Source: Octopus bimaculoides (Eukaryota). Taken from it: a stretch of 64,000 bases of DNA. This document shows, in pieces, positions 1-64,000 of the stretch. The translations under genes were made by a program, and so were the position numbers. A model generated the notes under the pieces. That model saw only the letters and a list, made by a program, of their open reading frames with translations, had not been told where the DNA came from and did not search any database. Positions within the stretch are counted from its first letter, which is position 1; the number at the start of each line of letters is the position of its first letter. The stretch lies in the NCBI RefSeq assembly GCF_001194135.2, contig NC_068989.1, positions 85,721,111 through 85,785,110 on the forward strand, read 5' to 3'.

Positions 1-36
<36 letters not shown>

Positions 37-1263
37 GATTGTGTGAATATATATATATATATATATATATAATTCTTCAAGGTGGTGCCCCAGCATGGCC
101 ACAGTCAATGACTGAAACGAGTGAATGGTAAATTAAATGAAATACAGGTACTTGTGCATTGGTATAAATGATACAAGTTTATTTAAACGGTACTGTGCAA
201 AGTGCCAGCAAACTAGTCTGGCAACTGCAGGAATTTCAAGTTTCTGCTGGTAAATTAATATGAATGATAAGATGTTCCAGTGTCTGGGAAGCCAGTGTTG
301 TACCTGTATGTTGTGGAGAATATATATTAGATATATATAACAACAGGTGGTGCTAATAAATTAGGTATGGCCAGGACCAATTTTTTGCTGAAACATATAT
401 TTATGTATGTGTGTGTGTATGTATGTATGTATCATCATTATCAGAATCCCTCAAAGTCTGTCTTTCATGCTGGCATGTATTGGACAGTTTGACTAGAGCT
501 GGGAAACCTGAGGATTGTGTCGAGCTGCTCTGTCTGTTTATCTTCATCCATTTCATCATTTACAGAAATTTCAGTCGGAAATGACCACGAAATTGTTAAT
601 TTCAGACCATTGCGGACACAAAATTTTGGTTTCAAATTTTGGCAGAAGGTCAACAATTTCACAAGAGGGAGCAAGTTGATCACATTGAGCCCAGTGCTCA
701 ACTGGTACTTATTTTATTGACCCCAAAAGGATGAAAGGCAAAGTTGACCCCAGTGGCATTGTTGACATAAAATATTGCTTTCAAATCTTGGCACAAGGCC
801 AGCAATTTTTGGAGAGTAGGTAAGTCAGTTACATCAACTCCCAGTACAGCTGGTACTTATTTTATTGACCCCCAAAAGGATGAAAGGAAAAGTCAACCTC
901 AGTGGAATATTGTGACACAAAATCATCATCATCGTTTAACATCCGCTTTCCATGCTAGCATGTGTTGGACGATTTGACTGAGGATTGGTGAAACCAGATG
1001 GCTACACCAGGCTCCAATCTGATTTAGCAGAAAAATAATTAAAGTGAAAGATCAGTTGAGGAGACAGAGAATGAAGAGACCATGAACATGTAATGGGAAC
1101 AACATTGGTGCTAAACTGTCTACTTGCGTTCAGATCAGTTAACCTGTGGTGAACAGTACATGATTTAAGTACCTGAAATACAGATGTTGTACAGGCTTAC
1201 ATAGTTTGGACAATTTATATCCTATCATTGTTTATGTTTCTCCATTCATATTTTGCTATTTAA

Positions 1264-1484
1264 CCCTTTCGTTACTGTATTTATTTTGAGGTGCTCTGTG
1301 TTTCTCTCAATTATTTTAAATACAACAAAGAATTTAGTAAAATAAATTAGTTGACATTAAGCTAGTGTTAGGAACCTTAATTGTGATTAAGGTTTGGTGG
1401 AAGGTTTTAATTCAAAACTTATGAAATCAAGACATTTGTACTACAGAGCCAGAGCCGGTTTCAGCCGGGTTGGTAACGAAAGGG
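1264..1484. mobile_element. TTAA-flanked MITE, family 1 (piggyBac-like non-autonomous element)
   Basis: Perfect 12-bp TIRs CCCTTTCGTTAC / GTAACGAAAGGG with TTAA on both sides (1260-1263, 1485-1488); second copy at 5682-5903. Confidence 0.85.
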
Positions 1485-1511
1485 TTAAATCTATGTCTAA
1501 AACAAATTTAA

Positions 1512-1731
1512 CTCGTTAGCGTTCAGATTATTCTGTCAAATGTAATGCTTTATCATTCACATTGTTTTTAATTAATCATTCATTATCTCATAGCTTTGAA
1601 ATGTTGATGATGTGATTGTATATTTTTAGAATGGCATTGAAGGGTAGGTGTGATAGGCTGAACCTGTCTGGTTAGAAAATAAAAAAGGTAGCATATTTGG
1701 GCCAGATACAGCCAGTTTAAATGCTAAAGGG
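1512..1731 (+). mobile_element. TTAA-flanked MITE, family 2, copy A
   Basis: TTAA-CTCGTTAGC...GCTAAAGGG-CTAA; body homologous to 1736-1955, 7864-8083 and 17891-18102. Confidence 0.75.
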
Positions 1732-1735
1732 CTAA

Positions 1736-1955
1736 CCCTTTAGCATTTAGAGTACTCTGTCAAATGTAATGCTTATTTATTCACATTGATTTGAATTAAT
1801 CATGCATTACCTCATAGCTTTGAGGTTTCAATGATGTAATTGTTTATTTTTAGAATGACATTGTAGGATAGGTGTGCAAGGCCAGATCTGTGTGGTTTGA
1901 ACATAAAGCAGGAAGAATATTTTGGCTGGATATGGCTAGTTTAAATGCTAAAGGT
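1736..1955 (+). mobile_element. TTAA-flanked MITE, family 2, copy B (tandem with copy A)
   Basis: CCCTTTAGCATT...AATGCTAAAGGT-TTAA; shares the CTAA junction (1732-1735) with copy A. Confidence 0.8.
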
Positions 1956-2990
1956 TTAAAATTCCGAGTTTCATGCAGCCCCCTCCATTCACTATCTCTA
2001 TTTCACTGCCTTATGGCTATCACACATCTTACACACATCACATATTGTTCTCTGTATATACTCTCTGTTGTTTCACTACCATACACACACCATATATAGT
2101 TCTGTATATACACTATTCATATTTCATTACCATACAACGCTACTCCTTCATCATCACTACCATCATCATTTTGCATCTGCTTTCCATGCTGGCATGGGTT
2201 AGATGGTTTGTCTGAAACTGGTTTGTCTGTACAAGGTTCCAATCTGATTTGGCATGGTTTCTATGGCTGGATGCCCTCCCTAACACCAACCACCCCAAGA
2301 GTGTACTGGGTGCTTTTTATGTCCCACCAGCACAGGTGCCAGTTACATGACCTTATATACACACCGATCATAGTGTTTTATATACAATGTCTATGTTTCA
2401 CTGCCATATACTATCACATACCATACACACATTACATATAGTCTTCTATATATATCCACTGATATTTCACTAGCATACACCATCACATATCTTATAACAC
2501 ATCACATATAGCCTTCTATATACGCTGTCCATGTTTTGCTACTATATTCAATTATACATAATACCCACACTATATACAATCATCTACATGGAATGTTTCA
2601 CATTTCACTATTATACCTCATTGTACATTTTTTATTTGTGGTATGTAGTTCATATTGAGAAAAAACAGTTTTATCATAAAGGAAATGAAAGTTATCTATA
2701 ACTTGCAGTCACCTATCAGAGCAGTTCATGACCTGAACACATGGCTGTTTGCATTGTTAATTTCGCCACTGCAAAGGGTGCATCTAAACACTTGAATACA
2801 CCTCAATCTGCCCTAGATTCTGTTGTGTCAATAATATTGGTTTGTTGTCTAATCTCTTCCACTAGAGGAGGCAAGAAAGCTGAGTGAATAGATACAGATC
2901 AACGTGTCCATATCTAGTATACACAAGTGAAGTTGTATTAAATGAAGAAAGCCATTTATGTGTCGTACTTAATGTATACATACCATTGGT

Positions 2991-3286
2991 GAACTGGCAC
3001 TCTGTTGGTTACAACGACAAGGGTTCCAGTTGAAACGAAATTAATGTGCAAGGGGCTGAGCACTCTTCAGACACACGTACCCTTAATGTAGTTCTCAGGG
3101 AGATTCAGCATGACACAGAATGTGACAAGGCTGGCCTTTTCATATACGGGTACTATTTGTATTTTCTAGCTCCTTAAACTGGAGCAATGTGAAGTAAAGT
3201 GTCTTTACTCAAGGTTGCAATGTGCCACTGGGAATCGAACTCATGACCTTATGATCATGAACCGAATATCCTGACCACTAAGCTCC
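2991..3286 (-). mobile_element. tRNA-derived SINE (family D)
   Basis: The reverse strand begins with a tRNA-like head (TTAGTGGTCAGG A-box, GAGTTCGATTCCC B-box); a related head occurs at ~37690-37799. Confidence 0.7.
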
Positions 3287-4777
3287 GTTATTGCAGTATT
3301 TGTCCTGAGATAACATCTCTTATGGACATGCTTTGTTAAAAATGATAAATACCGCGAGTGAGTTGAAAATTCATCCCAACAGCAGCCAGTGGGAATACCA
3401 AATGCATTTTGGTCTTTTTAATAACATGTACTCACAGCCAACCACGAGCTACATCAAGGTTTTGTTGCCTCTGATAAAGGAAATGTTGCATGTTATTGCA
3501 AAGGCCCAAAAGGCTGAAATGGACCTAACATTTTTGCTGGCCACTGTAGGATAAATTTTCATTTCCTCCAATATTTATTTTTTAATGCATCATGTCAATA
3601 AGAGATGTTGACCTCAGGATGTATTCTGTGGTAACTGGTCTGTCAGTGATGTATTTACATTAAGTATGATTCACAGGTAGCTATTTTACTTGTTCATATG
3701 TTATGACTTCAGTTTGTGCCATGATAACTCTCATGTCCATTTTGACATATGAATGTCCAGTTGTTTAATCAACCAGACAATCTGCTCATTAGATTTGTGG
3801 CTAAGTTCCACAGACTCAGTGATAGACATGTGTGACACAGTTGTACCCTTTTGAATTATAGGTTCAGTACATCTGCTAGGCTTCCACACACTTTCCATCT
3901 CCTCAGTTTCACTCACAGAGCTTGATGGTACCATGTGAAAAGTGTTCATGCTGAAGCCATGTAAAAAACCGCCAGCACACTCTATAAAGTGGTTGGTGTT
4001 AGGAAGGGCATCCAGTCATAGAAACCATGCCAGGTGCAGTTCTCTGGTTTGCCAGCTCCTGTCAAACCATCCAGCCCATGCCAGCATGGAAACAGACATA
4101 AAATGATGATGATGATGTTGTGTCTAGAAGGGAAGTCTGATGGTTTATGAAATGGTAGGTGGAGTTGTGTGCTCAGTGGCATTGTCTTTCACACATGATT
4201 GCATTTCAGCAAGTCTAGAGTAGTAGAGCATGTGACATAGTGTATTTCGTGATCAAGAAGTTTCTTTTTTTTAAATGTGGCTTGTTTATTCAAATGCAGT
4301 AAAATTTTCTTTTTCTCGATTAATGTGGGCTATCAAGGAAAATAGGATATTGTCTTGGAAATACAATATGTTTAATTGTGAAACAATATTGTTTTGGTTA
4401 GAAAACTTCAAACTGATTAGCTCTATATTGAAAAAAAACCCAAAAAACAAAAAAACTGCACCAGCAAGTGTGAACAGTTTGAACAGTGCAAAATATTGAG
4501 ACCATTAGGACAAACTGTAATGAATGGCCTTTGTTGTTCTGTATCAAATTGTGTTGCTGCATTAGACATCTCAAATTGCTGTGCACAGATGATTCTGTGC
4601 CTTGATTTTAATTTTCAGCTTTATAAGGTTACAATTATATCATAGGGAACATGGAAATAATTATTAGCATCATCATTTTCCATACTTTTCTCGGCCATTA
4701 GGTGATTTAACCAATACACTGCTTATTTGAGCTAGTGCTACTATTCCCAAGATTCCGAGTTCGGTTCCAGGCAGTGA

Positions 4778-4811
<34 letters not shown>

Positions 4812-5001
4812 TAATAATAAAAATTACTATTTGTCAAGAAAATACTGCAATTCCTCATGATATGGTATGTTACACAATTCAGAACTTTCAGGCTATGCTA
4901 CAATATATGTGAGTGAAATAATGGAGAGCATTTAAATGATGTTATTTTTCAAGACGAGCCGGACAGTTTCTGATGTCTTAATATGTTTATAAATAGCATA
5001 C

Positions 5002-5450
5002 AGGCACAAACATGGCTGTGTGGTTAGGAAGCTTGCTCCCAGACCATGTGGCCTTAGATTCAATTCCAATGCACAACACCTTGGGCAAGTGTCTCTTTTA
5101 TATTTCTGAGCTGATCAAAGCCTTGTGAGCGGATTTAGTACACCAAAACTGAAAGAAACTTGTCATATCTATATCTCTATCTGTCTGTCTGTGTTTGTGT
5201 GTGTGTGTGCCTTTCTGTAGACACCATGTAATAGTTGTAGATGAGCAGCATCCAGCATCATCATGCAAGCGAGATTGTTCATTTCCGGACTTCTGTGAAA
5301 AACATATCTAGCTATAGGAAAGTATTACCTTGCCTGGAAACAGGTGAGGGTTGGTGACAGGTAGAGCATCTGGCTGTCGAAAATTTACCTTAACAAATTC
5401 CCTCTTTACCCATGAAAGCATGGAAAAGTGGACATTAAATAATGATGATA
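5002..5450 (+). mobile_element. SINE with family-A head and a different (GAT)n-ending tail
   Basis: 5' part matches family A (GGCTGTGTGG...CCTTGGGCAAGTGTC...GAAACTGAAAGAA); 3' part ends GCATGGAAAAGTGGACATTAAATAATGATGAT. Confidence 0.65.
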
Positions 5451-5681
5451 TATTGCTCTGTATGTATAGGCAATAATGGTTGCTAATACCCTGTTTATAA
5501 ATACAAAATTCAAGTAATATCATGTCTGATGATATAATGTATAGGTACATACCATTAGTGCTCAGGTTGACTTGTTACCTAAAAGCTCCAACTTGAATTG
5601 CAAACTAAAAGCAGAGATATTGCAGCTGCATAATGATGGTTGGCTATAGGGAGTAATCAGTTGAGCTGGTACATGCATTAA

Positions 5682-5903
5682 CCCTTTGGTTACCGTATTT
5701 ATTTTTTGATGCTTTGTGTTTCTTTCAATTAATTTTAAATATAACAAAGAATTTAGTAGAATAACTTAGTTATCATTAAGCTAGTGTTAGGAACATAAAT
5801 TGTGACTAAAGTTTGGTGGAAGATTTTAATTCAAAACTTATGAAAGCAAGACATTTGTAGTACAGAGCCAGAATTGGTTTCAGCCTGGTTGGTATTGAAA
5901 GGG
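5682..5903. mobile_element. TTAA-flanked MITE, family 1, second copy
   Basis: TTAA-CCCTTTGGTTAC...GTATTGAAAGGG-TTAA; colinear with 1264-1484. Confidence 0.85.
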
Positions 5904-6058
5904 TTAAAGCGGTAAAAGTATAAACAGGCAAAATGACTGGTTCTCAACTGGTTTTTACCTATGGACCCCTTTGAGTACTATTTCTTACTGGTGGACCTCC
6001 CCTTAGCCATTAATAAGTAGGTGATGTCAGTGTACATGTGCTACAGAGCACTGATGTA

Positions 6059-6290
6059 TTGAGAGAAGAGTTGGGCATAAGGGGAATTATAGGCAGTGTT
6101 CAAGAGAGGAGACTGTGCTAGTTTGGTCATGTGATGCAGATGGATGAGGACAGATGCATAAAGAAATGCAGATCACTTTAAGTGGAGGGAAGTTGTTGAA
6201 GAGAGAGACCCAGGAAGATATGAGATGAAGTATTAAACGTTGTCCTCAAAACACTGAGCCTTGCAAAGGAGATGACAGAGAACTGAGAGT
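6059..6290 (+). mobile_element. Decayed RTE-clade LINE, ORF2 C-terminal fragment
   Basis: One frame reads LREELGIRGIIGSVQERRLC*FGHVMQMDEDRCIKKCRSL*VEGSC*RERPRKI*DEVL. This resembles the RLRWFGHV.RM...GRPRK.W motif of RTE ORF2 tails, with Trp codons turned into stops. Confidence 0.75.
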
Positions 6291-7124
6291 GTGATGCATT
6301 GCTGTACTTAAGAAGAACCACCCACCATGACAGAATTGACATCCTAAAAGCAAGATGCCACATAAAAAGCATTGGTGTGGGTGATGGTGCCATGTAAAAA
6401 GCACCCAGTACACTCTGTAAAGTGGTTGGTGTTATGAAGGGCATCCAGCCTTAGAAACCAAACCTAAACAGACAGGTGTGTTCCCCGGCCTTGCCAGTTT
6501 GTGTCAAGCTGTCCAACCCATGCCAGCATGGAAAATAGATGTTAAATATGGATGATGATGATGATGATAGGTATTTCTTTCAAAATTCCTGTTTAATTTT
6601 TCACAGATTCATTTGTATAGTAGTTGTATGCTGTCAACTTAATGTGACAGTCCCCTGAAGGGAATGATACTACTGTTGGTTAGACCTAGGAAGCTGAACC
6701 GCTTCCTGTCAGCCTTGCCGCATTTCCTGTGTCCTTATGTTTACAAGGGGATGACAAGCACCTTCACCCAGCTAAGTCTGCATCCAGAGACATGTTTCTG
6801 AGTCTTTGCTCGTCATCAGTCTGGAGGAATAGTAGAAGTATCATTGAATAATGAGAGAGAGAGAGAAAGAAAGAGAGCAACAGGAATAATAAGCCCATAG
6901 TTAAATGTTTGTTGCAGACAGTTTTATTTGACTGACTGCACATATTAGTGAGTTGAAAACTCTGAATTTTTAATCTGCATTATCAGACACACACATAAGC
7001 ACACATATTTTTGTTGAAAGCTGTTGATTCACTGTTTCCAACATTTCCATTCTTTCTACATCTGTCTTTGCCAATCTTTATTTGCTGCTATCATTCTTCT
7101 CATTCAATCTCTGTTTTATTCCAG

Positions 7125-7178
7125 TTTGTGCCAAAGAGATAAAGAATCAGAATCTGAAACAGACCAGTTGTATTTCAA
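7125..7178 (+). CDS. PRMT6: PRMT6-like methyltransferase, first located exon (LCQRDKESESETDQLYF)
   Basis: ttccag acceptor and gtgagt donor; 54 nt, phases fit the next exon; DQLYF matches the PRMT6 DQLYY motif. The upstream start exon was not located. Confidence 0.8.
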
Positions 7179-7863
7179 GTGAGTTCTATTCCTGTTTACC
7201 ATTTTTTATTCATATATGATGCACACTCCCCTGATTATGGGTTTGAAATCCCAGAAGTGTATTGTCTGGCATTATTGAAGATAATAGGGAGCTGGTGAGC
7301 TCTTTAATGATCTGACTCAGCATGTGTCTATTTGAAGGCCAAAGAATGACAGCAGGGAGAGGGCACCTGTCCTTAATGCTCAGGGTATGCCTAGATTGGT
7401 TGGGGTCTTTGATTGGCCTTAGGTGGGTCCCCCTGCCATTAGACACTTTTCCATGTTATTTCGTTATCTTTTGTTTTTACTCCATATAAGCCCTTCCTCC
7501 ACTCTTTTCTCTCATGTTCTTTGTATTGTGCCTGCTCTTCGACCTCTTGTGGCTAAGAGATTGATTATACTACATTCCTGCCTGTCTCATTCATTAATTT
7601 CCCTTCTGTGGTCTTTCCTTTATCTGTAGTAAGGCCTTGTTTTTCAATAGCAGAATCGGAAAAATGACATTGCAAGTGAAATGGAACAGTAAAGGATTTA
7701 TACTGCCAATATTCAATGTACAGATACATTCAGTTTACTAAATACCTATAGTATTTGTAACCAAGTGGTTGAGAGTTCAATCCCATTGGATGTAGCCTTA
7801 GGTCAGTGTTGAAGCTCACTAGATGGACTGTACCTATTTTTGGAATCTGTTACCCTAGCTTAA

Positions 7864-8083
7864 ACCTTTAACATTTAAGCTGGCCGTATCCAGCCCAAAT
7901 ATTCTACTTGGCTTTATGATCAAACTGGTCAGATTTGGCCTCTCGTACCTACCCTTCAATGTCATTCTAAAAATAAACAATCACATCATTGAAATCTTGA
8001 AGCTACAACATAATGCATAATTAATTCAAAATAATACGAATAATAAGAATCACTTTTAACATAGTAATTTGAATGCTAAATGG
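7864..8083 (-). mobile_element. TTAA-flanked MITE, family 2 (reverse orientation)
   Basis: TTAA at 7860-7863 and 8084-8087; reverse complement of the 1736-1955 body. Confidence 0.75.
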
Positions 8084-8763
8084 TTAACACCACAATTGCT
8101 CATGGCTACCTTTAGTAGAGTCCACTATTAGAAGCTTTCTAAGCCACTATCGTTCCCAGGTCAGCTCTGATCCAGAATAGTAGCACTCACCAGAGCCCCA
8201 TCTATTGGTTAATTAACATGACACAGAAGGTTACTCACAGATACTCCGGTGGACCCAGGGCAGATAAAGTTCTTCAGCTCTTTAGCTACTCATCCTAGAG
8301 AAGGTAGCTCCATGCAAATCTTGCATCCTGCTAACTACTGGAATTGTAGCACTTGTTGTACCAGGCTGATACAAGTTTGAAAGATGAGAAAGTGGATCTG
8401 GCTCTACACAAACCATACCCCTCTATTCATTGTGTGGGGCCCTGCTACCAGATACAGTTTAAAGTCATACCCAGGACTTTGTAGGATCAGTAATATATAT
8501 TACATTGCTGATTTTCAAATCCAGAAAGACAAAATGCAGTAAAGTCAGTTCTTGGTAAATATTTAAACTAAAAACATGAAGACATTACAAATACCACACA
8601 TCATTTCTTTAGTCCAATATTCTACCATCTCTGCCATTCCATCAGCTCTTTTGTCCCCACAACATTGTGTGCCCTCATTCTCAAACAAACACATTGTACT
8701 CCCTTCCCCACCTCCGACATTTTGTAATACTTTGTTTTCTAATTACCTCTTAACTACTTGCAG

Positions 8764-8829
8764 TGGCTATGCTAGTATAGAAGTACACGAAGAGATGCTT
8801 ATGGACACTGTCCGCACAATGACCTACAG
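8764..8829 (+). CDS. PRMT6: PRMT6-like exon (N-GYASIEVHEEMLMDTVRTMTY-R)
   Basis: ttgcag/gtgagg boundaries, 66 nt; conserved HEEMxxDxVRT motif. Confidence 0.95.
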
Positions 8830-9003
8830 GTGAGGAATTGCTCAATATTTTATTTACCTTTGCTGTTGTGTTCTTGCTTCATTTTTCTCTTCGTGTTTCA
8901 ATTTATTTTGTTGCATTTTTGTCATATGTATTTTTCCTTTGTATAAATATTTATGGAGAGCCAAAGACAGTAAGGTTAGGGTGCCACACAATGATGAATT
9001 TAA

Positions 9004-9193
9004 ACCTTTCTGTGACCATCTTTCTTATAAAATACACTACCCCTGAATGTGTCAGTTAATTTTGAAATTCATCAAGAATTAAGTTAGTTTTTGGAACATG
9101 ATAAAGCAGTATCTTATGTAAAATTATGTTGGGTTAGGGTTAGGGTTAGGGTTAGGGTTAGGGTTACAATATAAACATTTTAAAATGAAAGGT
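9004..9193. mobile_element. Probable TTAA-flanked MITE containing an internal telomere-type repeat
   Basis: TTAA-ACCTTTC at the left end and GAAAGGT-T-TTAA at the right; short TIR similar to families 1 and 2. Confidence 0.5.
9131..9166 (+). repeat. Interstitial (GGGTTA)6 telomere-type repeat
   Basis: 36 bp of perfect GGGTTA units read directly. Confidence 0.95.
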
Positions 9194-9287
9194 TTTAAAT
9201 TCTAGAATATATAAGTGCATGCACATTCACAGACACACGGACACGGACACACATATAATGTTTACAAATATATAAAATAAAAAAAAT

Positions 9288-9616
9288 TGGCTGTGAGGTA
9301 AGTAGCTTGCTTACCAACCACATGGTTCCAGTTTCAGTCCCACTGCATGGCACCTTGGGCAAGTGTCTTCTGCTGTAGCCTCAGGCCGACCAAAGCCTTG
9401 TGAGTGGATTTAGTAGACGGAAACTGAAAGAAGCCTGCTGTGTGTGTGTGTGTCTATGTTTATTTCCCCAACATCGCTTACCTGTCGATGCTGGTGTTTA
9501 CGTCCCCATAAATTAGCAGTTCAGCAAAGAGACCTATAGAATAAGTATTAGGCATACAAAGAATAAGTCCTGGAGTCGAATTGCTCGACTAAAGGCGGTG
9601 CTCCAGCATGGCCACA
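9288..9616 (+). mobile_element. tRNA-derived SINE, family A (runs into gap)
   Basis: Colinear with the full-length copy at 14247-14680. Confidence 0.8.
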
Positions 9617-10626
9617 NNNNNNNNNNNNNNNNNNNNNNNNNNNNNNNNNNNNNNNNNNNNNNNNNNNNNNNNNNNNNNNNNNNNNNNNNNNNNNNNNNNN
9701 NNNNNNNNNNNNNNNNNNNNNNNNNNNNNNNNNNNNNNNNNNNNNNNNNNNNNNNNNNNNNNNGTATAGTCTGCTTTTGAGTATAATATGCAGGGGATTT
9801 TTAGGGGTCTGTACCTCTGAAAAACCTAAACCTTGTGTATGATACGCACCCCTTCTCTAACTTGAGTCAGGAAGGTCTATATAATGTCCTTGGTTTGTAA
9901 ACATATATCCGGTAACGTCCTTTATTATTATTGTATATATAACATAATGCAACCGTGTAGCTTTTTTGTGCACTTTGTTTGCAGAAAATAAAGAAATAAC
10001 AGTGAAAAATAAATATTAAGTAAATTGCCTTTACATATTTATCACTTAGAAAATTTTGCTTAGAAAATATTTTGTATATTTTTAACCTCATATATAGTAC
10101 ACACTGGAAATTTTGACCTTTAAATTTTGGGAAAAAAGTGCAGATTATACTTGAGGATTTACGGTAAACCCTCATTACAGTTATTGTGTTGAGTGTCTTA
10201 CATAAGTTACATTACACTGTATCTGTGTGTGTGTGTGTATGAGTGCTTCAGTTTACATAGAAGCAACAGTAGTTGTAGAAAATAAGAAATGCTGAACCAA
10301 TATCTTCATTATTTACATCATTTACATTTGACGGATATTTGTCCTCATCTTGTTTGTTGTTAACACAACGTTTCAGCTGATATACCCTCCAACCTTCATC
10401 AGATGTCTTGGGGAAATTTCAAACCTGGGTTCTCATTCCTAAGGTATTTTTCGTTGTTGTTGTTGTCGTCGTCGTCGCGCCGCCTTCAAAAGTGCTTCAA
10501 AATGGTGCCCCAGCATGGCCGCAGTCCAATGACTGAAACAAGTAAACGATAAAAGATAGATAGATAGATATCCTATGCTATAACCACACCCGTCTGACAC
10601 TAACCGAAATGTTTATTATATTCCAG

Positions 10627-10694
10627 GGAGGCAATTCTCAAGAATCAGGAATTATTTAAAGACAAAGTCATTGCTGACATTGGCGCTGGTACAG
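10627..10694 (+). CDS. PRMT6: PRMT6-like exon, SAM-binding motif I (EAILKNQELFKDKVIADIGAGT-G)
   Basis: ttccag/gtaggt boundaries, 68 nt, phases consistent with neighbours; DxGxGxG motif. Confidence 0.95.
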
Positions 10695-11531
10695 GTAGGT
10701 TCATCTTTCTGCCTTCCCCATATTCTCTCACCTTGCACATTCCCTATTTTCTCATATGTCTATAGCTTTATTATACTGCTGCTGCTCCACCCTTCCTTGT
10801 ACTGTCACTTGTTACCTCCACCTTTGTGAGTCTCTCCTATATCTTTCAGTGCCCACCCCTGCTAATATTTATCATTGACCACACCTCTACCCCTATTTCT
10901 AGTCTTCCCAATCCCACGACTGTGTTTTCTCTTATACTCCTCGTTGTACCTTGAGAGTACATTCTGACATCTTGTCGCCAACATCTTGTATCGTGTTTCC
11001 AGCTAATTCCACCTAATCTTTTATAATGTGGGTTAACCATGTATCTCCTGTATAGCAAGACACTTGTACCTGTTCCTCTATCATAATTTAGCCTCTCTAC
11101 CCCTGGTATGAAGCCCTCTCATCCTCCACTACAAATCCACTCAGCCCAGGGGTTTCTTTTTTTGCTTTGTGAGATACTTGGCAACTTCAACTTCATTAGT
11201 GCCAGTGTCATGAAAATGTACACAATACGCTCTGTAAAGTGTTTGATGTTAGGAAGGACATGCAGCTGTAGAAATCATGCCAAAACAGACACTGGAGGTC
11301 GATGTAGTCCTCCAGATAGTCGGATGCTGTCAAACTATCCAACCCATGCCAGCATGGAAAACAGGCATTAAATGATGGTTATATATATATATATATATAT
11401 ATATTAATCAACTGAGCTGAAAAGTTACAAAAATTTCAAAAATGACTCAAGAGTCAGAGTTTTGTGCATGATAATATGCCATACATGAAATTCAGCCCTT
11501 GAGTCACTTTTGTAACCTTTCAATTGATTAA

Positions 11532-11570
<39 letters not shown>

Positions 11571-11615
11571 CATACGCATATATTGATACTAATATTTGTA
11601 TGTTTTCTATTTCAG

Positions 11616-11657
11616 GAATTCTTAGTATATTTTGCATTCATGCTGGTGCCAAGAAAG
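11616..11657 (+). CDS. PRMT6: PRMT6-like exon (ILSIFCIHAGAKK)
   Basis: tttcag/gtagga boundaries, 42 nt; matches GILSIFCxxAGA. Confidence 0.95.
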
Positions 11658-13700
11658 GTAGGATCCACTGTCTTAATAGTTATGTTGTTTTATCAGTTAT
11701 CTTTCCATCCTTGTCTTCAATCAGTTACCACTTCTCTTGTGTCCTATCTGACTCCCACTGGAGTCTATTTGTTATTCCAATACATATAATGTATGTACTC
11801 TTAGTTATCCCAATATTTTTGTGTTTTATCAGTTGTCCTAATACCTCTAACCCATTACAAAATAAACCTTTGGAAAGTCTTTAGACAAAATCTTGGTTAT
11901 GATATACGCCTGGTAATGTGATGTATATATTATACCTATAATGTACTGGTAATGGTAAAATTATTAATCAAATCCTTGTTTGCCTTTAGCCTTATCTCTT
12001 TTTATTTAATTTTTCTTTCATTTTGATGGAATAAGCCTCCTCTTTTTAACCAAAGATGTAATTTTTTGGTTCAACTGTGGAGCTTCATTTATTTTCTGTT
12101 TGATTGGCCATTTCAAAGTATCATGTCACGTGATCACATCATAGCATGCTTATTGGTCGATTTCAAACGTTGGTAATATTTTGTACTACATTGTTAGACA
12201 GGAAATTTAATTATAACAACATCCCAAACTTGGTAAACAGTCAGGTTTAGTAACTTAAGGACATTTTTCATTGATAATAACTTATGAATGGACTTAAGAA
12301 AATTGGTTGTACACTTCCATATAGTTGATTATGTTGATTGTTTTAGGAAATAGTACTTCAGTACTTTTAGCAGTGTCTTCATTTGAACTGATCTCTGATT
12401 TGGTTGCGTACTACTTCATTCACTCAGACATTACACTTTTATTCTCAGAATAATAAAAGAGTTATGAGTTCACTTCTTGTATATTCATTTTCCTGTAACA
12501 TGAGGGTACACCCTGAGATAAATTCATCCCCAATTTCTCTCTTTCTTAACTGGGTTAACCATGTATCATTTCTACAACAAGACAACCGTGCCTGTTTCTC
12601 TATCATACTTTAACCTCTTATCATCTGGCTACCTCCTTTGAAATTACATCCTTCAATCTAAGGATCTTGTCTTGTGAGTTACTTGGTGACCTCACTGGTG
12701 CTGGTCATCTGGTTCCTCTTGTCTCATGGAGACAGGTCACCTTAGTGGTTTCTGTGGTGCGTGAGTCTTTTTATGGAGTAGGAGTACTGGTCTGATGCCC
12801 AGCCTTCATCCTTTCTCAATCTGGCTACGTGGAATGCACCCAGCATCCTCCATGAAGTGGCTGGCATTAGGAATAGCGTCCAGCCATAGAAACCATACCA
12901 AAGGAGACATTGGTGCTTGATGCAGTCTTCTGGATTGCCAGCTGCAGTCCAGCCATCCAACTCATGCTCACTGGGAAAAACAGACATTAAATGTTGATGA
13001 TGATATTGTTTTATCCCAAGTTGCTCAAATCCATTGCATAAAAGCTCCCATTTTGGATTGGTGAAAATGGTTGTTGTTGGTATTGTTTAGCTTCAGGTTA
13101 TAGATGCTCAACACTAACAACACATCTAACTACACAATATCTGATTAAAGTTATTCCATCTGTGATCAGTCCATCTTTTGCATATCTAGGACTAGCATAA
13201 TCCAGTGTATCTTTTCTTTTTCTAAGACAGTAGGATGTAATTTGAGGGAATCTGGCTGCTATTTCTAACAGGGTTAGTGACTGTGTAGAAGCTTCTTTGT
13301 TGTCTTATATGTTGTGCTGTTGTAGGAGAGGTTATAGTTCAGTCAATTGATAATCTCAATGTATTACTGGTACTTCATTCCATGAACACCGGCAAAATGA
13401 AAGGTAGGCTTGATCAAGAATTCAGAATTGACAAATTAAAACTAAATATCATTTATTTATTCATGCATCTTGCCACTTCCTTGATCTCCAAACAAATCTT
13501 AGTTTAACTAAATTGGCTTTTGTTTTTGTAACTGTGCTCTTTTATGTCTTTATTTTTAACCACCACCACCACCACCTCCCTCTCACTAGCTCTTTCCCTC
13601 TATCTCTCTGTAACACTCACCCTCTATCTCATTCTCTATCTTTCTGACTCTCTCCCTCTATCTCTGATTCTCTTTCTCTCTTCCCTATCTGTCATTTCAG

Positions 13701-13801
13701 TGTACGCCATTGAAGCTAGCAACATGGTAGTTCAGACACAACTTGTCATCAAAGAGAATGGCATGGACTCAAAGATATCTGTGATAAAAGGAAAAGTGGA
13801 G
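13701..13801 (+). CDS. PRMT6: PRMT6-like exon, post-I motif (VYAIEASNMVVQTQLVIKENGMDSKISVIKGKVE)
   Basis: tttcag/gtaaga boundaries, 101 nt, ends in phase 0. Confidence 0.95.
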
Positions 13802-14151
13802 GTAAGACGCCAGGAGGCAATATTGTTGCTAGACAGGGTAGAGGCAGGGCACAATGTTGATAAATACAATAAAGAGAGCATTTGGGACAAGACACAGCAA
13901 TTAATTTAGATTACAGTGTTGCCTGCAAATTTAGAAACTTGAGGAGACATGAAATAAATCTTTTTTTTTAATCCTTTTTGTAATGGTAGAACTCAAAGTA
14001 AATAATACATGTAAATATTGGGTTAAAAAACCCTTTGGATGAAAAAGGTTGAAGGCTGCTCCTGGGACTTGAACCCACATCGTCTGTAAACATGACAAAC
14101 ATTCTACCATTGTACCAAAGCAATCCTTCAAATTTCTTCATCCACTTTATA

Positions 14152-14189
<38 letters not shown>

Positions 14190-14194
14190 GATAT

Positions 14195-14230
<36 letters not shown>

Positions 14231-14246
14231 TTACACACACACATAA

Positions 14247-14407
14247 GGCGCAGAAGTGGCTGTGTAGTAAGTAGCTTGCTAACCAACCACATGGTTCTCG
14301 GTTCAGTTCCACTGCATGGCACCTTGGGCAAGTGTCTCCTACTTATAGCCTTGGGCTGACCAAAGCCTTGTGAGTGGATTTGGTAGACGGAAACTGAAAG
14401 AAGCCCG

Positions 14408-14475
<68 letters not shown>

Positions 14476-14678
14476 GTTGTGTGTCTGTGTTTGTTACCCC
14501 ATCATTGCTTGACAACCAATGTTGGTGTGTTTACATCCCCCGTAACTTAGCAGTTCGGCAAAAGAGCCCAATAAAATAAATACTAGGTTTACAAAGGATA
14601 GATCCTGGGGTCGATTTGTTCGACTAAAGGCGGTGCTCCAGCATGGCCGCAGTCAAACGACTGAAGCAAATAGAAGAA

Positions 14679-14680
<2 letters not shown>
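14247..14680 (+). mobile_element. tRNA-derived SINE, family A, full length
   Basis: tRNA-like head (TGGCTGTGTAG...GGTTCAGTTCC), internal (AT)n tract, 3' end GGCGGTGCTCCAGCATGGCCGCAGTC...AGAAGAATA; many copies in the window. Confidence 0.85.
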
Positions 14681-14714
<34 letters not shown>

Positions 14715-15124
14715 AGTAGCAATGCACATAAACACAATTAGGCTTTACACACACACACACATGTGTCAAGCCCAATTGTGTTTACCTGTATTACTACCTC
14801 CATATCAGCTTGTTTTGGACTCATCTTATAGTCACTCTTGATGCTGTGGGCCTCATCCTGAATGAAGAATTCAGCATTTAAGTCAAGAGTCATTTGAGCA
14901 CTACTTGTTTTCTATACTGAGCACATCTAGCTCTCACTTATATGTGTGTGTGTGTGTGTGTGTGTGGTAAGATACTTGCTTCCCAGTCACAATGTTCTGG
15001 GTTCAGTCCCACTGTGTGGCACCTTGGGCAAGTGTCTTCTACTATAGCCTCAGGCTGACCAAAGCCTTGTGAGTGAATTTGATAGACGGAAACTGAAAGA
15101 AGCCCATCCTATATATATATATAT

Positions 15125-16099
15125 NNNNNNNNNNNNNNNNNNNNNNNNNNNNNNNNNNNNNNNNNNNNNNNNNNNNNNNNNNNNNNNNNNNNNNNNNNNN
15201 NNNNNNNNNNNNNNNNNNNNNNNNNNNNNNNNNNNNNNNNNNNNNNNNNNNNNNNNNNNNNNNNNNNNNNNNNNNNNNNNNNNNNNNNNNNNNNNNNNNN
15301 NNNNNNNNNNNNNNNNNNNNNNNNNNNNNNNNNNNNNNNNNNNNNNNNNNNNNNNNNNNNNNNNNNNNNNNNNNNNNNNNNNNNNNNNNNNNNNNNNNNN
15401 NNNNNNNNNNNNNNNNNNNNNNNNNNNNNNNNNNNNNNNNNNNNNNNNNNNNNNNNNNNNNNNNNNNNNNNNNNNNNNNNNNNNNNNNNNNNNNNNNNNN
15501 NNNNNNNNNNNNNNNNNNNNNNNNNNNNNNNNNNNNNNNNNNNNNNNNNNNNNNNNNNNNNNNNNNNNNNNNNNNNNNNNNNNNNNNNNNNNNNNNNNNN
15601 NNNNNNNNNNNNNNNNNNNNNNNNNNNNNNNNNNNNNNNNNNNNNNNNNNNNNNNNNNNNNNNNNNNNNNNNNNNNNNNNNNNNNNNNNNNNNNNNNNNN
15701 NNNNNNNNNNNNNNNNNNNNNNNNNNNNNNNNNNNNNNNNNNNNNNNNNNNNNNNNNNNNNNNNNNNNNNNNNNNNNNNNNNNNNNNNNNNNNNNNNNNN
15801 NNNNNNNNNNNNNNNNNNNNNNNNNNNNNNNNNNNNNNNNNNNNNNNNNNNNNNNNNNNNNNNNNNNNNNNNNNNNNNNNNNNNNNNNNNNNNNNNNNNN
15901 NNNNNNNNNNNNNNNNNNNNNNNNNNNNNNNNNNNNNNNNNNNNNNNNNNNNNNNNNNNNNNNNNNNNNNNNNNNNNNNNNNNNNNNNNNNNNNNNNNNN
16001 NNNNNNNNNNNNNNNNNNNNNNNNNNNNNNNNNNNNNNNNNNNNNNNNNNNNNNNNNNNNNNNNNNNNNNNNNNNNNNNNNNNNNNNNNNNNNNNNNNN
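15125..16099. other. Assembly gap predicted to contain a PRMT6 exon
   Basis: N run between two phase-0 PRMT6 exon boundaries; the motif II / SEWM segment is absent from the sequenced part of this interval. Confidence 0.75.
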
Positions 16100-16292
16100 G
16101 AGCTTGGCTGTTGCCAGTACCGCCGGATTGGCCCTCGTGCAATATCTTTTCTCTGCTTTCATTTATTGACATCGCCTCCATACTTTGGGTAACTCCTCAC
16201 TGGTATTGCTCAAAAATTTTCACAAACCTCTCATTTACACGTATTGCAATGCTTCAAACAAATTACAACATTCTCTTTTTTTGTGTTTTCAG

Positions 16293-16361
16293 GGTTACTG
16301 CTTGTTGTATGAATCTATGCTGAAGTCTGTTATTCATGCACGTGATACATGGCTCAAATCG
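16293..16361 (+). CDS. PRMT6: PRMT6-like exon, second half of double-E loop (GYCLLYESMLKSVIHARDTWLKS)
   Basis: tttcag/gtaagt boundaries, 69 nt, phase 0 at both ends. Confidence 0.95.
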
Positions 16362-16918
16362 GTAAGTAGGCACTAAACCTCCTTCTCCATTGTTTCTCTT
16401 CTTCGTCTGTTCTTCTCTCACTCTCATCTTTCTTCACTCACTTCTATTTCCCTTCCTTTCCTCCACTCTACTCTCTTGTAGTCAAAACCAAAATCCTGCC
16501 ACCATCACCACCATCATTAACACCACTACCACCACCTGTGCCATCTCTACCACCAATAATCACCTGTACCACCCACAAATTCTTCTACCATTAGAACCAC
16601 TACTAGCAACACCACCTACAATCACCACAACCAGTCACAATGTCACCACCACATTAACTAATAATCCCCTCTCACTACAACCACAACAATCATCACCATT
16701 GATTGTCATCACACACAACACCAGTACCACACATTACACCAGTACCACACAACATCTATACCGCACACACCAGTGCCACTTGTAATGCCAGTACCACACA
16801 CAACATATCCCACTACAATCACTATTACCATCATGACACAATTACCAATTACTCCCACTACCAGTACCACCACCAACGACCACCACCATTGACATATTAA
16901 AATATTCTTCTATTTCAG

Positions 16919-16989
16919 AATGGTTATTTATTTCCGTCTACTGCTACCCTTTATATTGCCCCTTTTGTAGATGAAGATTATGAAGATAG
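16919..16989 (+). CDS. PRMT6: PRMT6-like exon (NGYLFPSTATLYIAPFVDEDYED-R)
   Basis: tttcag/gtaagt boundaries, 71 nt; G..P..A.L.IAP pattern. Confidence 0.93.
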
Positions 16990-17781
16990 GTAAGTCCTTA
17001 ACTGACTTCTTAAATCTCAACTGTTTCTCTTTTATTTCAGCTTCTGTCTCATACTTCTTCATGGCTTCCTTCTGTTTTCTACTGTTACATTTTTTAAAAT
17101 TTTCTTTCTTTTTTTTTTCCAATCTCTTATCCTTCTCTTCTTCATAATCTGTTACTGTGTTCTTTCATTTCTTGTTTTCTGATGTCTTTATTCAGTCAGG
17201 CAAGCTGAAACAAACAGTTATGTTCCTTACTCAATGACATCACAATATCAGTCATAAAACTTGAACCTAAAACTCTGTGGACAGTAGTTCAGCTCCTCAT
17301 TCCTGCAGCAGCCTTCAAGCTACCTCTTGCTTTTATACTTTAAATAAAATATATAATCTATCTAATATATTCAGTTGAAAAACTTTGAATAACTGAGACT
17401 TATTCATGAAATTACAATACAAAAGCTCTATGGGTGTTTAAAATCTGAAACATTAAACAAGGAAGATAACTTCAATAAGGTCAGCCAATTGAAATTTTTG
17501 AAAGAAAAAGCATGAGTGCAGGTATGGCTGTGTGGTTGAGAAGATTGCTTTTTAATTCTACTATAGAAACCAAAGGTGCTACATAGTGGTACCGAATCTG
17601 GAACCATGTGGTTGGGAAGCAAACTTCATACCACACAGCCATGCCTGCACCTATATGGTTGACTGTGTTGGTATCTTGTGTGTGACATTGTTGCTATATT
17701 GAAGGAGACAACTGTGTTGATATCTTGTCTGTGATGTTGACATGTTGTACTGTATGGTGAAAAGTGTGTTTTTATTTGCAG

Positions 17782-17864
17782 GCTTGGTCTTTGGGAAGAT
17801 ATGGCCAGTCGATACAAAGTTGCTATGAAAAGCATGATCCCATTTGCCAAGAAATGTATTTCAG
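17782..17864 (+). CDS. PRMT6: PRMT6-like exon, dimerisation arm region (LGLWEDMASRYKVAMKSMIPFAKKCIS)
   Basis: ttgcag/gttggt boundaries, 83 nt, phases fit both neighbours. Confidence 0.88.
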
Positions 17865-17890
17865 GTTGGTAATTTCTATTACTTCATTAA

Positions 17891-18102
17891 CTCTTTAGTG
17901 TTTAAACCAGTTATATCTGGCCCAAATATTCTGTGTTATGTTCTAGTCAGCCAGATCAGGCCTTACACTTATACTACAATGTCATTCTAAAAATAAACAG
18001 ACATTATTGTGATCTCAAAGCTACCATATAATGCAAGATTAATTGCAAAACAATGTGGATAAATAATATTACTTTTGACAGAGTAATCTGAATGCCAAAA
18101 GA
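17891..18102 (-). mobile_element. TTAA-flanked MITE, family 2 (reverse orientation)
   Basis: TTAA at 17887-17890 and 18103-18106; homologous to 7864-8083. Confidence 0.75.
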
Positions 18103-18567
18103 TTAAATCTACAGACATTGTTATAGGAAAGTTGTGTTTATGGTACTAAGTGCATGTGTTTGTGTGTGTGCATGCGCACATGTCTATACATGTGTGTGTA
18201 GGTGGGTGGGTGCATATATGTATGCATGAGAGTATATGCCTCTACATTAACTGTATAAATGTATTTTGCAAGATCTGTAGAGTTACCTCTTCACTCCTCA
18301 ACATAGGACCACAATTATTATTTTTTTTAATTCTTCATATTTTTCTAAATCAGTATTATATTTATCTCTCTTTCCTTCCTTACCTCCATCTTTCTCTCCT
18401 TACTTCCTCCTGTGCTTCACTTTCCATCTCTTTTCTTACTTCCAGCTGTGCTTAACACAACCCCTAACTCAAGCAGTATATATATATATTCATATATGTT
18501 TATGTATATAAATGTGTGTGTATATATACACACAAACACACTTTGTACTGTCTTAATCTATTTTCAG

Positions 18568-18787
18568 CTAATGTCGAACTGAAACAGCTGATGATGGAAG
18601 ACATAGTTGCCCCACCAGTTCAAGTTTGTTCCTTGGCTATCCACCAAGTGACGCTACACGACATAGAAAACATTCAACAGAGTTTTGAGTTTAAATGCTA
18701 TGGCTGGAATCGTGTTCACGGTTTCAGTTTGTGGTTTGACGTTGAATTCCCAGGAAACATAATACTCTCAACGTCACCATTCACAGA
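18568..18787 (+). CDS. PRMT6: PRMT6-like exon, beta-barrel (…FKCYGWNRVHGFSLWFDVEFPGNIILSTSPFT)
   Basis: tttcag/gtaagc boundaries, 220 nt; CYG..HGF..WF.V.FPG..LSTSPF is typical of PRMT6. Confidence 0.95.
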
Positions 18788-19534
18788 GTAAGCGCACAAA
18801 AGATTTTTCTGCTCTTTCTTGTTGTTGATTATTTCAATTTTCTCTCATTTGGTTTCTCAATTAGCAAAAGCAACGTCTGATATTGCAATACAAACCTCTT
18901 AGAATCCTGATTTCTGGTTCATCATCATCATTGTTTTAACATTCGCTTTTCCATGCTTACATGGGTTGGACAGATTTTCTACGGCCAGATCCCCTTCCTG
19001 TCACCAACCCTCATCTGCTTCCAACCAAGCTAATATTTCTCCACACCCAGTCATATTTTTCACAAGATATTGGAAACGAAGGACAATTGCTTGCAACTAT
19101 CACACAATGTCAAAACAGGGAGGCAATAACACACACACGCACACATATATACACATAGCTGCATATGTATATGTATGTATGTATATATATTGTGTATACA
19201 AATTGATGTAGGTCTGCTACTATCATTTTCCATGCTCCACATAAATTTTCATGTTTCACTCTGCTTTCAGTATAGTAACTACTATACTAAATAGTATTAC
19301 TAGTTATGAAATACAGAGAAAATGTAGGAGAATTAAAATAAACATGAGTTTATATTATTATTAGTTCCATATACATTGCACCATTGCGGTCGCTTGAAAC
19401 CCTGAACTGGATGTTCCAAGTGCATTTGGATGCTTCATCAGAACAGCTTAACCACCTGTCCTAGACTTTATACACCTTGTTAGATACTATTCTCAGTATA
19501 AGTTCCAGCAATACATGTTATGGAATGATACTAA

Positions 19535-20031
19535 CACATGTTTTTACACAACACTGGTTGGTATGGAATGTTCTCTATGTCCATTCACAGACCTGTGTCT
19601 CTTGATTACTTTGTCGCATTAACACATTGGCCCCAGAATGTACTTGTATGTCAACAACCCTCTATCTCTGTCACATTAATACACTGTATTAATACCCTAT
19701 AATATACTGTATATCACCAAACCTCACCCAACAACAACCCTCTTTCATCAATCCTGCTAGCATTGTTCTTATATAACCAATAGAAGAAGAAACCATCAAT
19801 CTCCTTATTTCACTCTGTCCCACACAAATACCAGAAGTTGATAAACCTCCCCACAAACAAACAAACCAGTATAATTATGTGTCTACCTCTCAGAAAATTA
19901 AACTAACCAAAATCATAGAACCAGAAACAGGAGCCTCCTATTTTTGTGTCTGTGGTTTTGTGACATTAACACACTAGTTCTAAGATGTACTGTATGTTCT
20001 CAAACTTGTCTGTCTTAACTATCTTTGTCAG
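19535..20031 (+). repeat. Degenerate intronic copies of the THW-exon acceptor and 5' end
   Basis: Copies of ATTAACACACTGG...TGTATGT start at 19618, 19675 and 19965, with a weaker one near 19545; the real exon starts at 20032. Confidence 0.75.
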
Positions 20032-20139
20032 ATTAACACACTGGTCCCAGGTTGTGCTGTATGTCCACGAACCATTCCAAACTGTACAGGATACAACAAT
20101 CAAAGGCAAAATCAAATTGGAAAAGGGCAAACAACCAAG
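20032..20139 (+). CDS. PRMT6: PRMT6-like exon with THW loop (LTHWSQVVLYVHEPFQTVQDTTIKGKIKLEKGKQP-R)
   Basis: tgtcag/gtaaca boundaries, 108 nt; THW motif intact. Confidence 0.95.
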
Positions 20140-20870
20140 GTAACAGCAATTGTGTATTATGTTGTGTGTGTGTTGTGTTGTTCACATACCATATATGTCA
20201 TCATCATCATCATCATTTCACTGTTCACTTTTCCATGCCAGAATAGCTTAGACAAAACCTATTGAATTAATTTTAATAATGGTTAGATGTTCTTCCTGCC
20301 TCCAACTTTCTTTTGCTTTCTAAGAAAGATACTATATCCTTTAATCCTACTAACAACTCAAAGGCTGGACATGTTTCCAAATACACCATCAATATGTGCA
20401 TGTGTGTGTGTTGAGGGTGCCACAGCATTGCAAATGTCAAGACAGTTGGGAGACAAAAATGTGCTCACACACACACACACACACACACACGTGTGTGTAT
20501 ATGTAAGTATTTTGCCTTCCTACAGTTTTTATCTACCAATTCTACTCACAAGACATTGATGAGTAGAAGACACTTCAATACCTGGAATGGAAATGAACCT
20601 GAAACCTTATAATTTCAAAACAAATATCTTAACCACACAGCCATGCTAACACCTTATTCATTATTATTATTATTGTTATTGTTGTTGTTGTAGCATTTCA
20701 TCTGTCTTTACATTCTGAGCTCAAATGATGCTGAGGTGGACTTTACCTTGTATCCTTTTGGGGTTGATAAAACAAGTATCAGTTAAGCACTGGGGATGAT
20801 GTAATTGACTTCTCCCCTCCCCACAAATTTAGACCTTGCTTATCATAAAAAGGATTATTATTATTAGCAA

Positions 20871-21180
20871 GGTGGTGAGCTGGCAGAATCATTAGCACAC
20901 TGGTTGATGCCAGTGCCAGTGCCAGTGCCCTCTGATTGGCTCCCATGCTGGTGGCACATAAAAAGTACCCACTACACTCTCGGAGTGGTTGGNNNNNNNN
21001 NNCATAAAAAGTACCCACTACACTCTCGGAGTGGTTGGCATTGGGAAGGGCATCCAGTTGTAGAAACCTTGCCAGATCAGATTGGAACCCAGTGCAGCTT
21101 CCTGGTTTGCCAGTCCTCAGTCACACTGTCCAACCCATGCCAGCATGGAAAGTGGACATTAAATGATGATGAGGATGACG
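20871..21180 (+). mobile_element. SINE with (GAT)n tail (family C)
   Basis: GTGGTTGGCATTGGGAAGGGCATCCAG...CCAACCCATGCCAGCATGGAAAGTGGACATTAAATGATGAT, a tail repeated many times in the window. Confidence 0.75.
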
Positions 21181-21230
21181 ACTGGTCAAAATGCTTAGTG
21201 ATGGCTTTTCCATCAAGGGTTTGATAAAAT

Positions 21231-21505
21231 CATCATCATCATCATCATCATTGTTTAACGCCCATCTTCCATGCATGTATGGGTAGGATGGTCACAGGAG
21301 CTGGCCAGGTAGAAAAACGACCCTATGCTACTGTTTTGGCAGAGTTTTTATGACTGGCTGCACTTCCTAACACCAACCACTCTGCAGAGTGGACTCCGTG
21401 CATTTTACATGGTACTAGCACAGGAGAGGATAGTTTTGGCATGATTTTTAGAGCTGGATGTCCTTCCAAATGCCAACCGCTTTTCAATGTCGACTGAACG
21501 CTTTT
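21231..21505 (-). mobile_element. SINE family C, reverse orientation
   Basis: (CAT)n then TTTAACGCCCATCTTCCATGC...CTTCCTAACACCAACCAC, the reverse complement of the family C tail. Confidence 0.7.
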
Positions 21506-21606
21506 TAATTACTAACCTCCCCCCCCCCCCCCACACAACTGTTGGCTTTGTGCCGAAATTTGAAGCATCTATTATTGTTATAACATTGCTGTTGTATTTG
21601 TTGCAG

Positions 21607-21721
21607 GGACTTGGCTATACAACTGAAGTATGCAGTTGATGACAGTGAGATGAAGGAGCAACTTTACGATACTGGCTACTGGACCACTGGAATATCAGCT
21701 GTCATTTCACCAGACAGATAA
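21607..21721 (+). CDS. PRMT6: PRMT6-like terminal exon (DLAIQLKYAVDDSEMKEQLYDTGYWTTGISAVISPDR*)
   Basis: ttgcag acceptor, phase matches the previous exon, TAA at 21719-21721; L...Y.V.D.E resembles the PRMT6 C-terminus. Confidence 0.85.
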
Positions 21722-22481
21722 CTTGCTCCAAAAATGTTTGCGTGTATGTGTGTGTGTATTCTAGTATTATCATTATTCATTAACATTATTATAATGGCAG
21801 TGAGCTGGCAGAATCATTAGCACGCCAGACAAAATACTTAGTGGCATTTTTTCCAGCTCTTTACATTCTGAGTTCAAATTCCACTGAGGTCCACTTTGCC
21901 TTTCACCCTTTCAAGCTTGATAAAATAAGTACCAGTTGAGCCCTGGGGTCGATATAATCGACTAGGCCCCTATCCCAAAATTTCAGGCCCTCTACCTAAA
22001 ATTAAAAGAATTATTATACAGTGAAATTCAAGAGTCTATATAAGTTTATATATCACAGGGAAAGTGGACATTTGACATTTTGGAGCCTGACCCTCTATCT
22101 CAGATAAACCAAATTGTTTCGAAATCCCTTTTTTCTCAGATGAAGTATCAGTCCCCAAAATGTCACATTCCTACCCTTTTTGCTCCTTCTCCACAAACTT
22201 ACCCCAGACTCGTGAATTTTCCAAATATGAAATTGGCCAGTGCAGAATACCACCATTTTCCCTCAGGCTCTACAACTACTGCTGCTGCTACAACAGTGGT
22301 AGGTTAGCAGAACCATTGTAGCATCATAAGAAAAATGCCTTACGGTAATTTCCTCTGTCTCTTTACATTCTGAGTTCAAATCCCACTATGCTCAACTCTG
22401 CTTTTCATTCTTTCACGGTTGGTAAAATAAGGCACCAGTCAAGTACTGGGGTCAATTTTATTGACTGTTCCCTCTTACAAA

Positions 22482-22517
<36 letters not shown>

Positions 22518-22823
22518 GAAAGCAGCAAATGGCTGGCTTGTTAGAGCACCAGAGTGTGTGTCAGTTTGATCAGCTACACCTTGCTCCCCTCCAATAAATC
22601 ATTCGTTATTATCGAGGCCTGTGCCTATGGTAGAAATCACTGGATTGGCAGAATCGGTAGAGCATCGGATGAACTGCCTTGTGGTATTTAGCTGCATCCC
22701 TTTACATTCTGAGTTTAAATTCTGCTGAGGTTGATAGCATAAGTGCCATCATGTACAAGGTTGATTAAATCAGCTATACTCTGAACTCTTAATTTCGAAT
22801 CTTGTGCCTCTGTTACAAATCAA

Positions 22824-22859
<36 letters not shown>

Positions 22860-23000
22860 GTTGAGGAAAACAGTTGTTTGATTTTTTTTGTGTGTGCAAG
22901 ACTCACACCTATGCTCCACTCCATTCCACCCTCGCCTCTTACCGCTCTAATTCTGCAGGATTTCTATTTATGATTTTTATGCTTTACTGTATATGATTTT

Positions 23001-23066
23001 TTAAAATTTATTTTAATTACTAGCATTCTTAATTTAAAATTTATTTTAATTACTAGCATTCTTAAT
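23001..23066. repeat. Perfect 33-bp tandem duplication
   Basis: TTAAAATTTATTTTAATTACTAGCATTCTTAAT occurs twice in tandem. Confidence 0.9.
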
Positions 23067-23944
23067 TTAAAATTTTAATTTCAATTTAACGAAATGCCAA
23101 AAACTTTATCCCCTCCATTCCGCTAAAACATGTGTATTTGTGCGTGTGTTGGACAGAGAGAGAGAGAAAGAGAAAAAAAAGACATGTAACCTCTCTCTCT
23201 CTCCAAATCCACAAGAAAAAAGTAAAAAAAAAAATTAATTAGTAAAAAACCGGAAAAAACTCAATCAAAAAACTCAAAACCATTCTGTAGAAGCGTTTTT
23301 CAGAAGAATCTCCCAAAACACCTTTGATACAAGACTGTCAATGGTAGTATGTGATTGATATACAATGACAGAGGTGATGTTTATAAAACATTGTCTTAGA
23401 GGTATTTTCAGTAAAAGCTAAGTTTGCTGTGGGGAATGACTTGCTAAATTATTTCATTGTTTATTTTCAAATGTTGTTTTTATGTTTTAGTAGTTGTTTT
23501 ATAAATACTTTACTTGCAGTTAACGTCTTTCTCTCTCTCCCACTCACTCTTTTAAACACAAATGGGGTTTAAAATTTACTACAGCTGTTTCGGTAGCATT
23601 TTATTGATGCATTCATAGATTACATCATAGCATAAATCCACCATCCCCAGATACAATTTTTAAACATATATAAACAAGCAAGGTGAAACTTCAAAAATGA
23701 CCTGTAATTTAAATGTTTACTTTCCAATACTCGCATGGGTCAGGCAAAGTTTGTTGAGGTGGTTTTTTCCACAGCTGAATACTCTTCCTGTTGCCAACCG
23801 TCACTTTTATTCCAAGTAAAATATTTCTCCATGAGCAGACATGTTTTTATAGGCAGTTGGAAATGGACACCACTTGTATAATGGTGACACTTGTTTATAA
23901 TTATCATGTGAATTCAAGGCAAGGAGACAGTAGAACAACCGCAC

Positions 23945-24005
<61 letters not shown>

Positions 24006-27000
24006 AAACAAGCTTCTTTCAGGTTCTGTCTACCAAATCCATCTCAAGGCTTTCATTAGCCCAGAACTATAGTAGAAGATACTAACCCCAAGATGTCATG
24101 AACCTGGAATTGTGTGGTTGGGAAACAAACCTCTTACCACACAGCCATGCCTGTACCTATATGTGGCACAGCTGGCTTCTCTCTCTCTCCACATACACAT
24201 ACAGAGAGTGCACCATGCTCCTTGGAGGAGAGAAACTCACATAAGAACTGATTCTGATTTTGACGACCCATTCAACACATGCCAGGATGAAAAGTGTATA
24301 TGCATATTGTGGTTTAATACAAGGTGACTCAACAGAAGAATTTAAGACATATTACATTTTTATCCCCTTTCTTTTCAGCAGTGATGTACAATGGGCTAGA
24401 TTATCCAACATTTGTGTTTTAAGACAGTCTGATGTGGTTTTAGAGTGATTTGGCTGCTATTTCCTTGATGGTTCAATATGTGTGTATAAGCCACAAGTAC
24501 AGTAAGCTTTACAAATGAGAAGAAAACGGGAGCTCAATACATCATCATTTACCATCCACTTTTCCCTGCTTGCATGGGTCAGATAAAATTTGTTGAGGCA
24601 GATTTTGTATAGCTGGATGCTCTTGTCAACCCTAACAAAGTAATATTTTCCTATGGTTAGACACGTTTTCTACAGAAGACTCGGAAGGAACAACATTGCA
24701 CAACCATCACATGATGTTTAGAGAAGGTTACACGCAAACAAACACATATACACTACAAGCTTCTTTCAGTTTCCAGCTGCTAGATCCACGCACACGGCTT
24801 AGGTTGGCATGAGGCTATATTAGAAGACACTTGCCCAAGGTGCTACGCAATGGAATTGAACTTAAGACCATATGGTGGGGAAGCAATCTTTTTAACCACA
24901 CAACCACACTTGGACCTGTTAATACATTTGATATCTATATTAGGATAGTAGAATCATAAGAACAGGAGAAAAAAGTGCTTTATAGTATTTCTTCACACAG
25001 GGGTTAATATTGCTTTTCATCCTTTCAGAATCAATAAAACAAAGTACCAGTGAAGTACTGGGGTTGATATAATCAACTTGTCCCCTTCCTTCAAAATTGT
25101 GTTGAAACAAGAAGCTTTTTTTTTCCTTTTTTGTTGAAGCTGAAAAACACCCTAGAAGTTACTCAGGAGCCCCAAGTTTCATGTGTAACACTTGTCAACC
25201 ATCGTAAATGACATCATGCCTAAATAAGGGGAAACAACTTTTTATACTCGGCCAATGAGAGCTTTTGTACTGCAGAGCAAACCTGTTTAAGAGGATAGTA
25301 ACTTTGACAAAGAATAATGTCTTGACACAGACAACCTCCATAGGGCCATTGGCATAAAATACAGTATACACTGTATGAGTTCACAGCAACAAAGTTAACC
25401 AGATTTTTTTAATATTGTGCGAAAGGCTGCAATGACTGACAAGACAATAATGAGATTCATCCAGACCATACCATCTAGGAAAAAGATGTAATATCATGAT
25501 GGTATGTTATGTAATGTACAACAGCAACAGGTACTGTGTAATGTATCATGTAATATATATTGAGTAATATATCAATCAAATGGTGCATCAGCATGGCCGC
25601 AGCTGTAAGCTGAAACTATAGAAAAAACAAATGCATATGTATACATTTATACATATATATATATATTTGATGTAGCCATTGGTTATGGCCAATCAGACAG
25701 TTACCATTGGTTTCACACCACCATATGCATGCACACATGTATATCATGACTCGTACTGTTCACTTTCCTGACTTTTGTACATAATTCTGTGTACTATACC
25801 TGCACCTTTGATGAGTTGTAGTGCACCTGAGCACTATACACAATAATTTCATTATCATTATTATTATTACGCACTTAACAATATCAGTGACTCATCAGAC
25901 CTGCTGGCTAGAGGTACATAACAAATATATATTAATCAGAGGCAAACTAAGCTGTGTTGAATGAAATATAGATATGTATAGTCATATCAGTCATATTTAA
26001 CACGTTCATGTACATATGGATATGGAAAGGTAATATGCTGTACCAGTTGTTATAAGAAGAAATTCTCCTTTTAGATAATATGGATGTAAGCACACCATTA
26101 GCCCAGCTATGTATACTGAGATCAGTATACATAGCTAGTGAAGTATAATGCAAAAATGCAGGTGTCTTATGGTTCAGTGAAGACATACACAGACATATAC
26201 ACACGCGGTATGTATTTATATACATGTATACAGTTATGTATGGTCATTAAAATACATTTTAAGCATTACTCAAGAATGCTTTGCATAACATCAACAAATC
26301 TACTATCACTGGATCTTTTTAGTTACATGATTTACAGATCACTTTCCTGACTGGTGGTGGTAGGCAGGCCCAGTTCAAAAGCATATCAACTGCGATCAAT
26401 ATCCTGTATATTTTTTCAGACATAATGTATCTAGGACAACAGCAATCTAATGAGTCCTCCTTTTATTAAGATGGCAAGGTGTGATTTAATTGTTATTTCT
26501 AGCTGGTCAAGTGACCAGAGATTTTTTTTTCACTAGCTCATGGTATATACATTTATATATATATGTATGCATGTATGTGTGGTTGTTGGTTGTTTAACCT
26601 CAGACTACCTCTGATCAAGATGACTTTAGTTGAAGAATGTTCCTTCCATGGTCAGACTGTAGTCTAGGACCACATTAATCCCTTCTTTTATAAGGACAGT
26701 GTGAGTTGAAAGAGATTTGCGTTGCTATTTCTAAAAGATTAAGCAAACAACTGCACAGAGGCTTCTCCCCGTGGCAGCTGCTAGAGTTTTATCAGCCTGT
26801 TTGTAAAGTTATCTAGTCTTTCTGATAATTTTCATTTTCATAATATGTTATCAACTGTTTTCTGTTGGAAAATATTAAATTTGTCAACCAAACAGACTTT
26901 CTTCTCTCCACTGATTAGGAGGATTCTGTAATCATTTTCTCTATGGCAGCATTATCTTTCAGAAATCAAATATATTTAGATGTTATATTTTTCTTTCCTG

Positions 27001-27223
27001 TGTTTACGAAAGAAGGTACAGTGTGTTTTAACATTTGAATGTTTTCCACTACTTTTTTTTCTTTCTTCTTTACCATTATTTCTCATGTGATGTTATCTTG
27101 GCACTGAACCATTCCTTATTAAGTTGATAGGGGTCAGTGTTCTTGAAATTACATCTCAGTTCTCAAATACACAGCAAAGATTGGAACCAATCTTAAATCT
27201 TTCCTACGTTAAAGCAACTTACC

Positions 27224-28321
27224 TCAAAATCCACATTCTACCTGATTCCAATCAGTATGTGTTTTTTTATGATGACAAAGGCCATCATAGAGGAAGAATT
27301 TCTGTCCACAAATTTCACAACTGTAGGATTTCTCTTCTGTATGAATACGTCTATGGTTAGATAAAGTCTTTTTACGAGAAAATGCCTTATCACAAATATC
27401 ACAACGGAATGGCTTCTCACCAGTGTGAATTAGCATGTGGGAAAGTAGCAGACGGTTTTGTGAAAACGATTTGCCACATATTGTACAGGGGAAAGGTTTC
27501 TCAGCAACATGAGTAAATTTGTGACCACGAAACCCACTTTTGTCTGAGAATGCTCTACCACAGATTTCACATACATATGGTTTTTCTCCAGTGTGAATGC
27601 GTACATGAATAGATAAATGATTGTTTCTATAGAATTCTTTCCCACAAATCTCACATCGGTGTGGCTTTATTCCAGTATGGGTCAGTTTGTGCCTCATCAA
27701 ATTGTAATTGTTGGCAAATACTTTCCCACATGTTTCACAATGGTAGGGTTTCTCCCCACTGTGAGTTAATTTGTGGGCAGACAAGCCACTTTTTCTAGAG
27801 AATGATTTAGCACAAATATCACAACTGTATGGCCTCTCTCCAGTGTGTGTCCGCACATGAATAGATAAGTGACCGTTTCGAAAGAATCTTTTCCCACAAA
27901 TTTCACAATGGTATGGCTTCTCCCCTGTGTGAACATGTTGGTGAGAATTTAATGAACTATTTTCAGAGAAAGTTTTATTACAAATTTCACAATGATAAGG
28001 TTTCTCACCAGTGTGAATACGCTCATGAATGGCCAATTTGCTCTTGCGAGCAAAGGCTTTATCACAAATTTCACAAGTGTAAGGCTTCTCCCCTGTATGA
28101 GCACGTATGTGGTAGGACAACTGGCTCTTCCAGACAAATGTTTTATCACAAATTTCACAAGAGAATGTCTTTTCTTTCGAATGGCTGTGTTTGTGATGGA
28201 GGTAAGACCTTTTCAGAGAGAATATTTTATCACATATTTCACAATGAAATAATCTTTCTGTATTATGATTCTGTTGATGAACTGAAAAGTCCTTATTTGG
28301 TGATGATATTGTATCACACAT
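27224..28321 (-). CDS. ZF1: C2H2 zinc-finger protein, 365 aa, 12 tandem fingers, single coding exon
   Basis: Uninterrupted ORF with 12 C-x2-C-x12-H-x3-H units and mostly TGEKP-type linkers; no effector domain recognised. Confidence 0.95.
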   Translation of the reverse strand: MCDTISSPNKDFSVHQQNHNTERLFHCEICDKIFSLKRSYLHHKHSHSKEKTFSCEICDKTFVWKSQLSYHIRAHTGEKPYTCEICDKAFARKSKLAIHERIHTGEKPYHCEICNKTFSENSSLNSHQHVHTGEKPYHCEICGKRFFRNGHLSIHVRTHTGERPYSCDICAKSFSRKSGLSAHKLTHSGEKPYHCETCGKVFANNYNLMRHKLTHTGIKPHRCEICGKEFYRNNHLSIHVRIHTGEKPYVCEICGRAFSDKSGFRGHKFTHVAEKPFPCTICGKSFSQNRLLLSHMLIHTGEKPFRCDICDKAFSRKKTLSNHRRIHTEEKSYSCEICGQKFFLYDGLCHHKKTHTDWNQVECGF

Positions 28322-28655
28322 TTCCCTATGGAGGGTGACCAGTTATGGAATTCAGCAAAGCCAGCAAAATTACTGAAAATCTGAATAACTGTGGATTTGG
28401 ACAATAAAATATTTTGAGGATGTTTCTTTAACTTTTACACTTGTTCAGTTACCACTTAGATGCTTTCCATGAAGTAAACTCAGAATGTGAGTCACTCAGA
28501 GTATGAGTCACTTAGAATCACACATATATTCATTGAGTGTACAGTACACACTAAGAGTTGGCATTATAACATTCTCATTTAAAACTCACTCAAAGAAAGA
28601 CAACATTGTACTTCGATACCTCTTCAATCTGTGATTCAATGTCCATTCTTAATTC

Positions 28656-28675
28656 CTACAAAAGAAGACAAACAA
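28656..28675 (-). promoter_or_regulatory. Putative splice acceptor of the ZF1 coding exon (exon starts 28655)
   Basis: Minus strand GTTTGTCTTCTTTTGTAG|GAATT; homologous to the ZF2 acceptor TTTCTATTGTAG|GAACT. Confidence 0.6.
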
Positions 28676-29287
28676 AATAAAGTCATCATCGTAAAACTGT
28701 TGACAATAAACTATTACAAAACGGATAATAAATTTGTTATCAAGCTAATTTTGGCAACAGAACCAAGTACAAAGTAAAGTGGCACCTTAGAACCCCTAAA
28801 AAATATTTTAAAACATCTTGAAATGAAATAGACAATGATAGATATCATATTGACAAAATCCTCCGAATATGACTGGTATCTCTTATATTAACACTACACC
28901 ATCACTGTCTCACAATAGTAAAAAAGATTAAGAGACAAGAGAGCCTCTGCATGGTCACTCAACTGCTAGAAATAGCAGCAAAAAATCCCTTAAATCACAC
29001 CTTATCGTATTAAAAAAAAGAGAAAGATATTAAATAATGTGCAGTGTATTCCTATACAACTTACGTATGTTGTCATTGTTTAGTTAGCCTTGGTTGAGCA
29101 GATCTATATTCAAAAGTATTCTCACTGTAACCATCAAATATAGTTTATCTCAGACTATTGGACAATGAATCCGAAATCCCACCCCCACTTTTTTTATAAG
29201 GTAGTTCTGTCTGATTTGAGATATTTGGCAAGATGAGCTACCACAAAGAGGTTCTCGTTGGCTCGTGTTTAGAGATATATATGGGTG

Positions 29288-29431
29288 CAGTGGTGTAGCT
29301 AGGGCACGTGTCGTCGGGGCAGGCCTTGAGTTTGCCCTCCTTCCATACAGGCTTATACAACAACCCAAAAAGTGCCGCTCCCATGAGTGCATCGCCTGGG
29401 GCGGACCAGCCCCCTCCTTGCTACGTTACTG
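29288..29431. mobile_element. 144-bp GC-rich MITE
   Basis: Imperfect TIRs CAGTGGTGTAGCTAGG / reverse complement CAGTAACGTAGCAAGG, flanked by TG on both sides; superfamily not assigned. Confidence 0.55.
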
Positions 29432-30563
29432 TGTGGGTGTGTACATAGCTATAGCTGGGTGACCGGCAAGGAATGCATTGTATTGCATTGCTCTCGATCA
29501 GATCAAACAAAGATGAAAAATTTAAAAAGTTACTGTATAATTTACAACTGTTCCGATGTATCAATGGTGTGTATTTGTTTATATGCTTATTGTTCTTATA
29601 GCACTCATACGGGAGACCTATACTGAAAGACACCCGAGTTGTGACCATCCCATCTGTTTTTCTTTCGATACGTAGTGATAAGATAACGTTATCTTATATA
29701 TATCTTTTCTTCATTTATGGTGGTCAAGCAAGCAACTGACCCGCTTTCGTGAATTACATATTGTTATACCATGATAAATTATATGCTTGTTATTAAGCGA
29801 CACGTCGGACTTCACCCGTGAATGATCATCGTCGATTTTTTTTTCTTTTAAAGACGTTGTGATTTAGCTGCTTTTTCCAGCATGTTGGTGCTTCCTTTTT
29901 GGAAAATAGATGTTAGAACGACAGAGAGAGACATTTTAGCATGTCACTGTGGAGATGTTTGCTACATTTGTTGTGAAAATAGCAGAAAGGTGTTTTTTAC
30001 CCACTTTCTCTAGGTTGGAATAAAAACCATACCAGTCACAAAACATATATTTTCAAATATATGTTTCCATATTCGTTTTCTACACATTTTTTACAGCTAG
30101 TAGGCTGGTTCTTGTATTGTTTTCGTGATCGGGGCTTAAACTGTATATTGACCACATAATATTAGTCATCATTTAGACAATCTATTTAATGAATTTCTTG
30201 AAAATTTTCAGATTAAGATCTATGGTTGGAAGAAAACGAAAAAGATCCAGGAGATATTCTTAGGATTAAAAACGCAAATATTCAGTTCACAAGAAAGGTG
30301 GTCTTTATCATTATTAATTCATTATATTTAGTCGTCTAATGTTCAGTGATACTCGCCGGGTTTTTGTGAGTGTTGGTCACACACACCTAATATATACATA
30401 TATAATGTGACACCTTCAAGTAATAAAACTGGAAAATTATTTCATCGATCGATTTTATCGCTTTGGAAGACAAAAGATGCCGTAAATAAAGCAAACAATC
30501 CAAAAGCAAGGAAACCCGAATTTAGTGTAAAGAGAACAAATGTTTGTCAACAAGATTAAATAT

Positions 30564-30762
30564 AACAATGAAATACTCACAGAACTAACATGAAAAGAGA
30601 CAGAGGTGTGAATAGATGAAGAAGAATAGTTGGTTTTAATTTAACCGACGTCGTTTTTCTACATTTGTAATTTCAATAAAAGTTCCCTTGGGATCTCTGG
30701 TAATTAAGAGGACGGCGAGGTTTGTAACTTCTATAATTGACAGAGAGGGGAGATAACTACAG
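30564..30762 (-). promoter_or_regulatory. Putative promoter and non-coding first exon of ZF1 (donor GT at 30580-30579)
   Basis: Four blocks shared with 61760-62023, including minus-strand TTCT|GTGAGTATTTCATTGTT and GACAGAGAGGGGAGATAACTACAG. Confidence 0.65.
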
Positions 30763-30931
30763 GGGTACTCCTAAGATAAGAAAAACAGTTCATGTGATGG
30801 ATGAGTTTAATTCAGAATAGAATGGGATTGTAAGAAAGAGTTTAATGTAACAGATGAAAGAAAAGGGAGTGAGGGATGATGACAATTGGATCAATAAATC
30901 GATATGGAAGAAAAAAGTCTACAAAGAAAAT

Positions 30932-32017
30932 AGAATTGGTTTAGAAAAAGAAAAAAAGTTGCAAAAATAAATAGAGTTAAATTGAGATTCCTGGTAAATA
31001 AGTTCAAACAGCAGGAGTCCAAATTGAGCTAAATTGCATTCAATTCAATTACTCTGCCATTGTTATTTGCCCATAAGGTGCAGGTGGGGGTTGTGTGGTT
31101 AGGAAGCTTGCTTCCTAATCTTGTGGTCTCTGGTTTAGTCAGAGTGTACAACACCTTGAGCAGGTGTCTTCTACTATCACCTCAGGTTGACCAAAGCCTT
31201 GTGAGTGGATTTGGTAGACAGANNNNNNNNNNNNNNNNNNNNNNNNNNNNNNNNNNNNNNNNNNNNNNNNNNNNNNNNNNNNNNNNNNNNNNNNNNNNNN
31301 NNNNNNNNNNNNNNNNNNNNNNNNNNNNNNNNNNNNNNNNNNNNNNNNNNNNNNNNNNNNNNNNNNNNNNNNNNNNNNNNNNNNNNNNNNNNNNNNNNNN
31401 NNNNNNNNNNNNNNNNNNNNNNNNNNNNNNNNNNNNNNNNNNNNNNNNNNNNNNNNNNNNNNNNNNNNNNNNNNNNNNNNNNNNNNNNNNNNNNNNNNNN
31501 NNNNNNNNNNNNNNNNNNNNNNNNNNNNNNNNNNNNNNNNNNNNNNNNNNNNNNNNNNNNNNNNNNNNNNNNNNNNNNNNNNNNNNNNNNNNNNNNNNNN
31601 NNNNNNNNNNNNNNNNNNNNNNNNNNNNNNNNNNNNNNNNNNNNNNNNNNNNNNNNNNNNNNNNNNNNNNNNNNNNNNNNNNNNNNNNNNNNNNNNNNNN
31701 NNNNNNNNNNNNNNNNNNNNNNNNNNNNNNNNNNNNNNNNNNNNNNNNNNNATGTGGAAGTCTTTGTGTGTGTGTGTATGTGTGTATATATATATATGTA
31801 TATTCTTTTATTCTTTTACTTGTTTCAGTCATTTCACTGTGGCCATGCTGGAGCACCGCCTTTACTCGAGCAAATCAATCCCAGGACTTATTCTTTGTAA
31901 GCCCAGTACTTATTCTATCAGTCTGTTTTGCCGAACCACTAAGTTATGGGGATATAAACACACCAGCACTGGTTGTCAAACTATGTTGGGGGGTCAAACA
32001 CAGACACACAAACATAT

Positions 32018-32048
<31 letters not shown>

Positions 32049-32684
32049 CATGCACACACACAAAATTCAGTAGGGCATTAAAATACCACTTGCTATAAAC
32101 AGAGTTATCACTCTAAAACAGTAAGCCTATTTTCATTACATTTGTTGCATTTGCCGTATGTATTTTAATGGTGATTAATTTGCAGTTTCAGAGCGACAGC
32201 TCTGTTTATATATAGTGATATTTTAATGCCCTTCTGAATTTTGATTATATTTTACCTATAAAGGTGTATACTTGCTAGCCACTTTATTATTATCAATATT
32301 ATTATCAATAATGGTAATGATACCTATTAGGTGCAGAAGTGGCTGGGTGGCAAGTAGTTTGCTTGCCAACCACATGGCTCCAGGTTCAGTCCCCCAAGTG
32401 TCTAAGAGATTGGAAAATTTTTTAAATAATACCAAACAGGTGATAGTAGAAGACACCTGCTCAAGGTGTTGTACACTGTGACTAAGCCAGAGACCACAAG
32501 ATTAGGAAGCAAACTTCTTAACCACACAACCCCCACCTGCACCTTATGGGCAAATAACAATGGCAGAGTAATTGAATTGAATACAATTTAGCTCAATTTG
32601 GACTCCTGCTGTTTGAACTTATTTACCAGGAATCTCAATTTAATTCTATTTATTTTTGCAACTTTTCTTTTTCTAAACCATTCT
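30932..32684. repeat. Inverted duplication, arms 30932-31182 and 32438-32684
   Basis: The arms are reverse complements with only a few substitutions and indels, and include ~140 bp of non-SINE sequence. Confidence 0.85.
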
Positions 32685-33109
32685 CTTCCTAGCCTCTACA
32701 ACTGACACAAGCCTTGTTACTAACATTCTCTTAACATTGTAAAACAACAGACTGCCACATCCTTTGTTTGCTGTTCCTAACAACGAATTGTGGTGGATAA
32801 ATAAAATCTAAGAAATAACTTTTTACTTTTGTTGACTAATTTGGTGTGTATCACACTGCCCCACAAAATTTAGATAATCTGCTATCAATATTGATAAACA
32901 CTGCATTTATTGCATCTGTCACTAACATATATCTGACACACACACACAAATGTATGTAACAAAACAGAAGAATACAGTTCTATATTTAAGAGATGAGGAA
33001 TTATTTACATTATTTACATCACCGCCATGCACTTACATGCCACATGCACACACACACACACACATACACCATCACCACCATGCACTTACATGCCACATGC
33101 ACACACAAT

Positions 33110-33148
<39 letters not shown>

Positions 33149-34996
33149 TGGTCATGAGAAATATTAGTTTGCTTGGAAATGGGTAAGTGTTGGTGATAGG
33201 AAGGGCATCCAACTGTAGAAAATATGCTTCAGCAAATTCCATCTGACCCACACAAGCATGGAAAACTGAACATCAAATGTGAATGTGATAATGATGATGA
33301 AATATATACACATATATATAATTTGATAATTGGACAGTCCAGTGTGGGGACGGGAGAAGGGATGATCAGTGTAAGTTGTGGGTGTTGAGAACAACATTAA
33401 TGGATGTAGAATGGCTAAGTTAGATGGTTCTAGATAACAAGAAAGAAAAACTGGTATCAGGAGTAGTGGGGGACAATGGGAGAGATGTGGGGTGTGTGAT
33501 ATGAAAGAGGGAACTGGGTAAAGTACCCAATTGTACACATATATATAATATAAGCACACACAATAATTCCAGAAGTCAGTTTTGCAATGATGGCTGGAAC
33601 TTCTTGGGGACTAGATATCACCAGACATCCAGGTTCATCATCTCATCTGCGAGGCTCAAGGTCCTGAGGTCAATGCTTACCACTTATCCTATATTTTCAT
33701 GGGTCTCCCTCATCCACAAGCACCAGCCATATTCAGTGATTAACACTTCTTTATAAAGCTGTCCTCGTCCATATGCCCTTACAAGCACAGTCTTCTTTCT
33801 TGCACAACACATTTAATTCTTCTTATGCTTACTTTTTCTCTCTGAACATTTATACTATGTCACTTATACACACATTGCATTTCTTCAAAGTTTCATTTTG
33901 TCTTTAAAAGGCTCGATATTGCCTGATGAAATGGTATGGTCACATAATAATGTAAAGTTACATAATATCATGTAATATTATGCATTAGTGAAGGTGGTGA
34001 GTTGGTAGAATCGTTAGCATGATGACCAAAACACTTAGCAGCAATTCCTGTCTTTATGTTCTGAGTTCAAATTCCGCCAAGGTCAACTTTACCTTTCATC
34101 CTTTTGGGGCCTATAAAACAAGTACTGGTTGAGCACTGGGTTCAATATAATTGACTGGATTCCTACCCCCAAATTGCTGGCATTGTGCCAAAATTTGAAG
34201 CCAATTATTGAATAAGTGACTATACTAAGGAAATGCATATAGCAAAAATCTGAGGTGTCTATTCTTGTTCTTTTCCTATAATATACACCAATAATATGTG
34301 CAGTGTTTTGATGTTATGTAAATGGATTTACAGAATACTAAAGATCATTATACGTCAGTTTAGTGTTGCAGTGACTGCTATATTGACTGGTTAATTGATT
34401 GCAAGTATTTATGTATTCTTTTTGAGTATCCTGTTATATATTGGAATGCTACTAAGCTGCCAGAATCATTTAATACACACATATATGCATATATATACAG
34501 ATATACATATAGATATATCTATACCTACATACACACATACACCAGCATAGGACACAGATATTGAATGATGATGACAATTACATATATATGTATGTATGTG
34601 TGTACCTACCTACGTATCTAAACAGTCAATAACTACATGCTTGAACTAGTACAAGAGGTTTTTAAGCCACTTGATCTGCTAAATCACACGCCATGCATCT
34701 TTTGAAGAGACACACTGGATAATATAGTCCTAGATACATGAACCCCTGTTGGACATGGTTGTTTCTTTATCTGCGTCTGCATGCACAGGCCTAGGCAAGG
34801 CTTTATCGTGGAAGACTGCTAGTTTCCCATTCATGTAAGTCTATCTTTTCCACACTATCACTGTTCTCCAAGGGAAAGATCCATTTTAGGTAGATTTCTG
34901 AATAAAAGATGGGATGGTCACTATTAAAACATCTTTGATGATAGTGTAATTTTTATTTTCTTCACTTGTAATTACTTGCATTCACACATCAAACTT

Positions 34997-35630
34997 CATC
35001 ATCATCATCATCATCGTTTAACGTCCGCTTTCCATGCTAGCATGGGTTGGACGATTTGACTGAGGACTGGTGGAGCCCGAAGGCTACACCAGGCTCCAAT
35101 CTGATATGGCAGAGTTTCTACAGCTGGATACCCTTCCTAATGCCAACCACTCCGAGAGTGTAGTGGGTGCTCTTATGTGCCACCGGCACGAAGGCCAGTC
35201 AGGCGGTACTGGCAACGGCCACACTCAAAATGGTGTATTTTATGTGCCACCCGCACAAGAGCCAGTCCAGGGGCAGTGGCAATGATCTCGCTCGAAAGTC
35301 CTTACACATGCTACGGGCACAAGTGCCAGAAAGGCGACGCTGGGCACAGGTGCCATCACGATTTTGCTTTTGCTTGCCCCAACAGGTCTTCGCAAGCTGA
35401 GTTACATGTCCAATGAAGGAGACGACGTTGGCATNNNNNNNNNNTTACACATGCTACGGGCACAAGTGCCAGAAAGGCGACGCTGGGCACAGGTGCCATC
35501 ACGATTTTGCTTTCGCTTGCCCCAACAGGTCTTCGCAAGCTGAGTTACATGTCCAATGAAGGAGACGACGTTGGCATGGGTGTCAGTCGTCGAATTTAGT
35601 TCGGTTTCGATTTCACTTGCCTCAACACGT
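34997..35630 (-). mobile_element. Long, young-looking SINE family C copy
   Basis: (CAT)n-CGTTTAACGTCCGCTTTCCATGCTAGCATGGG...; CpGs retained; contains a 10-N gap with duplicated flanks. Confidence 0.75.
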
Positions 35631-36324
35631 CTTCAAATGATACAAGTTCAATCTCTGGGTACATAGCTAAGTTGGTACCTTTATTCAGTCTACTAAACAT
35701 CTAAAAAGAAAAATATATGCAAAAACAGCAAAATAAATTATTTTTGTTTCATTTCTTGGGTAATGTTTAATAATGATTCCTTTTTCTGTTTAAATTGTTT
35801 TTTTCTCATTCTCTGCTTTGCTTATTCACCATCATCCTGATCAATTATTGCCCACATTCCATACAGGCATGGGGTGGATGATTTGACACGAGCTGATGTG
35901 TCCAAGGACTGCATCATGCTCCAGTGTCTGCTTTGGCATGGTTTCTATGGCTTGATGCCCTTCCTAATGCCAACCACTTTACAGCATGGACTGGGTACTT
36001 TCTTGTGTGCTAGCAGCACTATTATGGTCACCATGCAAGACTATGAACCCTGAGAGAGAGTGGGAGGGATCAGCTTTATGCCAGGCAACAAGAGTTAAAG
36101 TATGAGAGAAGGTGGCAAGTTCTTGCAAAGAAAGTGTATGGCTATTCACATTTAGATGAGAGGGTGGGAATGATGAGCAGGAACTACAAAGAGATATATA
36201 GTGATGATCGATTTCCAATTTCAGATTAAAATTGTGGATATATTTTTTAAAATATATGAAAAACTGAAATTACATCATGGAAGAGCCATTTTAGCTTTTT
36301 AAAATCCACCACCACTGCATTCAA

Positions 36325-36668
36325 TTCTTTTATCTGTTTCAGTCATTTCACTGTGGCCATGCTGGAGCACCACCTTTAGTTGAACAAATCGACCCCAGGT
36401 CTTATTCTTTGTAAGCCTAGTATTTATCCTATCAGTCTCTTTTACTGAACCGCTAAGTTATGGTTGTCAAGCGATGGTGGGGGGACAAACACAGACACAC
36501 AAACATATACATACGATGGGCTTCTTTCAGTTTCCATCTACCAAATCCACTCACAGATCTTTGGTTGGCCTGAGGCTATAATAGACAACACTTGCCCAAG
36601 GTACCACACAGTGGGACTGAACCCGGAACCATGTGGTTGATAAGCAAGCTACTTATCACACAGCCACT
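36325..36668 (-). mobile_element. SINE family A, near full length
   Basis: Reverse complement of 14247-14680 without the long (AT)n tract. Confidence 0.85.
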
Positions 36669-36976
36669 TATATTATTCTTTTTCATTTTATGTTTATTTT
36701 GAATTAGTTCTGCCTATTATGAATTGTCAGAAAATTTCATCACACCCCTGTAACTTGGCTCTTGACACAAGTTCACATGCAATGAACTTGTGCCAATGAC
36801 CAGACTACAGAACTATCAGAAGAAACTAAATTCTATTATTAAATGTGAAGTGAATTTTTTTGCTTTGGATTATCTCCCCTTAAATTGCTAAAATGTCTGT
36901 CTGCACAGATCCAAGTGCTTTGCCAAACAACAACTCCGAATATGGACAATTTAGTTTGCAAAAGAAAAAAAAGCTT

Positions 36977-37325
36977 AGGCATGGCTGGGTGTTAAGTTTG
37001 CTCTCCAATCACACGGTTCCAGGTTGTCCCCATGCACATAACCTTGAGCAAGTATCTTCTATACAGCATCAGGCTAACCAAAACCTTGAGAGGTTCTGAT
37101 AGAAAGAAACTGAAAGCTCATATATGTATATGTGTGTGTGTACATGGTTTTTGTGTTGGTTTGTTTATGTCCCTGTAACTTAGTAGTCCTGCATAAGAGA
37201 CCAATAGAATAAGTACCAAGTTTGAGAAAAATAGTACTTGTATTGATTCGTTTGACTAAAACAACTTAAAGGTGGTGACCCAGCATGGCCACAGTCCAGT
37301 GACTTTAACAAGTGAAAGATATTCA
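36977..37325 (+). mobile_element. SINE family A, diverged copy
   Basis: Colinear with family A head and tail (GGTGGTGACCCAGCATGGCCACAGTC). Confidence 0.75.
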
Positions 37326-40300
37326 GAATAAGAGAAGTTTGAAAATGAAGCTGGGCTTTATCTACAATCACTTATATTGCTGAGATTGAAGTGGTTGACT
37401 GTGTAGCTGTTATCACCAACATCAGAAATATAAAACCTCAGTCTTCATAACAAAAGTGGTTTTACAAAGAAATAAAACAGAAATCAATATGCTGCACAAT
37501 GTGACAGGGTACTTAAGTTCCACCTCTGGTTGAATCTAAAACATGAAAACAGGATCTTAGGAAATTGTTAGGTGAATATCCTTCCCAGGTCATATACACT
37601 CATAGGGCTGATTTTCTGGTTTCTGTGGCATACATACTCACCCTGTTGTAGGATCACTTATTTTTATCAGCTGAATGGACCAGAGTAATGTGAAATGAAA
37701 TGTTTTGTTCAAGAACACAGTGCATCGCATGGTCCAAGAATTGAAACCATAATCTTACAATCATGAGCTAAACACCCTATCCACTAAGCCATACACCTCT
37801 GTATATGAGAAATTGTTGCAAAGACAAGACTTTCTCAGATAAAGGAAAATGAGATAAAAAAGAAACAATGAAACAAGAAATTTCTTTTCACAAGATTTTA
37901 TTGCCAAACAACCTTCAGTGTGAGTGTATATGTATGTGTTTCAGTGTGTAAACATACATACAACATTCCTTCACACACACACATTCATCACATTTACCCA
38001 TTTACCATAGAAATATGATTTATTTTGACAAGGAGGCTCCCAAGCCAATTTTTCTAGTGGGAGGAAAAGGAAAAAAAGGGGACATAATCCATTTGATTTA
38101 ACCCCATAAAATACCACCCACGCACCAAACCAGCCCTGCCACCTACAATAATTCTGGTAAAGGTTTTTCATCAACCCACGAAGGATGATAGGAAGAGTTA
38201 ATCCTCAGCAACATTTTGAGCTTGGACTGTGGAGGGATGAAATGAAATGCTCTAAATTCATTTAGGGCAAAAGTGTTCAACTATTTAGGCCAGGAGTGCT
38301 CAACCATTTTGGCTAGAACTGCTTGACCCTTTGGGCCAAGAGAGCTCTGCCGTTTAGGCCTAGAGTGCTCTCCATCATGTATTACTCTCATTAGCTCACT
38401 ACTGCTAGCATTTCTTAACCTAAGATAGTTCGATATATTCCTATTGTTGTTGGCATTGTTGCGGTTGTTGTTGTTAGCCCGGTCAGCTCTAGTCCAGCAG
38501 ACCTTAGGCATAGAGGTAGCTAATCAAATATCAGGAGGTATAAAATGTCACAGACCTAGGCGCAGGTTGCAACAAGACACTACACATACACACAATCATT
38601 ATTAGACAGAGACATAGTTTCTGTCTAATAAAAACAGTCACTCTATTCGCTAATGAAATATTCAAATTCTACATCTGTATTAAGTATCTCATTTTTTTTT
38701 TCTTTGGTGAACGTTATCTGATTGTTTATAATTTTAGAAACACCAACTTCCTAAAATGGTGGTGGTAGTAGTGGAGGATCTCCATTGTTTGACAATGAGG
38801 ATGCAGTTGTTTGCTCTCATGAATGACCTGCTGTTGAATTAACATGAATATTCCACAGACACATGTACCCATAATATAATTCAGACAGAATCAGTGTGAC
38901 AAGACTGTACTTTTCAAACTACAGGTATAATCCAACCGATAGGCTTCTATACAGCTTCTGTCTACCCAATTTCACTCACAAAGTATGTCTGTAGGCATTG
39001 GTCAGTCTGAGGTACTAATAGTCCACAACATTTACCCAAGATGCCATGCAGTGGGATCAAAGCTGAGACAGCTTTGTGGCTGTGAACTGGATTTCTTAAA
39101 CATTCAGCCATATTGCACCTACAACTCATATAAAATAACATTGGCCACATGTAACTTTGACCTTTCCAATTCAAACCTTAGACACTCTCAGTGGAAGGAG
39201 AGGAAAATCCTAAAATGGCCACCACCACAGGCTTATGATGTAAAACCAAAGATTTAAAAAAAAACAAAAAAAAAACGTTTAAATATATTTAAAATAGTGT
39301 GTGCATGTGTGTGTGTATGTATATTATACATACACACACACCATGATGTATATTGGTAGAGGCATGGCTGTGTGGTTAATAAATTTGCTTCACAACCAAG
39401 TTTTGGATTCAATTTCGATTTTGTGGTACTTTGGCCTATTAGTGCCTCAGACTGACCAATACTTTATGAGTGAAATTAGTAGATGGAAACTGTATGGACA
39501 CCTGATATATCAGATATATAATATATATATATATATATATTCAACATTGATAATGAAGAGGAGATAACATATCCCTTTCATACTCTATTCAAAGCTATAT
39601 TATATAAATATACATATATGTGTGTGTATGTGTGTATATGTATGTATGTGACTGTCACCCTATACATGGTGTCATTGTTTAAATCTACTGCAAAAAAAAA
39701 AAAAAAAAAAAAAAAAAAGAAACCACCATTGAGCAGTTCATTGTTCAAAAGACCAGGGGAAAAAAAACATCTTACTAAGAAACAAGGGTTGGTGACAGGA
39801 AGGGAATCCAGCTGTAGGAAAACTGGCTCAATAAGTCTTGTCTGACCTATACTAACATGGGAAGTGGACATTACACCAATATTCATGAGGATAATACATA
39901 TGGCATTGTTACAGAAATTTATATATAAAAAAAGTAGAGGGTGTATTTGTATATCAGAGATTATTATTATTGTTGTTATTATTATTATTATTATTATGTC
40001 TATTACTACTAGCTTTGGATTATATCATTGGGGACTGAATCTTTATATTTGTGCTATTCATGTTTTTGCCGTGAAATAAAATCCTATAAATTTTCTGCAA
40101 GACTAACTTTACGTGCTATGTTGATTTTTCCTTTTTAAATTTTCTTCTGCCTAAATCTGAAGACAACATTACAAATCAGGTGTCACTTGTCTTATCCGAC
40201 TTCATGAATGATTGAGAATGGGAGAGGAGCAATGAAGACATGAGGCTGCCAGTCAAAGATGGGTAATGGTGATGGGAGTGTGTTATATGCAATTGGTTTG

Positions 40301-42004
40301 CTACATGTTGATTACATGAGGTAAAATTATTATGGAAGTGATAATGGAGTGAGCTCTAATATCCATTCGCAAATGACAGGGGAAGGAGGTCAGAGGTTTA
40401 TTGTTTCATTGTCGTTACCCGTCTCCAACATTAATTAAGAAAAAAAAAAGGTGTGGGTGCATGTTGTGGGAAGGGAATACTGTTGAGATACATTCCATGN
40501 NNNNNNNNNNNNNNNNNNNNNNNNNNNNNNNNNNNNNNNNNNNNNNNNNNNNNNNNNNNNNNNNNNNNNNNNNNNNNNNNNNNNNNNNNNNNNNNNNNNN
40601 NNNNNNNNNNNNNNNNNNNNNNNNNNNNNNNNNNNNNNNNNNNNNNNNNNNNNNNNNNNNNNNNNNNNNNNNNNNNNNNNNNNNNNNNNNNNNNNNNNNN
40701 NNNNNNNNNNNNNNNNNNNNNNNNNNNNNNNNNNNNNNNNNNNNNNNNNNNNNNNNNNNNNNNNNNNNNNNNNNNNNNNNNNNNNNNNNNNNNNNNNNNN
40801 NNNNNNNNNNNNNNNNNNNNNNNNNNNNNNNNNNNNNNNNNNNNNNNNNNNNNNNNNNNNNNNNNNNNNNNNNNNNNNNNNNNNNNNAAAAAAAAAAAAA
40901 AAAAAAAAAAACCTTCTTTTTCCAGATTCGATACATTTAAAATTTTGATCAGTCTTTCTATAATTATTATTATTATTATTAATACTATTACTACTACTAC
41001 TATAGTTTACTATACATACATATATGTATACATACATTATATATATATATATATACATACATATATATATGTGATTATTGGATTATTGTTGTCGTTGTTA
41101 TTATAATTATTATTATTATTATTATTTTGAACAACAAGCATACAAATGTTCAGTAAGAAAGGTTGCAAGGTGAAAAGTTTTTTTTTTTTTCTTTTTCAGA
41201 AGTTCAAAAAAGAGGGGTGGAAAAAGGATTGCCGAAGGTCATGTGACTGTAGCTAAACTCGATGAGATGTTTCCCAAGCAACTCAACTTCTCTGCCTCAA
41301 GGATGTACTTTTGTTTATCCATGCCACACCTCTACCTTACCCAAATCCGATATCATCATAATGTTCTTTGCCTATAAGCCTGAATACTGATCAGAACTAT
41401 GAAGTTTGGAACCCTCAAACATGAGTACGTGGTTCATAGTTAGTGGTTAGTGTTATGATGTTGATATTATTGTCAGTTAGGGGGGGTAGAAAGTACCCTG
41501 ACTGTTTGCGAGGTAGATGCCTTACCAACTGATCCACGACAAAGATATTCTTTGCAATGAGGTTTCACACCAGAAATGTTACTTATTTTTGAAGGATTTT
41601 CTTATAAACAGTAAATATAATGGATATTGCTTCAGATCTGGGTAGACAATGGCACAACTATGAGTAGGTAGATGATACTATTACCTCTCCAGGTAGGTAG
41701 AAAAATTTTTCCTCAATGTTTGCCATGGAAACACTTTAAAATCTTGTCATCCTTTGTTCTTCTTACATGTTAATATCTGATATCATTTAACATAGTTCTT
41801 CAAGGATGTTGGGTAAAGTAGAGAAAGAATGGTTTAATTTAAACCAGCTGTGTTGATTCATAAATGTGTCCCCAAGTCAATTATTCAGGAGCTGAGGAGA
41901 ATTAGTTGAAATTGGAACTCCTAGAATGTTATTTTTAGAATGATGCTCTCTAGAGGGCAACATCATTATCCTATTTTCTTGGTAAGGTGATAGAAGAATC
42001 GACT

Positions 42005-43906
42005 CTAGAAAAATATGTTGTAATCAATATCAAATTTTATGGGTTCGATGACGCGGTTCTCGGAATGTGTCGGAGGTAAATTATCAGCTTCAGGGACCGC
42101 TTCATTGGTGTCCAACTGAAATTGTTCAGCATTTGCTTCAATGTGAAGCTGTCTGTGTTCAACCAATTGGTTATATTGAAAGAACTCAACACCACAAATT
42201 TCACAAGGGAAAGCTTTCTCCTCGGCATGAGAACGTCGGTGAATTGATAAATAATCATTACGGGTGAAAGCTTTACCACAAATTTCACACACATATGGCT
42301 TCTCACCAGTGTGTACCCGTCGATGGCAGGACAGATAGTCTTTCCGAGAGAAGTTTTTACCACAAACTTCACACTGGTATGGTTTCTCACCAGTGTGAGT
42401 ACGTCTGTGAGAAACAAGGACGTGACTCTGAGAGAAAGATCGACCGCAGATTTCACATGGAAATGGCTTCTTTTCGGCGTGATTAATTTTATGGCGTTGT
42501 AAATAAGTTATGTCAGAGAAAGCCCTGTTACAGATCTCACAATGGAAGGGCCGGTTTCCTGTGTGTTTTTCCTTGTGAGCCTCTAATTTACTACTACAAT
42601 CAAATGACCTGGCACATATGTCACAGCTGAAGAGCTTCTCGTTACATTGGCTATCTTTGTGTTCTATAAAAGCATTCTTTTCAGAGAAATCCTTGCCACA
42701 TGCTTTGCAATGGAATGATGACTTCTCAGTAGAAATATCTTCTTTGAGAGGAACATCATCACAGTCTTTAGAAAATGATTTATCAAACACACCGAGAGTT
42801 AGGTCTTTGCCATCATCATGAATCACTTTGTGTTGAAGTAACGAGGCTTCATCAGAGAAAATCTTATTACATATATCACATTCAAACGTTCCTTCCCTGA
42901 AGTGGATATATCTATGACGCATTAAATTACGTTTTAGAGAGAATATTTTGCCGCAAATGTCACAAAATGGCTTCACTTTTGCATGAGTTAGCTTGTGACA
43001 TTGGAAAGTACTCTTAAATGAGAATTTTTTCCCACAAATATCACATTCGTAGGGTTTTTCTCCAGTATGAGTACGTACATGAAGGGATAAATCACATGGT
43101 CGTAAAAATGCTTTACCACAAACCTCACATAAGTGCGGCTTTTCTCCAGTGTGTGCTCTTCTGTGGTCAGACAAATGGCAATTCCGTGAAAATGCTTTAC
43201 CACAGAATTCGCAATGAAATGGTTTCTCTCCAGTATGAATACGCTTGTGCCGAGTCAACTTACAATTCTGAGAAAAAGATTTGCCACAAAATTCACAGTA
43301 GAATGCTTTCTCTGTCAAGGGCATCTGTTTCTTGAAGGTGGTTAATTTACTGCTCTCAAGAAGTGTCTTAGCAACAAAATCTGCATCAAATGTCTTCCCA
43401 GATATGAGAATCTCTTTGTTATTGGTCAGCAGGCTGTTCTCAGGGAATGGCTCTTGAGACAAATCCCTTTCAGATGTCTCTTTATCCAACTCAGTTTGTT
43501 TGTTGTTTGCCATTAAATTGCTGTCCCCTGGAAATGCCTTCCCAGATATTTCGCTATTAAAACTTTCCTCTTCATCAGACTGAGTGGAGTCTTTCTGACT
43601 TCCCAAGCCACTCTTCTCTGGATACGCCTTCTCTAACGTATCGCTGTCGGATGTTTTTTCATCTGACCCAGCTTGCTTGTAGTTGCTAGACTTATTCTTC
43701 TCGGGCAAAGTCATATCAGACATTTCACTATCAGATGATTTCTCACTTGACGGAGAGTCTTTGTGATTTGCAGACTGACTATTCTCAAGAAATGACTCGT
43801 CAGATATGTCACGAAACGTTTTCATACCTAATGGACTTCCTTCCTGACTGGTAGACTGACAGTTTTCAGTAAATGCCTCATTAGACATGTCACTGTTATA
43901 CTCCAT
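42005..43906 (-). CDS. ZF2: C2H2 zinc-finger protein, 633 aa; acidic repeat N-terminus, 12 canonical fingers plus one C2HC-like finger
   Basis: Single uninterrupted ORF; fingers start at aa 202 (43303); TGEKP linkers; short non-finger C-terminal tail. Confidence 0.95.
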   Translation of the reverse strand: MEYNSDMSNEAFTENCQSTSQEGSPLGMKTFRDISDESFLENSQSANHKDSPSSEKSSDSEMSDMTLPEKNKSSNYKQAGSDEKTSDSDTLEKAYPEKSGLGSQKDSTQSDEEESFNSEISGKAFPGDSNLMANNKQTELDKETSERDLSQEPFPENSLLTNNKEILISGKTFDADFVAKTLLESSKLTTFKKQMPLTEKAFYCEFCGKSFSQNCKLTRHKRIHTGEKPFHCEFCGKAFSRNCHLSDHRRAHTGEKPHLCEVCGKAFLRPCDLSLHVRTHTGEKPYECDICGKKFSFKSTFQCHKLTHAKVKPFCDICGKIFSLKRNLMRHRYIHFREGTFECDICNKIFSDEASLLQHKVIHDDGKDLTLGVFDKSFSKDCDDVPLKEDISTEKSSFHCKACGKDFSEKNAFIEHKDSQCNEKLFSCDICARSFDCSSKLEAHKEKHTGNRPFHCEICNRAFSDITYLQRHKINHAEKKPFPCEICGRSFSQSHVLVSHRRTHTGEKPYQCEVCGKNFSRKDYLSCHRRVHTGEKPYVCEICGKAFTRNDYLSIHRRSHAEEKAFPCEICGVEFFQYNQLVEHRQLHIEANAEQFQLDTNEAVPEADNLPPTHSENRVIEPIKFDIDYNIFF

Positions 43907-44123
43907 TTTTATAGGGTGGGTGATGATATTCTAGTTGAAACTGTGTTGGTCAGCTCACATAAAATAACTGTACATTGATACCAGTTAGTCCTGAGAGATG
44001 ATGTCCTGTCCACTTCAGTTTAAGGAACGTTAACAATCTACATCTTAAAGTTGCTGCTTCAGTAATTCACCATTGTTCCAGGTTACATCTTCAAATGACA
44101 ATTCAGCTTCCTCTTAGCAGTTC

Positions 44124-44145
44124 CTACAATAGAAAGCAAACAAAC
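44124..44145 (-). promoter_or_regulatory. Putative splice acceptor of the ZF2 coding exon (exon starts 44123)
   Basis: Minus strand GTTTGTTTGCTTTCTATTGTAG|GAACT, 217 nt upstream of the ATG; mirrors the ZF1 acceptor. Confidence 0.6.
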
Positions 44146-44557
44146 ATGTTTCTTATCAGAACAAGAATAAACAGGGAAAGCAAACTATCACACATTACAT
44201 ATTTAAATATTACTCTAAACAATTTTATTTTGCTACACCAGACATTGCATATAGCAGTATATATGTCTGTTTGTACACACATATTCTTTCTCTCTTTATC
44301 TCCATACACACACTCACACACAAGACTTAGAAATATGTTTGGTGTCTAATGTGCTGGGTATTGTATATTTTAAAGGCAGTAGAGCACTGGGGATTTGTGG
44401 AAAACGAGCTGGCTGCTGCACAAAACATTTAAAACAATGACATAGAGACCCCCAAGCCAAAAAGAGAACTGCTATGTGATCACATGAGTTGTTAGAAATA
44501 AAAGCACAATCTTCTTCATATCACATCCTAACTTACACCGTCTCAAAAGAAAAAAAA

Positions 44558-44588
<31 letters not shown>

Positions 44589-47500
44589 GAAAAGGTGTGG
44601 GAGGGACACACTGACTAGTATAATTCTAAATAAAATATGTCTGAATAAAAAAAAAAAAGTCAGGGTGGTTACGGATGGAAAATCTTTAACCACAGGTTTG
44701 CTAGATCACATCTGAGCCAAGATTAAACAACCATGATAGAGAAAACATCCCTTGTTGGCAAAGTAATCCCTCATTTAAAAACACTCAAAAGAATTTGATA
44801 GGGAAAAAATCAACTACTACATTTAGTCAATCAAGTGTTTACATAGACATCTTAGTAACCTGTGCAGTTCCTCTTTTAGAGATGGCAAATAATCAGTGCA
44901 GTAAGACATGGCTGCTAAATTGAAGCTCCTTTGCCTTCTTGGCTTTCTGATTATTTCCTCAACCAAATAGTAATATTGATTTTTTTTTTCTTCTCATGGC
45001 ACACAGCCAACTTTTTCCTAAGAAACAGTCAATTTACAAGCATTATTTCACTGCCCCTTTGGAGATGAATGCTAAAGTTAGGCTCTAGTGGATATGAAAC
45101 CCAAAGCAAAACAGCGCTAACCTAAATTCCACAAAGTATCTAGGTTGCTTAACAACGGACTAACCCCAAATCACTGCATCAGAATAAATTCTGGTTTCAA
45201 ATTTTGGTACAAAGCCAGCAATTTTGGGGGAGGGAGTCAGTCGATTACATCGACCCCAGTGTTCAACTGGTACTTATTTTATCGACCCTGAAAGGATGAA
45301 AGGCAAATTAGACCTCCACAATAGAATAGATATTAACAAAAATAGGTGCAGGAGTGGCTGTTTGGCAAGTAGCTTGCTTACTACCAACCACATGGTTCTG
45401 GGTTCAGTCTCACTGCATGGCACCTTCGGCAAGTGTCTTCTACTATAGCCTCGGGCCAACTAAAGCCTTGTGAGTGGATTTGTTAGACAGAAACTGAAAG
45501 AAGCCTGTCGTGTATGTAATGTTATGTAAAGTTTGTCTCAAACTGACAATGCCTCCTTGAAGCACTTTCAGAACAAGGATTTCTGCAAGTTGTCCATAAT
45601 TAAAAATCAGGCTCCTGATAATGTTGTTTTTGCCCACTAGTGACCCCCTATAAAATGCAAGAGTTGACATACCACCAGCCATGTTGTCCAACTAGTAAAG
45701 AAGTGTGCGCACATAATATTTTGTATATTGGATGCCCAGCTTTGGCCCTCACTTGACCCAGGACCAGCTCTGTCAAAAAGATGAGCATACAAATGACAAC
45801 CACATCTTCTCATTGTCCACAAAACTCTGTAGCCACTGCAACCTCAGTACATGCTTGTGCATAATCAACTATGGTATACCAAGCCCTTCGTGAAAAGGAC
45901 ATGAGTAGCAGATGGACTCCCATTTCTAGTGGAACATGTCCCTTACAAAAAGTGAAAAAGCAGATGGTCCAGCTTAATCAGATGAAAATTAGAGCAAAGC
46001 ATGATGGGTGGGTGGTAATAAATAATGGATGAGATGTATATAATTGCTAGGTTTGCTTGGCATTTCAGGGATGTCTCATTTCTGAGTGAGACTAGAGAGC
46101 CTGCTTGTAACCTTGTTCCAGTTCCTATTTGTCTAATGGTCTGGCCCAAACCAGATCTTAACAGAACCTTTAGTACAACACCTCATGACATGTACTACTT
46201 AACAAGTACTTCTGTCAGCATCACACTAATAATTTCTTCGGTTTCTGTTGTGTCAGTACTCTGTATATGATCACATGGCCTTCCCATGTATCAACAACAA
46301 CAACAGCAGTAGTTGCTGCTGTTTATTTTCATCTGAATCCAAAAACCTAAAATTTTTAGTATAAGGAATGTGATTTTGAGAGATTCATGCCGTTCTCAAA
46401 GTCTTTTTAGTAAGAAAAAATATATAGAAAGATCCTAGATGTATTATGGAAATCTTTTTCTCTTTCTGCCTTAAAGTGGGAGGGGGTACTTGCAGGTGCA
46501 AATGGGAGTTCACCAGGTAACAAATTTATTGATTCTCTTTTGCTGTCCATGTCTGACCCTGGATAGATGAAAGGTAAGGATAACCATGACAAGATTTGAA
46601 CCCAGAATGCAAACAGCCTGAAAGAAATACTGCAAAGTATTGTTTCCAAAGTTTTAATAATTTGAATAGTATTGATTTTAAATTTTTTGGCTCAAGGCCA
46701 ACAATTTCAGAGGAGGAGGTAAGTCAAATCAACCCCAGTATTTAACTGGTACTTATTTCATCAACCCTGAAAGTATGAAATTTGAACTTAGGATGTAAAG
46801 GCAGACAAAATACCTCCTTAATGATTCTAATAATATTAACAACAACAACAATAGTTTCAAATTTTGACACATAGCCAGCAGTCTTTGAGGGGAGAGGGGG
46901 AAGTCGATTACACAACCCCAGAACTTTCTTTATCAATTCCAAAAGGATGAAAGGCAAAGCCGACCTCAGCAGAATTTGAACTCAAAATGTAAACAGTCAG
47001 AAGAAACGCTAATGATATGCTAATGATTCTGCCAATTCACCACCTTATTCTGGCACCCTAATAATAAGAATAAACAATAATTAATAATTATATTAATTGG
47101 TTGCTTTAGAGTACTAAAGACTTGTTTTTGTTTAGTCTAAAACAGTGTACTTTTGTGAGGTTCACTCGCATCTTTTCTCAAAAGGGTTTTAGATGCATGT
47201 GAAACGGTTATTAACCAGGAACAGGAAAAAATATACATCACAGATTTTTTTTTTTTAATTAAATGTGACATCAGTTATTTTTCTCTCTCCTTCTCACTCA
47301 CTCACTTTCTCTATCTCCGTTAGCAAAAAAAAAAAAAAAAAAAAAAAAATGAAGGGAAAATAACGATAATTATAAAAATGCCCACCAGGGGTGAGTTAAA
47401 TTCAGAAATAGGAGGAAGTTAACAAGATAACAAAGAATTTATTCTAATTCTCTTTTACTGTCCATGTCATTAACTCCACCAACCTAACAAGAGCGTTAAT

Positions 47501-49022
47501 AACTATTTCTTCTCACTAGGCATAAAGCCAAATTTTTCTGGGAAAGAGAGTTGAAATCGACTGAAGTAAAATAATAATGGCCTACACACATGCGCACTCA
47601 CACATTTTTCCTCTCTTCTTTATCGACCATGGATGGATAAAAGGGGAAAGTCAACCCTCGAGGGTGTTTAAATGTAATAGCAAATAGCGTTGGCCTGCTT
47701 GGCTCCCTCATGTCTACTTTAACTAACTCCTCTATTACTCTAATAATCTATATTGATATAGCACACTTTCATTACACTGACTGTGTGCGTGCGTGTGTGC
47801 ATGCTTCTTTCTCTGATTAGGTAGAACTCTGTGTGTGTGTGTGTGTGTGTGTGCACATGAGAGAAAAACAGCTATGTTCAGACTCAAGTGTTCTTAAACA
47901 GAGAGGTCACAGTATGTTTGATGTGTCTAAATCAGTGCGTGTGTGCATGTGTGTGTATCTGAATGGTTGAAACAAGGAACAGATCAGATACAGAGAGAAA
48001 AAAAAGTGGGAAGGGAAAAGTAAGGAAAGCTAACATAAAAAGAATCCCAGAATTTATGGTCTTGTGCCAATATAAGAAATCACCATCATCATCATCATCA
48101 TCATTACATGAATGGATTTAATTGACTCACTCATCTCCCCAAATTCTTGGCTCTCTGCCCACATTGGAAACAATTATCATTATTATCATCATTATTATTA
48201 TTACGTTCTGACTTCAAATTCCACTGAGGTCAACTTTGCCTTTCATCCTTTTGGAATTGACGAAATAAGTACCAGTTGAGCACAGGGGTTGATGTAATTG
48301 ACTAGCCCCCCCCCCCTCTTCCAAAATTTCAGGCTTTGTACCCTTACTGTAGAAAGAAAGGATTATTAATACTACTATTACTACTAATAATAATAATAAA
48401 GTTGGGGGAGGGGAGGTACTGGTAGAATTGTCAGAACAAAGGACAAAATGCCTTAGGTAACAACATTTATGCTCTGAGTTTAAATTCTACCAAGATCAAC
48501 CTTACCTTACATCCTTCCAAGGTCGATAAAATATAATACCAGTTGTCATTTATCCCCACTCCCAGACCAACCTCGCCGAGAGACCTGTGGATAAAGATAT
48601 TCTAGCTACTATCATCACCTTTTTAGGACTACACTGTTTAATGTGTCCTTTAATTTGACACAGTAGGGATGTAATCGGAGGGTGTCAGGCTGCTACTTTT
48701 AGGAGCACAAATGAATGCATTGAAGCTCACTCAATTATCTTATTAAAGAACCAGTCATATAATCCTCAGAAGTCTTTTGTCGGCAGCAGCGATTTTATCT
48801 CGTATCCGAGAAGTCATTATTGTAAAATCGTTAGCATACTAGATGAAATGCTCAGTGGTATTTTACCCATTGCTACATTCTGGGTTCAAATTCCGCCGAG
48901 GTCAACTTTACATTTCATCCTTTCAGGGGTCGATAAATTAAGTACCAGTGAAACATTGCGGCCGATGTATTCAACCAGTCCTCTCCCCACAAATTTCAGG
49001 CCTTGTGCCTATAGTAGAAAGG

Positions 49023-49060
<38 letters not shown>

Positions 49061-49712
49061 GGCAGCAAGCTGGCAGAAATGTTAGCACATCAGACAAAAT
49101 GCTTAGTGGCATTTTTTTCTGCTTTATGCTGTGAGTTCAAATTCCACTAAGATTGACTTTGCCTTTTATCCTTTCAGGGTCGATAAAAAAAGTAACAGTT
49201 GAGTACTGATGTCAATACAATCGACTAAACTCCTCCCTGCTATTTTCGGGCCTTGTGTCTATAGTAGAAAGGATTATTATAAGAATCACCACTTCTGCCA
49301 TGTTGATGAAATTCGGGCATTTGTTTCCCTAATGTATCACATTCCTGACAATGAAATCTTTTCATTTTAGCTTTGGTCTTTTGCTTGGTACAATAATAAC
49401 ATTATGGAAAAAAGAATGGCAAGCTACTTCAACCAACTAAGGACTAAAATAGGAGATAAGTTGGACCACAGAAGGAGACAGGTCAAAATAGGAGACTCAG
49501 TACATTAGCCTGAATCTGTCAGCTGCAACAACCAAATTTCCTCAACCACACTTTACCAAAGAAGACTTTACTATTTGATACATCATATAATGTAGACCGA
49601 GACTCTTCCAGGGGCACAAAAAATGCTCACAGCTTCAATACTTGGATCATAGACCTGACAGAACAGAGTTGATGATGGGGCAATATAACAACAGCTATAC
49701 CTTGCTACACAC

Positions 49713-49780
<68 letters not shown>

Positions 49781-49814
49781 NNNNNNNNNNNNNNNNNNNN
49801 NNNNNNNNNNNNNN

Positions 49815-49859
<45 letters not shown>

Positions 49860-51360
49860 AGAGAGAGAGAGAGAGAAAAAATGTATGCAGATGTATATAC
49901 ACACACACACTTATACACAGATATACATAGATCATTGTTTAACATCTGCTTTCTATGCTGGCATGTGTTGGATGGTTTGAGAGGAGCTGGCAAACCAGAG
50001 GACTGCATCGAGTTCTACTGTCAGCTTTGGCATGGTTTCTACAGCTGAGTATCCTTCCAAATGCCAAAATTTTACAGAGTGCATTGGATGGTTTTACATG
50101 GCACCTGTGTTGGTGAGCTCGCCAAATAACTTACATGACCAAAAACCCACAACCGAGGGGATGTACCAGGTGTCTTGCTATAGAGGAGATACATGGTTAC
50201 TACTTCAGTTGAGGAGAGAGAGAGAGAGAGAGAGAAAGAGAAAGAGAGAGTGAGAGTATGTTGATGTGCCAGGGCATAGCCTCAAGGTACACAGTGAATG
50301 TAAGTGAAATGGTACAGAGAATTGCACAGGATGAATGAGCAGGGAGTTCAAGAGAGTACAATGTGGAAGAGAGGAGGTACAGGGAGTGGGGGGGGGCATC
50401 GAGTGGTGAACACAGCTATATATGGGGAGTGGTAGGATAGCTATGATACAGCTCGCAGGGAAAGAACATGAGAGATGACAAAGCAGCAGTGGGCTGCAGG
50501 AGCAGGAGGGTGGAAGAGAGACAAGCATAGTGAATGAAGAGTTGTAGTTTGGTTGTGTGAATTAAGGTTACTTAATGTTACATGTGAGTAGACAGTGCAT
50601 AATGCACAACGCTTCCAGAACTCAGTTTCACTGAGGTGGGTGGGTCTTCTCAAGAACTTCAAATCACCAGACATCTTGGGTCATTGTCATCTTCTCCATG
50701 AGTCACACTTGAGAGCAGCTCATTACTTCATCCCATGTCTTCTTGGGTTTCCTTCTAGTGGAGGGTCCATCAACTTTAAGTGATTGGCACTTCTTTATAC
50801 AGCTGTCTACTATATATACACATATATGTATACATCTGCATACACACACATACATGTATATGTGTGTGCGTGCGTGTGTATATATATATATATATATACT
50901 CTTTTTTACTCTCTTTTACTTGTTTCAGTCATTTGACTGTGGCCATGCTGGAACACTGCCTTTAGTCGAGCCAATTGACCCCAGGACTTATTCTATCGGT
51001 TTCTTTTGCCGAACAGCTAGGTTACAGGGACATAAACACACCACCATCGGTTGTCAAGTGATGTTGGGGGGACAAACACAGACACACAAACATATATACG
51101 ACGGGCTTCTTTCTGATATCAGAATACCCAACAGTTGAAGGAAGCTGTTTCGGCAGCTTTTGCAACAATCACCAAAGCACACCAAATCATTTTGTGCCAC
51201 GAAAATGATGGTGTTCATACAAACCTTCTCAATATGTGACAGTGTCAATGAAAATAAATATACTAAAACCAGTAACTGTGTTTGATATTATATTGTTCCT
51301 GCTCTATTGTTCTTATTACTTTTCGGTAGTGGGTGACAAGACTTTTGGACCACCCTCGAT

Positions 51361-51485
51361 AGGGTGTCCACAAAGTCTGGGTACATGGGATTAACACATA
51401 CTTTAAGAAATTATTACTTCTAATATTTAATTGTTTATGCTATAATTTTATTTAATCCATGTACCCAGACTTTGTGGACACCCTG
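51361..51485. mobile_element. Tc1/mariner-type MITE
   Basis: Perfect 28-bp TIRs AGGGTGTCCACAAAGTCTGGGTACATGG (51361-51388, 51457-51484); right end ...CACCCTG followed by TA. Confidence 0.85.
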
Positions 51486-51660
51486 TATAATGAAATATCA
51501 AAAATACACAGATTGTAATATATTTCCTACTTTCGTAATAGTTATTCAACGCTATCCATTATACATAACACTGCAGGCTTTTAAGACAATTTAAGCCCCA
51601 ACTTTGAGATGTGCATTACACATATGGTTTATAATATTTCATATACCACATAATACATGG

Positions 51661-51843
51661 CAGTGGTCCGTCGCCTTTTTTCACTTGTACACTTATATTC
51701 TTTAGAAAAGTTGGCGGCACACCTGAACTTAAAGTATAACTAAAAGTATAGGGGAAAAAATTATATTCAGGTTACACTGCAGCACATATAGTATCGTCTC
51801 GTGGCACACAAATGTGCCGCGGCATACCCGTTTCGGAGCGCCG
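51661..51843. mobile_element. Decayed hAT-like MITE
   Basis: Starts CAGTGGTCC and ends GGCACACAAATGTGCCGCGGCATACCCGTTTCGGAGCGCCG, resembling hAT subterminal ends; no TSD found. Confidence 0.4.
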
Positions 51844-52054
51844 AGAGTATTATATAGTACACGATTGCGTCCTGCAAGGGGAGATGACTCCGATCATATT
51901 GGAGTTATCTCTCCTGGTTGTTTAAATACAAAACGTCACCTGTCAGACGACGGGTAACAACTGAGAATACGTTACAATTAATTGATAGTTAAAAAGTATT
52001 ATTGCTATTAATAATTAAAAACGACTAATTTATTATATCTTATTTTAATCATGT

Positions 52055-52429
52055 ATCTTTTACTTGCTTCAGTCATTGGACTGCGGTCGTGGTGGAGCAC
52101 CACTTCGAAGGGTTTCAATCAAACAAATCGACCCCACTTCTGAGATTTTAAATCTGGGACTTATTTTATTAGCTCCTTTTGCTAAATCGCTAAGTTACGA
52201 GGACGTAAACAAACCAACTCCGGTTTTCAAGCAGTTGGGTGAGGATAAACACACATTGATGTTTCTACATATACGATGGGCTTCTTTAAGTTTCCATCAA
52301 CCAAATCCAATCACAAGTCTTTGGTCGGCCAGGGGCTATTGTAGAAGACACGTATCCAAGGTACCACCCAGAGAGACTGAACCCGGAACCTTGAGAAGCA
52401 AACTTCTTACCACAGCCATGCCTGCACCT
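52055..52429 (-). mobile_element. SINE family A
   Basis: Reverse-complement match to family A from tail to head. Confidence 0.8.
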
Positions 52430-52567
52430 AATAACGAATAACGGAATGGTTGGCGCTAGGAAGGGCATCCAGTTGTAGAAACCATGCCAAATCAAACTGG
52501 AGTCTGGTGCAGCCCCTCAGTTTACCAGCCCTGGTCAAACAGTTCAACCCATGCCAGCAAGGACAAC

Positions 52568-52601
<34 letters not shown>

Positions 52602-53279
52602 AATTAGTATTCATGCTTTTATCTTATACAAGCACCATGAAATTTGAATAAAGTAAAATTCCAAATTATTGCACCTATGTACAAGTGTCTCCTGTCATAT
52701 GAAGGGCAACACATTAGATATGCAAACCAAGAAGGAAGCCTCTGTGTGATAACTCAACTTGCTTGATATAACAGTTAAAATCTCTCATAAATTTCACTCA
52801 ATCAGATTTAAAATGAAGGGCATTGTAGCAATCAATTATCCCTGTGAAGGTGAACTTGGTGAACTTACTCTATTCTCAATACATTAGATAATGTATCTAA
52901 GATACACAATATCTGAATAAACGATAGGATGGTCACAGCTGGGACAAACATCAGTGGTCAGTGTGTGTTTGTGTAAGAGAGAGAGAGAGAGAATGGGAGA
53001 GAGAGAGAAAGAGAGAGAAAGTGAGAGGCAGACAGACAGAAAGAAAAAGAGAAAATAACCATTACAAGACGCACAGTTTAATAGCTGCCTCTTTCTTGCT
53101 CTTAAGTTTGGAGATCAGCTATGTCTTTCATCCTCTCGGGAGTTGATAAAGTATCAATCCATGACAGTAGACTAACAGGTTTGTCAGAGCATGGATGAGT
53201 TGCCCTGCAACAGCTATTTCTGGTTCTGTGCATCATGAGTTCAACTCCAGCTGTGTTCCTGAGAACTGGTGACACTTCT

Positions 53280-53512
53280 TATTTCTTTATTGCCCACAAG
53301 GGGCTAAAAATAGAGGGGACAAACAAGGACAGACAGAGGGATTAAGTCGATTACATCGACCCCAGAGCATAACTGGTACTTAATTTATTGACCCCGAAAG
53401 GATGAAAGGCAAAGTCGACCTCGGCGGAATTTGAACTCAGAACATAACGGCAGACGAAATACCGCTAAGCATTTCGCCCGGCATGCTAACATTTCTGCCA
53501 GCCACCGCCTTA
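53280..53512 (-). mobile_element. SINE family B, full length with target-site duplication
   Basis: Minus-strand head GGCGGTGGCTGGCAGAAATGTTAGC...GAGTTCAAATTCCGCC and core CCTTTCATCCTTTCGGGGTCAATAAATTAAGTACCAG; 16-bp TSD AACTGGTGACACTTCT at 53264-53279 and 53516-53531. Confidence 0.92.
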
Positions 53513-53919
53513 GAAAACTGGTGACACTTCTGTGAAGAACAGTAATTGACAGATAGTATCAACCAAGGAAACACAGCTTCCTTTATTCAATGAGAACATT
53601 GACTGTCACCATTACATGTCTCGTTCTTCAATGAAAGTCATAGCCTAAGCCTGGCATTGTTACAAACGTCTATACAAAACTTTAAAATCTGAAAGAGGAA
53701 ATGCATTAAAGGGATAGAAATGTATTAATTCCCAATAATGATAAAAGGTTGAATAAAATCCACTGATGCTAGTCAAAAATAAGAAGCTACTCCATTCATT
53801 GTAAATCATACAAACAGGCTTTGTCTAACGGAAAGGCATATTTTCACTCATACATCGAACAGTGAAGGGTTTACTTATCTGTTTTAACGCCTTGTGTGTA
53901 ACCAAAATATATTTGCATG

Positions 53920-54237
53920 CTTGGTCAAGTTCCTTTCGAGTATTTTGGCCTCACGGAGGCAATAACCAAGACCTTTGGCATTATGTTGTGCTTGAGTAGA
54001 AGACCCATCAAGCCGAGCAAAATCGCAGTCGTGACAGATACCGGTGTCGTGCCAGTGGCACGAAAACACACCCATTACGCTCTCAGAGTGGTTGGCGTTA
54101 GGAAGGGCATCCAGCCATAGGAAACCATGCGAAATCAGATGGAAGCCTGGAACAGCCTTCCAGCATGCCAGTCCAGTCAAACCGTCGAACCCATGCTAGC
54201 ATGGACAACAGACGTTAAATGACGATGATGATGATTC
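53920..54237 (+). mobile_element. SINE family C
   Basis: GTGGTTGGCGTTAGGAAGGGCATCCAG...GCTAGCATGGACAACAGACGTTAAATGACGATGATG tail. Confidence 0.75.
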
Positions 54238-56208
54238 ATAAACAATAGTCCTGTTGGACATCTAAGCTCAAACAAAAGCTAACAGGCCAATCAAAGGAGC
54301 GACGGATACACATTCAAAAAGATATATAGTATACATACAAGTATTCTATAAAATTTTCAGCAGTATTTCAATGACTAAGTACCTTACAACCTTGTATTTT
54401 GTATCATGGCTTATAAGCTAAATGAAAATAAAAACAACCAAAACTTGACTACTTGAAGCCAATTCATGCCATCTCCGCAGTAGCTGCAAAACCTGCTGAT
54501 AACAATGACACCTGCTGTTGACTCAGCCCCCTCTCAAGTCACATCAACCTTCTGTAAAAGGGAGACAAGGACCAGTGTGGTATCAGCACTACTAATACAA
54601 AATGACAAATTACCATCTATACTTGCATTTCCATCACAACAAACTCATCTATCATCTAATACATGGAAATGAAATTAACAATGTGTGGTATTAACTTTAT
54701 GATTTTCATACATTGTGATGTCGATTTTATAAAATATATATTTATATGAAGATTATAGTGTTTTATGTAGTTTTGTTTGTGTATGGTGTTTATATTTCTA
54801 ATATTGTCTGAAAATAAAATATTAACCACCATCAATACGTAACCAATGACAATTGGATGCCCATCCTGCTGCTTAATGAGGCTCATTGCACATATTATAA
54901 ATACACACACATTGAATGTACATACAGACACACACACACACACACACATCATCATCATCATCGTCGTTTAACGTCCGCTTTCCATGCTAGCATGGGTTGG
55001 ACGATTTGACTGAGGACTGGTGAAGCCGGATGGCAACACCAGGCTCCAATCTAATTTGGCAGAGTTTCTACAGCTGGATGCCCTTCCTAACGCCACATAT
55101 ATATATATATATATATATATATTGGTTCTATTCAATGTATTTAATGTTACTTTTTTGACACAAACAGGGATTATCTGGAGGAGCTACTTAAGGAAGGATT
55201 TTTACAGCTAGATACTGTTTTTCTGTCATCAACCATTATATGTTTTTTTTTTAATGAAAGAATTTTTTTCATTCCAGAGGAATTTAAAATTACAGAGCTA
55301 CAGATTTGTTAACAGGTGGCACCCCAGCCACAAATGGTGATATCATCATCTGTATCCGGAGATCAATGTAAATTGTCAATATTCACAAAGACAAAGGCAA
55401 CAAACTGGCAGAATCATTAGCACACCAGGCAAAATACTTAGCGACATTAAGTCTGTCTTCATGTTCTGAGTTCAAATTCTGCTGAGGTCAACTTTCAGTT
55501 TCCACCTACCAAATCCACTCACAAGGCTTTGGTTGGCCTTAGGCTATAGTAGAAGACATTTGCTCAAGGTGCCACGCAGTGGGACTGAACCCGGAACCAT
55601 GTGGTTGGTAAGCAAACTACTTACCACACAGCCACATGTAAAATAAAACAAAACAGGAGAGGTTGTGTATAAAATATCTAGTTACACCATCTTACATGGA
55701 TTTCACTAACAAAGAATGATTAGTTATCTAATGTAAACAATATAATGAATTTGCATTGTCATCTCTTCAGAAATGTATAATTCTCATTTGTAATATTGCT
55801 GGATTAGTGACAGTGTTACCATCACTGGATTAAGCAAATAAAGTTGTTTGCTTACCCAGAGATGGCAACACTGGCCAGCAACATAATGAATGAGAATTAC
55901 CTGATTCTGAAGATTTGACAACATTTGCAAATCAAACATATAATTGATATTATATAACTGATAATCGTTCTTTGTTAATGAAACAGGTGCAAGATGATGT
56001 AATTAAATATATTACAAACAATCTCCCCTCTTTTGTTTTCTATGCCCTGTGACATACCTGACTATGGATTTCAGTCAAATGATATGAGAACTATAACACA
56101 AGTCCTACTTAGTTTCACTTCAAACATATGAGAATACACATGGCATTCTAAATGACCTATTTCATGCATGCTAGCACGGAAAATACCTGTAGAAATGATG
56201 ATAATGAT

Positions 56209-56250
<42 letters not shown>

Positions 56251-56686
56251 CGAGTAGTGTATGTGGTGCATGTTTGTGTGTGTATATGTATGTATATCAT
56301 CATCATTTAACGTCTGCTTTCCATGCTGGCATGGGTTGGACGGTTTGACAGAAAACTAGTAAGCCAGGGAGGGGGCACCAGATTCCAATCTGATTTGGCA
56401 CGGTTTCTATGGCTAGATGCCCTTCCTAACACCAACCATTCCAAGGGGGTAGAGGGCGTTTTTTATGTGCCGCCAGCACAGGTGCTATTAACCTGACACC
56501 AGCATCAGTCACGACTACAGTCTCACTTGGTTTGACAGGTCAACGCAAGCATGGTATATCATGGAGGGTTTTTGCCACCTGTCACTGCCTCCATGAGGCC
56601 CAACACTCAAGTGGTGCTTTTTATGGGCCACTGACATGGGTGCCAGTCAGACAGCACTGGCATCAGCCATGACTACGATTTCACTT

Positions 56687-56744
<58 letters not shown>

Positions 56745-57022
56745 TACATTAGTTTATGCAAGATGAATGACCAAGAGTGCTCAATACATATAAGAGTTGT
56801 AGAGGATATGTTTTCATTTTTTTTTCACTGAAACTAAATAACTGAAAGTAAGCCTCAGAACTGCCTGAAGATTGCAGAATATGAAACTCAAGATGAAAGA
56901 CAGAAATCTCAATTACAATTTCAAAAAAAAAACAAAAACAAAAACAAAAAAAACTGCACACAAATGCAAACATGTAGAAACATGAATATATATGCGTATA
57001 CATACACTCATAAATACTTATG

Positions 57023-57087
<65 letters not shown>

Positions 57088-58392
57088 CCATCTTCCATAC
57101 TGGTATGTGTGTGCCTACAGATATCTCTACACACACACACACATATATATACAGATATACAAACAAACAGACAGTCATGGCCATGTGGTAAGAGGTTTGC
57201 CTCTCAGCCACATGCTTTCAGGTTCATTCCCACTGAATGGCACCTTGAGAAAGTGACTTTCCTAAGGTGGCATGGGAAAGTGACTTTCCCAGGATATAAT
57301 CCTGGGTCCAGCAAAGCCTTATGGGTAGATCTGATAAACAGAAACTGAAAGAAGCTTGTCATATTTATAGGTGTGTGTGTGTGTGTGTGTGTGTTTCTCT
57401 CCTTCCTTTGACCTAACATGTTAGCTGTGAATGAATTCTAACCTTATTCAAGAGGTGTCCTTCATTTTCAGTCATCTGTGGAAACATGTCTGGTTTTGGA
57501 GAAATATTACTTTATTTGGAAACAGCCATAGAAAATCTTCTTCATCAAATTATGACACATGAGAGCATGGAAAGGTGAATGTTAAAACAATGGTATTGAA
57601 TATATANNNNNNNNNNNNNNNNNNNNNNNNNNNNNNNNNNNNNNNNNNNNNNNNNNNNNNNNNNNNNNNNNNNNNNNNNNNNNNNNNNNNNNNNNNNNNN
57701 NNNNNNNNNNNNNNNNNNNNNNNNNNNNNNNNNNNNNNNNNNNNNNNNNNNNNNNNNNNNNNNNNNNNNNNNNNNNNNNNNNNNNNNNNNNNNNNNNNNN
57801 NNNNNNNNNNNNNNNNNNNNNNNNNNNNNNNNNNNNNNNNNNNNNNNNNNNNNNNNNNNNNNNNNNNNNNNNNNNNNNNNNNNNNNNNNNNNNNNNNNNN
57901 NNNNNNNNNNNNNNNNNNNNNNNNNNNNNNNNNNNNNNNNNNNNNNNNNNNNNNNNNNNNNNNNNNNNNNNNNNNNNNNNNNNNNNNNNNNNNNNNNNNN
58001 NNNNNNNNNNNNNNNNNNNNNNNNNNNNNNNNNNNNNNNNNNNNNNNNNNNNNNNNNNNNNNNNNNNNNNNNNNNNNNNNNNNNNNNNNNNNNNNNNNNN
58101 NNNNNNNNNNNNNNNNNNNNNNNNNNNNNNNNNNNNNNNNNNNNNNNNNNNNNNNNNNNNNNNNNNNNNNNNNNNNNNNNNNNNNNNNNNNNNNNNNNNN
58201 NNNNNNNNNNNNNNNNNNNNNNNNNNNNNNNNNNNNNNNNNNNNNNNNNNNNNNNNNNNNNNNNNNNNNNNNNNNNNNNNNNNNNNNNNNNNNNNNNNNN
58301 NNNNNNNNNNNNNNNNNNNNNNNNNNNNNNNNNNNNNNNNNNNNNNNNNNNNNNNNNNNNNNNNNNNNNNNNNNNNNNNNNNNNNNNNNNNN

Positions 58393-58431
<39 letters not shown>

Positions 58432-59586
58432 TGAACTGCAGAGCAGTCGTGCTTGGGCTGCCTTGAAGAATTTTACTTATTTTTAGGTAAGGTACTTATT
58501 CTATCACTCTTTTCTACAGTAGCACTAAGTTATGGGAACATAAATAAACCAACACTGGTTGCCAAGCAGTAGCAGAAACAAATACAGTCACAAAGAAACA
58601 CACACACAGGTTTCCACACAGTTTCTGTCGGCTAAATTAGTTTAAGGCATTGGTCAGCCCAGAGCTATAGTAGAAGACACTTGCCCATAGTGCTGTGCAG
58701 TGGGACTGAACCTGAGACCATGTGGTTGCAAAGTGTGTTTATTAACCATACAGTCGTGCCCGCACCTAAAAGAGAATGTACGACTGCAGAGGGAGTTTGA
58801 ACCTGCAACCGTCAGATCACTAATTAAATTAGCTTTAAGCATTTGATGTTATACATAAATTTATATGCACACACACACGAATTATATATATATAGTTTCA
58901 AAAAAACACAACAAACAATAACAAAAAAAGTGAGGACGTGATACGGATAGTGTTATTGGACGCTCGGGAACACACACAAACATATATATACATAAGTATA
59001 CACACATATATATTAATGTATGTGGAGTTATGTCAAACAGCTGTCATTGCATATAGAACAAATCCGGCTACTGGCTAAGTCTGTCATGAGGATTGCCACA
59101 CCACCTGTTTTTTTTATAAGACAAAGCAAGCAGTGTTCCCTCTGTCTAATGGTGAAAGAGGTTGTGTGGTGGATAAAGAGAGGACTGAGGACAAATGCTT
59201 TCATTGACTTTTCCACATTTCACTTGGTTAAAAGACAGGTGACTGAAGTAAGCACAATCAATGTGAATGGAACTATTCTCTAAGTATGTACCTATAGATT
59301 GGAGAACAACATTTTAGTTATGGTTTGAGGTCTTAGTGGTCAGTTTGACTGTGGATCTGGATGGTTCCTTGACTGACCATAGCTGGAGGGTCTTCTGTAT
59401 CAGGAGGACTGCATCATACGTGTGTTCACATTTTGTACACTATATATACTTTTTATTCCAACTCTCCCCCACATCTTTTTCATGTACCCCACTCCCACAA
59501 ATCATAACCTGTCCTTGTAATGCCCTTCTCATCAAACACCACTGTAGCAAACAAAAATCATTAAATATACATACATACATATATAC

Positions 59587-59651
<65 letters not shown>

Positions 59652-61759
59652 TACACATTGTATATACACACACACACATTGATATATGTGTGTATCTATC
59701 TATCTATCTATAGATAGATAGAGACAGAGATAGAGAGAGAGAGAGAGAGAGATGTAACACACATATATCATTATATTTAAAACACACACACACAAACATA
59801 CATATGTCATTATATTTTTTAATGCTCACTTTTCTGTGCTTGCATGGGTCAGATAGAATTCATTGAGGTATAATTTCTACAGCCCAATTCTCTTCTTGTT
59901 GCCAGTTCTTACCTGTTTCCCATGGGCGAACACGTTTTCATAGAAGACATACACACATACATCTATACACATATATCCATACACACAAACAGCTAAAACG
60001 ACACTATTTTGATATTTCATTTTCAATATTTGGTCCTAGATCAAGGCATTTGCCAAATAAATGCAACTCAGAAATATATGCGTGACCAGCTCACCAGTTT
60101 AAACTGTAGATCTATTCCTTGTCTTCAGGGTAATTTTATCTTTGCTCTACTCTATAGATCTAAGATCCTCCAGCATATACGGCAGTCTCTACCTGGTCGG
60201 CCGGCCTTCTACAAACAGAAGCCAAATTTCCCATAAATAACGTCATACCGTCTTAAAAACCAAGATATCTATCTATATTGGATAACGTGATACTAGATAC
60301 ATCATAGCTGTAATATAGATCCGGTGGTATTGGCCAGAATACTTCTGCTCAGAAGTTTGTTGAATCAAGGCTGACCTGGGGCTAATAAACAGACGGCCCC
60401 ATGAGGAATTGGCTATTGTGTGTGTGCGCGTTTGTATAACCAAATAAAGGAACACTTTCACCAATATGCGGCCAAAGCTACAGAGGAATGTAATAACCAC
60501 CTGAGTTTAAACCATATATATATATATATATCTGTTCGAATAAAACAGATTTTTAAGTGGTAGAAATCAATAGGCATCATTATCCAAGACAGAATCGATA
60601 TGGGTAACATAACCCGGCTATTATGCAGCCATTTTGGCTATGTTGTGTGATCTGATGCGACTGAATCAATCAATAAATACATAGCATAAAAACCGATTAT
60701 TGTTCTCTTTCAAAAACAAAATCTCTAGCAGAAGGTTTGGCAAGCCTTAAGTCGGAAGCCGCGAAATATTGACCCGGTGATATAAAAAAAGAAAACTAAT
60801 TTCAGGTGGGTGGGTACAATCTGAAATGAAATGTTTCTGAAATTTAGATGCATCTGGACAAATATAAGATTTTTTCTTGTTTGTGTTAAATAATTTAATA
60901 ATAATTCTAGCAATTACAAGGGAGTTTATTATTATCAATAACAATAATAATAATAATAATAATAATAACAACAACAACGACACAAATTTCAAAAACAAAG
61001 ATGCATGCAATCACATATTTTCCCTTTCTTTGTCCCCCGGTCAAAATTTAAAAAATCATTATTGAAAATATCTGAGATAGTAAATCGCCTCTTAGAATTG
61101 TTTATAGTATTTCTATCTAGCTTCGCGGTTTTAAGTTCAAATTCAGCCAAGATCGACTTCTGTCGGAAATTAGAAAAAAAGAAAGCGAGAGGTCTATAAA
61201 ATATAAGGTCGAAACAACTGACTCAACACCTCCAACCTCAGAAAAATGACCTTGTCTTAAACTAAAAAAAAAAAAAACGTGTTTTTTTTTTTGCTTTACT
61301 CATATTTTCCCTTTATATTTCTCTCACTACCCCAGTTTCTACATAATTACTGTGTCCGCACCAGTACCACTATTACGATTAATATCTTCGTTGACCAACC
61401 GATCTGTGGACATTTTTACGCTTGTCCCAAATCGACAGAGTTACAGATATCATAGACCTCTCCTGTAGAAGTCATTAGATTTAATAAGAAATCCCTTACA
61501 TTATTAGTGCGCGAGAAAGCCCGAGGTTAGTAAGGGCTTCCACATTGGTTTAACGAAATAATAAAAAATCCGATGGTGATAATGACACAAAATAACAGTG
61601 TTAAGGGTGAGAAAAAATCTGACATTTGAACGAACAAAAGGTAGACACCGGGCTTGATGAGAGAGAGAGAAGAAAAAAGAGAGAAAGACAGAGAGCGGGA
61701 GAAAGAGAGAGGGGGAGTGGGAAAGAGAGAGAGAGAGAGAGAATGTGTCATGTAAATAA

Positions 61760-62023
61760 AACAATGAAATACTTACAGAAAGAACATGAATGGATGCTGA
61801 AGTGAGATAAAGAGGCGTGAATAGATGAAGCTGTTTTTCTTTTGGTTTTGGTATTGTGCTTTTTTAAAATTCAGCCGACATATAAGAGAATAAAGTAGCT
61901 TTGTACATTTGTAATTTGAATAAAGTTCCCTTGGGATCTCTGAGAATGTCGAGCCATTATTTAAAGGCCGAGATGTTTCTAACTTCAACAAACACGGAGG
62001 ACAGACAGGGGAGATAACTACAG
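61760..62023 (-). promoter_or_regulatory. Putative promoter and non-coding first exon of ZF2 (donor GT at 61776-61775)
   Basis: Paralogous to 30564-30762; minus-strand TTCT|GTAAGTATTTCATTGTT donor; GACAGACAGGGGAGATAACTACAG at 62000-62023. Confidence 0.6.
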
Positions 62024-62511
62024 CAGCACCATCAGCAGCAGCAACAACAACAACAACAGCACACAGAGATCAGAACAAAGACATGAGTCACAGACACACA
62101 GACATGTAATTTCTTTCTTAGGCACTAGGCCAATTTTCGTAAGGTGGAGAGGAATACCGAGTCGATTGAATCAACCAACCCCAGTGCAATATTGGTGCTT
62201 GTCTTATCGACCCCTGGATTTTTGCTTTAGAATAAATTATGAAAAAAAAAAATCAATAAACAAATATTGCACTTCTCATTCATTCATATATACATTTGTG
62301 TTCGCGTGCGCGTAAATTAAACTTGACTGGAATCTACTATAAGTAAATATATATGCATAAAAAGAGGGGGAAATTAGTAAATTTCAAAATATACCTTCAT
62401 GTCTTTGGTTATGTTTCTTCATTTTTTTCCCAATATGATCGATAAAATATCTGGCAGATTACAATGATGTTGCTAGGATTTGAACCCACACATGACTATA
62501 TATAATCGTTT

Positions 62512-62549
<38 letters not shown>

Positions 62550-64000
62550 CGAAACCAATCACCGTAATGGGAGATCAATAACGTTGTCGACTTCGCCGTC
62601 AGTAAAGTTACAGCCAACAGAATAATTTAGAAAACAAAATACAGAAACGTGGAGAGAAGAAAGTAAATGAGTGACTGTACACAGAATATATGAATTGGCG
62701 TGTGACTGTAAGAGGAGTAACTATTTCCAAAGTGGACTTATTGATTCTAAACGGAGTTGAAATTCAAGGGAGATAACTTTATATATTTTCATTTTATTTA
62801 AATATAAAGGTTTATTAAATATGTAGTTTATGTTATTTTTACGGGACAGACAGATAGATTTTATAATGCTCCTGCCTTTTCCGAGATTATTAGTAGCATA
62901 ACCGAATCGAAGGCATTGAAACTTCGAATCGGAATCCGAACACAGAATCGATTACTGCCACATCACTGCACGCACCAGAGGATTAAAGTAACGATATTGA
63001 TTTATTGTTGTTTCTGTTGTTGTTCGGCATAGGGCCAAATTTTGCAAGTGATGGAGAGTACATACAGTCAATTGAATCGACCACATTAGATTAATAATAA
63101 TATTTATTTATCGACTACACAGGATTCAAAGGCAGAGCTGACCCCGGCGGGATTTGAATATAGAAGTGCGTGCGTGTGTGCATGCTCACACATGTGTGCC
63201 TGCGTGTGAGTGTGCGTCAGACATCAAAGTGTATAGTGTTATAAACATTTAGACCAGCTTGCCTTTAACACAGCAATAATATCGATCGCTTACACAGACG
63301 GCACAAAACCCCGGATTTATTGAGAGAGAGAGAAATAGGAGAGGGAGTGATAGGGGGAGGTAATGGGAGTGTGTGACGTGTGTCCCTTTCTCAAGGGCAA
63401 TCATGAAGTGGAGTGAAATGGCTTCATATGAGAATGAAAAGTGGGTCGTGGACTCAGTTAACTGGTGTGGGGGAACTTCACTGCTTGCTATTCTCACACT
63501 GCAGTATTGATTCTCTCTTTTCACTTGGCACAATGCCCCCTCTTTGTAAAAGAAGGAGTGGTGGAAAAAATAAGAGTCTTTAGCCGACTGACTCAATATT
63601 ACTAAATAGGTTTCCCTTGAATCTTGGTGGTGCCTGAACACACACACACACACACATACACATTCTTGCAGCATTTTACTGTGAAGTATAATGTGAATAA
63701 TCACACACACACACATTCTTGTAATGGTATGTGTTTTAAGCAATTCAACTATGATGTACAATGTAAATAACAACAAACACACAAACATATACCAACACAC
63801 ATTCTTTCAGTGGTATGTATTTCAAACAATTCAAAGTGTGGTGTGAATAACCACACACACACACACTATGTTATTCTAGACACACAAACTGTCCATATTT
63901 TGCAACATGGTCAAGTTCTTGTAATCCCCATTACCTTCTCCAATAAATGGCTCTATGCAAAATGTCACTCTACTTCATTTCATGCCACACCAACATTATA

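What the first reader, a model, noticed from the sequence alone, without database searches (positions are those of the whole stretch)
30564..30762. Duplicated promoter and first-exon module links the two ZF genes across 31 kb
Seen: four colinear blocks are shared with 61760-62023. (a) A minus-strand donor TTCT|GT(G/A)AGTATTTCATTGTT. (b) AGAGG(T/C)GTGAATAGATGAAG, 19/20 identical. (c) TACATTTGTAATTT(C/G)AATAAA(A)GTTCCCTTGGGATCTCTG, ~40 nt with one mismatch and one indel. (d) GACAGA(G/C)AGGGGAGATAACTACAG, 23/24 identical. The spacers have diverged. Each module lies upstream of a ZF gene that has a matching TGTAG|GAA(T/C)T acceptor. Inferred: the unit of ZF cluster duplication is promoter, non-coding exon, intron and one coding exon, and these motifs are under selection as a family-wide regulatory cassette.
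Basis: partly seen in the sequence, partly recalled or inferred. Interest (0 to 1): 0.75.

Follow-up and report, generated by a model that had tools for sequence, protein, structure and literature searches.

The report
Shared 5' leader of two octopus zinc-finger genes
Two old, neighbouring zinc-finger gene copies in the California two-spot octopus keep a nearly identical ~200-base non-coding stretch at their likely start, which is the ordinary kind of conserved start region that duplicated genes share, and a small sample gives no sign that it is a family-wide switch.

Summary
The window is Octopus bimaculoides chromosome CM046609.1. It holds two minus-strand C2H2 zinc-finger genes, each with a single coding exon.

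**Homology.** Window 30557-30762 and 61753-62023 are homologous: 171 of 202 ungapped columns are identical, blastn E is 1e-13 and 3e-9, and the local-alignment z is 25.6. These are the only two copies in the 64 kb. Both lie upstream of a ZF gene, in its sense orientation. Each ends in a GTRAGTAT donor. Each is paired with a homologous strong acceptor (28655 and 44123) ahead of the coding exon.

**Divergence elsewhere.** The DNA around the module cannot be aligned. The coding sequences are 46% identical as protein, and their fourfold sites match at the random level. The module is therefore an island of conservation between ancient paralogues.

**Best reading.** It is the ancestral core promoter plus non-coding first exon, kept under constraint. 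It carries the only two TCCCNNGGGA (COE/EBF-type) palindromes in the window and a conserved upstream ATG.

**What is not supported.** The "family-wide cassette" claim. The module is absent from four loci of two other octopod ZNF genes. Transcription start, splicing and factor binding remain inferences.

Ordinary biology, modest interest.

The parts
30557..30762 (-). Module A: the conserved 5' module of ZF gene 1. It is the putative core promoter plus non-coding exon 1. The exon would end at 30581, and 30557-30580 is the conserved start of the intron.
   Evidence: Homologous to 61753-62023.
61753..62023 (-). Module B: the conserved 5' module of ZF gene 2. The exon would end at 61777, and 61753-61776 is the conserved start of the intron.
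   Evidence: It is bounded by a (CAG/CAA)n run upstream and a (GA)n run in the intron.
30739..30762 (-). Block d, CTGTAGTTATCTCCCCTCTCTGTC. It is the 5' limit of homology and contains AGATAA on the plus strand. Its partner is 62000-62023.
   Evidence: 23/24 identical. Homology stops abruptly upstream of it.
30656..30704 (-). Block c, with the palindrome TCCCTTGGGA at 30684-30693. Its partner is 61900-61947, with the palindrome at 61927-61936.
   Evidence: 44/49 identical. TCCCNNGGGA occurs only at these two places in 64 kb, against 0.37 expected by chance. The motif is the EBF/COE consensus according to PMC4312928 and PMC5498135.
30596..30621 (-). Block b, CTTCATCTATTCACACCTCTGTCTCT. Its partner is 61805-61830.
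   Evidence: 23/26 identical.
30575..30594 (-). Conserved upstream ATG (30589-30591) and donor TTCT|GTGAGT, with the junction after 30581. Partner: ATG at 61785-61787 and junction after 61777.
   Evidence: The intron side matches GTRAGTAT in both copies. If spliced as predicted, the upstream ORFs read MLVLN* and MFFLNC*, which I read directly from the sequence.
28656..30580 (-). Predicted intron 1 of gene 1 (1,925 nt).
   Evidence: It lies between the conserved donor and the conserved acceptor. Its interior cannot be aligned with the intron of gene 2.
44124..61776 (-). Predicted intron 1 of gene 2 (17,653 nt). It contains dispersed repeats and three N gaps.
   Evidence: There is no ZF remnant and no other module copy inside it.
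28594..28676 (-). Conserved pyrimidine tract, the acceptor TTGTAG|G (exon starts at 28655) and the first ~60 nt of the next exon, gene 1.
   Evidence: Homologous to 44061-44144 (67% over 84 nt, E = 6e-5; z = 13.9).
44061..44144 (-). The same acceptor region in gene 2 (exon starts at 44123).
27224..28321 (-). CDS of ZF gene 1: 365 aa, 12 C2H2 fingers, single coding exon.
42005..43906 (-). CDS of ZF gene 2: 633 aa, 13 C2H2-type fingers and a roughly 200-aa N-terminal region with no detectable relatives. Single coding exon.

Best explanation
The two modules are the homologous 5' ends of two anciently diverged, tandemly arranged C2H2 zinc-finger genes of Octopus bimaculoides.

**Proposed anatomy.** Each module is most likely a compact core promoter followed by a non-coding first exon. 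If transcription starts near block d, that exon is at most about 180 nt in gene 1 and about 250 nt in gene 2. It ends in a strong GTRAGTAT donor. It is spliced across 1.9 kb (gene 1) or 17.6 kb (gene 2) to a conserved acceptor that lies 334 nt or 217 nt ahead of the start codon of the single coding exon.

**Origin and conservation.** The ancestral gene already had this layout, and tandem duplication copied the whole unit. Since then neutral sequence has been randomised, while the module has been held at about 85% identity by purifying selection.

**Likely targets of that selection.** These are transcription-factor sites, the best candidate being the EBF/COE-type palindrome TCCCTTGGGA in block c, with a GATA-like AGATAA in block d. 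Leader features are a second target: the donor, and an upstream ATG whose short reading frame ends just past the splice junction.

**Shown:** homology, colinearity, orientation, splice-site consensus, and the lack of similarity in flanking and synonymous sites.

**Inferred:** transcription start, splicing, factor binding, and any translational role of the upstream ORF.
For: - Organism and gene calls: the two ORFs are called genes on GCA_001194135.2 CM046609.1. Both are C2H2 proteins with no other domain.
- There are only two module copies in 64 kb, E = 1e-13 and 3e-9. Of 202 aligned columns 171 are identical, and z = 25.6.
- Both copies lie upstream of the only two ZF genes in the window and on their strand.
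- Colinear homology continues at the acceptor region. The donors are GTGAGTAT and GTAAGTAT, and the acceptors have long pyrimidine tracts followed by TAG|G.
- Neutral benchmarks are randomised: fourfold sites are 12/40 identical against 28% expected, and adjacent intron and UTR segments give z of about 0.
- TCCCNNGGGA occurs only in the two modules, against 0.37 expected. This motif is the EBF/COE consensus.
- There is no Rfam family, no tRNA and no convincing shared RNA fold, so a small structured-RNA gene is unlikely.
Against: - No transcript, TSS or chromatin data could be consulted, so exon and promoter status rest on sequence logic alone.
- The exon side of the donors (TCT|) departs from the MAG consensus.
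- No positionally conserved TATA or initiator element was identified.
- CpG observed/expected in the modules (0.65-0.88) is only at the 86th-89th percentile of the window. Stronger CpG-rich spots lie at 29.6-29.9 kb and 62.9-63.3 kb, and these could be the real or alternative promoters.
- Conservation runs 24 nt into the intron and stops sharply at both ends. That pattern would also fit a mobile element or a conversion tract.
- Aligned fingers of the two proteins need not be orthologous, so the age of the duplication inferred from the CDS could be overestimated. The randomised introns argue the same way independently of this.
Confidence: 0.6

Rival explanations
1. The module is exon 1 and promoter, but its high similarity comes from gene conversion or ectopic exchange between the paralogues after the genes diverged. 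On this view it reflects concerted evolution of the 5' end, not selection on particular motifs.
For: Aligned columns are uniformly about 85% identical, and the test for clustering of matches into blocks is only borderline (p = 0.057). The ends of homology are sharp. The paralogues lie in tandem, 31 kb apart, in the same orientation.
Against: The supposed tract would coincide almost exactly with the functional unit, running from block d to 24 nt past the donor. A second, separate island sits at the acceptor. Seven or so indels totalling 73 columns have accumulated while 14-18-nt runs stayed perfect. No conversion is visible in the adjacent intron or in the CDS.
Confidence: 0.13
2. The module is a low-copy dispersed repeat, either a fragment of a mobile element or an exapted one, that happens to lie upstream of both genes or was recruited there independently.
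For: The homology boundaries are abrupt, the length (~200-270 nt) is typical of SINE- or MITE-sized elements, and divergence with indels resembles that of ageing repeat copies. The window is rich in dispersed repeats, and one SINE-like family has 12 or more copies, one of them 300 nt upstream of module A.
Against: There are only two copies in 64 kb. Both are in the sense orientation upstream of the only two ZF genes. I saw no terminal inverted repeats, target-site duplications or tRNA-like boxes on inspection. The acceptor region downstream is homologous too, so a spliced leader predates the duplication. The module is absent from four other octopod loci that are full of repeats.
Confidence: 0.12
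3. The module is a conserved cis-regulatory element that is not transcribed as an exon, such as an enhancer, silencer or boundary element. On this view the GT donors are coincidental, and the genes start transcription elsewhere.
For: It has a palindromic factor-type motif and several short invariant blocks. The core-promoter signature is weak. CpG-rich spots lie elsewhere.
Against: Both conserved acceptors need an upstream donor, and the module supplies a GTRAGTAT donor in the right orientation in both genes. Donor-like sequence is conserved in both copies.
Confidence: 0.1
4. The module belongs to plus-strand transcripts. On this view it is a terminal exon with the AATAAA contained in block c, antisense to the ZF genes.
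For: AATAAA is conserved on the plus strand in block c, and ...ACAG|A on the plus strand could be read as an acceptor.
Against: There is no pyrimidine tract before that AG; the sequence there is A-rich. Block d is conserved downstream of the would-be poly(A) site. I found no plus-strand gene upstream of either copy. AATAAA is common in DNA with 37% G+C.
Confidence: 0.03

Closest known systems
Tandemly duplicated C2H2/KRAB zinc-finger gene clusters of vertebrates (expansion by tandem duplication: PMC2443715; the gene layout described here is from my own knowledge)
   Same: Whole-gene tandem duplication. One or more 5' non-coding exons sit upstream of a single large exon that encodes all the fingers. 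Paralogues keep related 5' ends.
   Different: There are no KRAB or SCAN effector exons here. The paralogues are much older, with saturated synonymous sites, yet the leader is about 85% identical. The octopus expansion is independent of the vertebrate one (PMC9068888).
Conserved sequence element (CSE) promoters of clustered protocadherin variable exons (from my own knowledge)
   Same: Each paralogue in a tandem array carries its own promoter with a short, nearly invariant motif shared across the array, while the surrounding DNA diverges.
   Different: In that system the motif is shared by essentially all members, binds CTCF, and the first exons splice to common constant exons. Here only two genes are shown to share the module, no CTCF-like motif was recognised, and each gene is complete. 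Cephalopod protocadherins also lack the shared-exon system (PMC9068888).
COE/EBF (Collier/Olf/EBF, UNC-3) target sites, palindrome TCCCNNGGGA (PMC4312928, PMC5498135)
   Same: There is a perfect 10-nt core palindrome, TCCCTTGGGA, in both modules and nowhere else in the window. COE factors act in neurons, and from my own knowledge of Albertin et al. 2015 octopus ZNFs are expressed mostly in neural and embryonic tissue.
   Different: This is a motif match only. Binding, the presence of the factor and the expression pattern of these two genes are untested. The site may lie inside the transcribed leader and not upstream of it.

Membership tests
C2H2 zinc-finger gene (Pfam PF00096 / PF13465) | Tandem C-X2-C-X12-H-X3-H fingers joined by TGEKP linkers | tested here: met
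   There are 12 fingers in gene 1 and 13 in gene 2. Pfam E-values are 1e-85/5.5e-61 and 5.8e-65/1.4e-47, and no KRAB, SCAN or BTB domain is found.
Spliced non-coding first exon | A donor matching MAG|GTRAGT on the gene strand | tested here: met
   TCT|GTGAGTAT and TCT|GTAAGTAT. The intron side is perfect and the exon side is weak.
Spliced non-coding first exon | A matching downstream acceptor ahead of the CDS, with no coding potential across the junction | tested here: met
   A pyrimidine tract followed by TAG|G at 28655 and 44123, homologous between the genes. Frames opened by the upstream ATG stop within 10 nt of the junction, which I read.
Spliced non-coding first exon | Junction-spanning transcripts | not testable with these tools
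   No nucleotide search of octopus RNA-seq or genome data is available. An exact-protein look-up found only the genome record.
Core promoter | A mapped transcription start, or positionally conserved TATA or initiator elements | tested here: inconclusive
   A/T-rich TATA-like strings occur between blocks d and c but at different offsets. CpG observed/expected is 0.65-0.88 against 0.33 for the window, which is the 86th-89th percentile. No TSS data were available.
   It is absent from L003 and L004 (P0067, O. sinensis and O. vulgaris), L005 (P0069, O. vulgaris) and L006 (P0073, Argonauta hians). Each locus includes 10 kb upstream. The sample covers only two gene lineages and includes no other O. 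bimaculoides locus.
Dispersed repeat / mobile element | Many copies without gene association; terminal repeats or target-site duplications | tested here: inconclusive
   There are only 2 copies in 64 kb, both associated with genes. None occurs in four other loci. I saw no terminal inverted repeats or target-site duplications on inspection. The genome-wide copy number cannot be tested here.
COE/EBF binding site | Palindromic core TCCCNNGGGA | tested here: met
   30684-30693 and 61927-61936 are the only two matches in the window, against 0.37 expected. The consensus comes from the papers read. Actual binding cannot be tested here.
Structured non-coding RNA gene | An Rfam match or a conserved fold with covariation | tested here: not met
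   There is no Rfam hit at gathering score and no tRNA. The consensus fold is -6.9 kcal/mol over 287 columns with one compensatory pair.

The most novel reading that the evidence does not exclude
The module is the signature of a ZNF subfamily, not of the whole expansion. Its members would be co-regulated through a deeply conserved promoter and leader cassette made of a COE/EBF-type palindrome, a GATA-like site and an upstream ORF that spans the splice junction. This would give coordinated neuron-type-specific expression, an octopus counterpart of the protocadherin CSE promoters.
Probability: 0.2. Interest if true: 0.55.

Novelty: new member of a known kind. Interest (0 to 1): 0.3.

Why it matters
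Coleoid cephalopods carry one of the largest C2H2-ZNF expansions known: about 1,800 genes in octopus (my arithmetic from 165 genes = 9% of the total) and 2,785 stated for squid (PMC9068888). Almost nothing is known about how these genes are regulated.

A leader and promoter module that has stayed about 85% identical while synonymous sites and introns were randomised is a concrete, short sequence that can be tested. It offers a handle for three things:
- defining ZNF subfamilies by their regulatory ends instead of by their fast-evolving fingers;
- asking whether a COE/EBF-type factor drives their neural expression;
- correcting gene models, since the predicted first intron of gene 2 is 17.6 kb.

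In itself, a conserved 5' end shared by tandem paralogues is expected biology.

Tried and rejected
- **Whole-protein search with gene 2.** It was swamped by vertebrate ZNFs and yielded only three octopod proteins (P0067, P0069, P0073).
- **Search with the non-finger N-terminus of gene 2.** No relatives at all, so no orthologue could be fetched.
- **Chimeric query of the neighbouring PRMT6 C-terminal exons plus the gene 1 N-terminus.** The aim was to reach the syntenic region or transcripts in other octopuses.
- **Cluster look-up of both ZF proteins.** Neither is in the collection.
- **Exact-pattern scan of metagenome contigs with 21 nt of block c.** No match, as expected for an animal sequence.
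- **The octopus genome paper of Albertin et al. 2015.** It is not held in the library, so statements about it rest on my own knowledge.
- **Rejected on evidence:**
  - a structured RNA gene;
  - a hidden ZF pseudogene between gene 2 and module B;
  - an N-terminal coding extension from exon 1, because stops follow the junction;
  - a conserved mini-exon 2. The GAAGAG|GTATCG and GAAGAT|GTAACC donors are weak, and no conserved acceptor precedes the CDS, so the two-exon model is simpler;
  - CTCF-like or ZNF143-like motif readings of blocks d and c, rejected by inspection;
  - weak similarity 130-240 nt upstream of block d (z = 3.8), which is a T-rich low-complexity match at different offsets.

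Full report
**Where we are.** Both large ORFs of the window are called genes on Octopus bimaculoides assembly GCA_001194135.2, chromosome CM046609.1. Window position 1 corresponds to about 85,721,111 on that chromosome. The window has 37% G+C, eight N gaps and a CpG observed/expected ratio of 0.33.

It holds exactly two C2H2 zinc-finger genes, both on the minus strand and both with a single coding exon:
- Gene 1: CDS 27224-28321, 365 aa, 12 fingers.
- Gene 2: CDS 42005-43906, 633 aa, 13 fingers after a roughly 200-aa N-terminal region that has no detectable relatives.

No finger remnants occur anywhere else in the window. A PRMT6-like gene lies on the plus strand at about 10.6-21.7 kb.

**The observation.** A global alignment on the gene strand shows one continuous homologous unit, 30762->30557 (206 nt) against 62023->61753 (271 nt). 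In order along the unit:
- block d (23/24 identical);
- block c (44/49 identical; an 18-nt and a 14-nt perfect run);
- block b (a 14-nt perfect run);
- TTCATGTT;
- the donor, followed by 24 nt of conserved intron.

Of 202 ungapped columns 171 are identical, and the length difference comes from about seven indels. Against the whole window, blastn finds these two copies and no third, with E = 1e-13 and 3e-9. The local alignment score is 25.6 standard deviations above shuffles.

One nuance applies. The "diverged spacers" are mostly insertions and deletions. Where the copies can be aligned they are about 85% identical throughout, and a column-shuffle test for block-wise clustering of matches is only borderline (p = 0.057).

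**Link to the genes.** Both copies lie upstream of a ZF gene and in its orientation. Homology between the two 5' regions is colinear. After the module comes a weak intronic block, 28937-29009 against 44462-44535. That block is also similar to 52732-52813, so it is probably repeat-derived. Next comes an 84-nt island covering the pyrimidine tract, the acceptor TTGTAG|G and the first ~60 nt of the next exon: 28676-28594 against 44144-44061 (E = 6e-5; z = 13.9). Last comes AATATCATCACC at the CDS start.

They give introns of 1,925 and 17,653 nt. The long intron of gene 2 is filled with dispersed repeats and gaps, and it contains no other module copy.

A conserved acceptor needs an upstream donor, and the module is the only homologous candidate in each gene. 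This is the strongest argument that the module ends in a real exon.

I considered a third, 36-nt mini-exon, because GAAGAG|GTATCG and GAAGAT|GTAACC align with each other. I rejected it because those donors are weak and no conserved acceptor precedes the CDS.

The leader is non-coding. In gene 1 an in-frame TAA lies 21 nt upstream of the start codon. The conserved ATG 9 nt before the exon 1 donor opens frames that stop within 10 nt of the junction (MLVLN* and MFFLNC*).

**Is the conservation more than neutral?** Yes.
- The two proteins are 46% identical.
- Codon positions 1, 2 and 3 are 64%, 67% and 42% identical, against 28% expected for random third positions.
- Fourfold-degenerate sites in identical residues match at 12 of 40, which is the random level.
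- DNA identity across finger arrays is never above about 73% over 150 nt or more.
- Independently of any doubt about finger orthology, the 250 nt of intron adjoining the module, the last 250 nt of intron 1 and the rest of the 5' UTR align no better than shuffled sequence (z = 0.1, -0.2 and 0.2).
- The 250 nt upstream of block d share only a T-rich low-complexity match at different offsets.

The module and the acceptor are therefore islands in randomised DNA. Purifying selection is the simplest cause. A conversion tract that happens to coincide with the functional unit is the main alternative.

**What the module contains.** Block c carries TCCCTTGGGA. The pattern TCCCNNGGGA occurs only at these two places in 64 kb, against 0.37 expected. 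It occurs in none of the four outside loci. It is the palindromic consensus of EBF/COE factors (PMC4312928 and PMC5498135).

From my own knowledge, block d contains a GATA-type AGATAA, and block b in copy A contains a T-box-like AGGTGTGA that copy B does not keep. These are weak leads in AT-rich DNA.

The donor matches GTRAGTAT in both copies. That accounts for part of the intronic conservation but not for the next 16 nt.

No Rfam family, tRNA or convincing common fold is present. CpG content is raised only modestly, to an observed/expected ratio of 0.65-0.88.

**Is it family-wide?** This could be tested only in a small way. The protein index is swamped by vertebrate ZNFs, and no nucleotide search of cephalopod genomes is offered. 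Three octopod ZNF proteins were retrieved, and their loci were fetched with 10 kb of flank on each side:
- P0067 in O. sinensis and O. vulgaris (L003, L004);
- P0069 in O. vulgaris (L005);
- P0073 in Argonauta hians (L006).

None contains the module, any of its blocks, the acceptor-region homology or the palindrome. The "family-wide cassette" reading is therefore not supported by this sample. A subfamily-restricted cassette remains open.

Within the window the evidence points the other way: two copies, both associated with genes.

**Comparison with what is known.** The expansion of C2H2 genes in coleoids and their clustering are established (PMC9068888). Tandem duplication as the mode of ZNF expansion is established in mammals (PMC2443715). 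A duplicated unit that includes the promoter and the 5' non-coding exon is what whole-gene tandem duplication produces. The noteworthy part is the degree of retention between very old paralogues. The nearest functional analogy is the protocadherin variable-exon promoters with their conserved sequence element. Membership of that kind of system, meaning a motif shared across an array, was tested here and not met beyond these two genes.

**Verdict.**
The duplication unit and the constraint are supported. Promoter and exon status are plausible but unverified. The "family-wide" claim is not supported.
- This is a new example of a known kind of feature. Interest is modest (0.3). It would rise to about 0.55 if a genome-wide search shows a ZNF subfamily defined by this cassette.

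Noticed in passing
window 10604-21718 (+): There is a PRMT6-like gene here. The public 213-aa product (P0121) maps only to 16317-21718. Clear methyltransferase N-terminal exons, for example ...KVIADIGAGTG at about 10604-10762 and others near 11.6 kb and 13.7 kb, lie before the N gap at 15125-16099. The model therefore looks truncated by the assembly gap. The protein search also found no PRMT6 orthologue from other octopuses.
   Followed up: partly
window 19535-19699 vs 20024-20140 (+): There are two similar 'THW' exon-like segments of the PRMT6-like gene: LTHWPQNVLVCQQPSISV and LTHWSQVVLYVHEPFQTV. Only the second is used in P0121, and the 177-aa entry P0122 uses neither. This could be a duplicated or alternative exon.
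   Followed up: no
window 31072-31222 and at least 11 other places (e.g. 5014-5143, 9289-9421, 14242-14391, 14961-15090, 24784-24917, 36537-36665, 45344-45491, 55506-55633): A SINE-like dispersed repeat of about 130-150 nt, 72-78% identical between copies and present in both orientations. Several copies abut N gaps. One lies about 300 nt upstream of module A.
   Followed up: partly
window 30929-31182 and 32438-32687: A 254-nt inverted repeat, 95.7% identical, brackets the assembly gap at 31223-31751. It could be the terminal repeats of an element or an assembly artefact.
   Followed up: no
window 29600-29900, 51630-52050, 62900-63300: Unique CpG-rich spots with observed/expected 1.2-1.6, against 0.33 for the window. 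One lies inside predicted intron 1 of gene 1, and one lies about 0.9 kb upstream of module B. They could be unmethylated islands or alternative promoters. They are not homologous to each other.
   Followed up: partly
window 30589-30591 / 61785-61787 (-) with 28649-28655 / 44112-44123: A conserved upstream ATG lies 9 nt before the exon 1 donor. After the predicted splice it gives 5- and 6-codon reading frames (MLVLN*, MFFLNC*) that end just inside the next exon. Block c also holds an ATG, followed by TAG in copy A and by a 14-codon frame in copy B.
   Followed up: partly
window 61650-61745 and 62024-62065: Module B is bracketed by microsatellites: (GA)n immediately inside the predicted intron and (CAG/CAA)n immediately upstream of block d. 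This marks where homology with module A stops.
   Followed up: no
window 43907-43933 vs 28299-28313 (-): The sequence AATATCATCACC is coding in gene 1 (residues 4-8). In gene 2 it lies upstream of the start codon. The two genes therefore appear to use different start codons relative to the ancestral sequence.
   Followed up: no
L006 6537-8934 (+), Argonauta hians: A reverse-transcriptase (RVT_1) gene fragment lies 1 kb upstream of the Argonauta ZNF45-like gene.
   Followed up: no
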